Below the pieces are notes generated by a model. It saw only the letters and a list, made by a program, of their open reading frames with translations, was not told where the DNA came from and did not search any database. DNA of 33,901 bases, from NCBI GenBank assembly GCA_038886995.1, contig JAWALG010000009.1, forward strand, positions 1 to 33,901, in the 5' to 3' direction. This stretch comes from Candidatus Iainarchaeum sp. (GTDB lineage: Archaea > Iainarchaeota > Iainarchaeia > Iainarchaeales > DTGL01). How positions within the stretch are numbered: the first letter of the stretch is position 1; every line of letters starts with the position of its first letter. This document shows positions 1 through 33,901 of this stretch, piece after piece. Made by a program: the position numbers and the translations under genes.

Positions 1-564
1 GTTTGCTGGCGTTGCAATGCCTTCTTTATCTGCTTTCTGCAAAGCAATCAGCAGGCGCTTTATCTCTTGCATATTCCTGCCTGCAGACAATGGATAATAA
101 AGTATTGCCCTAACCTTTGCCTTATCATCAATTATGAACACTGCTCTTACTGCTTGCGTGCTTGAAGCATTTGGCTGCACCATGCCATACTTCTTTGCAA
201 CCTCCATCTTTATGTCTTCAATCACTGGAAACTTAACCTCAACATTCTTCATGCCTTTATACTCAATCTTCTCCTTTATAGTTCTGAGCCAAGCAATATG
301 TGCATAGATGCTGTCAATTGAAAGGCCTATGAGCTCAGTGTTAAGCTTCTTAAATTCCTCATGCATAGAAGCAAAAGCCATAAACTCTGTCGTGCATACC
401 GGCGTGAAATCAGCAGGATGGCTGAAAAGTATAACCCACTTGCCTTTGTAGTCCTCTGGGAAATTGATTTCGCCAAGGGTTGTCTTTGCCTTGAATGTTG
501 GCGCATCGTCGCCAATCAAAGGCATCTTATTGCAATTGCATTCCTTGCATTCACATTCTGCCAT
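1..564 (-). CDS. Peroxiredoxin, Prx6 subfamily (archaeal TSA/AhpC-type); 3' end runs off the window; missing from the ORF track
   Basis: Manual translation from the ATG at 564: MAECECKECNCNKMPLIGDDAPTFKAKTTLGEINFPEDYKGKWVILFSHPADFTPVCTTEF...VRAVFIIDDKAKVRAILYYPLSAGRNMQEIKRLLIALQ...ATPAN. PVCTTE is the Prx6 peroxidatic motif. RBS GAGGTGA lies just upstream. Confidence 0.96.
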   Translation of the reverse strand, partial: MAECECKECNCNKMPLIGDDAPTFKAKTTLGEINFPEDYKGKWVILFSHPADFTPVCTTEFMAFASMHEEFKKLNTELIGLSIDSIYAHIAWLRTIKEKIEYKGMKNVEVKFPVIEDIKMEVAKKYGMVQPNASSTQAVRAVFIIDDKAKVRAILYYPLSAGRNMQEIKRLLIALQKADKEGIATPAN

Positions 565-568
565 AAAA

Positions 569-721
569 TCACCTCTCTTCATTTTTTAGCGCCTTTCCAG
601 CGCTATACTCTTTCCTTTCAACAAACTCTTGCCTTTTGCCATCATTCCAGTTTTGAACAGGTCTATAGTAACCACAGACCCTTGAGTAAACCTCTATTTT
701 TCTTCCGCACTTATCAGTCAT
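569..721 (-). CDS. 50-aa stand-alone protein matching the C-terminal glycyl-radical segment of class III (anaerobic) ribonucleotide reductase NrdD; below the ORF-track size cutoff
   Basis: Manual translation: MTDKCGRKIEVYSRVCGYYRPVQNWNDGKRQEFVERKEYSAGKALKNEER*. EVYSRVxGYxRPVxxWNxGKxxEFxxR is the NrdD C-terminal signature. The ATG overlaps the rubrerythrin stop (ATGA, 721-718), and the ORF fills the gap up to the peroxiredoxin RBS. Confidence 0.9.
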   Translation of the reverse strand: MTDKCGRKIEVYSRVCGYYRPVQNWNDGKRQEFVERKEYSAGKALKNEER

Positions 722-1245
722 TTTGCACCACGCTCCTCTGACAAATGCAGATGGTCAGTTTCAACTTCCACAAGTGCATCGAATATTTGCTTTATTCTTG
801 GATGTGTAGCTTCTGAAGCTGCTCTGCGGTAAAATTCAATAGCCCTTGTTTCCCTAGCATGCGACTCCTGCAAGTTTTTGGAATAGTCAGCAGTGCAAAC
901 ATCATTGCCTTTAGGTATTTCCTTGAGTTTGAGTATTTTCTTCCAGATATTTGCGTGCTCTGCTTCAACCTTGCCTAAGGCCTTGAAAAGCTTCTTTGCT
1001 TCCGGGTCATTTGTTTTTTCAGCAGCACAAAAGTAGAATGTTGAATTGCTAACTTCAACTTGCAGAGCATGCTCGGAATTTTCCCTGTCTTTTGCATTAA
1101 GCTCTACTTCAAAGTTTGGCTTTGCATCCTTGAACTCTTTTATGTGCCTGCCGCGAGCGCCGCAAAAAGGGCAGCATGTTGGCGGCGCATATCCAATGTA
1201 AGGATCTCCGCAAATTTCACAAACCCAAAGCTTTGCGTTTGCCAA
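718..1245 (-). CDS. Rubrerythrin-family protein in reverse arrangement (N-terminal rubredoxin-like domain plus ferritin-like diiron domain)
   Basis: WVCEICG...CPFCG rubredoxin knuckles, followed by the E...ExxH motif twice (EVSN/EAEH and ETRA/ETDH). TTG start preceded by GAGGTGA. Confidence 0.9.
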   Translation of the reverse strand: MANAKLWVCEICGDPYIGYAPPTCCPFCGARGRHIKEFKDAKPNFEVELNAKDRENSEHALQVEVSNSTFYFCAAEKTNDPEAKKLFKALGKVEAEHANIWKKILKLKEIPKGNDVCTADYSKNLQESHARETRAIEFYRRAASEATHPRIKQIFDALVEVETDHLHLSEERGAK

Positions 1246-1251
1246 AAAAAA

Positions 1252-1647
1252 TCACCTCTTTTCAAGACATTTTTTGCAAAGGCCTTCTACACATATTATT
1301 ATTGATTCTGCCTTGAAACCTTGTGGATTCAAGCCAGAAGTGAGTTTATTGCAGAATTCTTTATTGCTGCAGTCAAGGACAACGCCACAATTCCTGCATA
1401 CAAAATGAATGTGGTTGCTCCTGTCACAGTCAAACCTATACTCATTGTTTACTTTAAAACGCAAAATCTCGCCACTGTCTGCAAGCTTGTGCAAGTTCCT
1501 GTAAACGGTTGCGAGCGTTATTGATGGAATTTCTTTTCGTACTTGCTCAAAAACCATCTCAGCAGTGGGGTGGCTCTTAACACTACAAAGATGTTCCTTT
1601 ATTTTTTGCATCTGAATTGTGTGTCTTGTGCGAACCAATAAAAACAC
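1252..1647 (-). CDS. Fur-family transcriptional repressor, PerR-like; true start may be the TTG at 1638
   Basis: HPTAE, SITLATVYRNLHKL helix, RFD, HIHFVCRNCG and GLCKKC motifs. It heads an operon of peroxide-defence genes. AAGGTG sits at RBS distance from the TTG at 1638. Confidence 0.92.
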   Translation of the reverse strand: MFLLVRTRHTIQMQKIKEHLCSVKSHPTAEMVFEQVRKEIPSITLATVYRNLHKLADSGEILRFKVNNEYRFDCDRSNHIHFVCRNCGVVLDCSNKEFCNKLTSGLNPQGFKAESIIICVEGLCKKCLEKR

Positions 1648-1653
1648 CTTTAT

Positions 1654-1692
1654 TGCAAATGATTATTAATTTATAACCATTCTTATTTAAAA
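1654..1692 (-). promoter_or_regulatory. TATA box (TTTTAAATAAG, 1692-1682) with possible Per/Fur-box-like operators between it and the perR-like start
   Basis: TTATAACCATTCTTA (1671-1685) matches 11/14 and TGCAAATGATTATTA (1654-1668) matches 10/14 of the Bacillus Per box TTATAATnATTATAA. The AT-rich background weakens this. Confidence 0.4.
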
Positions 1693-1777
1693 CATATCGC
1701 AAGCTTCTAAAATTCGGGGCACTCAAAAGGTTTAAATATACCTTAAAACATAATTATCAAAGGCGAAAGGTGTTTTT

Positions 1778-2233
1778 ATGCTGAAAAGAAGGATTTACTA
1801 CATAAGCGAAAAAAACCTTCATTTAGTGCGTCTCATTGGCTCATTCATATTTTTTGGCGCGCTGATAATGATCCTTTATTCAGCAGCCACAATGTTTAAC
1901 GACTGGGACGCAATAAAAGCATATGAAAAATGCACCTTTTCGAAACTAGAGTGCAAGGATGCGCTTTACAAGACAACTGGAGTATATCCAGCCGGCAACT
2001 ATTATGATCTTAACACAAAGCAAAAGTTCATGATTATGGTAAAGCCAGTAGCAATGCTTTTCTTCTGGGCAATTGTTTTCTTCTTAGGTCTTTTGCTTTA
2101 TGGCTGCAGAAAAATAAGCATCACATTCCACGAAGCAGAGAAGGCAGAACACATATTGCATGCTAAAGTAAGGCAGAAAGAAGAAACTAAGGTAGAAAAA
2201 GAGGAAGAAAAGAAAAAGAAGGAAAAAGAATAA
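1778..2233 (+). CDS. Hypothetical membrane protein with two TM helices and a Glu/Lys-rich tail
   Basis: AAGGTG RBS, upstream TTTAAATA box, two hydrophobic segments flanking a small loop with two Cys. Confidence 0.75.
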   Translation: MLKRRIYYISEKNLHLVRLIGSFIFFGALIMILYSAATMFNDWDAIKAYEKCTFSKLECKDALYKTTGVYPAGNYYDLNTKQKFMIMVKPVAMLFFWAIVFFLGLLLYGCRKISITFHEAEKAEHILHAKVRQKEETKVEKEEEKKKKEKE

Positions 2234-2263
2234 TGTTTGCTGCTGGCAAATTGGCACAAAAAA

Positions 2264-3454
2264 TTACTGAACTTCTATAAGCTTTAGCTTCTTTGGCTTT
2301 GCGTCTAGTTTGCCTATTTTTGCGCCGACTATCTCTGTTACTCCGGCTTCCTCAGCAACATCAACAAGGCGCTTGGTTATTATGCCGTCAAGCACAACAA
2401 CTTTTGCACCTTTTGTCTCGTTAATTGTCTTGAGCAGGTCCCTTACAGCGACTGTTGCAATCTCATTCATGCCTTCGCCAAATATTTTTGCCTTAAGTGT
2501 GCCTCTCAATTCTGCCATTACCGCAGCGTATGGGCTTGGCATTTCTGCAATGGACTCAGTAGCAGTTTCCTTGGCTATTGCACTTAGCTCTGCAACTATG
2601 TTTTCTGGAATATCCTCTACCGGCTGAGGCGCAAGCTTAATCTCGCTAGCAGGAACCTTCTTGCGCAAAGCCATTACTATTTCCTTGTTTGTTAGTTCCT
2701 CAACCTCTTTGCCTTCAGGCGCCCTAGCAACAAAGTCAACCTTTGCCAATTGCATTAGCTTCCTTAGTATAAGCTCCCCGCCACGGTCACCATCAACAAA
2801 AGCAACTACTTTCTTGCGCTTCGAAAGCTCAACTATTGTAGGTGATATCTTTGATCCATCCATTCCAATTACATTCCTTATGTTGTTCTTGAGCAAAGTA
2901 AGCACATCCGCTCTGCCCTCAACCACAATAACATGATCAGAGGTCTCAACAGCATCACCGGCAGGCAGCTTATCAGGGCCGTACTCAGCCAAAGCAGAAA
3001 CCCTTAAGCGCTCCTTTACCGTCTTGATTAGCTCCTCTGTCTCAGGAATCTGCTCATGCATTGCCTTATCCAGAAGCTCCTGCGCTCTTGCCACTATCTG
3101 TTCCCTTTTCCATGTTCTCTTGTCCTTTACATTAACGACCTTGAATGTTGCATTGCATGGACCAACTTTGTCAACGGTTTCAATTGTTGCACCTATAATG
3201 CATGTCTCTACAATATCCAAAGAACTTGGCACAACAAGGTTGCCTGTTGTTATCCCATTCTGCACATTTGCAATTATTTCTATGCGACCAATCTTGCCAT
3301 TCTTCTGAAGTTCCCTTAAGTCGAGATCTTCGCCGAGGAGGCCCTCGCTTTGTCCAAATATTGCTCCAACAACATCGTGCTTATCAACAACGCCTTCAAT
3401 CTTGAATACGGCGCTTATTTCGTACTTTGTAGAGTTTATGTATGTTTTTGCCAT
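2264..3454 (-). CDS. dnaG: Archaeal DnaG (TOPRIM; bacterial-type primase and exosome-associated subunit)
   Basis: N-terminal KY..A.F.IEGVVDKHDVVGAIFGQSEGLLG..LDLRELQK.GKIGRI, TOPRIM VVEGRADV and FVDGDRGG motifs, C-terminal DGIITKRLVD; GAGGTGA RBS. Confidence 0.97.
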   Translation of the reverse strand: MAKTYINSTKYEISAVFKIEGVVDKHDVVGAIFGQSEGLLGEDLDLRELQKNGKIGRIEIIANVQNGITTGNLVVPSSLDIVETCIIGATIETVDKVGPCNATFKVVNVKDKRTWKREQIVARAQELLDKAMHEQIPETEELIKTVKERLRVSALAEYGPDKLPAGDAVETSDHVIVVEGRADVLTLLKNNIRNVIGMDGSKISPTIVELSKRKKVVAFVDGDRGGELILRKLMQLAKVDFVARAPEGKEVEELTNKEIVMALRKKVPASEIKLAPQPVEDIPENIVAELSAIAKETATESIAEMPSPYAAVMAELRGTLKAKIFGEGMNEIATVAVRDLLKTINETKGAKVVVLDGIITKRLVDVAEEAGVTEIVGAKIGKLDAKPKKLKLIEVQ

Positions 3455-3484
3455 TATTTCACCTCTTTTTTACTTTGTAGAATT

Positions 3485-3550
3485 AGGCAATCGAAATACA
3501 CTAAGAATAATTCTAAATAAAATGAATATTACCAGTGATAATGATTGCCT
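3485..3550 (-). promoter_or_regulatory. Putative long imperfect hairpin in the dnaG 5' leader
   Basis: Perfect 8-bp inverted repeat AGGCAATC (3485-3492) / GATTGCCT (3543-3550) enclosing nested complementary segments CACT/AGTG and AATA-TTC/GAA-T-TATT. Confidence 0.5.
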
Positions 3551-3614
3551 TCTTTATTAAAATTATATCTGCTTGCAAGGTTTTTTAAGGTTGACTTTGG
3601 GGCAATAGCAGTGC

Positions 3615-4640
3615 TTACTTTGTTGGCATCTGGATAGCAACTTCTTTTTGCAGTGTTTTGCCACCAGCAGTTACAAAAGAAATTGCTAAATTGCACTTTT
3701 CATAGGAGATTATCTGATTTGATTTTATGGCAAGGTTTACATCGGAGTATCTGATGTTGAAGTAATAGCTTATTGTCTCTCCAAGATATGGATTGGTAAA
3801 AGTAAAGTCCTTTGGCTTTATTTCCCTGCGGTCTTCAAATATGGCGTTGCCTTGTGAGTTGTAAATCTTTGTCTCTAGCGTACCTGATGTGGCAACAAAG
3901 GTTGTGCCTTTTGAAAAGCGAACAGTTACAGTAATGCCTGTTGTGCTCGTATTGGAATAAATGCCTTCTATGCTTTCCGGCTCACAGGCATAATTCTCAA
4001 TATCAAGAAGTTCCTTAATGTTATTCGTTTTTTCGAGCTTGTTGTAAGTTGCTCTGCCAGAAACTTTCTTTCCGCCTTCGGGGGTAAATTCTATTAACAC
4101 ATAGCCCCTTGGATCAACGCTTTTGTTTATGTCGCTCTTATTTATTTGAAGCTCATAGCTTGTGCCCTTAAATTCGTGCTTGCCAACATAAAAAGTTTTA
4201 GTATAAAGCACCTTTTCGAAAAAATTCCTGACCTCAACTGTTGCAACGCCATCTTCAACAACTTCAGCGCCAGCAGAGTCAAGAAGCTTAAACCTTACAA
4301 TCAAACCATTTGAGTCCTCGGCTGAAACTGAAATGCTCTCAACAGAGCTTTTTTTCTCAATTGGCGTTGGCGTCTCTTCTAGTGAAGGCGGTTTTTCCGG
4401 TGTTTCTTGATTTTCGGTTGGCTCTGGTGTCCTTGATACTTGTGGCTTGTTTTCCACCTTAGGTGGGCTTGATAAAAAAACAAAATAAACTAAAGCCAAA
4501 AGAATAACTATAACTACTAAAACAGAAAAAAGGAAAATCTTCTTCTTACTTTTCGGTTTCTCCTCTTTAACTAATACATTTTCGGTTGTTTGCTCGGGGC
4601 TAACACTGACTACGGAATCGTCGTATATCTTAAAAATCAT
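3615..4640 (-). CDS. Membrane-anchored surface protein with a Pro/Glu/Thr-rich stalk and two tandem homologous beta-rich domains
   Basis: KKK plus a TM helix, a PEPTENQETPEKPP linker, and duplicated motifs ESI..VRF..G....  and F..(E/A)GGK. Confidence 0.75.
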   Translation of the reverse strand: MIFKIYDDSVVSVSPEQTTENVLVKEEKPKSKKKIFLFSVLVVIVILLALVYFVFLSSPPKVENKPQVSRTPEPTENQETPEKPPSLEETPTPIEKKSSVESISVSAEDSNGLIVRFKLLDSAGAEVVEDGVATVEVRNFFEKVLYTKTFYVGKHEFKGTSYELQINKSDINKSVDPRGYVLIEFTPEGGKKVSGRATYNKLEKTNNIKELLDIENYACEPESIEGIYSNTSTTGITVTVRFSKGTTFVATSGTLETKIYNSQGNAIFEDRREIKPKDFTFTNPYLGETISYYFNIRYSDVNLAIKSNQIISYEKCNLAISFVTAGGKTLQKEVAIQMPTK

Positions 4641-4708
4641 GCCAAAAACACCATGATACTTGATTAATGTAAACCTTATTAAAAAATCTTTCGCATTACC
4701 AGAATTTC

Positions 4709-5107
4709 ATGGCGCGATACAATAAAGGCGCAAATGCTGAAAGAGAACTGCTTGGAATGTTCTACAATGCTGGCTTTGCGGTTGTTCGCGTTGCTGGCTC
4801 TGGTGCCTCAAAATTCCCCGAACCTGACTGCTTGGTCTTCAGAAAAGAAAAAAAATTTGCATTTGAATGCAAGGCACGCTCAGGAAAATACCTTAACATA
4901 GCTAAAGAACAACTTGAAAGTTTGACTGCCTGGGCTGATAAAGCAGGCCTTTGCGCCTATGTTGCCTGGAAAATACCCAGGAGGGGTTGGCTTTTCATTA
5001 AGCCGGAGTGCTTTGCACTAAGAAAAAAGGGCTATGCGATTGACATAAATGCTGCTTTGCGCCTAGGCAAAACATTTGAGGATCTTGCTCAAAAGGAGGT
5101 GAAATAA
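4709..5107 (+). CDS. hjc: Archaeal Holliday junction resolvase
   Basis: KGANAEREL...GFAVVRVAGSG...PD...FECK: PD-(D/E)xK Hjc signature; 132 aa. Confidence 0.95.
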   Translation: MARYNKGANAERELLGMFYNAGFAVVRVAGSGASKFPEPDCLVFRKEKKFAFECKARSGKYLNIAKEQLESLTAWADKAGLCAYVAWKIPRRGWLFIKPECFALRKKGYAIDINAALRLGKTFEDLAQKEVK

Positions 5108-5223
5108 TGAGCATGGACGAAGAAAAGCTAAAAACGCTTAAAGGGATATACATAAACACTACAGCAATATTGTTGCTGAACTGTGTTATAGTCGGAATTA
5201 TGCTCACGAAGTTCTTGCTTTAA
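5107..5223 (+). CDS. 38-aa single-TM small protein translationally coupled to hjc; not in the ORF track
   Basis: MSMDEEKLKTLKGIYINTTAILLLNCVIVGIMLTKFLL*. Strong GGAGGTGA RBS at 5095-5102, TAATG overlap with the hjc stop, and the stop overlaps the convergent gene's stop. Confidence 0.7.
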   Translation: MSMDEEKLKTLKGIYINTTAILLLNCVIVGIMLTKFLL

Positions 5224-5870
5224 ACAATAGAGGCACTGAAAAACATAACTGTGCCTGTGATTGCAATTGTAATTATAAGTATAAGCAGGTCCATTGTAAT
5301 GTACTGAAACTGAGTAATAAGCAGATAAAGTGCAGTAACAAAAAAGGCAATGCCGCCAAGTACAAGCAGCAGCGCAACCCACTCGTTTTTTGTGCCAAGG
5401 CGCCTCATCTTCATGTCCTTTACCTCTTGCCTTAAGGCAGCAACCTTTTCTTCAATGCTCCTTGCCTTTTCAATTGAAGTGTTATTAAGGTCGTGCAAAA
5501 GATTTATGTCACGCTTAAGGTCTTCGCGTATCTCTGCCAGGCCACCTCTAAGCTCGCTTTTCATCTTGCTTTCGAGGTCGCTTCTTAGTTGCAAAATTGC
5601 TCTGTCAACGTATGTTTGAAGCCTTGGGAGCTCATTGCTTATTTGCTCTCTTGCAATCTTGCCTATCTCTGCCTCTAAAAGGGCGAAGGTATCAGCTTGG
5701 GAGACAGATAAGAGGCGTCTTGCTTGGTTTTCCGTTAGACCTGTCTGAATAAGTGTCCTTATTATTGACTCTTCGCTTTCGCCGGCTCGCATTAAGTCCT
5801 TTATTATTTTTACGACATTGGTTTCCTTCTGCTTGAAGTCCTGTGGTGGCATTTCTTCCAAAAGCATCAC
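5220..5870 (-). CDS. Hypothetical coiled-coil protein with two C-terminal TM helices
   Basis: Heptad-rich middle region and two hydrophobic segments at the C-terminus; overlaps the upstream gene's stop. Confidence 0.75.
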   Translation of the reverse strand: MMLLEEMPPQDFKQKETNVVKIIKDLMRAGESEESIIRTLIQTGLTENQARRLLSVSQADTFALLEAEIGKIAREQISNELPRLQTYVDRAILQLRSDLESKMKSELRGGLAEIREDLKRDINLLHDLNNTSIEKARSIEEKVAALRQEVKDMKMRRLGTKNEWVALLLVLGGIAFFVTALYLLITQFQYITMDLLILIITIAITGTVMFFSASIV

Positions 5871-6496
5871 GCCTCTATTTCAATTTTTTTAGAAATTTCT
5901 TTCCTAAAGAACTCTCCTGAAATAATGAAAATAACTTCAGTATTTCCACCCCTTATGGGCCTATACTCAAATGCAGTTTTTCTGCAGCTGCCTGCCTTTA
6001 TGCCCAATAATATAGTTTTGTTTTCCTCTTTTATAAAGGTTGCGTCATGCGTTTCAGAAACATTGACAAACATCTCTTCTGTAGTTTTGTTGCATATGGT
6101 TAAGTAAACCTTAAAAGTGGAGCCCAATTTTGCCTTTTCTTGTTCAAACTCAATGCTTAAAAGGTCTTCAGGTGATTCCGCAAATGCATATTGCCTTGTT
6201 TCCTTATGGAAAGGTGCTCTTGCTGTGACAAACCCAATTTTTTTGTCGGATGGCAATATAATGCGTGCTTTTTGGGATGGTGCTAACTCTGGTATGCAGT
6301 CAATTATAACTCCTGAATCGGTCTCAACTGTGATTTGCCTTATTATATGGCTACTTTCATTTTTCAGGTAAAGCTTCTCATCTATTATTTCAAATTTCAA
6401 TCCCGGGGCAAAAAAAACCAAGTAAGCAGCCAATGAAAAGTAAGCTACAAAAATAAATGAAAAAACGGCAATGAGGCGCTTAACTTTTTCATCCAT
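5867..6496 (-). CDS. Hypothetical membrane-anchored protein with Ig/CARDB-like beta domains
   Basis: N-terminal TM helix followed by beta-strand patterns (LYLKNES..I..ITV; VYLTICNKT). Confidence 0.7.
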   Translation of the reverse strand: MDEKVKRLIAVFSFIFVAYFSLAAYLVFFAPGLKFEIIDEKLYLKNESSHIIRQITVETDSGVIIDCIPELAPSQKARIILPSDKKIGFVTARAPFHKETRQYAFAESPEDLLSIEFEQEKAKLGSTFKVYLTICNKTTEEMFVNVSETHDATFIKEENKTILLGIKAGSCRKTAFEYRPIRGGNTEVIFIISGEFFRKEISKKIEIEA

Positions 6497-6538
6497 AGTT
6501 TATATATAGAAAATCTTTATTTATATTTTTAACCGAGT

Positions 6539-6892
6539 TCATAAAAGCTTTAGGCCTGAAAAAATTTTATCTAAAACCTCAGAAGGTGCTGGGCCTGAGG
6601 CAAAGCAGGTTATTGTGCCTGGCTCTGTCTGGGTAAGGCCAGCATCTTTTATAAGAGCGGTCGGAACAATATTCTTTGACTTGTTGTAAAGCATCAAGAG
6701 GTCTTTTTCATCTGGAACTTTAAGCACTATTTTGGCTTTTCCGCTTTCAGCCCAGGAAATGGCCCACTCTGGTCTTTCCTTAAGAACTTTCTCATAAGCT
6801 TCGAGCGATGCGTGCGCTACTTGCGCTGCTATCTTTCCTTTGCCAAGCTTAAGGTCTGACCTTACAACAATGGTTTGCTTGAACTCAGCCAT
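6539..6892 (-). CDS. pth2: Peptidyl-tRNA hydrolase, archaeal/eukaryotic type
   Basis: KQ.IVVRSDLKLGKGKIAAQVAHA, KIVLKV, DAGLTQ..PGT.T and GPAP...D....LKLL motifs. Confidence 0.97.
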   Translation of the reverse strand: MAEFKQTIVVRSDLKLGKGKIAAQVAHASLEAYEKVLKERPEWAISWAESGKAKIVLKVPDEKDLLMLYNKSKNIVPTALIKDAGLTQTEPGTITCFASGPAPSEVLDKIFSGLKLL

Positions 6893-6977
6893 ATGTAAGC
6901 AAACCTTGTTTATTATTAAAAAAGTTGCTGAAAAGGCAAGGCAAAGTTTATATTTAAAATAGAGTTATAGTATATTC

Positions 6978-8699
6978 ATGCGGCTCAGGAAAACGCTATT
7001 GTGCTTGCTTTTGCTAAGCATATTGTTTCAGTGTTATGCTGCAATTGACTCAGACAATGATCTCGTGCCTGATACACAAGAGCTTCTAGATAAGACAGAC
7101 CCAAAGAATCCTGCTGACAACGCTTTGGCACTTAAGATAAGAGGCGAAATTGCAGTAGGCAAAACCGTTTTCATATCTGTTGAGCATCCTGAGCTTGGCA
7201 AGATGCCAGGCATTGAATTTTCAATAAAGTCAAAATCGAAGACAACAAACATTATTAGCACGGATTCGGGCGAAGCTGAATATAAGATTGAAGAGGCGGG
7301 CGTACATTATATAAATGCAAAGAAAGGAAACTTTTACCTAACGCAGCAGATGATTCCTGCATGCGGCTATGAGCAAAAAGAGCAAGGCATTGTGCCTTTT
7401 GCTGTTTTGCTAACAGTAAACTTCACAAACCTTGCGGTTGCCTTAATATACTTCATATTACTTATGACACTGCTTAAGGCATATTTTACAAGCTCAGAAG
7501 ACATAGCAGCCCTCATTGCTGGTTTTGGTGCTTTTGGGGTATTTTATGCTAATTATTCTCTACTAATGCCAATTATTGCGTCACAGCGCATGATTGTGCA
7601 GGTTTATCTCCTTGTTGAGTTCTTAGTTGGTCTCTTTTCAATAAATATTACAAAGACAAACGCTTCAAAGAAGATCGCTGAAAAGGAATCCATTGCGCCA
7701 GAGAAAAAGTCCCTTTCTTTCAGTGGCTTTTTCGCTAGCATTTTTGCCAGAAAGCAAACTCCTGAAACAAGGAGGGTTTCTGAATTAAAGAAAGACATTG
7801 CAAGAACAAAGGCAAGGCTTGGCAATGCAATACTTGAGGCCAAAGCTGCAGAAAGCAAAGAGCTTGTTCAGGAAAAAATGGAGGCCATTACCGAGCACAT
7901 TGAAAACCTACAAAAAGGCCTCCAAGAAGCAAAGCTGATGAAAGCCGAAACTGAAAGAAAAGAGTCAAAAACTATTGAGGATTTACGTGCTGAAAAAGAG
8001 CTTGAGCTGATGATTGAAGACATAAGCAAGGTGCTTGCTTCTGAGCTGCACATAAGTGATCTACCTGAAAAGATAGAACCAGTAGAAGAGAAAAAAAGCT
8101 TTTTCAGTTTCCTGAAGAGAAAAGGCAAGGAGGAAACAAAAGCGATTGAAAAAGCAAATGTTTGCATTTCATTGTCTGACGCTTATGGCCAAGCATTAAA
8201 TGCATCTAATGCATCATTCTTTGTTGGCGCCAAAGAAATTAAGCCAGTTAAGGTTCTCGCTGAAAAGGCCTATTTCTATTTCACAGCAACTGTGGTTGAG
8301 CTATATGTGCGCTACCTTGGCTATGTTGATGCATATAAGATGGTTGAAACTAGTGACTCCTTAGAGGAAATTGAGATAAAGATGAAGCACTCTTTGCTTC
8401 TGACAATAACTGATGCTTCTGGCAAAGAGCTCAGGGATGCGTTTATAACGATAACAGATGATTCTGGCAAAAAGATAGAAGACATACAAAAAAACAGCAT
8501 ATGGAAAACGCCTTTCCCTACAAACGCTTCTGATGGCATTGCAGCAATTGCTTTGAATCCCGCGAACATCAAGAGTGGAATGCTAAAAATAAATGTAGTT
8601 AGGGCTGGCTTTAAAAATGCTGAAGTACTTATGCCTTCATCAAAGATTTCAACTGAAGAGCAAACAGCCAAAGTGATAATGCTCGAGAAAGCAAAATAG
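6978..8699 (+). CDS. Hypothetical multi-pass membrane protein with a signal peptide, a TSP3-like Ca-binding motif, a coiled coil and C-terminal beta domains
   Basis: Signal peptide, DSDNDLVPDTQELLDKTDPKNPAD motif, three central TM segments, Glu/Lys coiled coil. Confidence 0.75.
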   Translation: MRLRKTLLCLLLLSILFQCYAAIDSDNDLVPDTQELLDKTDPKNPADNALALKIRGEIAVGKTVFISVEHPELGKMPGIEFSIKSKSKTTNIISTDSGEAEYKIEEAGVHYINAKKGNFYLTQQMIPACGYEQKEQGIVPFAVLLTVNFTNLAVALIYFILLMTLLKAYFTSSEDIAALIAGFGAFGVFYANYSLLMPIIASQRMIVQVYLLVEFLVGLFSINITKTNASKKIAEKESIAPEKKSLSFSGFFASIFARKQTPETRRVSELKKDIARTKARLGNAILEAKAAESKELVQEKMEAITEHIENLQKGLQEAKLMKAETERKESKTIEDLRAEKELELMIEDISKVLASELHISDLPEKIEPVEEKKSFFSFLKRKGKEETKAIEKANVCISLSDAYGQALNASNASFFVGAKEIKPVKVLAEKAYFYFTATVVELYVRYLGYVDAYKMVETSDSLEEIEIKMKHSLLLTITDASGKELRDAFITITDDSGKKIEDIQKNSIWKTPFPTNASDGIAAIALNPANIKSGMLKINVVRAGFKNAEVLMPSSKISTEEQTAKVIMLEKAK

Positions 8700-8701
8700 G
8701 C

Positions 8702-10285
8702 CTATTTAATGTTGTTATAGTATAGGAAGTAATACCTGCTTTTGTTTGAACTTGTGTTGCCTTTGACTACAAACCAAATTGTGGAAAGCTTTGTTTCTGT
8801 CGCATAGTTAATATCCCAATCTGTGCCCTTTACAAGAAGGTCAACTGGAGCACCTGAACCTAAGCTTGCCACCTCAAGAAGTGCTAAGCTGTCAAGGTTA
8901 AGGTCGCAGTTTTCACATCCAACGGAAAGAAACTCTGCTTCAAAGTTTATGTCTAGGGAAACGTTAGTGTCTTGTCTTGGTGCCTTGCCGGCTTTAAATT
9001 CCAAAGGCAATCGGTAGCTAACATTTGCTGAAAGCCATTCCTTTTCTTCCATGTTCTTTATTGAGAACTGCAGTGCATTTGGGTTAAAGACAAAGGCCTG
9101 GCTTGCTGATCCGAAGTAAGCTGTTAAATTCGTGCTTTCTGCATCACCAGCAACAATGGAAAGTTGGCACTCTGGCGCGGTGTAGCTTAAGCTTGCATAT
9201 GTTGGTGGATCTTTTCTATATGGCAAGAAATCAAAGTAAAGGTAGTAAAGCTTTGTTGAGTTTGCTGGTACTTTGCCTGGCATTTGCCACTTAACAGTCG
9301 CTATCTTTGTTGTCTGAGAATAGGATACATAAAAAGGAACTGGATCTATTTCACTAGTGTCAAGGTCATAATCAACTGGGCTAAAATTTTCATATTCTAT
9401 TACTCTAAAGCTATCAGTATCAATTTCAGCAGAGATATTAAGCTTTTGCATTATTTCGTTGAAGTCAAAGGTTTTTTGTATAATTTCGTTTGTGCGCTCA
9501 CACTCCAAAGTATTCACGGTAATGGGTATGCGGTAATGCCACCAGTAGTCATCATCTTCGTTATAGTCCCACCAATCTGCTGAGCTTAGCACGCCTATTG
9601 AATCACCAACTCGCCAGTTTGTTGCTGAACTTTGTATGTTAAGTTGTATATCAGTGGGCACATCAACCCAAAACTCATTTGTGTACGGAAAGAAAATGAA
9701 GCTGAAGTTCCTGTCTGGGTCGCCAATTATCACCAGGCGATCAGAATTTTTTAGCAAAGACATGTTCATGTCAGGATACCTGATAATTAGGTTTGGAGCA
9801 TTTGAGTCCAAATAGTGAATACTTGCAAAAGTACTTGACACATTAATGTCGAAATGGGGGTTTGATACGTTGATGGTGCCTGATGGTAATGCATCAACTG
9901 CAAGGTTTGTGTTTTCTTCGTATCTTGGCTCGATTAGGCCTTGTGGCAAAACATATACGCTATGAAGTTCCCCGGGGGGAATAACAACAAATAATCTGCT
10001 AAGGTATTGGTCAAAAGGCCTACTAACAAGATAGTTGTAATCAGTGTTAACATCAAGCAGCACAGGAAATCGCCTATTGCAGTCATACAGCTCTGCGTTG
10101 CAGTCGGACTTTAGCAGTATTGCTTTTGTCTCTATGTTTTTTGCTATGTTTTGCATAATGTTTTGAATCTCTGTTTCAGTTATAGTGGGTTCGTTTATAG
10201 ACATAAGCCAAGGCATCGCAAAGAACAAGCCAACGATTAAAAAAACAAATATCACTGAGCTTATTATCCAGTCAGTTGATTCCAT
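8702..10285 (-). CDS. Membrane-anchored surface protein with two DUF2341-like repeats
   Basis: N-terminal TM helix. Repeats WHYRIPITV...DTDSFRVIE...W..PG...ANS...YYLYF and SYRLPLEF...NLDSLALLE...W...G..SSN...YYFLYY. The family call is from recollection of the W.YR.PI motif. Confidence 0.65.
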   Translation of the reverse strand: MESTDWIISSVIFVFLIVGLFFAMPWLMSINEPTITETEIQNIMQNIAKNIETKAILLKSDCNAELYDCNRRFPVLLDVNTDYNYLVSRPFDQYLSRLFVVIPPGELHSVYVLPQGLIEPRYEENTNLAVDALPSGTINVSNPHFDINVSSTFASIHYLDSNAPNLIIRYPDMNMSLLKNSDRLVIIGDPDRNFSFIFFPYTNEFWVDVPTDIQLNIQSSATNWRVGDSIGVLSSADWWDYNEDDDYWWHYRIPITVNTLECERTNEIIQKTFDFNEIMQKLNISAEIDTDSFRVIEYENFSPVDYDLDTSEIDPVPFYVSYSQTTKIATVKWQMPGKVPANSTKLYYLYFDFLPYRKDPPTYASLSYTAPECQLSIVAGDAESTNLTAYFGSASQAFVFNPNALQFSIKNMEEKEWLSANVSYRLPLEFKAGKAPRQDTNVSLDINFEAEFLSVGCENCDLNLDSLALLEVASLGSGAPVDLLVKGTDWDINYATETKLSTIWFVVKGNTSSNKSRYYFLYYNNIK

Positions 10286-10344
10286 TAAGGCACCTGTGTA
10301 AATAAGTAGTGCTTGTACTTAAAAAATCTTTTCTTAGGGGGCAC

Positions 10345-10944
10345 TTAAAGTATCTTCTGTCCCCAAATCTCTTGGAACAAACATGCGGCTGCAAACGCAG
10401 AATTGTCGCAAACAAGGTCTATGACAGTCCTAACTTTATCAGCATACCTGTAATCAGAATCAGACACAAAGTCAAGCGGCAAATCAATGCTGTACAAGCA
10501 AAGGTCTGTTTTATTTCCAGGCATTGCTGTAAGCTTTTCAATAAGGTTGGTGTCCTTTTCGGTTAAGTATGCGCATATTCTCTTTGTCCTGACATTTGCA
10601 CAATAGTAACTTAAAGCAGTATCTAAGCAGAAAATGCTATTCTGCTTTAGCATATCCATTACTGATTTTGGCTCGATTGAAAGTTTAAACCTTGCAATAA
10701 GAGAGTTGTCCATGGTTCTGTAAGCTGCGATTTCGCTTATGATTGCAAGTGCATCCCTTATGAAGTAGCTGTTTTTTCCCTTTTCAATGCTGCCTTTCTG
10801 CTGGAAGTATTTTACAATCTTATTGACCTGTCCGAGGGAAACCTTAAGGTTTTGGCTTAAGGCAAGCTGTGTAAACTCCTTGCTTTCAAGCATTGCACTT
10901 ACTATGCTAAAGCTTACCGGCTTGCTAAAATCAAGCGTTGACAT
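10345..10944 (-). CDS. Winged-HTH DNA-binding protein, possibly AbiEi-like
   Basis: FTQLALSQNLKVSLGQVNKIVKYFQQKGSI wHTH pattern; C-terminal ADKVRTVIDL. Confidence 0.65.
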   Translation of the reverse strand: MSTLDFSKPVSFSIVSAMLESKEFTQLALSQNLKVSLGQVNKIVKYFQQKGSIEKGKNSYFIRDALAIISEIAAYRTMDNSLIARFKLSIEPKSVMDMLKQNSIFCLDTALSYYCANVRTKRICAYLTEKDTNLIEKLTAMPGNKTDLCLYSIDLPLDFVSDSDYRYADKVRTVIDLVCDNSAFAAACLFQEIWGQKIL

Positions 10945-11023
10945 ACTTGGATTTTAGCGGAAAAAATATTTAAAATGATGCAATAAATAGTTTTTTGCTA
11001 AAGCGGGCATTTGGGGATAAAAG

Positions 11024-12205
11024 ATGGATTTGAGATTAAAATTTGGAAAAAAGGCACTTTTATTTCTATTTTTTGTCTTTTTTGCAGCATCTTTCTTGCT
11101 CTTTTTTAGGGCTAACTTTTTGGGGATGTTACTGGGAAAGGAAAATGAAGTGTCGAAGCCCGCAGATGTTCATACAACACCAACAGCCGAGGCCTCTGTT
11201 AAAGAAAAAAAAGGCCAAATTGAGCTTATTGAAATAACATTGCATGATTGTAATGGCTGCCTTAATTTTGATTACTTGAAGGCACAGCTCAAGGATATGA
11301 ACATAATTGTTGATGAGAAAACAATTTATTATCCAAGTGAAGATGCACAAAAAATAATTGAACAATATTCAGTAAAGACGCTTCCAACAATTATAGTGAA
11401 GGGTGACTTTAAGGACATAGAGGTTTTTAGAAATTGGTCCTCTTTTGGAAGAATTTTAAGTGATACCCTTGTTTTTGACAACAATATTCCTGTTTACTAT
11501 GATTTAACTGCAGGTCGCTTTGTTGGTGCAGTAAAGATAATTGAGCTTATAGATGGCTCGTGCCAAGAATGTGTTGAGCCAATCACATTTCTTTCAGCGC
11601 TGACTGCTAGTGCTGGCATAAATGTTGTTGATTTTAAGCGCGTAGATGTAAACAGTGATGAAGGCAAAGAATTAGCAAAAAGGCATTACATTGAGTTTGT
11701 TCCTGCATTGATATTTTCAAAGGAAATAAGCGACTATAACATTGGTGATTTCAGTGCGTATGGCACTTTTGGCCCTGATGGTTCTTTTGTTGTTAGGGAA
11801 AAATTCCCGCCATATAAAGACCTGAAAAGTGGTGAGGTAAAAGGGGTCTTACATGTTACCATGGTAGAGCACAGCAGCTGCTGGGCTTGCCAAGGAGCAA
11901 AGGAAATGCTTGCCTTTCTTAGAGGAAACCTTGGGCTAAGCTTCAAGAACGTACTTGTGTATGATATTAATTCAAATGAAGCAAGAGCACTTATGAAAAA
12001 CTACAGCATTGGATATCTTCCTGCAGCTCTTGTCTTTGGGGATACAGCAGAGTATAAGCTTTTCTCTGAGCATTGGCCTAAGCTGGGGGTTGTTTTTAAA
12101 GATGGAATTTATATGTTTGACAACTATAAGCTCCTTGGACCTGGCTACTACTTTGATGTAAACAATGAGCAAATCTTCTATTATGGTGCTGAAAGTAGCG
12201 GTTAG
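11024..12205 (+). CDS. Membrane-anchored protein with three tandem thioredoxin-like CxxC domains
   Basis: CNGC, CQEC and CWAC, each followed by S.(D/E)(A/G)......Y.(V/I)..(L/V)P(T/A) cis-Pro-like motifs; N-terminal TM anchor. Confidence 0.8.
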   Translation: MDLRLKFGKKALLFLFFVFFAASFLLFFRANFLGMLLGKENEVSKPADVHTTPTAEASVKEKKGQIELIEITLHDCNGCLNFDYLKAQLKDMNIIVDEKTIYYPSEDAQKIIEQYSVKTLPTIIVKGDFKDIEVFRNWSSFGRILSDTLVFDNNIPVYYDLTAGRFVGAVKIIELIDGSCQECVEPITFLSALTASAGINVVDFKRVDVNSDEGKELAKRHYIEFVPALIFSKEISDYNIGDFSAYGTFGPDGSFVVREKFPPYKDLKSGEVKGVLHVTMVEHSSCWACQGAKEMLAFLRGNLGLSFKNVLVYDINSNEARALMKNYSIGYLPAALVFGDTAEYKLFSEHWPKLGVVFKDGIYMFDNYKLLGPGYYFDVNNEQIFYYGAESSG

Positions 12206-12265
12206 CGAAAAAAATATTAATATAGAAGTATATTATAGAAATAAACCGTAGTTGAGAGTGTATGT

Positions 12266-13933
12266 ATGGTAAAAAAGTCCAATTCATTTGGTAAAGCAGG
12301 GTTTCTGCTTGTGCTTACCCTTTTGTGTACTACTGCTTTTGCGACAGTACCAAGATTGCTTACAGTGCAAGGGCGACTTAAAGATGGCACTGTGCTCGCG
12401 CATGGCGACTATAATATGACCTTTTACATCTACGATGTTGACTCTAGCGGAACTCCGCTTTGGAGCGAACAGCACTACAATGTACCTGTTGATAGGGGCT
12501 ATTTTAGCGTGATCCTTGGTGAAAGCAACCCAATAACATTGCCTTTCAATACACAATATTGGCTTGCAATAAGAGTCAACAATGAAGCAGAAATGACGCC
12601 ACGCTTGAAGCTAACAAACTCAAGCTATGCTTTTTATGCAATAGATGCAAATGTAAGCCCTTCACAGTGGATAACATCAGGCAACAACATTTATTACAAC
12701 CAAGGTAATGTTGGCATTGGAACATCAACACCCGGGACAAAATTGCATATTCAGGCAGATGGAATTTGGCAGGATAGCAGTTCTGGGGTGTTTCGCATTA
12801 GTGGCAGCACAAATCCAAACTATAGGCTACACATGGGTTATGATACAACCAATAATTTTGGTTGGATTAATGCAGTCGAAGCAGGGGTAGCCGGCAGAAA
12901 TCTTATCTTAAATCCGAGTGGTGGAAATGTTGGCATAGGATTGATAACACCATCACAAAAACTAACAGTTGCGGGAAGTATTGGCATTCTGGCTGGTGCT
13001 AATTCGTTTATTGGAACCTTGGATAATTATGACTTAATTTTGAGAACTAACAATACAAACAGACTTTACATCACAAATACAGGCAACATCGGCATTGGAA
13101 CATCAACACCTTCTTATAAACTAGATGTAAATGGCCCCATGCGCCTCATGCCAAGCACTGAACCAACAGGTGCTAATGGAGTCATTTACTATGACTCAAG
13201 CACAAATAAATTCAGATGTTACGAAAATGGTGCATGGGCTAATTGTATTAGTGCAGGCGGCGGCTCAGTAATATCAGCAGGCGACTCTAAAGTTGAAGTT
13301 GTTGATACTGGCAATGGCTATATCAGTTTCCAAGATGATGGTGTTGAAAGAATGAGGTTAGATGGTAATCTTAATATGCTAAATAATTCTATCATGAACG
13401 CCAACTTAAGAGATATAAATGTCTTGTCTTGGTATTACACAGCAAGCACCAGCCCACAGTTGGCTGCAAATGATTCATTGCAGTCAACTAACAATACATC
13501 ATTTACATTAATTAAAACCATAAGAGTTCCGTATCAGTATGTATGGACAACAAGGAGTTCCTTTAATGTTTACTTTGAATATAAGGCTTCGTCTTCCACA
13601 CATTCAAGTTGTAGAACTCAATTTCAAATAAGGCGTAATGGAACAACAGCATTAGCTAGTTACAGCTCTGCCAGCAACACTTGGTCTTCGGCAAATGTAA
13701 ACGTTAGTGACTTTGCTCCCGGGGACACAATAGAAATTTGGGGTTCTGCTGGGTACAGCAATTATGAGTGCTCATCTTGGTGCTATGACTGGGATTTAGG
13801 TTCTTGGTATTGTTGTGGAGGTTATGGTTGTACAGGTTCTATAATCTCTGCAAGTGTGCAAAACTTTAGGGTCAGAGGAACTATAAATTACCAGTCTTTA
13901 CCACTAACAGTATCCACGCAAGTTTGGTCATAA
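12266..13933 (+). CDS. Secreted tail-fibre/adhesin-like protein with GN(V/I)GIG repeats
   Basis: Signal peptide; N-terminal QGRL.....G.Y.MTF.IYD....G..LW.E.H..V.V..GYFSV.LG...WL.I.VN..EM.PR module; three GN(V/I)GIG repeats; 20-bp exact DNA repeat GGCATTGGAACATCAACACC at 12713 and 13091. Confidence 0.8.
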   Translation: MVKKSNSFGKAGFLLVLTLLCTTAFATVPRLLTVQGRLKDGTVLAHGDYNMTFYIYDVDSSGTPLWSEQHYNVPVDRGYFSVILGESNPITLPFNTQYWLAIRVNNEAEMTPRLKLTNSSYAFYAIDANVSPSQWITSGNNIYYNQGNVGIGTSTPGTKLHIQADGIWQDSSSGVFRISGSTNPNYRLHMGYDTTNNFGWINAVEAGVAGRNLILNPSGGNVGIGLITPSQKLTVAGSIGILAGANSFIGTLDNYDLILRTNNTNRLYITNTGNIGIGTSTPSYKLDVNGPMRLMPSTEPTGANGVIYYDSSTNKFRCYENGAWANCISAGGGSVISAGDSKVEVVDTGNGYISFQDDGVERMRLDGNLNMLNNSIMNANLRDINVLSWYYTASTSPQLAANDSLQSTNNTSFTLIKTIRVPYQYVWTTRSSFNVYFEYKASSSTHSSCRTQFQIRRNGTTALASYSSASNTWSSANVNVSDFAPGDTIEIWGSAGYSNYECSSWCYDWDLGSWYCCGGYGCTGSIISASVQNFRVRGTINYQSLPLTVSTQVWS

Positions 13934-14040
13934 TTTAAGTGAATCAGTATAAGTTGCAATTTTTAGACGTAAATTTTGGCATAGCTTTTCGTATTTGGTA
14001 AATTAATACAATTATAAACTCTTATTTATTTAATATTTAA

Positions 14041-14997
14041 ATGCCCATAAAGCGTCTTGACCTGAAGCTTGGCTTTAGATGCAACAACAATTGCCTAAGC
14101 TGTCCACAGGCCCATAGAAAACATCTTGGTGATTTAAGCACAGCTGAGGTAAAAAAACTTCTTGAGAAAGGCCGTGATCACGGCGCTAATGAAGTTGTGC
14201 TCACAGGCGGAGAGCCAACTGTAAGGCCCGACATCCTTGAAATAATCTCTTATGCAAAAAAACTTGGCTACGAGTTTATACAATTGCAGACAAATGCAAG
14301 GATGCTTTACTACAAAGAATTTTGCAAGAAGCTTATAAAAGCAGGAATAACTGAATTTGGGCCAGCGATCCATGGACCTAACGCAGAGGTTCATGATTAT
14401 TTGGTGCAGTCACCTGGCGCTTTTGGCCAAGCAATTAAAGGCATAAGAAACCTAAAAGAACTTGGCCAATATGTTATAATGAACTCAGTAATAAACAAAA
14501 TAAACTATAAACTTCTCCCTGAAACAGCAAAGCTTTTTGTTGACCTAAGCGTAGATCAATACCAATTTGCTTTTATACATTGTGTCGGGAATGCAAAAAA
14601 GAATATAGATCTATTATTACCAAAAAAAAGCGAGGTTATGCCCTACTTGCATAAAGCTTTGGACATCGGCATAAATGCAGGCATAAAAGTTATGGTTGAA
14701 GCATACCCATACTGTTTCATGCGTGGCTATGAAAAGTACTGCTCTGAGCTCTATATGCCACCAGCAGAGATAATGGATGCTGAAGGCATAGTAGAGGACT
14801 TTGACAAGCTTAGGAAAGAAACTGGCAAACTTAAAGGCCCTAAATGCAAAGGATGCCGCTATGACCTTATCTGTGAAGGGCCTTGGAAAGAATATCCTGA
14901 AAAGTTTGGCTGGGCCGAGTTTGTACCTATTGCTGGAAGAAAAGTTAAAAGCCCTGAAGAAATACTGGGGCAAGAATTGGCAAAAGAACTGAGTTAA
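14041..14997 (+). CDS. Radical SAM protein, HxsC-like paralogue 1
   Basis: CNNNCLSC, LTGGEPT, TNARML and HD motifs, plus a C-terminal CKGC.....CEG....Y...FG..EF.P cluster; adjacent to hxsB. Confidence 0.88.
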   Translation: MPIKRLDLKLGFRCNNNCLSCPQAHRKHLGDLSTAEVKKLLEKGRDHGANEVVLTGGEPTVRPDILEIISYAKKLGYEFIQLQTNARMLYYKEFCKKLIKAGITEFGPAIHGPNAEVHDYLVQSPGAFGQAIKGIRNLKELGQYVIMNSVINKINYKLLPETAKLFVDLSVDQYQFAFIHCVGNAKKNIDLLLPKKSEVMPYLHKALDIGINAGIKVMVEAYPYCFMRGYEKYCSELYMPPAEIMDAEGIVEDFDKLRKETGKLKGPKCKGCRYDLICEGPWKEYPEKFGWAEFVPIAGRKVKSPEEILGQELAKELS

Positions 14998-15030
14998 TTG
15001 TTTTAAAAAGATTGTCTACAATTCCCTAAT

Positions 15031-16482
15031 ATGGCTAAGATTATGATGGAAAATATGTTAGATTTTGACTCCGGTTATGTTCTTAATTTTTATAATGTTA
15101 AAAAGCTGAGGGAAAACGCATATTTGGTAACTACAGAGCACGGCGCATGGGCCTTGCTGAATAAAAAGCAATACTACCTGCTAAGGTTGCAGCAATTAAG
15201 CAAAGACAAAAAGCTCTTCAATGAGCTTGAAAAAAAAGGCATAATTTTAACTGAAAAAAATGTCCAAAATGCAGTAAAGGCCTATGCTGTAAGAAACTCT
15301 TTCCTGTTTCAAGGACCTTCGCTTCACATAATTGTGCCTACTCTGCGATGCAATCAACGTTGCATATACTGCCATTCGCGAGCAGAGCCCGAAAGTGGCA
15401 AAGGCTTTGACATGGACAGAGACACAGCAAAAGCAGTAGTGGACTTCATATTTAAGAGCCCTTCAAAAATACTGATCATAGAATTTCAAGGTGGCGATTG
15501 CCTTCTAAACTTTGAAATAACTGAGTTTATAATAGATTATGCGAAAGATCTTGCAAAGAAAAAGAAAAAGAGTGTTGGCTTTTCAATTGTAACAAATCTT
15601 ACCAAAATGGATGAGGACATTATAAGAAGTTTAAAGGAAAGGCACATAATGGGTTTGGCAACATCTCTTGACGGACCTAAGCACGTGCATAACAAAAACA
15701 GGCGTTACCTTGGTGGAAAAGGCACTTATGAAGATGTTGTATACTGGATAAAAAGGATTAAAGAGGAATGGAAATACGACTTCAACCTAAATGCGCTTTG
15801 CACAATAACAAGACATTCTTTGCCTTATGGCAAAGAAATTGTTGATGAATATATGTGTTTTGGTTTCAATGGTGTCTGGCTTAGGTTTATGAACAACATA
15901 GGTTTTGCTGCTGATTCTTGGACAAAGATAGGTTACACACCAGAAGAATACCTGATGTTTTATGAAAAGACCCTTGACTACATAGTCAGCAAAAACACAA
16001 GAGAGCAGCATTTCACAGAGTTGATGGCCTTGATATTCCTCAAGAAAATACTTACAGAAAGGGATCCTTACTTTACTGACATTCAGAGCCCTTGTGGTGC
16101 TGGAATAGGACAATTGCTTTACAAATACAATGGCGACATACATACCTGCGATGAAGGAAAGCTTTTTGAGGAGTTTAAGCTTGGCAATGTTTTCACTTCA
16201 AAGTATGAAGATATATTCAACAATGATACACTAACAACAATGATTGATATTTCCTCAAAAAAGAATTACCTTTGCGATGCTTGCGTTTGGAGCCCATATT
16301 GCGGCATATGCCCCTTGCATACTTATGCAACACAAGGCACGATTGTTTCAAAGCTTGCTCTTGATGAAAGATGCAAAATAATGCAAGGTCTTATAAGCAG
16401 AATTTTTGAAAGGCATTTATTCTCAAGGAAACACAGCGTTGTTTTCAAAAATTGGGTTGAAAAAGATGTTGTGTTTAAGTAG
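15031..16482 (+). CDS. hxsB: His-Xaa-Ser system radical SAM/SPASM maturase HxsB
   Basis: N-terminal RRE-like YLVTTEHG...ELEKKG, GPSLHIIVPTLRCNQRCIYCH, IEFQGG, TSLDGP..HNKNR, D..SPCGAGIGQL.Y.YNGD..TCDEG and C..C...PYCG.CP SPASM motifs; HxS precursor nearby. Confidence 0.93.
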   Translation: MAKIMMENMLDFDSGYVLNFYNVKKLRENAYLVTTEHGAWALLNKKQYYLLRLQQLSKDKKLFNELEKKGIILTEKNVQNAVKAYAVRNSFLFQGPSLHIIVPTLRCNQRCIYCHSRAEPESGKGFDMDRDTAKAVVDFIFKSPSKILIIEFQGGDCLLNFEITEFIIDYAKDLAKKKKKSVGFSIVTNLTKMDEDIIRSLKERHIMGLATSLDGPKHVHNKNRRYLGGKGTYEDVVYWIKRIKEEWKYDFNLNALCTITRHSLPYGKEIVDEYMCFGFNGVWLRFMNNIGFAADSWTKIGYTPEEYLMFYEKTLDYIVSKNTREQHFTELMALIFLKKILTERDPYFTDIQSPCGAGIGQLLYKYNGDIHTCDEGKLFEEFKLGNVFTSKYEDIFNNDTLTTMIDISSKKNYLCDACVWSPYCGICPLHTYATQGTIVSKLALDERCKIMQGLISRIFERHLFSRKHSVVFKNWVEKDVVFK

Positions 16483-16490
16483 GGGTTTGC

Positions 16491-17561
16491 TTGTTTGAAT
16501 TTTTCTTTGCTTTTGCAATTTTTGTTTCCTTGGCAATATCTCTCAAAGATATTAAGTATGGAAAGATACCAAATAAGTACATTGTTTTGCTTCTCGCTTC
16601 TGGCATTTTTTATCAGGCCATAAGTGCAGCAGATTACTTAAAGGTAGTTTTCACATTTTTCTATGCTCTTGCAGTGGCTTTTTTGCTCTGGCTTTTTGGC
16701 ATATGGCCGGCTGGCGATGCAAAGCTTTTCTCTGTTCTATTCCTGCTTTTACCGCAAACTCTTTATGCATCACCAAATCTGACATTTGACTTTCTGGTTA
16801 ATTGCTTCGTGCCAATATTCTTCTTTATGTTTTTTATAATAATAGCTAAAAGCCGTTTTTCAGTATTGAAAGATGCTATTAAGTTTACATTTCAGCCGTA
16901 TAGGGTAACAATCCTTGCTCTGGCTTTGCTCGGATTTGTTTGGTTCCTCTCTAAGCTGTTAAGCTTGATCGCTTTTGGGCAAGCAATTTTTAGTGACTAC
17001 TTTGTAATGTTGCTTCTACTTTTTTTAACTTATGAGGCTTTTAGGCGAATTCTAAGTGCAAAGTTGGAGCTTCTTTTTTTTGCGCTTGCTGTGCTTAGGG
17101 TTGTGCTTGACTACAGGAATGTTTACTCGATATCTTTTATGCTCAACTTCGCAACAATGATTGGAGTATTTCTTTTCTTCAGATTCTTCATAATATACTT
17201 GGCCTTTAAGCTTTACACTAAGAGCGTTCCTATAAAGAAACTTAAGCCGGGAATGTGCCCAGCAGAGATGATTTTGCAGAAAGGTAATGGCTTTGAGAGA
17301 GTTAGCTTCCTTAACTCAGGCCTTTTGGCCTTTGGTAATGAAAAGAGGGGGCAGATACTGCATAACATTGATTGCCTCTCGGAAGATGATATAAAGAAAA
17401 TAAAAAAGCTCCGCAGAGAAAAGAAGATTCCATTTGATGACATGCTGATAAACTTTACTCAGCCATTTGCAATATTCATTGTTTTGGGGTATGCTCTTAC
17501 TGTGCTTTTTGGGACAAGCTTTTTGGTTTTTATATCCAAACAATTACTGCTTTTTAAGTGA
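16491..17561 (+). CDS. A24-family prepilin/prearchaellin peptidase, long multi-TM (EppA-like) form
   Basis: SLKDIKYGKIPN and GIWPAGDAKLF catalytic Asp motifs, about 10 TM segments, LKPGM..AE and PFA.FI..G C-terminal motifs; TTG start 8 bp after the hxsB stop. Confidence 0.9.
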   Translation: MFEFFFAFAIFVSLAISLKDIKYGKIPNKYIVLLLASGIFYQAISAADYLKVVFTFFYALAVAFLLWLFGIWPAGDAKLFSVLFLLLPQTLYASPNLTFDFLVNCFVPIFFFMFFIIIAKSRFSVLKDAIKFTFQPYRVTILALALLGFVWFLSKLLSLIAFGQAIFSDYFVMLLLLFLTYEAFRRILSAKLELLFFALAVLRVVLDYRNVYSISFMLNFATMIGVFLFFRFFIIYLAFKLYTKSVPIKKLKPGMCPAEMILQKGNGFERVSFLNSGLLAFGNEKRGQILHNIDCLSEDDIKKIKKLRREKKIPFDDMLINFTQPFAIFIVLGYALTVLFGTSFLVFISKQLLLFK

Positions 17562-18595
17562 GTAAAAAAATGCCTGCGGGAATCTTGTAACTATGGAATG
17601 GCTTGCTTCACATAAGGTCCAGCAGTTATTTCAGTTCTCTATTCTTTTGGATATTTCCCTGGCTTTGTTTGATTGGAGAAGCTTAGCTAAGGAGTAATTA
17701 AAGTCGCGTAAGTTGCCCAGTAAATCTCCTCTAGAAATGCAAGGAAAAACATTTAAGCAAGGATCTAAAAAATTGAATTATTGGCAGCTCCACAGTGCAG
17801 GGGGTTCTTTAGACCTGGTTCTATGAGAGACAAGTAGATTCTTTTAAGAAGATATTCTGAAGAAAGCGAAAAGGTTAGCTTTTTTCTTATTTCGGCGGCT
17901 TCTTTGTGTGCATTTTTGGCAAAATTAGAATATTCACTATCTAGCTCCTTATTTGCGTAGAAATTCTCGGATATGTGAAATAAAGTAAATTGGAAATCCT
18001 TTTCAGTGCAGCCAACCCTTGTGTTGGCTCCCTTGAGTGTTTCTTCAAAAAGACCAAAGTTGTATGGGCTTATAGTGAACTCAAAAAGGCATCTAAAGTT
18101 GCTGAAATCATTTTCTAAGGTCTTGAGAAGGGCAAAACATTTCAAGCTTTTCTTAAAGGCCCCTTTTGCTCCTCTTTGTGAATCATGAAACTCTTCGGGC
18201 CCATCTAGACTTATTGTTACAATAGTGCGAGGTATCCCCAGGGCGGCAATTCTCTTTGCTTTTTTTAGGATTCTGCCAGGGTTCGAGCCGTTAGTGGGGA
18301 TGTTAAGAACATATAAGCAACAGTTCCTCTTTGCTGATTCGGCTATTTTTTTCAATGTCGTTTCTGAGGAATGGCTCTCCGCCTGTCAAGCTTAGCCATC
18401 TAATAAATCTTGCCTTTGAGAACAAGGCATCGATTTCTTTAATATCCGCCTCTTTTATTTGCTTTTTTTCCAGATTTTGCAAATTTTACATTTGTAGTTG
18501 CACTTGTGAGTTACAGCAAAAGTCATCTTGAATGGTTTTTTTGGTGTTCTGAAATTGCATAAAAAAACCTCTGAAAAAAAGGAAATGCCACGCAT
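17544..18595 (-). pseudogene. Disrupted radical SAM/SPASM (Twitch) gene with three homopolymer frameshifts and one in-frame TGA
   Basis: ATG at 18595 gives ...FAVTHKCNYKCKICKIW. Shift at A7 (18469-18463) gives ...WLSLTGGEPFLRNDIE. Shift at A7 (18352-18346) gives the ORF-track fragment with PTNG, ISLDG and CGA. Shift at T6 (17772-17767) gives LDPCLNVFPC...LGNLRD...IEN*NNCWTLCEA..., ending at TAA 17546-17544. Confidence 0.88.
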
Positions 18596-18647
18596 AATCG
18601 ATTTTTGTTGCGATACATTAAAAACAATTATTTGAGTTAATGTAAAT

Positions 18648-19562
18648 ATGCCTGAAATAAAAACTGCTTTGCTTCTTGGCTACAAATGCAACAATAATTG
18701 CAGGTTTTGCTATGCAGCAGATAAACGTGAATTGCCCTTGATGAGTACTGAAGAAGCAAAGAGGCAATTAAGGGCTGCAGTAGAGCGTGGATCAACCTTT
18801 GTTGATTTTCTCGGCGGCGAGCCAACAATAAGAAAAGACCTTGTTGAGCTAATTTCTTATGCAAAAGAGCTCGGCTTTAAAACTATAAGCATCACAACAA
18901 ATGGAAGGATGCTTTCAAATGCTGAATATGCAAAGAAGCTTTATGATGCGGGATTAAATTCTGCGGTATTTTCAGTGCATGGCCACAACGCAGAGCTGCA
19001 TGACTACCTTGTTAATGTTAAAGGCGCTTTTGACCAGCTTGTGAAAGGCATGCAGAACTTCAGGGCAATATCAGAAGAGGTCTATATATGCACAAATACA
19101 GTTATCGTAAAACCAAACGTTGCATTTTTGCCAGAGATTGCTGAAATAAATGCAAAGCTTGGGGCTAACGGCATGGAGTTTATTTTTCCGCATCCAAGAG
19201 GCAACGCTTACAAAAATTTTGAAGATATGGTTCCGAGGCTTGAACATTTAATAGGTGTTGTGCAAAAAACAATTGGTGTATGCACTTCAAAGGGCATAAG
19301 GCATTGTTATTTCAGATACGTGCCTTTTTGTTATATGTACGGCGCTATAAATTTCATAAGTGAATACGCAGCAAAAACTTCACTAAAAGAAACTCACATA
19401 GGCCCAGAATTTGAGGACCTCGAAGTTGAAAAAAACCGCACCAAGCAAGGCCGTGTCAAGGGACCTCAGTGCTTTGGATGTAAATACAATGAAATCTGCG
19501 AAGGGATCTTTAAAGAATATGCTGAAAAGCGCGGCTTTGAGGAATTGGTGCCTGTGCCATAA
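18648..19562 (+). CDS. Radical SAM protein, HxsC-like paralogue 2
   Basis: CNNNCRFC, GGEPT, TNGRML and HG..AE.HD motifs; C-terminal KGPQCFGC.....CEG....Y....G.EEL.P. Clearly paralogous to 14041..14997. Confidence 0.88.
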   Translation: MPEIKTALLLGYKCNNNCRFCYAADKRELPLMSTEEAKRQLRAAVERGSTFVDFLGGEPTIRKDLVELISYAKELGFKTISITTNGRMLSNAEYAKKLYDAGLNSAVFSVHGHNAELHDYLVNVKGAFDQLVKGMQNFRAISEEVYICTNTVIVKPNVAFLPEIAEINAKLGANGMEFIFPHPRGNAYKNFEDMVPRLEHLIGVVQKTIGVCTSKGIRHCYFRYVPFCYMYGAINFISEYAAKTSLKETHIGPEFEDLEVEKNRTKQGRVKGPQCFGCKYNEICEGIFKEYAEKRGFEELVPVP

Positions 19563-19571
19563 TAAGGTGCT

Positions 19572-20030
19572 ATGATGGAGTTAAGGATATTGCTAAATGC
19601 CTTGAAAAGGAAAGAGTTCGCATTTCCAATAGCTTTTCTTTTATTTTTGCTAATCTTTGGAATAATAATGCTAATTAACGACTTAGCAAATAGACCAAAA
19701 AGTATTGAAGAAGCAAAAAAATCTGGCTGTGTTTTAGAGTATGGGCAATGGCAGTGCATTGACGGAAAGATTGCGATACCTTTTTATAACCCTGGACCGA
19801 AAGACATAACTCTGGCAAGAGTATCGATTCCGGTCACCAAAGGCCTAAACATATATGAGGCAAATGATTTACTCCATAGCAACGAAGCCGGAAGTCTGAT
19901 TACTGCAAACTGCGAAGAGGCGTTTATGGAAAAAGCAAATTTACAATGGTGCTGCTCAGGAATGTGTTTTATTAGTGATTTTAAAAGCCCAAATTTGAAT
20001 ATTTCAATAAAAGTAGATTCAACGCAATAA
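19572..20030 (+). CDS. Hypothetical membrane-anchored Cys-containing protein
   Basis: AAGGTG RBS, 9 bp after the radical SAM stop, one TM helix and six Cys in the ectodomain. Confidence 0.7.
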   Translation: MMELRILLNALKRKEFAFPIAFLLFLLIFGIIMLINDLANRPKSIEEAKKSGCVLEYGQWQCIDGKIAIPFYNPGPKDITLARVSIPVTKGLNIYEANDLLHSNEAGSLITANCEEAFMEKANLQWCCSGMCFISDFKSPNLNISIKVDSTQ

Positions 20031-20051
20031 TATGGCGATAATTTTTAAAGA

Positions 20052-20981
20052 TTAGTCGAGCAATGTAGCGATACCCCCCTGACACAGGATGTCTTCAATG
20101 CTTTTGTACCTCTGTAGAATGATATTTTTTAGTTGCAAACCTTGCTTTTCTTCAATAAGGGGGCTTATTTTACAGAATTTTCTTAAAATCAGATAGTCGC
20201 GCATAAAACAAAGGTTACTCAATTGTTTTTCAGGGGGGTTTCCTTTTATTTTTTTACATATGCTTGCGTCAATCTCGGATGCTATTTCTGGACTATCGGC
20301 CTTGATCCCCAACAAGTCACTATCAAAGAGATTACCCAAGACCACTGCTTTATTTTTCAAACTTTTCAGATTATCAGTAGTATTTGGTTCATCAGTTTTT
20401 GTTTTTAATACTTTGTAGGCAATCTCTTTTTTATTTAACAAATCAGCATTGCCGCATTCTTTCTCGGCAGTAAGATAGCCATATAGAAGTTCCAGATCGC
20501 CTTCATTGAATGATTCTTTACTAAAGTAATTTCTCCAGTGTTGCAAGGCTTTGGCGAACTTGGGGTTTGATATAATTTTAGCTTGAACCTCTTGCCAGTT
20601 TTTATCTCTATTTAATACTTTGCTACCAAGACAATAGCTACCCAAAACTTCCACTGGGTTACAAAGCTCAGGTATAGCGCAGTGCTTCTCAAAAGATGAA
20701 TCCATTAATGTTAATACATAGGGTATCTCACTATTGAGCTTTTCGGGGTCTTTGTCACCTGCAAAATAAACAAAAACGGATTTTGCTGCTAATACGTTAT
20801 ATATGGCTCTTGGTGTATTCTCGTCAGAAAGGACTAGTGGAATTTCATCATAACTGTAAATGTATGCTGGCTTGTTTTTACTATTTTGTGCTGTCAAGAT
20901 GTTGATGGCCACTACCAACAGCAGAATGGTGGCGATTAGGATGGCAAACCAAATAATTTTTTTGTTGGAAATCATCATCAC
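20052..20981 (-). CDS. Hypothetical secreted or membrane-anchored protein with multiple Cys
   Basis: KK plus a hydrophobic N-terminal helix; TATA-like TTTATATA upstream at about 21025. Confidence 0.7.
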   Translation of the reverse strand: MMMISNKKIIWFAILIATILLLVVAINILTAQNSKNKPAYIYSYDEIPLVLSDENTPRAIYNVLAAKSVFVYFAGDKDPEKLNSEIPYVLTLMDSSFEKHCAIPELCNPVEVLGSYCLGSKVLNRDKNWQEVQAKIISNPKFAKALQHWRNYFSKESFNEGDLELLYGYLTAEKECGNADLLNKKEIAYKVLKTKTDEPNTTDNLKSLKNKAVVLGNLFDSDLLGIKADSPEIASEIDASICKKIKGNPPEKQLSNLCFMRDYLILRKFCKISPLIEEKQGLQLKNIILQRYKSIEDILCQGGIATLLD

Positions 20982-21054
20982 CAGCCCACATCCGTTATTA
21001 TGTGAGAAAAACGAACTTTATATAAATATATAATTAGAAATTTTTTTGGTTGAT

Positions 21055-22902
21055 TTATAGCGCCAGGTAGAGTTCATAAAGCTCATTTCTATTAAAGACA
21101 TCATCTATTTTAGGTCCAGACCTACCGTCGCAGAACTCAACTTTCGAGTTTTGCTTTACCTTAAAGAGTTCTAAGCAATTTGAGCAATCACTTGGTATAT
21201 TGAAATATTCATAAAAGTCTTTCTCTTTTTTGTCACTTGAATCACTTATTTTTATTTTTTTAGTCACTAGGAATGGAATTCCGTTGGTTTTGAGGGAATA
21301 GAGAAAGTCCTTAAAAAAAACAGTTTCTCTTGTGTTTAGCTGCTGCTTGCATGGTGGAGAAAGCAAAAAAAGCACAAGGCCTTTAATCCGTTCATTGAGT
21401 TTCAACATTCTCGAAAGCAATATTTCCAAGTTATCACTCTTGGGATTTAATCTAACAAGGACAGCACTACCTACAGCATTACCTGTCCTTGGAACTGAGT
21501 TAAAGTTATTGTAAACGGGCATCTCGATATTCTGCCCTATAAGGTATGTTCTATTTTTTGCGATTTTTAGATATGGCTTTAGCTTTATGAGTTGGCTTTC
21601 AGCCAAGTATCTGAAGTAAGCTAAGGTCTCTTCTTTTCTCTCCTTGCAATGTGTTTTGTCTGGTAGGTAGATTGTCCCATTCTTTCGAATATTGCTCAGC
21701 AAACACCCGCCCCAACAAAGCTTAAAGTCGCATTCATAGCATTTCTTTACTTTTCGGTACCATGTGCGCACCTCATTTAGCCTATCTTTGTCTAAAATTA
21801 TTTTTTTATTTTTGAAGTCATACCTCCCAAAAACCAACTTATTTGCGTTATGATTAACGACATCATATTCATCACCTAGCATAGCACATGGTGTAACAAG
21901 ACCTTCAGGAGTTATCACAAAAGAAGAAGAAACTGCACATCCACAAATTTGTGTATTACCAATCGATTTTTGGGCTGGTAGCAAACATTTAAGGTTTATT
22001 ATATCGCACAGCTCTTTTATTTTTAGCTGCGATTCTATTAGCCATTCATATTGCTTCATCGATCTTATTTTTTCTGCGGAAAGCGCTTCTTTCCCAATGT
22101 CACCAACTATTGTAATGAAAAGTCTTTTTACGCCTAGCGAGAGAAAATATTTTACTACATCTGATTCTTTCCCAAGGTGTTTTTCTGTCAGAGTTATTTT
22201 GACTGTGAAATTCATGTTTTTAGATATCAATTTCCTTAGGTTGTTTTCAACAATTTGGCTACTTTTTAGACCATTTTTTAAAGGCCTTAGTGAATCTTGT
22301 ATCTCGGGTGGGCCATCGCAAGATATCTGAAATGAGTCATAAAATGGGTTTTCCTTTAATATTTTAAGGAATTTCTCAGGCAATAGTGTGCCATTTGTTG
22401 AAAGCTTGAATTGTTTCACATTTATTGACTTCTTAGTTATATCAATGGTCTTTGAAAAAAGTGGAAAGTTTAGCAGGGCTTCACCAGAAGTTACGAAATC
22501 AACTATAACCCCCTCCTTTTGGTTTCTAGCAATGAATTCTGTTGCTGCTTTTATTATTTCCAAAGAAGAGTCCTTACCACTTTTTAATCCGCCATATCCA
22601 ACACAGTATCTGCAGTTCATATTGCATTTAGTGGTCGATGCTGGAAGAAAACATGAAAATGATTCAACTTTTGCAAATGGTTTCATTAAGTTGACTGCTA
22701 AGTATTTTTGACCATGAGAACTAAACAAATCTTTATCCATAACGTAGAAATTCGAAGAATTGCTACAAAATGCAACATACAAGTTTTTTCTTCTGAAAAG
22801 AAAGTGAAGGAAAGGGCTTCTTCTTGAAAGCTCTTTCTTAATATCAGAGGTCTCTTTGCTAAAGAACTTTTCATTATTTTTTTCAAATATCTTAAGAAGC
22901 AT
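21055..22902 (-). CDS. Radical SAM/SPASM peptide-maturase-like protein with an extra C-terminal domain of about 170 aa
   Basis: CNMNCRYC, STNG, ISCDG...QD..R, then CGC...ITPEG.V.PC and CYEC....CWGGC...C SPASM cysteines; starts 8 bp after the hxsA stop. Confidence 0.9.
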   Translation of the reverse strand: MLLKIFEKNNEKFFSKETSDIKKELSRRSPFLHFLFRRKNLYVAFCSNSSNFYVMDKDLFSSHGQKYLAVNLMKPFAKVESFSCFLPASTTKCNMNCRYCVGYGGLKSGKDSSLEIIKAATEFIARNQKEGVIVDFVTSGEALLNFPLFSKTIDITKKSINVKQFKLSTNGTLLPEKFLKILKENPFYDSFQISCDGPPEIQDSLRPLKNGLKSSQIVENNLRKLISKNMNFTVKITLTEKHLGKESDVVKYFLSLGVKRLFITIVGDIGKEALSAEKIRSMKQYEWLIESQLKIKELCDIINLKCLLPAQKSIGNTQICGCAVSSSFVITPEGLVTPCAMLGDEYDVVNHNANKLVFGRYDFKNKKIILDKDRLNEVRTWYRKVKKCYECDFKLCWGGCLLSNIRKNGTIYLPDKTHCKERKEETLAYFRYLAESQLIKLKPYLKIAKNRTYLIGQNIEMPVYNNFNSVPRTGNAVGSAVLVRLNPKSDNLEILLSRMLKLNERIKGLVLFLLSPPCKQQLNTRETVFFKDFLYSLKTNGIPFLVTKKIKISDSSDKKEKDFYEYFNIPSDCSNCLELFKVKQNSKVEFCDGRSGPKIDDVFNRNELYELYLAL

Positions 22903-22910
22903 TTATGACA

Positions 22911-23273
22911 CTAATAGCACCAAACATCATAACAATAGCCAATCCCACTATAGTGGCTTCCGTGGCTGCTGTGGCTGGAGTGGCTGCTGTGGCTGCTGTG
23001 AGAACTGTGACTGGAGTGGCTCGCATGACTCGCGTGATGTCCATGGCTTGCTGTAATATTTCCAGCATTCCAACCAACGCTAAAATAGTTAGTATGTGCT
23101 GCAGCGACTTCAGGCAAAATATTAAGTATTGAAACTGAACCTAAAAAAGCGCCCAAGGCAAGCATCTTGTGCTTCGAAATGCTGCCGCGCTCCTCCAAAA
23201 CAAATGATTTTATTGTCTTTTTTACCCTGGGCAAAAAATTTTCTTTTTTAGGGCTTTTTTCTTCTTTTTGCAT
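22911..23273 (-). CDS. hxsA: His-Xaa-Ser repeat precursor peptide HxsA
   Basis: Ten consecutive HxS triplets (HAS HAS HSSx6 HGS HYS) after a charged-plus-hydrophobic leader; flanked by HxsB/C/D homologues. Confidence 0.93.
   Translation of the reverse strand: MQKEEKSPKKENFLPRVKKTIKSFVLEERGSISKHKMLALGAFLGSVSILNILPEVAAAHTNYFSVGWNAGNITASHGHHASHASHSSHSSHSSHSSHSSHSSHGSHYSGIGYCYDVWCY
22947..23036 (-). repeat. Ten imperfect 9-nt tandem units encoding His-Xaa-Ser
   Basis: Units CAC/CAT-NNN-AGY/TCT with synonymous variation (TCC AGT, AGT TCT, AGC AGC, TCC AGC), which indicates selection at the protein level. Confidence 0.95.
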
Positions 23274-23292
23274 CTATTAAATAATAGATATA

Positions 23293-23303
23293 CTTATTTA
23301 AAA
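23293..23303 (-). promoter_or_regulatory. TATA box for hxsA; transcript probably leaderless
   Basis: TTTTAAATAAG ends about 20 nt before the ATG at 23273, with purine-rich AGAAA upstream and no RBS. The same 11-mer lies upstream of the perR-like gene. Confidence 0.6.
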
Positions 23304-23337
23304 TATTTCTGGGGCACTTTGCAGCCATAACAAGAAA

Positions 23338-24180
23338 TCAAATAATTGGGTTAAACTCTTTTCCCCCAGCAATAGCAAGGTAACTTTTCCATATCTTTGG
23401 GCATTTTTCTCTAACTTTACACATTGCACATTTTTTTAGAAGTGTTAGCTCTGCCTCCTGCTTTGTCACGCCTTCCGCAAGAGGCCAATATTTTTTATTT
23501 ATTATACATAGGGGAAAATGAAACAACCTTACCTCAAATCCTGCATCTAACAGAATGGTTGCGGCTTTTTGTACAAAGGGTGCTGCCTTGCAATATCTAA
23601 CGAAAATCTTGTGCCTGTTTATAAAAGCATTTCCTGTGTATTTTAAGTTGATAAAAACAACTCTCTCGAGGCCTTTGAAATTTTTTGTTATGAATTCTGC
23701 AGTTTTGCTTAAACTCTTATAATTCGCTTTTTCCACGAGAATTCTTAACTCAACTTTGAAGCCACTTTGAAGAAGATTATTTATGCCTTGAACTGTTTCG
23801 TTCCAGCTACCTTTTGCCAAAGTAATGTTGTCATGCACTTTGGGGTCATGGCTATAGAGTGCTATACCGAAGCGTATCGGCTCAAGCTTACTCTTATCCA
23901 ATTCTGCTAAAAAACTTTTTTCAGAAAACTTCCGCCCATTGCTAACAACAAAAATGAACTTCTTTGGGTGCTTCTTCCTTGCATAGGTCAGAATGTCGGG
24001 GAAATCGTCTCTAAGCGTTGGTTCTCCGCCAGTTACGCTGAAAATTTCTTCTTGTGGGATTTTGTTTATGATTTCAAACAGTGCATTTTTGCTTTGTTCG
24101 CCGAAACAAACAGTCATGCGTGTATCCATTATGCAGCTTATGCAATTATTGTTACACTTGAAGGTTAGTGGCCACTCCAT
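23338..24180 (-). CDS. hxsC: His-Xaa-Ser system radical SAM maturase HxsC-like (paralogue 3, between hxsD and hxsA)
   Basis: CNNNCISC, VTGGEPTL, SNGR.F, GIALYSHD..VHD, GSW.ETV.GI.NL, VELRI, PLC and C..C.....C motifs. Confidence 0.85.
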   Translation of the reverse strand: MEWPLTFKCNNNCISCIMDTRMTVCFGEQSKNALFEIINKIPQEEIFSVTGGEPTLRDDFPDILTYARKKHPKKFIFVVSNGRKFSEKSFLAELDKSKLEPIRFGIALYSHDPKVHDNITLAKGSWNETVQGINNLLQSGFKVELRILVEKANYKSLSKTAEFITKNFKGLERVVFINLKYTGNAFINRHKIFVRYCKAAPFVQKAATILLDAGFEVRLFHFPLCIINKKYWPLAEGVTKQEAELTLLKKCAMCKVREKCPKIWKSYLAIAGGKEFNPII

Positions 24181-24252
24181 TTCAAATCGACTCTATTCAA
24201 CTTTTTTAAGGCCCCGCTCTAGTTTTTCATTCATTTTCACTACCAAACAAAA

Positions 24253-24510
24253 TCAAGGTGCTGCGCCCTTTATAATACCTAAAAGGAAGTTGCAAAATTC
24301 TAAAGCAAAAGTTTCAGCACACCTTTTTTCAGTTTTCACTGTAATATGAAAGTAATTTTTTGACTCTTTATTTGTTAATTTCGCGCCTTTAACTTCTTTA
24401 AGCGCTTTGTTAACTACTTTTTTAGGGTAAAATGCCTTCGAAAGATTTATTTTTGCTGTTTTTTTACTCTTATTGACTTCAATAGGAGAACCCTTACAAC
24501 CAGCAGTCAT
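24253..24510 (-). CDS. Small HxsD-like protein
   Basis: INLSKAFYPKKVVNKAL...ALEFCNFLLG parallels the N-terminal module of the adjacent HxsD; 3-bp gap to hxsD. Confidence 0.65.
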   Translation of the reverse strand: MTAGCKGSPIEVNKSKKTAKINLSKAFYPKKVVNKALKEVKGAKLTNKESKNYFHITVKTEKRCAETFALEFCNFLLGIIKGAAP

Positions 24511-24513
24511 AAT

Positions 24514-25017
24514 TCAACCTTTTTTAATTATTTTTGGCTTCTTAAGCCCTTTCGCCTTTTCCGGAGTCCAGGGCCTGGCTATGCCTTCAGGGTCGTCTAT
24601 GAATAGGTCTTCATCAGGCATTTTTATCTTTTCTGCTTTTTCATCTAATCTACTTTTTTCCTCAGATGCACATTCTTCGCAATATTCTGCTTCAGAGAGG
24701 TTTGTGGCCAGAGCACGCCTAATTATCGCTTCCCTTATGGGTTGGTTGCGCGCTGCTTGTACTGCGTAAGTTGCATAATTTATTAGCTCATCATGGAGCT
24801 TTAAAGCAAGAGATTCAAGCTGTTTCTTGCTGGCTTTTTCTTCTTTTGGCTTTATAAAAACTTTAATCTCTTTTTGCGGATCCCCATCAAGTATAAAGTA
24901 CGCTTTATCCATAAGTACATAACAAGCAGCATAAACGACTTCAAGAGGAAAAACTTTTGGGTTCACATTTACAATTGCTTCATTTTTATCGGGGGATACT
25001 TCAACATTGTGTACCAT
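24514..25017 (-). CDS. hxsD: His-Xaa-Ser system protein HxsD (ATG at 25017 preferred over the ORF-track start at 25047)
   Basis: VNPKVFPLEVVYAACYVLMDKAYFILDG...LHDELINY...IREAIIRRAL is the HxsD pattern. AAGTGA RBS-like sequence precedes 25017. Confidence 0.85.
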   Translation of the reverse strand: MVHNVEVSPDKNEAIVNVNPKVFPLEVVYAACYVLMDKAYFILDGDPQKEIKVFIKPKEEKASKKQLESLALKLHDELINYATYAVQAARNQPIREAIIRRALATNLSEAEYCEECASEEKSRLDEKAEKIKMPDEDLFIDDPEGIARPWTPEKAKGLKKPKIIKKG

Positions 25018-25119
25018 AAAAATCACTTTTGAGCATGCATCGAACAATGGAAAGGTTAATTAATAACAATAATTAAATATATAAAAATGTTTATATTTTA
25101 GCGCTCACAGGGATAAAAC

Positions 25120-28100
25120 ATGAAATTGTCTGAATATTTTTTCTTGAAGTTTATTCTGGTTGTTCTGCTAATTAACTTTTTTGGTTTTGTAAATGCACAA
25201 ACGTGCTACGGCGGGCTTTCAGGAAGTAGTTTGCGGGATTGCATTGGCAGTGACGAGAGTCCATGCCATTACTGTGATGTTAGTGACATGGACTATGAAA
25301 TAAGAGCACCTGACAATATTACAACAACTGGTTGGCGCGATATGACTTATTCTACGCAAGTTGGAACATGTAGCGTTAGTTGCACTCAAGAAACATGGAC
25401 AGCAAGCTATCTTTGGTGCCCTCAAGAAGGAACTTATTCAATGAGGACAAGGGCTTATGCACAAGGAGGTAGTGGTTATGCTTGGGAAACTAGTGACTGG
25501 AACACAAACGCTTATACTGTAAATTACGATTATGAACAAATATGGTGTACTTGCAAAGGTGGCACATGGCTTTCAGGAGCAACATACTGTGGCAGCCTTG
25601 GATGCCAAGGCGGAAAGTGCTGTGGCGATGATGGTGCAAATGACAATTTTTGTGTTGCTGGTGGTGGGAGCTGCGTAGCTGGAACATATTACGCAAACCA
25701 TTGTTCAGATGGTGTCCAAAACTGTGATGAACAAGGTGTTGATTGTGGTGGTGCTGATTGTACTCCTTGTGTAAGTGTTGTTATAAATAACCCAAACGGC
25801 AACCAATACATAAAGGGCACATACAACATTGATTTCAATGTTTATGACCCAAATAACGGAGAACTGCATGCAAAAATTGCATATTCTGCATTGCCAGGTC
25901 TTTTTTCTAACACAATTGTTTCAGATCTCAACCTAAATAATGATCCAAACATTGGCGCCTTAACCTGTGATAAAACTAACTGGAGCACTTCAACAAGGTG
26001 CATATATTCTTGGGACACTACAACAGCAAACGATGGCAACTATTACATAGATATGAATGTGTGGAGCATTTCAGGTGGCTCCTCGATAGATTCTAGCAAT
26101 GCCTCATTTGCAATAGACAACACAGCACCTACTACCAGCGCTAGTGCAAAGAAGAGTGATGACACCAATTATACATTTGGAGAATGGAGTAAACTAAATG
26201 TTACTGTAACACTTGAATGCTCGGACGAAACAGCTGGTTGTGATAAAACATATTACTGCTTTGGCTCCGGTTGCAATCCCACAACAATTTATTCTTCCCC
26301 AATAACAATATCCTCAGAAGGCACAACATACTTGAGGTTCTACTCTGAGGATAATGCAGGCAATAGTGAAAGTGTTCAAGAAAAGATTGTAAAAATAGAT
26401 AAGTCTGGGCCGACAACAACAGACAATGCTCCCACAACTTGGCAAATTAGTGATTTCAATATAACCCTTAGCTGTGATGATGGTTCCGGCATTGGCTGTT
26501 CTGAAACCTATTACAGGATAAACAATGGTGCTTGGCAGCCCTATTCTGAAGGCATAAGCATAACACAAGATGGAAACAATCGCATTGATTATTACAGCAA
26601 CGATCTGCTAAACAACATTGAAGACACAAAAACTTGTTATGCTCCACTAGATAAAACTCCGCCAGTAATAGATGTTAACTCTCCTTTGGCTAATGAAGTT
26701 ATAGAGTCAACTATATACGTAAGGTTTAAAGTAAACAAAGGTTTGGGATCACCTTTAGACTTTAATTCGATAACTGTGCTTTTGGATGGTACTGAAAGCG
26801 ATGATTTTATTAGGACAGAACACTGCATAGAATCTAGTGGCGATTATATCTGCTCTTATTACGAATATGTTAACACTGCAAAGGATTACAACCTTTCAAT
26901 AATAGTAAGTGATGAAGCGGGTTGGACAGCACAACAAGACATTAATTTCTTGTATTTAGGTCACACTTCTTTCAATATAGAAGGTTACATTGTAGAACCT
27001 AGCACACCAATGGCTGGAACTAATTATTCAATGATGGATGTTGGTTTAAGCTTATTCGGTGGCTCTCTCTGTGCCGCGGCGAAATGCATTGAAACGGGCT
27101 TCCCAGCAATATTCAGGAATATTCCACCAGTGCTTGTATATGCTGGTTATGAAGAGGGTTACTTTAACGGAGACCTTAACATAAGGTTCTATGCTGCTGA
27201 CTATGAGATGGGTGAATTGCACACTAAGATAGCATATTCTACATCCAAAGGCTCATTCCAAAACAGCATTGTTAATGACCTTAACCTAAACAATTACCAA
27301 AATATTGATAGGTTAAGTTGCGCAAGTACTGATTGGCGTTACGCTAAATTATGCACTTATGAGTGGGATACAACACAAGCGAGCGATGGCAACTATTATC
27401 TTGACCTAAATCTATGGGATGAACATGGTGCAAGTAGCAGCTATTCAACAACTAACACTCTCTGTATAGACAATATTGCGCCAGATATAAATGTGATTAA
27501 TCCACAGCCAAACGAAATAATTGAAGATCCCTGGGTGATGTTCAAGATATCTGAAAATGGTTGTGCTCCTTTGGTTTTGAGTTCAATATCAGTTCTTTTG
27601 GATGGTGAAGCCGCTAACTTTGACTATGTTAGGGATTGCAATAAAAGTGGATCTGAGTATACCTGTGGCTTTAACATAATTGGGCTCGTTGAAAGAGATT
27701 ATAATTTGAGCATAATAGTAAGTGATTTAGCGACAAATAAGAGGCAAGTTGATGTCAACTTCAGATTTATTCCAAAAATTTCTGTAAGTGCTATCCGGCC
27801 CAGTGGCACTCTTGAGACGGGAGATATAACAATATCCTTTAATGTTTACAATACCTCGCTGAGTGAGCTCCATGCAAAGATATATTATAGCTCAATATAT
27901 GCTGGAAAACTTGGCTTTGAAAATGCGATAGAAACAGACCTAAATCTCAACAACTATGCACAGATAGAAAACCTAAATTGCACCTCAAATGCTTGGTGGC
28001 CACCGGTGCAGTGCACATACTACTGGGATGCTAGCAGTGTTGCTGATGGCAACTATTACATAGATATAAATATCTGGACAAATGAGGGTTTAACAGCATC

Positions 28101-28827
28101 GGGCTCATCTTTAAAGCAATTCCTCCTTGACAATACACCACCTGTAGCGAGTATCACTGGTGTTTCAGAAACAGTGACATTTGAAGATACTATCTATTTA
28201 AACTGCACTGACTCTGTCTCAGGATGTAAACAAACCAGGTGGTATTATTTCAGTGACAATGGTGTTTGCTCAAGCACGAAGGATGATTACACACAAACCA
28301 CTAATTCTAACAGCATCACAATTACTGAAGACAACAACAGCTACATTTGCTTATGGGTCGAGAACAATGTTAACCTAAGCTCAAAGGCAACTTCTTCTAG
28401 GTTAAATGTGCTTTCAAGCAGTTGGGGAATTGTAAAAGGCCCAAGCGAAACAATAAATGAGGCAGCATTGGATTTAAACAATGCCTGCTCTTTCTATGTG
28501 AGCTCTGATATAAATCTTGCATGTGAGTACCAAAGCTTTGTGAAGATAAGAAGCTACGATGTGGACATAGGCAGAGTTTATCCTTTGTCTCCATCTATAA
28601 TAGAATCGTCTGAGAGGCCACTTGAGGTTTTGCTTGAGTCATCAATAACAAGCTTCTATGATAAAAGATACTACATAATATTTGAGGGTGAAACCACAAG
28701 GATAACAAGCCAAGGTAGTGAGAAAGATTATCCTAATGTAATTGTGAGGCGCAGAACATTGCCTTTGCTAAAAGCCAATGGTAACCTTGAGCTTGGAACC
28801 CTGATCATAAAGGCGGGTAAAAGGTAA
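25120..28827 (+). CDS. Large secreted Cys-rich surface protein built from repeated Ig-like modules
   Basis: Signal peptide; Cys/Gly-rich N-terminus (CSDGVQNCDEQGVDCGG); three ELH.KI.YS...DLNLN...C...W...C.Y.WD...DGNYY modules; two P...SI.VLLDG...DYNLSIIVSD modules; D(N/K)xxP linkers. Confidence 0.85.
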   Translation: MKLSEYFFLKFILVVLLINFFGFVNAQTCYGGLSGSSLRDCIGSDESPCHYCDVSDMDYEIRAPDNITTTGWRDMTYSTQVGTCSVSCTQETWTASYLWCPQEGTYSMRTRAYAQGGSGYAWETSDWNTNAYTVNYDYEQIWCTCKGGTWLSGATYCGSLGCQGGKCCGDDGANDNFCVAGGGSCVAGTYYANHCSDGVQNCDEQGVDCGGADCTPCVSVVINNPNGNQYIKGTYNIDFNVYDPNNGELHAKIAYSALPGLFSNTIVSDLNLNNDPNIGALTCDKTNWSTSTRCIYSWDTTTANDGNYYIDMNVWSISGGSSIDSSNASFAIDNTAPTTSASAKKSDDTNYTFGEWSKLNVTVTLECSDETAGCDKTYYCFGSGCNPTTIYSSPITISSEGTTYLRFYSEDNAGNSESVQEKIVKIDKSGPTTTDNAPTTWQISDFNITLSCDDGSGIGCSETYYRINNGAWQPYSEGISITQDGNNRIDYYSNDLLNNIEDTKTCYAPLDKTPPVIDVNSPLANEVIESTIYVRFKVNKGLGSPLDFNSITVLLDGTESDDFIRTEHCIESSGDYICSYYEYVNTAKDYNLSIIVSDEAGWTAQQDINFLYLGHTSFNIEGYIVEPSTPMAGTNYSMMDVGLSLFGGSLCAAAKCIETGFPAIFRNIPPVLVYAGYEEGYFNGDLNIRFYAADYEMGELHTKIAYSTSKGSFQNSIVNDLNLNNYQNIDRLSCASTDWRYAKLCTYEWDTTQASDGNYYLDLNLWDEHGASSSYSTTNTLCIDNIAPDINVINPQPNEIIEDPWVMFKISENGCAPLVLSSISVLLDGEAANFDYVRDCNKSGSEYTCGFNIIGLVERDYNLSIIVSDLATNKRQVDVNFRFIPKISVSAIRPSGTLETGDITISFNVYNTSLSELHAKIYYSSIYAGKLGFENAIETDLNLNNYAQIENLNCTSNAWWPPVQCTYYWDASSVADGNYYIDINIWTNEGLTASGSSLKQFLLDNTPPVASITGVSETVTFEDTIYLNCTDSVSGCKQTRWYYFSDNGVCSSTKDDYTQTTNSNSITITEDNNSYICLWVENNVNLSSKATSSRLNVLSSSWGIVKGPSETINEAALDLNNACSFYVSSDINLACEYQSFVKIRSYDVDIGRVYPLSPSIIESSERPLEVLLESSITSFYDKRYYIIFEGETTRITSQGSEKDYPNVIVRRRTLPLLKANGNLELGTLIIKAGKR

Positions 28828-28844
28828 TCCGCATTGTTTTGGGT

Positions 28845-29705
28845 TTAAGCTGGTGCGAAGAGGGAAATTGCGGTTATATAAATAAACAATGATGTTGTGA
28901 GGAGTATTATTGAATGCTTTATTCCTGCTATAAAGCTATCCTCAGCTATTTTGCCTATCATTGGTCCAGCAAAGAGAGCCTGTATAATTATAAGCCTAGT
29001 GAAGTGCTCTTGATAATCTACATCTTCGGCTGTTGGCTGAGAGGCAATTGGCTGTCCAGTTATATCTATGCCACCTTCAAGCACTTGGCCAACGTTTATG
29101 CCAACTTGCTCCTTAAGAATCGGGATAAAGAAAACATATATGAGTATTATTATGATAACAAAAACGTAAAACATGAGATAGGAGTTTATAAGCGCGGATG
29201 TAGTCCTAGATTTCCTCTGGCTTTTAAGCTTTTCAACTTTGTCAACATAGTCAATTGCAACAGAGAATACCTTCATAAAGTTGCCGCCTGCACGTAGCGT
29301 TTGGTTTATAGCTACGGTTGTTTTCTTTATAACTGGGCTGTTTAGGCGTCCGAAGGTTATAAGCATTGCTTTCTCCATTGGCACCCCTAAACGAACTTTT
29401 GCTGCAAGCCTCTTCACATATATGGTCAGCGGCCCATAATCATTCTTGGCAGTTATAACCAAGGCATCACTTATGTTGACCCCGCCTTGGAGGAGATCCT
29501 TTAGGTCATCCAAAAAAACCCTGAAGTTTTCTTCAATTTCCTTAACCACTTTAGTCCTAATATAAAAGGCATACATCGGCGGTATGAAAAGCAAGATAAA
29601 AGGCACTAATGAAAAGCTCGTGTTATTTAGCACAAAGTAAGATGCCAAAAAGACAATAACGCCGATAAAAATCCATCTCCCATAATATTTCCATTCAACT
29701 GCCAT
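28845..29705 (-). CDS. Type II/IV secretion system F-domain platform protein (TadC/ArlJ/PilC-like)
   Basis: IEENF..FL.DL....GG.....AL......DYGPL; ...GG; IIQALFAG..IGKI.E.S...G.KHS; multiple TM segments. Confidence 0.9.
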   Translation of the reverse strand: MAVEWKYYGRWIFIGVIVFLASYFVLNNTSFSLVPFILLFIPPMYAFYIRTKVVKEIEENFRVFLDDLKDLLQGGVNISDALVITAKNDYGPLTIYVKRLAAKVRLGVPMEKAMLITFGRLNSPVIKKTTVAINQTLRAGGNFMKVFSVAIDYVDKVEKLKSQRKSRTTSALINSYLMFYVFVIIIILIYVFFIPILKEQVGINVGQVLEGGIDITGQPIASQPTAEDVDYQEHFTRLIIIQALFAGPMIGKIAEDSFIAGIKHSIILLTTSLFIYITAISLFAPA

Positions 29706-29709
29706 TAAA

Positions 29710-30579
29710 TCACTCTTCAGACATCATATACATTACAAACATGAATATTAGATTTGCTATCGGCATTCCGAAAACAACACCATAAAAAAGAATCTCGTTA
29801 ACTGTAAGTCCGAACATCTTTCCTGCTGAGAAAAAATTAAGCATCATTATTGTGAAAAATATAAAAAGTGGTGCTGCAATCATTAGGATAGTGTATATTT
29901 CACCCATTGTTTCTGCCCTATCTGAAGCCCTTTCTAGCATGAGACGGTACCTGAAGTATGCGTCATCAGCCCTTTTTGCCATAAACTCACGCAAATCACC
30001 GCCGCTTTTAATTGTGGTATTAAGCTCTTTGAGGAATGTTTTAAAAGAAGGCGATGGTGTTATTTCAGACATTTTATCAATAGCTTTTGTAAAAGACAAT
30101 CCGAGCTGGTTCATAAAGCGCTCAATCTTTCTGCATTCGTGCTTTAGCCTTGGGTATTCTTCACTGTTTGCTAGCACTTGAAACATATACTGTGGTGGTG
30201 CGCCTGCTTGTGTGACAGTAGACATTGTAAGTATTGCTAGTGGCAGGCTTGCTTCAATGTTCTTCTTTTTTCTCCCAAGGTCAAAATCAGGCCAAACTAA
30301 AGCAAAAATCCCAACAGATGCTGTAATAACAAGCGGGATAAAAAGTATCAGAATGTTTTTGACAAATAAAAAAAAGATAATAAGGCATAAAAGAAATGAA
30401 AGGAAAAAAGAAAGGAATATGGCAGTCAGGGAGTAAGCAACATACATCGCTTCAGGATATGGATAATCAATCATTCCAAGCTTTTGCCTTAGCTTTGCGT
30501 TTTCAAAGCCATTTAAGAGCTTATAAAAACTCTTACTTGCGATTTTGTGCAGTGTTTTCGATAGCATATTTCTCATCAT
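29710..30579 (-). CDS. Second type II/IV secretion system F-domain platform protein
   Basis: I...LP.A...M......G.PP, G.....A.......TPS..F...L......I.SGGDL, E...EIY......APL motifs; directly downstream of the ATPase. Confidence 0.9.
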   Translation of the reverse strand: MMRNMLSKTLHKIASKSFYKLLNGFENAKLRQKLGMIDYPYPEAMYVAYSLTAIFLSFFLSFLLCLIIFFLFVKNILILFIPLVITASVGIFALVWPDFDLGRKKKNIEASLPLAILTMSTVTQAGAPPQYMFQVLANSEEYPRLKHECRKIERFMNQLGLSFTKAIDKMSEITPSPSFKTFLKELNTTIKSGGDLREFMAKRADDAYFRYRLMLERASDRAETMGEIYTILMIAAPLFIFFTIMMLNFFSAGKMFGLTVNEILFYGVVFGMPIANLIFMFVMYMMSEE

Positions 30580-32806
30580 GCAGGTACGCCTCTAATTTTT
30601 CGGAAAAGGTTATATAATCAAGCTCGCCATTTTCGCTGAGTTTTTTCAAAAATTCTGCTCTACGCCTTATCTTTTCTTCCATTGCTGAAAAGGGGATCTT
30701 GTTTTCGTCACATATGCGCTTCAGAACTATGCTTCGGCCAACAATGGAGTAAAGATCCGCAAGATCCTCTATCCGAAGTCGCTCTTTAGTATTTGGCAAG
30801 GTTGGCTTAAGCAAAATGTCATTATACTCCAAACGCTGCTCCTTGGCGTTATACCTTATTACCTCAGCAATGCTTCTTATAGTTCTCTTAGTACCTTCTT
30901 CACCTATAAAGCCAATGTTTATTATTATGTCTGCGGATTCTAAAAGCGAAGGTGACAGGTTTATTGGTGGTGTGATGAGCCTGCTCATAACATCATTCAC
31001 TGAGCGAGCGTGCATTGTTGCTAATGAACAGTGCCCAGAGGCCATGCCTTGAAATAGAATAAAGGTTTCTTTTCCACGGACCTCGCCCACTATTAGGTAA
31101 TCAGGCCTTTGCCTGAAGGACTCTTTTATAAGGGTCATTAAGTCAATTTCGCCAAAGCGCTTGCCGCTAGAATCCGGCGGTCCAAAGCCCTGCCTTGCAA
31201 CCTGCGGAAGCCAATTATCGTGCTTCAGGTTTAGTTCGCGTGTATCCTCTATTGAGACAATTCTCTGCGAGTGTGGTATGAACATTGCAAGTGCATTGAG
31301 AAGAGTTGTCTTGCCACTTGCAGTAGCTCCTGTAATGATCATTGATTTCTTAAACTCAAGTGCAGTCCAAAGATAAGCCATGATAAGCGGATCAACAGTT
31401 CCATTAGAGATTAAAGTTGTTGGTGGAAGCGGCTTTTCTGGGAATAATCTTATTGTAAAGCTTGGCCCCCTTGTTGAAACAGAACCAGTCAGAACAGCAT
31501 TTACACGGGAGCCGTCAGGCAAAACTGCATCAAGCAACGGCGAAGCATAGGACACATAGCTTTTGGATAGCTGTGCCATTTTTATTATGAAATCTTCCAA
31601 AGCTTCAACTGTCTGGAAAGTTATATTGGTTGCGATGTGTCCCTCCTTTTTGTGAATTATGTAAATTGGCACGTTTATGCCATCACACTCAATATCCTCT
31701 ATGAGGGAGTCATGCATCAATGGTTCGATCCTTTCCAAGCCAAGCAGATCCCTTGAGAGATAGTACATTAGCTTGTGCCGACCTTGCCTCGTAAAAGTAT
31801 AGCCGCGCTTTCTTATTATTTCCTCAACTTTTGAGAATAATTTTTCTTTTGTGAGTTCTTCTATTGTGAGAACTTCAATTAGTTCTGCCTTTATCAGCTC
31901 TATCTTTTTGAGCTCGTCTGAGCTTAGGTCTGGCTCAATCACAAAATAAACCTTGCGACCTTTTGTTTGTTCAACAATCTTTGCGTAAGCATAGCCAGGT
32001 ATTAGCGTAACTACATCAGGAAGTTTCATTGTGATCTCTGATTTTTCACCTTCGGCGAAGAGTTTGTCCTTGAGGCTAACTATTGTCTCATGCTCTGCTT
32101 CTGCCGATTGCTTACGTTTAACATCTTGTGAAGCCCCAAGGTCAGCAAGCCCAGAATCAGTAGCAAAGACAGGTATATAGAAACGCTCATCAAACTGTTC
32201 TTCTTGAATTGGGGCTGGCCCTACCTTCTTAGAAAAGCTAGCTAATTTGCTTATCAAACCCCCAATACCAACAGCCTTGGGTGGCTGCCCTTCTTCAAAA
32301 GTAGCTTCTTTTTCAGAAGGGGTTTTTTTATGAATTAAAAGGCCACCTAAAGGTGGCAAACTTAGTTTTCCACCGCGAACTGCTGGCGGCTTAGTTTCCT
32401 TTTTCAGGATGGCACCTTTTATTGCTTCGATGCGCCCCTTTTTTGGAACAAGTTCAATATAAAGTGGTTCAAGACCTGCTGCTTTTTTTGCTCTATTTAG
32501 CAAATTGTGTGCCTCAAGAAATGTTTTCATTATCTCCTCGTCTAAAAAATGCCTATTTAGAAAAGAACTCTTCTTCAAAACATCAGACAAGTGCTCATAT
32601 GTTCCTTTGGAAATCATTTTCTCTTCAAAGCTCGCCTTAAGCTCTTTTAGGCATGCATCTTTGCTAAGAGAGCCTTTCTTGAAGCGCTCAAGGACAAGCA
32701 GTGATTCTAGGCGTTCTTTTAGATCTGAGACTTCCAGCTCAATTTTAGAGATATCTTCAAGATTTTCAAACATTTTTGCCACCACGACCAAGATCTTTGA
32801 ATTCAC
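30533..32806 (-). CDS. Type IV pilus/type II secretion assembly ATPase (TadA/ArlI/VirB11 family) with a long N-terminal extension; start may be the ATG at 32773
   Basis: Walker A GATASGKT, Asp box VSIEDTREL, RQRPD plus Walker B LIVGEVRG, GH...TMHA His box, PL..D..IEDI.CDG. Confidence 0.95.
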   Translation of the reverse strand: MNSKILVVVAKMFENLEDISKIELEVSDLKERLESLLVLERFKKGSLSKDACLKELKASFEEKMISKGTYEHLSDVLKKSSFLNRHFLDEEIMKTFLEAHNLLNRAKKAAGLEPLYIELVPKKGRIEAIKGAILKKETKPPAVRGGKLSLPPLGGLLIHKKTPSEKEATFEEGQPPKAVGIGGLISKLASFSKKVGPAPIQEEQFDERFYIPVFATDSGLADLGASQDVKRKQSAEAEHETIVSLKDKLFAEGEKSEITMKLPDVVTLIPGYAYAKIVEQTKGRKVYFVIEPDLSSDELKKIELIKAELIEVLTIEELTKEKLFSKVEEIIRKRGYTFTRQGRHKLMYYLSRDLLGLERIEPLMHDSLIEDIECDGINVPIYIIHKKEGHIATNITFQTVEALEDFIIKMAQLSKSYVSYASPLLDAVLPDGSRVNAVLTGSVSTRGPSFTIRLFPEKPLPPTTLISNGTVDPLIMAYLWTALEFKKSMIITGATASGKTTLLNALAMFIPHSQRIVSIEDTRELNLKHDNWLPQVARQGFGPPDSSGKRFGEIDLMTLIKESFRQRPDYLIVGEVRGKETFILFQGMASGHCSLATMHARSVNDVMSRLITPPINLSPSLLESADIIINIGFIGEEGTKRTIRSIAEVIRYNAKEQRLEYNDILLKPTLPNTKERLRIEDLADLYSIVGRSIVLKRICDENKIPFSAMEEKIRRRAEFLKKLSENGELDYITFSEKLEAYLHDEKYAIENTAQNRK

Positions 32807-33098
32807 CGACTGAACCTTTAAAGCGCTCGTTGTATTTTGCCTTCAGCTTCTCCATGCTTTCCGATAAGGCAACAATCCTGGCTGTTATGTCTTTTCTAAG
32901 GTCTGAAATTACAGCATCAACGATCTCGGCTTCATGCAATATTCTTGGATCTTCTCTCTTGTTCATTGCTGATTCAATTAGCTCTGATTCGATCTCTTTT
33001 CGCCTGTTATCTGCTTTTCTAATTTCGCTTATTGCGCGCAATATATTTTCGCTCTGCAAGATAAGATCACTTATGGTGCTTATAAAATCTTCAGACAT
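32766..33098 (-). CDS. Hypothetical helical/coiled-coil protein in the pilus operon
   Basis: Overlaps both neighbours on the same strand; amphipathic charged helices. Confidence 0.7.
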   Translation of the reverse strand: MSEDFISTISDLILQSENILRAISEIRKADNRRKEIESELIESAMNKREDPRILHEAEIVDAVISDLRKDITARIVALSESMEKLKAKYNERFKGSVGEFKDLGRGGKNV

Positions 33099-33801
33099 TC
33101 AGACCATCCATATAAATTCTTACAAAATCAAAGCCGGACTCGAGTATAAAGTTTATTCTATAGGAATATGTTGTGCCATACACATTTGCAGCAATGTGCG
33201 CCTTACCAATGTTGTAGCCATATTCTAAAAACTCTGTTGAAACATTAACTGTTGAACCTGCATAATTATCTAAGTAGAAATCAAGTTTTCCATTGAAAAT
33301 TTCGTTTGTATCCTTGCGCTTTATTTGATATACAAGCTCGTCTAGCGTTATTGGTGTGTTTTCGTCAAGCTTTCTAACAGCAAACAAAAAATGCTCATTT
33401 TCCATAATCAAGACATTGACATCATCGATTGTTGATTCATACGCATTTACAGAAAGGTTTGCACCTATAAAAAAGTTGCCCTCGGATTTTTTGCGCCTAG
33501 GGCTTATAATATCTGCGATTGTTCTCTTTTCGCTTACAATCATATCAGAAGCAGAATTTATGTCAATGGAATCGGATATTTTTATGGTCAACAAGCGCTT
33601 TGAACCCTCGCCTTCTGAAGATACCATTGAAATCACAGAGTCAATGTTTTTCATGGTGGCTTCTGTCTGCTTTAACTCATTGTACTCCTTTATCTTAGTT
33701 AGATATGGAAGTCCGACCTGAAGTATAAGTGATACAACAACTAAGCTTATGAGTGTATAGAGCACTGCACTCACAATTGTTGACTGGCCTCGGCTTCTCA
33801 T
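33091..33801 (-). CDS. Archaeal type IV pilin-like protein with a class III signal peptide
   Basis: MRSRG|QSTIVSAVLYTLISLVVVSLILQVGLP: basic leader, RG/QS cleavage motif and hydrophobic helix; GAGGAGGT RBS. Confidence 0.85.
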   Translation of the reverse strand: MRSRGQSTIVSAVLYTLISLVVVSLILQVGLPYLTKIKEYNELKQTEATMKNIDSVISMVSSEGEGSKRLLTIKISDSIDINSASDMIVSEKRTIADIISPRRKKSEGNFFIGANLSVNAYESTIDDVNVLIMENEHFLFAVRKLDENTPITLDELVYQIKRKDTNEIFNGKLDFYLDNYAGSTVNVSTEFLEYGYNIGKAHIAANVYGTTYSYRINFILESGFDFVRIYMDGLNV

Positions 33802-33901
33802 TTTGCTATAACCTCCTCATTTCGCAGAAGCTCTAACCTATACTTGAACTTATTTCTGAGGTTAAAGGCTGCGCCACAAAAATTAAATGAATAGTCATTT
33901 A
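33798..33901 (-). CDS. 3' end of an upstream pilus-operon gene (partial)
   Basis: Open frame ...NDYSFNFCGAAFNLRNKFKYRLELLRNEEVIAK* whose TGA overlaps the pilin ATG (ATGA). Confidence 0.6.
   Translation of the reverse strand, partial: NDYSFNFCGAAFNLRNKFKYRLELLRNEEVIAK

Follow-up and report, generated by a model that had tools for sequence, protein, structure and literature searches.

A 50-codon open reading frame (ORF) in the 33,901-nt window, by which we mean the whole stretch of Candidatus Iainarchaeum sp. DNA analysed here, encodes a stand-alone glycyl-radical module of the anaerobic ribonucleotide reductase (RNR) NrdD within an oxidative-stress operon. A first-pass annotation, made from the letters of the sequence, had read this ORF as an NrdD glycyl-radical tail in such an operon, and its profile match, its conservation and its pN and pS values support a real gene under selection. 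We are inclined to regard the peptide as a spare radical-tail module, which would take the place of the NrdD tail after its cleavage by O2. The coordinates of the operon and of its promoter elements are collected in Table 1.

Table 1. Features of the oxidative-stress operon, in window coordinates.
Feature	Position	Strand	Basis
Stand-alone NrdD glycyl-radical module, 50 codons	569..721	minus	Cys5, RVCGY radical loop and C-terminal tail; profile matches
Rubrerythrin-like gene (rbr)	718..1245	minus	Pfam PF02915 (E 6e-11) and PF21349; 74-83% identity in relatives
Fur-family regulator gene (perR)	1252..1638	minus	PF01475 (E 3.9e-21); operon head; likely TTG start at 1638
Peroxiredoxin gene (prx), interrupted by the contig end	1..564	minus	PF00578 (E 1e-34); NF009668, 290.9 bits (cut-off 211)
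TATA-box-like TTTAAATA 5' of the regulator gene	1684..1691	minus	aligned in 5/5 promoters; TATA role inferred
Fur-type 7-1-7-like box between the TATA box and the start codon	1654..1668	minus	position kept in 5/5 promoters

The regulator gene, rbr, the 50-codon ORF and prx are four closely packed minus-strand genes in window positions 1-1700. The ATG of the ORF (721-719) shares the tetranucleotide ATGA with the TGA stop codon of rbr, the spacing between its own stop codon (571-569) and the ATG of prx (564) is 4 nt, and its final codons supply the ribosome-binding site of prx (GAGGTGA). The intact, ATGA-coupled frame between rubrerythrin and peroxiredoxin that had been described earlier was thus confirmed, and the strand missing from that description is the minus strand. 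The rubrerythrin-like protein consists of an N-terminal rubredoxin-type CxxC..CxxC segment and a ferritin-like domain. The best NCBIfam matches of the Fur-family regulator were PerR models, at 78 and 68 bits, both of which missed their cut-offs (180 and 200); its TTG start was set by alignment with the relatives.

Residues 4-39 of the peptide match positions 526-562 of the 562-position Pfam NRDD profile PF13597 (E 9.2e-12, 44.8 bits, cut-off 26.2), and the last ~36 positions of the NrdD model TIGR02487 also match it, with 47 bits against a cut-off of 326 for that model. The ten-stranded barrel of full-length NrdD and its active-site cysteine loop are absent from the peptide, which covers 37 of the 562 profile positions. 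The RVCGY motif occupies peptide residues 14-18, and the loop is invariant in all 15 small homologues. This RVxGY loop is the glycyl radical carrier in NrdD (PMC11226230).

The small homologues, 46-74 aa in length and 15 in number including the ORF itself, were collected by a word-indexed search and have 17 invariant columns, which are common to the orphan tails and to the tails encoded beside nrdD. In the relatives G002, G008, G011 and G012, a copy of the small ORF follows rbr with a 4-nt overlap, 3' of the same regulator gene. The arrangement of perR, rbr and peptide with the ATGA overlap is found in five of six related operons, from three genera of one family, and the gene 3' of the peptide differs among them. 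Comparison of the five orphan copies gave pN values of 0.04-0.21 and pS values of 0.73-1.08, the latter saturated, for which reason pN and pS are given without a dN/dS ratio; the neighbouring rbr behaved similarly. These values show that the peptide frame is under strong purifying selection, the lack of which among the homologues had earlier been named as a possible refutation. The radical glycine and its flanks are intact in 6/6 orphan tails, and the cysteine corresponding to the fourth metal ligand (see below) is also kept in 6/6. The congener G004 has a perR-rbr-prx operon without the peptide, with a gap of 47 nt between rbr and prx, and therefore the peptide gene is accessory and dispensable. 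An rbr of this type was not found in four congeners with the query used here.

It is most improbable that the ORF is a dead remnant of a broken gene or a frame that arose by chance. The shortness of the ORF, its absence from some congeners and an in-frame TAA in one copy from G112 would suit such an origin, but a Pfam match at E 9e-12, a frame intact in five genomes of three genera, a pN of at most 0.21 with saturated synonymous change, and the conserved start/stop coupling all speak against it.

The first-pass annotation had also stated that the window holds no other nrdD or nrdG sequence. This held for the host assembly as a whole (866 kb in 38 contigs, 88.6% complete), in which the peptide is the sole PF13597 match, and the five radical-SAM genes of the window are HxsC-like, not NrdG. 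No NrdG-type activase above the model cut-off was detected in the assembly with two models; of the radical-SAM candidates, the best one belongs to the AmmeMemoRadiSam enzymes (312 bits against a cut-off of 220). Likewise, the assembly has no class I or II RNR above cut-off and no pyruvate formate-lyase-type enzyme, PF01228 domain or other glycyl-radical enzyme. A weak 43-aa match to the C-terminus of class I/II RNR (contig C12, E 0.036) falls within a 304-aa ORF, in a different frame, and was taken as a chance match.

The relatives have both partners. Full-length NrdD of ~720 aa, spanning profile positions 1-562, is encoded in 6/6 other genomes of the genus, and nrdG lies near nrdD in 5/5 relatives checked, the G001 copy being an NrdG2 equivalog (213 bits, cut-off 131). 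No class I or II RNR was detected in the five relatives examined, which leaves class III as the sole RNR found there. The co-occurrence of the peptide with nrdG and with an nrdD that has its own tail, which had been proposed as a check, is thus seen in the relatives.

Synteny points to a gap in the host assembly. Contig C37 is collinear with the congener G002 from C37:3683 down to base 2 and terminates 50 codons short of the end of a fibrillarin-like gene, which in G002 is directly followed by nrdD. Of the ~10 kb that follow in G002, with nrdD, an aspS-like gene and nrdG, nothing was found in the host assembly. A hot-spring metagenome run that is a possible source of the assembly contains a 4192-nt contig (depth 8.9) over the C37-like part of the G002 region, together with contigs of 1140 nt and 768 nt on nrdD (L051:4108-5989; depths 7.3 and 5.8). 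The two short contigs have about 81-82% identity to G002, and the 768-nt contig spans the junction of nrdD core and tail up to the end of the gene (about 81% identity). They were probably left unbinned because they are so short. Taken at face value, the absence of both genes from the assembly is an outcome that the first-pass annotation had listed against its proposal; most likely, however, an nrdD with its own tail and an nrdG exist in the host and escaped assembly. The host's partner enzyme is thus deduced from the relatives and from unbinned contigs that may belong to another co-occurring strain.

A search across the order revealed that the NrdD tail is commonly a gene of its own. A PF13597 match was present in 108 of 196 genomes and a tail in 107 of 196, and the phylum-wide search added only 19 genomes beyond the order's 196. 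The 117 tail matches in the 107 genomes comprise 103 in frames of 37-202 aa and 14 in fused frames of at least 592 aa, and in about 93 of the 107 genomes a free-standing tail gene separates the nrdD core from nrdG. Judged from the match coordinates, nearly all short-frame tails lie within about 300 nt 3' of a core whose match extends only from profile position 1 to ~526-533; a few are located at contig ends with nrdG next to them. Extra tails in G098, G141 and G159 were considered as orphans and rejected, as they are cognate tails at contig ends followed by nrdG.

All 12 split junctions inspected have the order core-tail-nrdG, and the tail has its own ATG with a Shine-Dalgarno (SD)-like site of the GGAGGT/GAGGTG type 4-10 nt upstream. 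The core ends shortly past an invariant C-P-x-H ... C-P segment; core and tail stand in any relative frame, and the stop codon that separates them is any of the three. With a start codon and SD-like site of their own, any frame and any stop, these are true two-gene enzymes and not sequencing errors or recoding events. A full-text search of the main text of freely available papers yielded no account of a split class III RNR. The peptide has the form of such a small subunit (about 45-100 aa, with a start close to the fourth ligand and an ATG and SD site of its own), but it departs from the split-NrdD arrangement in its site between rbr and prx instead of in the order core-tail-nrdG. Because split tails are normal in the order, the ORF is an extra copy of a natural small subunit and not a unique invention.

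The split passes through a metal site. C637, H640 and C650 (G002 numbering) are invariant in 19/19 NrdD proteins or cores, and the fourth ligand is C662 in the fused G002 NrdD and lies on the tail in the split forms. The site is accordingly incomplete on the peptide, which has Cys5 only, while C637, H640 and C650 are on the core. From the alignment, the single cysteine of the peptide can be identified as the fourth, conserved ligand in a metal site of the C-H-C-C type; the view that it is part of a Cys-Gly remnant of the Zn ribbon was not borne out. Presumably the metal site is completed across the two chains, which would provide a docking mechanism.

With a split NrdD as the norm in the order and no second tail in the assembly, the host NrdD might lack a tail, and the ORF would then be the essential small subunit of a split gene, its only copy, displaced into the stress operon. 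We regard this as very unlikely: NrdD is fused with its own tail in 6/6 congeners, G002 carries a fused NrdD in addition to the orphan, and in the probable source run the 768-nt contig crosses the core-tail junction.

The promoter region of the operon resembles those of its relatives. Upstream of the regulator gene, 5/5 promoters have a TTTAAA(T/C)A element followed about 14 nt on by a Fur-type 7-1-7-like box. These boxes fit 11-13 of the 14 specified positions of a Fur 7-1-7-type consensus. The box of the window has 3 mismatches and by itself does not exceed chance, as 7 such sites occur in the window against 3.7 expected; no site with 2 or fewer mismatches is found in the window. The evidence for the Fur box is its conserved position only. 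Genes for methionine sulfoxide reductase B and for CDGSH iron-sulfur proteins are among the neighbours in the relatives.

The linkage of the tail to oxidative-stress genes was tested by a search with an alignment of the rubrerythrin rather than with the tail, in one genome per species. This search found 59 loci, with 40-83% identity, spread over many phyla of archaea and bacteria, and the tail profile gave seven matches within ±2.5 kb of rbr in six of them: four Iainarchaeum loci that had already been seen, one locus from Nanoarchaeia and one from Woesearchaeota. Two of 55 loci outside the Iainarchaeum family are few, and the argument rests on the operon arrangement and not on a statistic. The neighbourhood of perR and rbr, which the first-pass annotation had proposed to score among homologues, does recur in these two lineages.

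At the Nanoarchaeia locus, perR is followed by a 43-aa tail (4-nt overlap with perR), a rubrerythrin gene, the rbr used in the search and two ferritin-like genes; 14 kb away, the same genome encodes a split nrdD with its own adjoining tail. Two tail ORFs, 81 and 95 aa long and both bearing a Cys-rich N-terminal segment of their own, are found at the Woesearchaeota locus; after them come a rubrerythrin gene, the searched rbr, genes for a ferritin-like and a glutaredoxin-like protein, and a thioredoxin-reductase fusion, which from its motifs only may be desulfoferrodoxin-like. This genome encodes two tandem full-length NrdD paralogues. The first orphan scored 53.1 bits with the second NrdD (42% identity over 67 residues) against 43.9 bits with the first (31%), and the second orphan scored 48.9 bits with the first NrdD (57% over 35 residues) against 41.2 bits with the second (43%). 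Such reciprocal pairing is the pattern that would be expected of paralogue-specific replacement modules, with modest differences between short sequences.

The sixth orphan, in G112 from another Iainarchaeal family, resembles the cognate tails of that family. It is flanked by an ArsR-type regulator and by an FTR1 iron permease with a DUF1858/NnrS-like membrane protein, a context with a metal or nitrosative-stress flavour and not that of PerR and rbr. The orphans did not form one clade in a maximum-likelihood tree of 26 tails (50 columns), and its starred branches force at least two changes; the G008 orphan was grouped with the cognate tails of its genus on a branch that is not starred. The tree is poorly resolved, and the number of origins of the orphan tails is therefore uncertain.

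The metal/NO-type context of the sixth orphan, together with the close coupling of the peptide to rbr and prx, would also be in line with another partner or a chemistry unrelated to RNR, for example a redox or radical sensor or a sink that works with rubrerythrin and peroxiredoxin. We consider this distinctly unlikely. The peptide keeps the conservation pattern of an NrdD tail, down to the 17 invariant columns shared with the tails adjacent to nrdD, and each orphan is similar to the NrdD tail from its own lineage; moreover, the host genome has no pyruvate formate-lyase-like enzyme or other glycyl-radical enzyme.

A complex was modelled from the window peptide (with its alignment), residues 1-673 of the G002 NrdD and Zn, the NrdD fragment being what O2 cleavage at Gly674 would leave of the enzyme. 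Such a model of the peptide with truncated NrdD had been suggested in the first-pass annotation, and it predicted a fit: the score was 0.81, against 0.54 for the best of three controls, with a score mark that is reached by 58 of 80 solved complexes and by 2 of 110 mismatched pairs. Contact agreement between runs was at least 90%, and the pLDDT of the partner was at least 76. The modelled contacts join core residues 633-654, the metal-site segment, to peptide residues 2-20, and barrel residues to the glycine loop. Because NrdD structures with their own tail have already been solved, passing the mark reflects the likeness of the peptide to the native tail and not binding or displacement of the stub.

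These results suggest a route by which the peptide could act as a spare tail. Glycyl-radical enzymes are cleaved by O2 at the radical glycine (PMC12288474, PMC13450708). Because the peptide shares an operon and translational coupling with rubrerythrin and peroxiredoxin, controlled by a Fur/PerR-type repressor, more of it would be made upon exposure to oxidants. Fresh peptide would then dock in the NrdD barrel and oust the damaged tail, with Cys5 completing the C-H-C site of the core. The NrdG activase would turn the glycine of the peptide into a radical, and dNTP synthesis would restart without the ~700-residue core being made anew.

For a split enzyme, O2 damage would be limited to the ~50-aa subunit, and the core of 660-700 aa would be spared. 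As the tail is already a separate subunit in most relatives, the stress copy would serve there as an inducible replacement cartridge; made alongside the peroxide-removing enzymes, it would refill the pool of intact tails during detoxification, and NrdG would re-install the radical. The main NrdD of the window's genus is fused, so that here the peptide would act as GrcA/YfiD does on pyruvate formate-lyase and bind despite the remaining stub. GrcA acts on cleaved pyruvate formate-lyase although the stub remains (PMC13450708), and the NrdD radical domain is mobile in cryo-EM work (PMC11226230), which makes an exchange of tails plausible. Several points weigh against the spare-part reading. The stub of a fused NrdD keeps its own fourth cysteine, which would need to be displaced; the host assembly is without nrdD and nrdG; the peptide is dispensable; and peroxide sensing by the regulator is putative.

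For small-genome anaerobic archaea with class III as the only RNR, a broader proposal, for and against which we hold the chances to be evenly balanced, is that the tail has become a disposable cartridge, a ~50-aa subunit with a shared metal site. Extra cartridges would have entered PerR/rubrerythrin operons on at least three independent occasions and would be matched one-to-one with NrdD paralogues.

The peptide could instead protect NrdD as a regulator or decoy. Under stress, it would compete for NrdG or for the tail site of the core, and NrdD would stay radical-free and uncleaved until anoxia returns, which amounts to protection and not repair. Placement in a stress operon, a conserved activase-recognition loop with docking residues, and the predicted fit to the core suit this explanation equally well. 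Even so, we judge it unlikely: O2 damage hits the tail alone and would be mended more simply by a new tail, the retention of the metal ligand and the pairing with paralogues suggest productive assembly, and no feature of the orphans signals inactivity, with the glycine and its flanks intact throughout.

Replacement of the cleaved tail, the reading that we prefer, has its closest known parallel in two autonomous glycyl radical cofactors, E. coli GrcA/YfiD and phage T4 Y06I (vs.6), which restore pyruvate formate-lyase after its cleavage by O2 (PMC13450708, PMC8683613). Like these proteins, the peptide is a small, stand-alone, radical-bearing C-terminal domain encoded apart from its enzyme, and by analogy with GrcA/YfiD the activase would activate the small protein, which would then replace the cleaved domain. 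A GrcA-like combination of a stand-alone tail with a larger glycyl-radical enzyme elsewhere in the same genome is seen in G002, G008, G011 and G012. In contrast to GrcA/YfiD, the peptide belongs to the NrdD family PF13597 and does not match PF01228, the family of GrcA/YfiD, whose domain is named IPR011140 in PMC8683613 (a Pfam scan with E up to 1 gave PF13597 only). It is also shorter, with 50 aa compared with 14.3 kDa for GrcA (PMC8683613). Moreover, it is archaeal, has one metal-site ligand, is encoded in a Fur/PerR-rubrerythrin-peroxiredoxin operon and is known here from sequence alone.

The C-terminal domain of NrdD from phage T4, T. maritima and P. copri has the same motif as the peptide and the same succession of a metal site, a buried glycine loop and a surface tail. 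The radical domain of P. copri NrdD comprises residues 676-739 with Gly711 and is dynamic with dATP (PMC11226230). Unlike this domain, the peptide is a separate polypeptide from the fourth metal ligand on, without the barrel. With the split tails encoded between the nrdD core and nrdG it shares homology, length and the same Cys and Gly-loop motifs, but it differs from them in being encoded in a stress operon and in a genus whose main NrdD is fused. A precedent for an RNR with its C-terminal, Zn-finger-containing part as a separate chain is the split class II enzyme NrdJa/NrdJb of Pseudomonas aeruginosa (PMC9669993); in contrast to the peptide, this is an enzyme of another class with another cofactor, no glycyl radical and no spare copy.

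A June 2026 review gives the formate lyases as the only class of glycyl-radical enzymes with identified spare parts and treats the other classes as an unsettled question (PMC13450708); a 2021 paper also speculates on spare parts for other enzymes (PMC8683613). The same full-text search of freely available papers as above found no counterpart of an NrdD spare part, and the literature searched names no characterised RNR spare part, as the first-pass annotation had supposed. The peptide is a strong candidate spare part, which would be the first for any glycyl-radical enzyme besides pyruvate formate-lyase. What we describe would be a known spare-part principle in a different enzyme family with different regulation; new are the wiring into a stress operon, the prevalence across the order of a split NrdD whose metal site is presumably shared by the two chains, and the pairing of orphan tails with NrdD paralogues.

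All glycyl-radical enzymes are destroyed alike by O2, and spare-part repair is known for pyruvate formate-lyase only. If the spare-part reading is true, this would be the first such system outside the formate lyases and the first under direct oxidative-stress control, and it would explain how these archaea survive transient oxygen with a genome of about 0.9 Mb and no back-up RNR. The peptide is a testable repair candidate for the DNA-precursor enzyme of strict anaerobes, and the natural two-piece NrdD should ease its reconstitution.

The peptide is not an isolated case. When 1.84 billion cluster representatives were searched exhaustively with a profile, 5008 matches were obtained at E ≤1e-3, 2595 of them at E ≤1e-10, and among the best 150 of the 5008 matches, 145 have a length of 49-106 aa. 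Free-standing NrdD tails are therefore a large family, unnamed as far as the literature search showed, and the replacement of cleaved tails, if true, would provide a rationale for hundreds of unnamed small NrdD-tail proteins in metagenomes.

In the order-wide profile tables, class III ribonucleotide reductase (RNR) of the Iainarchaeales is mostly split: about 93 of the 107 tail-bearing genomes encode the NrdD core and its glycyl-radical tail as two genes, followed by the activase gene nrdG. The core of the split enzyme matches the profile from position 1 to ~526, its partner tail gene encodes ~50 aa, and the break point lies between metal ligands three and four. A literature search found no printed description of a split class III RNR. 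Many nrdD genes in the order-wide PF13597 table lie within open frames of 1000-1677 aa, where the profile matches in two or three blocks with breaks recurring at about 156, 263 and 53 (for example G049:C9, G177:C105, G038:C52, G100:C44 and G161:C6). This block-wise pattern looks like intein insertions.

A sixth orphan NrdD tail, in G112, is flanked by an ArsR-family regulator and by an FTR1 iron permease with a DUF1858/NnrS-like membrane protein. On a near-duplicate contig this ORF contains an in-frame TAA. The two neighbouring orphan tails of G216, each with its own Cys-rich N-terminus, head a rubrerythrin/glutaredoxin/thioredoxin-reductase operon. This genome also has two tandem NrdD paralogues, and the best-matching paralogue differs between the two tails.

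The rubrerythrin of the window operon is of the 'reverse' type, with a rubredoxin-like N-terminus (homologue loci L052-L110). Its identity is 60-72% among DPANN archaea, Hadarchaeota, Altiarchaeota, Nitrospirota, Syntrophaceae and other groups, a pattern suggesting that the gene has been transferred horizontally on a wide scale. Divergently transcribed from the operon is a gene for a predicted membrane protein, without a family match, that is kept next to the operon in the congener G002 (L031:4160-4600).

The closest approach to a glycyl-radical activase in the window's assembly, G000, is an AmmeMemoRadiSam-system enzyme, which is not NrdG. The top matches of the five-gene radical-SAM cluster in the window are HxsC-type maturases of the His-Xaa-Ser system, below cut-off, and the interspersed ORFs have no Pfam match; the cluster may be a peptide-modification locus. 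The A24, T2SSE and T2SSF genes together suggest a type IV pilus or archaellum-like system.

Loci and genes described in the text
Feature	Location	Detail
Split class III RNR, examples	L035, L036, L046, L047	G013, G008, G107, G093, respectively
Sixth orphan NrdD tail	L042:867-1007 (also L041)	G112
Two neighbouring orphan tails	L078:833-1349 (also L111)	G216
Predicted membrane protein	window 1778-2233 (+)	151 aa, Lys/Glu-rich tail
Radical-SAM cluster	window 14041-24180	five genes
Radical-SAM gene 1	window 14041-14997	
Radical-SAM gene 2	window 15031-16482	SPASM domain
Radical-SAM gene 3	window 18648-19562	
Radical-SAM gene 4	window 21055-22902	
Radical-SAM gene 5	window 23338-24180	
Prepilin-peptidase-like gene	window 16491-17561	A24
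Protein with Ig-like domains	window 25120-28827	1235 aa
T2SSE-type ATPase and two T2SSF membrane proteins	window 28845-32806	
AmmeMemoRadiSam-system radical SAM enzyme	G000:C5:29954-30988 (= L002:1276-2310)	312 bits, cut-off 220

Follow-up and report, generated by a model that had tools for sequence, protein, structure and literature searches.

The His-Xaa-Ser locus at positions 14041-25047 of the window (the whole 33,901-nucleotide stretch of DNA that was analysed) is a variant of the known HXS system. Its defining part is an A24 peptidase that forms a subfamily of its own. The three HxsC-like genes of the locus belong to old orthogroups that bacteria have as well. Taken jointly, the genes probably specify an 'A24-type' maturation pathway, in which the precursor HxsA would be synthesized, modified on its repeats and on its Cys tail, and cut by the peptidase. 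The host is an Iainarchaeota (Diapherotrites) archaeon, and the sequence-only reading of the locus as a RiPP-like multi-enzyme system in an archaeon with a small genome (0.87 Mb, 88.6% complete) holds.

The same reading described Hxs function as not well resolved, which is now outdated: the canonical four-gene HXS of E. coli blocks phage DNA entry (Li et al. 2026, PMC13128918). In that system HxsB, HxsC and HxsD must be present for a +8 Da change on a His-x-Ser motif; HxsA is cleaved although only B, C and D are encoded, and the product is a retained periplasmic protein (PMC13128918). A peptidase is thus not always needed. The cutting of HxsA, its export and the radical chemistry were left open by the E. 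coli study, whose survey found 99.7% of HXS in Pseudomonadota and more than 99.8% as four-gene systems (PMC13128918). The strings 'archae' and 'peptidase' are absent from its main text (as is 'protease') and from the three supplements searched. NCBIfam models match the precursors, the HxsC-like and the HxsD-like proteins, so curators had already seen this branch; no paper on the A24-type variant was found in the literature searched, which mostly excluded subscription journals.

The locus shares with Pseudomonadota HXS (TIGR03976-03979) HxsB, a true HxsC orthologue, HxsD and tandem His-x-Ser triplets behind an N-terminal hydrophobic segment, and N-terminal processing of HxsA is expected here as it is there. 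It differs in its archaeal host and its leader, and in lacking a peptidoglycan-binding domain and basic SHRSS-type repeats; additional to it are the A24 peptidase, a second HxsD, enzymes of two HxsC4-like orthogroups, one more SPASM enzyme and a pair of exported proteins. The D-B-C-A order of the canonical system is not kept. Instead, two arms converge, and every gene proposed from the sequence was found with the same limits: the plus arm carries an HxsC-like gene, hxsB, the A24 gene, a second HxsC-like gene and a 152-residue reading frame, and the minus arm carries hxsD, its paralogue, hxsC, hxsA, the SPASM gene and a 309-residue reading frame. Five of the six radical SAM genes counted earlier are intact, while the sixth is a pseudogene (see below). 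About 13 radical-SAM-like genes with CxxxCxxC are present in the assembly, five of them in the locus. When the locus proteins were scored against 18,950 profile models, an Hxs model was the top match for seven genes, in agreement with the original assignment; HxsB alone exceeded its cut-off, the six others remaining below theirs. The models HxsA3 (NF038309), HxsA4 (NF038313), HxsC4 (NF038332) and HxsD-like (NF038315) give best matches, with all window proteins under the cut-offs. Scans for promoters and terminators across the locus gave results near chance, with bacterial-type models applied to an archaeal host.

This genome is not exceptional in its expansion. Relatives have more radical SAM genes, together with glycosyl- and methyltransferases, and YcaO, methyltransferase and aminotransferase genes are added in their loci; G002, a genome of the same genus, has three genes between hxsC and hxsD-like that are missing from the copy described here. 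Other families have A24-D-Dlike-B-A as their minimal cassette.

The precursor gene hxsA (22911..23273, minus strand) encodes 120 residues of the HxsA3/A4 type (HxsA4 45.5 bits, cut-off 55; HxsA3 38.2, cut-off 65). It is the sole open reading frame with at least three tandem HxS triplets among the 8,693 of the assembly, which bears out the claim of a single precursor. In HxsA a leader is followed by a hydrophobic segment, then by a run of ten His-x-Ser triplets and at the end by a tail with two Cys. The basic leader (residues 1-30; 23184..23273, minus strand) ends in FxxxExG, where the peptidase would cut after Gly30. The hydrophobic segment (residues 37-59; 23097..23165, minus strand) ends in the sequence AxA, a site that signal peptidase I, whose gene is present in the host genome, could cut. 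The triplets (residues 80-109; 22947..23036, minus strand) are devoid of Lys and Arg, as is all of HxsA past residue 60; the protein scores 17.2 against a cut-off of 121.65 with TIGR03979 and has no Pfam domain.

The search returned 176 HxsA homologues, the best-scoring named ones being from Diapherotrites. Among 65 aligned precursors, HxsA3 and HxsA4 models match 65 and 64, respectively, at E ≤ 1. In 64 of the aligned homologues the leader is strongly conserved (F at -7 in 62, E at -3 in 63, G at -1 in 63). The leader has several class III-like traits, namely a median length of 22 residues, a net charge of +3 and the Gly at -1. The hydrophobic part begins at +7 and is of modest hydropathy (mean best 17-residue window 1.8). 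The precursors have mostly Lys or Ser at +1 and Lys at +4, whereas the genome's true prepilins have Gln (one Val) at +1 and Glu at +5; the HxsA leader is not a textbook class III signal. Consistent with this, none of the 65 precursors gave a Class_IIIsignal or Flp match in Pfam among the matches listed (25 of 33 families). Homology with the Flp-pilin leaders, which the HxsA leader may resemble, is rejected, with no Pfam support and no Flp prepilin in the 10 genomes or records searched; no matching paper on Flp/TadV was found in the literature searched. The motif after the Gly presumably resembles a twin-arginine motif with Lys in place of Arg, and Tat export of HxsA was rejected in turn, TatC being absent in all five family genomes.

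The A24 gene (16491..17561, plus strand) encodes a dedicated GxGD-type membrane aspartyl peptidase with the motif WxAGDxK (PF01478 33.1 over 26.5; Arc_PepC 28 over 23.4) and about 8-9 transmembrane segments. The predicted catalytic pair, D20 and D76, is invariant in 21 rows. The best structural match of the model is FlaK (3s0x; 146 residues aligned, rmsd 4.0) with Z 11.3, in a range (below 13) that calls for caution in helical proteins; the next match has Z 5.5. Foldseek alone missed the A24 identity (E 1.6), and none of the NCBIfam models matches the peptidase. With EppA, FlaK and PibD (MEROPS A24) it shares the GxGD Asp pair, a FlaK-like fold and an EppA-like size and C-terminal domain, and the cut proposed after Gly and before a hydrophobic segment is like that of class III peptidases. 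It is unlike them in having WxAGDxK in place of GGDxK and in forming a separate group, and they are without a known role in peptide maturation. In the phylogeny the Hxs-linked A24s split from the housekeeping A24s (26 versus 13 rows, SH-aLRT 99), the former scoring at least 217 bits with the subfamily profile and the latter at most 116.

The peptidase follows the FxxxExG-leader precursor closely. Among 215 Iainarchaeota genomes, both are present in 25, the peptidase alone in 2, the precursor alone in 3 and neither in 185; the precursor thus occurs in 28 genomes and the subfamily in 27, 26 at 217 bits or more and one as a split gene, with the next best score at 116. Among the precursor-positive genomes outside the first sample, the peptidase is present in 13 of 16, and 12 of these carry it on the same contig at a distance of up to about 7 kb. 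Outside the phylum, 31 of 33 genomes with an FxxxExG-type leader contain it, or 18 of 20 once those that went into the profile are discounted, and it was found in none of the 21 records from plasmids or viruses with an HxsB locus that lacks this leader. These counts are drawn from four Iainarchaeota families and scattered phyla, which are not independent samples. Within the phylum the precursor is found in 10 of 13 genomes of the host's own family and 14 of 23 of a second (f21), and in none of 38, 23 and 22 genomes of three other families.

Co-folding of the peptidase with HxsA residues 10-62 gave a score of 0.83, above a mark that 116 of 157 solved complexes reach, as do 2 of 215 mismatches; the best of three controls, all unrelated proteins rather than housekeeping A24s or other signal peptides, scored 0.00. 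The runs share at least 91% of contacts, with a partner pLDDT of at least 68. The predicted interface involves D20 and residues 70-78 of the peptidase and residues 23-52 of HxsA; the output does not put Gly30 between the two Asp. The model supports binding of the HxsA leader by the peptidase. The enzyme had been listed as an accessory; it is instead part of the core of the variant, whereas HxsC can be missing.

HxsB (15031..16482, plus strand) is a radical SAM/SPASM maturase (TIGR03978 430.8 bits, cut-off 370), and its nearest solved structure is 5wgg (E 8e-41). The hxsC orthologue (23338..24180, minus strand; TIGR03977 196.6 bits, cut-off 267.9) groups with canonical HxsC (SH-aLRT 100); the N-terminal extension of about 100 residues of canonical HxsC is absent from it and was not found elsewhere in the locus. 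The other two HxsC-like enzymes belong to cross-domain HxsC4-like orthogroups. The first (14041..14997, plus strand; NF038332 149 bits, cut-off 500) falls in a 19-row group with bacterial and archaeal members, and the second (18648..19562, plus strand; 157.5 bits, same cut-off) in an 11-row group with short branches, each with SH-aLRT 99. The motif CNNNCxxC is present in all three proteins, as reported. The tree of paralogues reveals old orthogroups common to Patescibacteria, Elusimicrobiota, Omnitrophota and Woesearchaeota; it holds enzymes of Hxs loci only (92 of 172 rows) and thus does not address monophyly relative to MoaA or NirJ.

The hxsD gene (24514..25047, minus strand) scores 41.8 bits with TIGR03976 (cut-off 50), with the Asp and Arg replaced in the motif that reads LLNDYxLRE in canonical HxsD. 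Its paralogue (24253..24510, minus strand; NF038315 37 bits, cut-off 41) matches HxsD in profile comparison with a probability of 97.6%. Its interpretation as a detached HxsC N-terminus was rejected (profile probability 0.1%).

The 615-residue radical SAM/SPASM enzyme is encoded 8 bp downstream of hxsA (21055..22902, minus strand; best model PapB, 105.4 bits, cut-off 340), and its SPASM cysteines are invariant in 10 rows. Like the ranthipeptide/SCIFF maturases (PapB NF047865; PDB 5wgg), it combines radical SAM and SPASM cysteines with an adjacent Cys-tailed precursor; it differs from them in an extra C-terminal region of about 190 residues and in its substrate, a short tail on a HxS precursor. 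The gene adjoins 12 of 14 precursors with at least two tail Cys and 1 of 44 others, an association that comes mostly from the one family also used to build the profile. The enzyme is a candidate for thioether formation in the Cys tail of HxsA. It is accompanied by a 309-residue membrane-anchored exported protein (20052..20981, minus strand), which gave no Pfam or NCBIfam match and no family from Atlas; its Atlas model weakly resembles alpha/alpha toroids (TM up to 0.57). The family-specific 152-residue protein (19572..20030, plus strand) consists of one transmembrane helix and an Ig-like beta-sandwich with conserved cysteines, six of them invariant in 12 rows (model pLDDT 85.7). Its top Foldseek match is the archaeal pilin 8fk7 (E 5e-4), while a structural aligner puts generic Ig folds at the top or level with it (Z up to 7.5); its alignment has no conserved Gly at a class III cut site.

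The radical SAM/SPASM pseudogene (approximately 17553-18595, minus strand) has three frameshifts and one internal stop. The breaks lie at homopolymer runs, yet they are reproduced without gaps in one contig of the public run X1, possibly of the source sample itself, and a sequencing error was rejected. It is 43% identical to an intact 363-residue gene in genome G003, located beside GT2 and PMT-type glycosyltransferase genes, and by this comparison appears to be the remnant of a glycosylation-linked module. Since its intact orthologue sits beside glycosyltransferases, the peptide backbone was not necessarily the target of the decayed gene.

The proposed pathway begins with HxsA, made with the basic leader, the hydrophobic segment, the ten triplets and the Cys tail seen in its sequence. 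As the E. coli system suggests, the repeats would be modified in the cytoplasm by HxsB, acting with HxsD and the HxsD paralogue, and by the three HxsC-family enzymes. The 615-residue enzyme would then act on the Cys tail, probably forming thioether links, as its co-occurrence and family suggest. The A24 peptidase would bind the leader and cut after Gly30, before the hydrophobic segment, in the manner of prepilin peptidases; from co-occurrence and predicted binding we infer the cut itself. The product would leave by a non-Tat route, either anchored in the membrane or freed at AxA, and reach the cell surface.

The most likely purpose of the product would be to bar viral or other DNA from entry at the cell surface. 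This assignment, made by analogy with E. coli, is a tentative one that we place somewhat short of an even chance. It is weakened by the lack of a peptidoglycan-binding domain and basic repeats, by the lack of defence genes in the flanks (PADLOC on 22 proteins gave only generic viperin on the radical SAM enzymes and one weak LeoBC) and by the family-wide fixation of the locus.

The same maturation could instead yield a structural or adhesive surface element, a cross-linked, His-rich fibre or coat, perhaps trimeric, with which a symbiotic archaeon would attach to its host or bind metal; this is possible, though we do not expect it. The fixation of the locus by family and the repeats without basic residues are in its favour, as are a fibre-like protein upstream of the locus (a weak Bdello_MAT_N match), the downstream genes for a 1,235-residue Ig-repeat protein and for the ATPase and platform of a type IV pilus, the glycosyltransferases of relatives and three HxsA homologues fused to the S74 chaperone of trimeric fibres. 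However, the only HXS member tested is antiphage (PMC13128918), A24-type cassettes are also present on viral contigs, and minimal precursors, with 1-4 repeats, are too short for a fibre. The S74 fusions, moreover, have no observed genomic context: no HxS reading frame was found in 80 loci, and a metagenome scan gave generic S74 proteins.

Release of a small-molecule-like RiPP (an antimicrobial, signal or metallophore), with the A24 and signal peptidase cuts serving only to free a polycyclic His/Ser/Cys peptide, is improbable. In its favour, a folded C-terminal domain is absent from the precursor, the repeats of 11 of 18 longer homologues are followed directly by self-cleaving Hint domains, which would define the C-terminus, and the loci of relatives add the YcaO, methyltransferase and aminotransferase genes noted above. 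Against this, NCBIfam and Pfam profile searches found no ABC exporter or soluble protease within the locus, the repeat number spans 1 to 53 across homologues, and the E. coli product acts as a retained protein. Repeat number rises only weakly with the number of HxsC-like genes (rho 0.38) over 35 of 52 loci, those with at least 4 kb on either side, which are not independent.

It is more improbable still that the A24 gene encodes a prepilin peptidase like EppA that works for the type IV pilus genes found 11 kb downstream, with HxsA processed without this enzyme as in E. coli. The Arc_PepC domain and the 8-9 transmembrane segments are as in EppA (PMC4858521), positions 28845-33801 hold genes for a pilus ATPase, a platform protein and prepilin-like proteins, and only two A24 genes are visible in the assembly. 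Its same-genus relatives, however, carry two housekeeping A24s besides the Hxs-linked peptidase, which is a third copy, relatives mostly having two housekeeping enzymes. The subfamily tracks hxsA/hxsB across phyla rather than pili, it is phylogenetically separate, and the co-fold with the HxsA leader passes. EppA substrates carry Gln at +1 and Glu at +5 (PMC4371748, PMC4390842), both of which HxsA lacks.

That the arms are an assembly chimera, or the radical SAM genes unrelated cofactor-biosynthesis enzymes, can be dismissed: six of the seven Hxs genes are below curated cut-offs and none of the contigs of run X1 covers the locus from end to end, but the two-arm layout and flanking genes are the same in two same-genus genomes (G002 and G004), a different X1 contig from that with the pseudogene breaks bridges the arm junction without a difference, GC content is even across the locus, and the three HxsC-like genes co-occur with HxS precursors and have HxsC/HxsC4 models ranked above AhbD, MoaA and NirJ.

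The A24-type pathway offers a candidate protease and a candidate cut site for the HxsA processing left open in E. coli, and its cassettes provide natural contrasts: some have HxsC and others do not, the Cys-tail enzyme is likewise present or absent, and repeats number from 1 to 53. A bolder reading, which we regard as speculative and on balance unlikely, is that a prepilin-type peptidase was recruited as the leader peptidase for a radical-SAM peptide pathway in DPANN, Patescibacteria and several other phyla, giving a multiply cross-linked, membrane-anchored His-x-Ser polymer at the surface, in some lineages glycosylated or finished by self-cleaving Hint or S74 domains, that would bar virus entry in cells lacking peptidoglycan or a periplasm. 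If true, archaea would have an antiviral system that blocks entry, and there would be a RiPP route via class III processing, neither of which was found in the literature searched. A costly cluster of Fe-S enzymes is kept as a family-wide trait in these small-genome archaea, and whether it provides an entry-step antiviral defence or a modified surface coat, either would be new for DPANN biology.

The Hxs locus occupies 14041–25047 in two converging arms, and the ORF lists contain all the genes that a sequence-only reading had named there. Five of the six radical SAM genes that it proposed are intact; the sixth (about 17553–18595) carries three frameshifts and one stop and is a pseudogene, so the count becomes five intact genes and one dead. 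The three HxsC-like proteins have the motifs CNNNCLSC, CNNNCRFC and CNNNCISC. When checked with the Hxs HMMs, seven genes have an Hxs model as their best NCBIfam match, HxsB alone scoring above its own cut-off (430.8 versus 370), while HxsC (196.6/267.9), two HxsC4-like genes (149 and 157.5/500), HxsA4 (45.5/55), HxsD (41.8/50) and HxsD-like (37/41) remain below theirs. The best-scoring named homologues of the precursor are from Candidatus Diapherotrites, and the assembly comprises 865,833 bases and is 88.6% complete. The arms are not an assembly chimera, as both are present with the same flanks in G002, a genome of the same genus, and in genome G004 at 65–92% DNA identity. In addition, one contig of the public sequencing run X1 (possibly the source sample) runs across the arm junction (19494–21111) with zero differences, and another covers 12000–19491, pseudogene included, without gaps.

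Directly 5' of the locus lies a gene (12266–13933, plus strand) for a 555-aa secreted, fibre-like protein with GNVGIG repeats, which weakly matches a mosaic adhesive trimer model and varies in length in relatives. On the other side (25120–33801) are a 1,235-aa Ig-repeat surface protein, a homologue of which adjoins many family Hxs loci, two T2SSF platform genes, a T2SSE ATPase and a prepilin-like gene (33091–33801). An oxidative-stress cluster of Fur/PerR, rubrerythrin and peroxiredoxin genes occupies 1–1647 (minus strand).

The A24 peptidase (16491–17561, plus strand) is the defining part of this variant of the locus. It scores above the PF01478 and Arc_PepC cut-offs, both catalytic aspartates are kept in 21/21 rows (motif WxAGDxK), and its model best matches FlaK (Z 11.3, rmsd 4.0, 146 aligned; next match 5.5). 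A24 peptidases are present in all 41 sampled relatives, mostly as two housekeeping copies; the extra copies adjoin hxsB, and a tree splits the Hxs-linked enzymes (26 rows) from the housekeeping ones (13 rows) with an SH-aLRT of 99. At L016:4195–5023 (G011:C31) the Hxs-linked peptidase is split over two ORFs, in a genome with two Hxs loci, and on the complete Myxococcota chromosome of G065 the precursor locus (L050) is distant from L108, where the peptidase, an HxsD and an HxsC-like gene are found.

The precursor was detected in 28 of 215 genomes of the phylum and the peptidase subfamily in 27, of which 26 score at least 217 bits and one has a split gene (next score 116; no more than nine candidates were scored in any genome). 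The two co-occur in 25 genomes; two have the peptidase alone, three the precursor alone and 185 neither. For three of these five mismatch genomes the cassette lies at a contig end; G251 and G256 seem to be real exceptions to the pairing. Beyond the first sample, 13 of 16 precursor-positive genomes have the peptidase, 12 of them on the contig that carries the precursor. A GTDB scan returned at least 37 loci, of which three leaderless ones were set aside and one duplicates G011. Among the GTDB loci listed, the subfamily is present in 31 of the 33 remaining genomes, one miss having a different genetic code, and in 18 of 20 when the 13 genomes contributing to the profile are removed. In plasmid or viral records, which are not whole genomes, the peptidase was found in none of 21 that have HxsB and no FxxxExG leader, and in 4/4 with the leader, a count that is partly circular as evidence. 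Since all these counts include kin, which are not independent samples, no p-value is given for the co-occurrence.

The likely substrate features lie in HxsA (22911–23273, minus strand; 120 aa). Of the 65 precursors aligned, 64 have a leader that is basic and amphipathic and has FxxxExG at its end, the count being anchored on the pattern itself; mostly K-I-S-K comes next, and then a modest hydrophobic segment from +7. Prepilin peptidases are described as cleaving ahead of a hydrophobic domain (PMC4371748, PMC4858521). The HxsA site differs from that of the genome's real prepilins, which have Gln at +1 (Val in one) and Glu at +5, and no Class_IIIsignal or Flp model is among the Pfam matches listed for the precursors. 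A leader site unlike that of prepilins fits a dedicated enzyme, yet the position of the cut, after Gly30, is one that we infer. Co-folding of the peptidase with HxsA residues 10–62 scored 0.83, against 0.00 for the best of three controls, all unrelated proteins; the runs share at least 91% of contacts, with a partner pLDDT of at least 68. Of the 157 solved pairs used for calibration, 116 reached the mark, as did two of 215 mismatches, figures that are only roughly valid with the alignments used. The predicted interface involves D20 and residues 70–78 of the peptidase and residues 23–52 of the precursor, the cut register not being given by the model, and this modelling supports a putative binding of the HxsA leader by the peptidase.

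Other families have a minimal A24-D-Dlike-B-A cassette with short precursors. No HxsC orthologue was found in eight (incomplete) genomes with such cassettes, where the best score is 106 bits, versus 196–203 in G000 and G002. On this gene content HxsB, both D proteins and the peptidase make up the core, with the HxsC-family enzymes as add-ons. Minimal cassettes with one to four repeats are seen at L017, L018, L209, L210, L214, L220–L223, L226, L031 and L044. The gene for the 615-aa SPASM enzyme begins 8 bp past hxsA. Of 60 precursors, 58 have sufficient flanking sequence; among these, the enzyme is found within 2.5 kb of 12 of the 14 with at least two tail cysteines and of one of the 44 others; 12 of these 13 positives belong to the host family, the source of the profile, and one Parcubacteria locus is independent. 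The second, Cys-free precursor copy of G011 is without the SPASM enzyme. There is thus moderate support from gene neighbourhood for the enzyme as a candidate thioether former on the Cys tail. The exported proteins of 309 and 152 aa, both anchored in the membrane, belong to no known family, the shorter being a Cys-conserved Ig-like domain.

The locus had been read as expanded; comparison shows that expansion is not unique to it and that this copy is reduced, loci of the same family being richer in enzymes. Ten of 12 genomes of the family have an HxsB above its cut-off, and their loci feature extra HxsC-like genes, DUF483 partners, B12-type radical SAM enzymes, methyltransferases, YcaO, a class V aminotransferase and glycosyltransferases of GT2, GT4 and PMT type. 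YcaO genes adjoin Hxs genes in two family genomes (L012:404–2569 and L019:4800–7043). In G002, three genes lie between hxsC and the hxsD-like gene that are absent from the present locus, and no orthologue of them was found in its assembly. Because the intact orthologue of the pseudogene, in genome G003, adjoins GT2 and PMT genes, the pseudogene is likely what is left of a lost glycosylation-linked module.

A tree was built from 92 of the 172 HxsC-like sequences, all from Hxs loci; in it the gene at 23338 groups with canonical HxsC (SH-aLRT 100). Its product is without the N-terminal extension of about 100 aa, and no separate gene for this extension was found in the locus. The genes at 14041 and 18648 each fall in a group of their own (SH-aLRT 99), both with members from Patescibacteria, Elusimicrobiota and Woesearchaeota, the 14041 group also from Omnitrophota. 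On this phylogeny they are old orthogroups, not local duplications. The NCBIfam ranking speaks against these being cofactor-biosynthesis enzymes, the tree itself having no cofactor-enzyme outgroup. HxsD-like is a paralogue of HxsD (profile-match probability 97.6%). Among the precursors, one from Saccharibacteria (L038:9980–10696) has 53 His-x-Ser triplets and lies next to nine HxsC-like genes.

Hint and S74 domains are self-cleaving. In 11 of 18 longer precursor homologues a Hint domain directly follows the repeats, and then comes a short tail like that of unfused precursors; three precursors (P0037, P0041, P0046) are fused to an S74 chaperone. This self-cleavage suggests a role for the product's C-terminus, and the S74 fusion hints at a trimeric form. 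The Hint fusions (P0122, P0123, P0125, P0128–P0132, P0134–P0136) are HxsA3/A4-type precursors, in which a complete-looking, intein-like domain sits between the repeats and a tail of 2–10 residues, starting with Cys and ending in His-Asn, the next residue being mostly non-nucleophilic. The Peptidase_S74 domain begins directly past the last repeat. A domain of about 350 aa starting with CPF, with no Pfam match, directly follows the repeats at L006:7265–8725 and L030:10001–11563 and in P0126, P0127, P0137 and P0138. A24-type cassettes on IMG/VR viral contigs (L066, L073–L076, L079) have precursors ending in long Thr/Pro-rich stalks.

TatC was found in none of five family genomes (88–96% complete), and signal peptidase I is present in all five. 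By the simplest export route, HxsA would insert in the membrane with the leader inside, A24 cleavage would come next, and the product would then be retained or freed at an AxA site.

The function of Hxs systems had been called not well resolved. This is outdated for the canonical form, since the four-gene E. coli system was shown to block phages (110 of 113) at DNA entry (PMC13128918). In that study N-terminal cleavage of HxsA, a +8 Da change on the SHRSS motif and periplasmic accumulation all require HxsB, C and D, and the chemistry and export route are left open. Its survey is 99.7% Pseudomonadota, with more than 99.8% four-gene systems; on the present form it is silent, the words 'archae', 'peptidase' and 'protease' being absent from the main text, and the first two also from the three searchable supplements of five. 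By analogy, antiviral defence is a plausible but tentative function of the present product: homology with the sole tested system and the A24-type cassettes on viral contigs favour it, but the precursor has no cell-wall domain, where E. coli HxsA has one that binds peptidoglycan, and its repeats have no basic residues, unlike the basic repeats of E. coli HxsA (PMC13128918). Moreover, the neighbours are surface genes rather than defence genes, and the cassette is fixed by family. A structural or metal-binding surface role is somewhat less probable, and a released RiPP is improbable.

NCBI models for this branch and the characterised canonical system are already known; our literature search found no paper on the A24-type variant. 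The present analysis adds a count across the phylum, the co-folding result, a tree of the orthogroups, a cassette without HxsC, the link with the Cys tail and the Hint fusions.

Follow-up and report, generated by a model that had tools for sequence, protein, structure and literature searches.

The window considered here is a stretch of 33,901 nucleotides of Candidatus Iainarchaeum sp. (contig JAWALG010000009.1 of assembly GCA_038886995.1). Its hxs region, at positions 14041-25047, contains twelve genes organized in two arms, one on the plus strand and one on the minus strand (Table 1). In this locus, the His-Xaa-Ser (HXS) radical-SAM system takes a variant archaeal form (DPANN, Iainarchaeota-like), with an extra A24 peptidase paralogue.

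Table 1. Positions and family matches of the genes of the hxs region and of the nearby pilus genes (putative cleavage sites are marked by an arrow)
Feature	Position	Strand	Matches and remarks
Radical SAM protein, HxsC4-like, 318 aa	14041..14997	+	PF04055 87.3 bits; opens the plus-strand arm
hxsB, radical SAM/SPASM maturase	15031..16482	+	TIGR03978 430.8 bits, cut-off 370 passed
hxs-linked A24 (GxGD aspartyl) intramembrane peptidase, Arc_PepC insert, 356 aa	16491..17561	+	PF01478, PF06819
Split radical SAM gene, two overlapping ORFs (17765-18355, 18303-18482)	17765..18482	-	
Second HxsC4-like radical SAM protein, 304 aa	18648..19562	+	PF04055 89.2 bits
p152, small membrane-anchored protein, after the second radical SAM gene	19572..20030	+	homologues in 11 hxs loci
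p309, N-terminally anchored protein	20052..20981	-	homologues in 4 hxs loci; closes the minus-strand arm
Radical SAM/SPASM protein, 615 aa, C-terminal extension	21055..22902	-	PF04055 53.4 bits
hxsA precursor, 120 aa	22911..23273	-	HxsA4 45.5 bits (cut-off 55), HxsA3 38.2 bits (cut-off 65)
hxsC-like radical SAM protein, 280 aa	23338..24180	-	TIGR03977 196.6 bits, under the 267.9 cut-off
p85, HxsD-related small protein	24253..24510	-	NF038315 HxsD_rel 37.0 bits, under the 41 cut-off
hxsD-like protein, 177 aa	24514..25047	-	TIGR03976 41.8 bits, under the 50 cut-off
T2SSF/T2SSF/T2SSE pilus operon	28845-32806	-	
RG↓QS pilin	33091-33801		begins MRSRGQSTIVSAVLYTLISL

The hxsB gene ends with a TAG codon and the A24 open reading frame starts with TTG at 16491, eight bases further on, as the preliminary description had stated. 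The hxsA gene lies 5.35 kb from the A24 gene, in a separate minus-strand operon composed of hxsD, hxsD-rel, hxsC, hxsA, the radical SAM/SPASM gene and p309. A24 and hxsA therefore share one cluster, not one operon. The pilus operon and the RG↓QS protein are 5572 bp away from the hxsA start, close to the 5.5 kb first given.

HxsB, with its Radical_SAM and SPASM domains (Pfam), passes the curated HXS cut-off, whereas HxsC, HxsD and HxsA fall below theirs. HxsC and HxsD are nevertheless the best-matching families for their proteins; HxsA reaches 17.2 bits against canonical TIGR03979, for a cut-off of 121.65. Among the newer NCBIfam models, HxsA3 (NF038309) and HxsA4 (NF038313) align with the leader of the window HxsA from model position 2, and HxsD_rel (NF038315) aligns with p85, the scores of these models and of HxsC4 (NF038332) all being below cut-off. 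HxsC4 is the top NCBIfam match of the 318-aa protein (149 bits, under the 500 cut-off), whose gene is kept upstream of hxsB in loci of the same family, and it gives 157.5 bits with the 304-aa protein, again under 500. The 615-aa radical SAM/SPASM protein is distantly HxsB-like (105 bits with PapB, its best NCBIfam match, and 71 bits with TIGR03978). In the compact operons of relatives, the HxsD-related gene sits between hxsD and hxsB. Neither p152 nor p309 matches a Pfam or NCBIfam family. The split radical SAM gene is probably a frameshifted pseudogene; an intact 363-aa homologue occupies the equivalent position in another locus (L036), and a functional role for the window copy was rejected because it looks broken. 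PADLOC 2023, which has no HXS model, indicated at the locus only a generic radical-SAM likeness to pVip.

In Escherichia coli, HXS is an anti-phage system that stops the entry of phage DNA (Li et al., Nat Commun 2026, PMC13128918). The canonical system of Pseudomonadota consists of four genes, HxsD-HxsB-HxsC-HxsA; in the part of that paper used here and in the corresponding models, no peptidase belongs to it (PMC13128918; TIGR03976-03979). According to the same part, E. coli HxsA has a signal peptide at residues 1-22 with no N-terminal extension, its N-terminal processing differs from plain signal-peptide removal, and the HXS survey covers bacteria only (PMC13128918). The archaeal locus resembles this system in having an HxsB above cut-off, HxsC- and HxsD-like partners and an HxS-repeat precursor with a putative export signal. 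However, it adds the A24 gene, a second HxsD-like protein and several radical SAM genes, its HxsA has a leader of about 30 residues before this putative signal and no peptidoglycan-binding domain, and its genes follow a different order, in two arms, in an archaeal host. The locus is of the previously known HXS kind, in a new variant with A24.

The A24 enzyme and its association with hxsB

The product of the gene following hxsB matches two Pfam families, Peptidase_A24 (PF01478, 33.1 bits, GA 26.5) and Arc_PepC (PF06819, 28.0 bits, GA 23.4), and no NCBIfam model. Its candidate catalytic residues, D20 in LKDIKYGKIPN and D76 in WPAGDAKLF, are invariant in all 22 hxs-linked homologues, as are N28, W72, K78, L79, F80, P88 and A327; both Asp motifs are likewise present in eight further bacterial A24 members. 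An exhaustive VIA-align search of 48,161 chains with the predicted structure (pLDDT 85.6) gave FlaK (3s0x_B) as the best solved match (Z 11.4, rmsd 3.9, 165 aligned residues), the runner-up having a Z of 5.4. Foldseek returned no PDB match to the same model at E<=0.001, FlaK being ranked seventh (E 1.1, probability 0.44).

The hxs-linked enzyme resembles FlaK, PibD and EppA (3S0X) by its Pfam A24 and Arc_PepC matches, its two Asp motifs and its FlaK fold. In contrast to them, it belongs to a subfamily of its own, associated with hxs clusters, and its proposed substrate HxsA has a long leader, basic residues after a conserved glycine and often no K/R at position -2, when compared using the known substrate rules of these three peptidases. 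In a tree of 47 A24 proteins (quick search, midpoint root, groups defined by linkage, 12 'other' A24s sampled), a branch with an SH-aLRT value of 94 has all 30 long hxs-linked proteins, archaeal as well as bacterial, on the same side. The hxs-linked enzymes thus appear to be a subfamily distinct from those A24 genes that were sampled at other places in these genomes, and the grouping of archaeal with bacterial members hints that protease and cluster were exchanged together between domains. A second A24 gene of the genome, encoding a 277-aa protein (PF01478 56.3 bits), adjoins SRP54.

Whether the linkage might be peculiar to this genome had been raised in the preliminary description. It recurs both within the phylum and in others. 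At 29 of the 33 hxsB loci of Iainarchaeota (TIGR03978 E<=1e-40, from 29 of 215 genomes), an A24 gene lies in or beside the hxs cluster, and this recurrence places the association far beyond chance. The four other loci comprise two that are cut by contig ends and two without A24, both in genomes holding a second, A24-bearing hxs locus. A second family of loci takes the form of a compact operon, A24-hxsD-hxsDrel-hxsB-hxsA-rSAM. In a set of 61 relatives, a close homologue of this A24 (E<=1e-26) and hxsB are present in the same 14 genomes and in no others.

Beyond the phylum, 80 hxsB loci were scanned over ±10 kb, each species being represented by one genome, and an A24 gene was located at 43 of them, among other DPANN archaea as well as several phyla of bacteria (29/38 archaeal-labelled and 14/42 bacterial-labelled loci). 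When ten apparently A24-free genomes were tested, the same-strand operon proved in four of them to end with a long A24 gene, 10-17 kb beyond hxsB. In an Elusimicrobiota genome (G223), 36 kb separate A24 from hxsB and genes of the opposite strand intervene, which makes the linkage ambiguous. Three unlike types of A24 adjoin hxs genes: the long one with Arc_PepC, one of 274 aa (L063, PF01478 27.2 bits) and, at six Patescibacteria hxs loci, the bacterial PilD. These genome comparisons support the view that the A24 enzyme is a real, conserved part of the Hxs cluster. No description of the A24-hxs link was found in the searchable literature.

The N-terminus of the HxsA precursor

The N-terminal region of HxsA reads ...KKTIKSFVLEERGSISKHKMLALGAFLGSVSILNILPEVAAAH..., in agreement with the leader first quoted, and ten tandem HxS triplets occupy residues 80-109. 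Successive parts can be distinguished: a conserved leader (residues ~14-30) ending in EERG30, a basic SISKHK segment, an h-region at residues 37-50, PEVAAA↓H and the core. HxsA precursors share the leader pattern P.[IV]KK.I..[FY]...EE.G, over a length of about 30 residues. P15, E28, G30, I32 and K34 are invariant in the 21 precursors from A24-bearing clusters (21/21), and the glycine is present in all 76 leader-profile matches inspected. In the relatives compared, two to five basic residues follow this glycine and a spacer of 5-13 residues precedes the hydrophobic stretch; position -2 is often acidic or neutral and there is no Glu at +5. When compared to Pfam, HxsA and 21 leaders matched no relevant family. 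A plasmid HxsA-like protein starts straight with an RRSFLK signal.

By eye, the succession KHK / MLALGAFLGSVSIL / PEVAAA↓H resembles a Sec-type n-h-c region with a small-x-small site, in the window as in the 58 relatives listed, and an archaeal signal peptidase I is encoded in the genome. The missing Glu at +5, the KHK before the helix and VAAA↓H as a possible alternative site, named at the outset as reservations about a pilin-like leader, can all be read in the sequence.

The conservation of the leader motif with and without A24 bears on the function of the leader. It had been argued beforehand that equal conservation in Hxs loci devoid of an A24 peptidase would speak against leader cleavage by this enzyme. 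This is in part what is observed: F..EE.G is equally conserved where no A24 gene lies within ±10 kb (28/42 bacterial-labelled and 9/38 archaeal-labelled loci). Therefore, the leader may mainly, or only, serve recognition by HxsB. The force of the argument is limited by the four genomes out of ten in which A24 turned out to be the last gene of a longer operon. At four archaeal A24-free loci (L073, L079, L084, L085), no leader-type precursor was found within 1.5 kb downstream of hxsB, a set too thin for an analysis of co-variation.

A complex of A24 with residues 1-62 of HxsA was modelled. The score is 0.67, compared to 0.00 for the best of three controls. Of 80 solved complexes, 58 attain such a score, as do 2 of 110 mismatched pairs; since the alignments were of our own making, these counts apply only approximately here. 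At least 80% of contacts are shared between the runs, and the partner pLDDT is at least 63. The predicted interface comprises residues 20, 24-28, 64-78, 99-117 and 321-327 of A24 and residues 20 and 23-53 of HxsA, which would lie on the catalytic face; F24 of HxsA is in contact with A24 residues 64-77, and I32 with residue 326. It should be kept in mind that the score expresses the confidence of the model, and that a transmembrane helix may dock on a membrane protein for generic reasons.

Possible roles of the A24 enzyme

From the linkage, the distinct subfamily, the Asp residues, the invariant glycine and the complex model, we infer that HxsA is most likely the A24 substrate. The best explanation overall, to which we would give a probability of roughly 0.55, is an HXS variant whose dedicated A24 enzyme cuts the HxsA leader. 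A24 would probably trim the conserved N-terminal leader of the His-rich precursor without any placement of the peptide in a pilus. As to the cut site and the order of steps, we would infer the following scheme. HxsA would be made with a three-part N-terminus, that is, a conserved leader of about 30 residues, a Sec-type signal/anchor and the His-Xaa-Ser core. The leader would be recognized and the core modified in the cytoplasm by HxsB, the two HxsD proteins and the HxsC-like radical SAM enzymes, and the hydrophobic segment would bring the precursor to the membrane. A24, by means of D20 and D76, would cut at or near the invariant Gly30, taking off the recognition leader and leaving an ordinary signal/anchor with the core. 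The core would end up outside the cell, either freed by signal peptidase I at AAA↓H or tethered by the helix. It may further be imagined, at slightly less than even odds, that a radical-SAM maturation system has drawn on this A24 subfamily for its dedicated leader peptidase, the cut at the junction acting as an export checkpoint for recognized (modified) HxsA.

Several observations run counter to leader cleavage. The Gly site is unlike known A24 substrates, the small-x-small site would let signal peptidase I alone make the maturing cut, and canonical HXS runs on four genes with no peptidase gene.

Other roles of A24 can be envisaged. In the first, which we regard as unlikely, A24 would act after export in the manner of a signal-peptide peptidase, cleaving the leftover leader and helix once signal peptidase I has cut at AAA↓H. 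A24 enzymes are akin to presenilin and to signal-peptide peptidase. The cut would occur at the cytoplasmic face, and a leader still bound to HxsB would in this way be released and cleared. The Sec-like region with its small-x-small site seen by eye in all relatives listed, the presence of an archaeal signal peptidase I in the genome, the FlaK GxGD protease architecture shared by A24 enzymes and the modelled A24-HxsA contact, which fits equally well, are all in keeping with a post-export cut. However, to our knowledge, none of the A24 enzymes acts in this manner. As for the order of events, the present analyses fit an A24 cut before as well as after that of signal peptidase.

Somewhat more doubtful is a second possibility, in which A24 would belong to the system but either have a substrate other than HxsA, such as p152, p309 or their counterparts, or play a non-proteolytic role in export or as a scaffold. 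Linkage alone names no substrate, and N-terminally anchored proteins of no known family do recur beside hxsA, for instance p309 and proteins of about 300 residues in two further loci (L147, L148) and in Moranbacteria loci. Yet p152 and p309 carry no Gly-containing junction ahead of their helix, and conservation across phyla is seen for HxsA and its glycine but not for these two proteins. In addition, the invariance of the catalytic Asp pair speaks for a proteolytic role, and it is with HxsA that the complex model passed.

A third possibility was put forward in the preliminary description. HxsA would be pilin-like and, after the A24 cut, the modified His-rich peptide would be displayed on the type IV pilus of the nearby operon. 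Flp prepilin leaders show the pattern F..[DE]E.G before the cut site. The residues N-terminal of the HxsA glycine resemble them, with an aromatic-x-x-acidic-acidic-x-Gly arrangement and about six residues from the glycine to the hydrophobic core, as in the Flp/Tad system (peptidase TadV/CpaA). Moreover, the pilus operon is only 5.6 kb from hxsA, and at six Patescibacteria loci the hxs operon comes immediately after a type IV pilus cluster whose last gene is pilD. The resemblance stops there, however. HxsA has no E-Y after the glycine, tad assembly genes are not linked, and neither Flp_Fap nor any other pilin family of Pfam is matched by any of 21 leaders at E<=10. In the prepilins of the genome itself, a short leader is followed by Q at +1, and an acidic residue stands at +5 to +7. 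At least eight such proteins, with [KR][GA]↓Q, are clear cases, the only ones retained from a class III signal regex scan whose 63 matches are in many instances plainly false. HxsA, with its 30-residue leader, SISKHK after the glycine and no acidic residue at +5, fails the class III rule (short basic leader, [KR][GA], immediate helix, acidic residue at about +5). The AxA site would moreover separate the core from the helix, cores can be as short as ~20 residues with no pilin globular domain, and pilus ATPase homologues occur at 5 of ~115 hxs loci, only one of them archaeal. A pilin-like HxsA is thus very improbable. Of the initial proposal, the idea of A24 as the HxsA leader peptidase gains from the conserved linkage, active site and glycine and from the complex model, and pilus display is left unsupported.

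Finally, the reading of the adjacency as incidental, A24 being an ordinary prepilin peptidase for the RG↓QS pilin and others, could appeal to the pilin-processing nature of the family and to the pilus operon in the window, but it is the least credible of all in view of the linkage at 29/33 loci within the phylum and also outside it, the exact match between this paralogue and hxsB in 61 genomes, the separate subfamily, the second A24 gene next to SRP54 and the rarity of pilus ATPase genes at hxs loci.

Significance for modified-peptide pathways and HXS systems

Leader cleavage of HxsA by A24 would have a counterpart in EpeP, an intramembrane M50 protease encoded in a radical-SAM peptide cluster, for which leader removal coupled to export has been proposed (PMC10885120). 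The likeness lies in a membrane protease that is encoded within a radical-SAM peptide cluster and is a proposed leader remover. In the portion of this review of modified-peptide leader peptidases used here, A24, prepilin and aspartyl proteases are not mentioned (PMC10885120). If the proposal is true, A24 would represent a new class of protease, aspartyl and intramembrane, for leader removal in modified-peptide pathways, and A24 enzymes would gain their first class of non-pilin substrates. This would also put a name to the type of enzyme that carries out the unexplained N-terminal processing of HxsA. Since the archaeal and ultra-small-bacterium variants encode the candidate protease within the cluster, loss of the HxsA N-terminus is directly testable in them.

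By analogy with bacterial HXS, an anti-viral role may be imagined for the archaeal locus. DPANN archaea and ultra-small bacteria would then share, by transfer, an envelope defence of the HXS type, and this anti-phage system would extend to DPANN.

Composition of the hxs cluster

The hxs cluster (14041-25047) comprises twelve genes distributed in two arms (see table). Only 8 bases separate hxsB from the A24 peptidase gene, as given in the preliminary description, which also quoted the HxsA leader correctly, with its Gly at residue 30. The HxsA core has 10 tandem HxS triplets. One point needs correcting: the A24 gene and hxsA belong to the same cluster, but they occupy separate arms and do not form one operon. 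A frameshifted pseudogene, or else a sequencing error, is the probable explanation for the split radical SAM gene; an intact 363-aa homologue is found at the same place in a related locus (L036).

Genes of the hxs cluster and of its neighbourhood
Feature	Positions	Strand	Remarks
HxsC4-like radical SAM gene	14041-14997	+	First gene of plus-strand arm
hxsB	15031-16482	+	TIGR03978, 430.8 bits (cut-off 370)
A24 peptidase	16491-17561	+	PF01478 33.1 bits, Arc_PepC 28.0 bits, each above gathering score
Split radical SAM gene	17765-18482	-	Between the arms, from the A24 gene to the second HxsC4-like gene; two ORFs of 196 and 59 aa that overlap
Second HxsC4-like gene	18648-19562	+	Plus-strand arm
p152, small membrane protein	19572-20030	+	Last in plus-strand arm
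p309	20052-20981	-	Last in minus-strand arm
615-aa radical SAM/SPASM protein		-	After hxsA in minus-strand arm
hxsA	22911-23273	-	Between the hxsC-like and 615-aa radical SAM/SPASM genes
hxsC-like	23338-24180	-	196.6 bits, under cut-off 267.9
HxsD-related protein	24253-24510	-	NF038315 37 bits, under cut-off 41
hxsD-like	24514-25047	-	41.8 bits, under cut-off 50
1235-aa secreted protein	25120-28827	+	Internal repeats and Cys-rich stretches
Type IV pilus-like operon	28845-33801	-	Archaeal type

The HxsA leader and its modelled contact with A24

The reading that we favour, with a probability of about 55%, makes the A24 paralogue a component dedicated to this Hxs variant: it would cut the HxsA leader at or near Gly30 and leave a signal or anchor for export. 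In 21 HxsA precursors from A24-bearing clusters, P15, E28, G30, I32, and K34 are invariant, K19 and G41 being nearly so. The Gly is kept in all 76 leader-profile matches inspected, and is replaced by Ala at one Elusimicrobia-like locus found outside the leader profile. The motif is conserved, but equally so in loci without a nearby A24 gene. Thus, the motif by itself is no evidence for A24 cleavage, and its conservation is consistent with HxsB recognition as its main role. After the Gly, 5-13 residues carrying 2-5 basic charges are followed by a hydrophobic stretch of 12-20 residues and, by inspection, a small-x-small site just ahead of the His-rich core (AAA↓H in the window; ASA↓E, VSA↓Q, SQA↓N elsewhere). 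With these elements, the N-terminus looks like a conserved leader placed before an ordinary Sec-type signal. A24 might also act after signal peptidase I, clearing the remnant of the leader helix, an order of events that we consider unlikely.

Several precursors show further particularities. At locus L038 (3832-5295, plus strand), HxsA reaches 487 aa, the usual leader and His-Ser/Cys-His repeats being fused to a C-terminal region of ~330 aa without known family. Many precursors across loci end with an aromatic residue after Ser or Cys (…SSY, …GSY, …WCY, …GGWC), which suggests that a C-terminal site for recognition or cross-linking may be conserved. On a Novosphingobium plasmid, an 85-aa HxS-repeat precursor of unannotated function (L151, 3370-3627, plus strand) lies upstream of hxsD/hxsB. 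It opens directly with a twin-arginine-like signal (RRSFLK) and ends SSAY, archaeal cores similarly ending SY; no annotated peptidase was seen within 4 kb in the incomplete gene table.

Concerning the enzyme, D20, N28, W72, D76, K78, L79, F80, P88, and A327 are invariant in 22 hxs-linked A24 proteins, and both Asp motifs are present in 8/8 further bacterial members inspected. The AlphaFold model of A24 (pLDDT 85.6, pTM 0.78) resembles FlaK (3s0x_B; Z 11.4, rmsd 3.9, 165 aligned residues; next best Z 5.4), FlaK reaching only E 1.1 and prob 0.44 with Foldseek. Modelled in complex with HxsA residues 1-62, A24 gave a score of 0.67, against 0.00 for the best of three controls. Among solved complexes, 58 of 80 reach this mark, as do 2 of 110 mismatched pairs, a calibration that is rough here, own alignments having been used. 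The runs share at least 80% of contacts, with a partner pLDDT of at least 63. On the A24 side, the modelled interface involves the two catalytic residues (20 and 76) together with the invariant F326/A327 region, and on the HxsA side residues 20 and 23-53: F24 contacts A24 residues 64-77, I32 contacts residue 326, and helix 37-45 contacts residues 99-110. The model supports, without demonstrating it, the binding of HxsA by A24. To our knowledge, no A24-substrate complex has been solved, so that memorisation of a similar structure by the predictor is an unlikely cause of this score. That A24 has another substrate, or a non-proteolytic role, appears quite unlikely to us.

Pilins and pilus genes

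The HxsA leader had been described as pilin-like. It does not look like that of a pilin: in Pfam searches, none of the 21 leaders matched a pilin family, Flp_Fap included, at E<=10. The prepilin-like proteins of the window's genome (at least 8 clear cases among 63 noisy regex matches) combine leaders of 5-15 residues with the pattern [KR][GA]↓Q and, at +5 to +7, an acidic residue. Near hxsA do lie pilus genes (two T2SSF, one T2SSE), starting 5572 bp away; a protein that opens with MRSRGQST... is encoded at 33091-33801. The window's pilus ATPase has homologues at only 5 of the ~115 hxs loci analysed (four from Patescibacteria, one from an archaeon). True pilus display of HxsA is, in our view, very improbable.

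The pilus-like operon of the window, whose 757-aa ATPase has an N-terminal extension of ~390 aa, also encodes a 110-aa and a 236-aa protein, the latter starting in class III-like fashion (RG↓QS). The operon's nearness to hxs is not kept in other archaeal loci, L133 excepted. Between this operon and the hxs cluster lies the 1235-aa protein, with partial homologues near loci L041, L043, L044, and L067. On contig C1 of genome G000, a dense gene group at about 26-42 kb, whose products carry canonical archaeal class III signals ([KR][GA]↓Q...E), is probably that genome's main pilus or pseudopilus locus. In Patescibacteria (L092, L098, L103, L104, L106, L142), the hxs operon comes directly after a set of type IV pilus genes (pilT, pilC, pilins, and a final, genuine pilD) on the same strand. 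There, the housekeeping prepilin peptidase may double for Hxs, or Hxs and the pilus system may be linked in function.

Linkage of A24 genes to hxs loci

Two A24 genes are present in the window's genome (866 kb, 88.6% complete); the second (277 aa, PF01478 56.3 bits) adjoins SRP54. Of 61 related genomes, 14 encode a close homologue of the A24 in the window (E<=1e-26), and they are exactly the 14 with hxsB. In the phylum, TIGR03978 (E<=1e-40) located 33 hxsB places in 29 of 215 genomes, all annotated with the window's proteins. An A24 gene lies in or beside the cluster at 29 of the 33; hence the link, whose co-occurrence the preliminary description had proposed to check, is not unique to the window's genome. 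At two others (G102, G113) the contig ends short of the expected A24 position. Two more (G011:C24 and G012:C128, the latter cut upstream) have no A24 in the DNA covered, and each of these genomes carries a second hxs locus with A24. In G011, the hxs-linked A24 (L044, 4195-5026, plus strand) is broken into overlapping ORFs of 192 and 135 aa, and the A24-free locus is L049. A second family of the order has a compact single operon, A24-hxsD-hxsDrel-hxsB-hxsA-rSAM, with hxsA of 67-92 aa. From other orders, G214 has a 379-aa A24 within the cluster (PF01478 33 bits), and G198 a different one (274 aa, 27.2 bits vs GA 26.5) convergent on hxsB (L063, 7873-8697, minus strand). The latter neighbours a 279-aa HxsA-like protein (L063, 5337-6176, plus strand) with 35 HxS triplets and the leader FKEYLLDNEG↓SVSEW.... 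This leader, with an acidic and no basic residues after Gly (G↓SVSEWAAW), is nearer a Flp-type site, and its paired A24 is short and divergent.

Beyond the phylum, an HxsB-alignment scan (one genome per species) was analysed for the best 80 of 556 confirmed loci, a few overlapping the phylum set; the closest, from Candidatus Iainarchaeum, have HxsB 76-61% identical. By record label, 38 are archaeal (Iainarchaeota, Aenigmatarchaeota, Woesearchaeota, Nanoarchaeota, Nanohaloarchaea) and 42 bacterial (Patescibacteria groups, Elusimicrobia, Omnitrophota, delta-proteobacterial, others). A24 is near hxsB in 43 of these 80 (42 by an A24 profile made here, plus one PilD added by Pfam): 29 of the 38 archaeal-labelled loci, 5 of the 9 negatives having <2.4 kb on the relevant side, and 14 of the 42 bacterial-labelled ones. 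Eight of the 14 are long-type; the other six, all in Patescibacteria, are genuine PilD (A24_N_bact + Peptidase_A24) and close a type IV pilus cluster situated immediately before the hxs operon. Ten sampled genomes without A24 within ±10 kb of the hxs locus all have one somewhere. Five carry a long A24 on the contig and strand of hxsB; four of these close an unbroken same-strand operon rich in radical SAM genes, 10-17 kb past hxsB, and the fifth, an ambiguous case, lies 36 kb away. A quick maximum-likelihood tree built from 47 A24 proteins (midpoint root, groups defined by linkage, small outgroup sample) has a branch with SH-aLRT 94 that sets 30 long hxs-linked proteins apart from 12 A24s elsewhere in these genomes and four PilD. 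That the adjacency is incidental is hardly credible.

Bacterial HXS blocks phage DNA entry, and the main text of the corresponding survey, devoted to bacteria, reports just four proteins in >99.8% of 10,369 systems and does not use the words peptidase, archaea, or pilin (Li et al., PMC13128918). The available text of a review from 2023 on proteases that remove leaders has 0 mentions of A24, prepilin, or aspartyl proteases (PMC10885120). A literature search gave no paper combining 'prepilin peptidase' with 'His-Xaa-Ser'. NCBIfam has models for variant precursors and HxsD_rel, and none of its models matched the window's A24.

As a dedicated Hxs part, A24 would take the recognition leader off HxsA on the cytoplasmic side of the membrane, cutting at or near Gly30. 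The cut would leave a normal signal or anchor, by which the modified His-rich core would be taken outside the cell.
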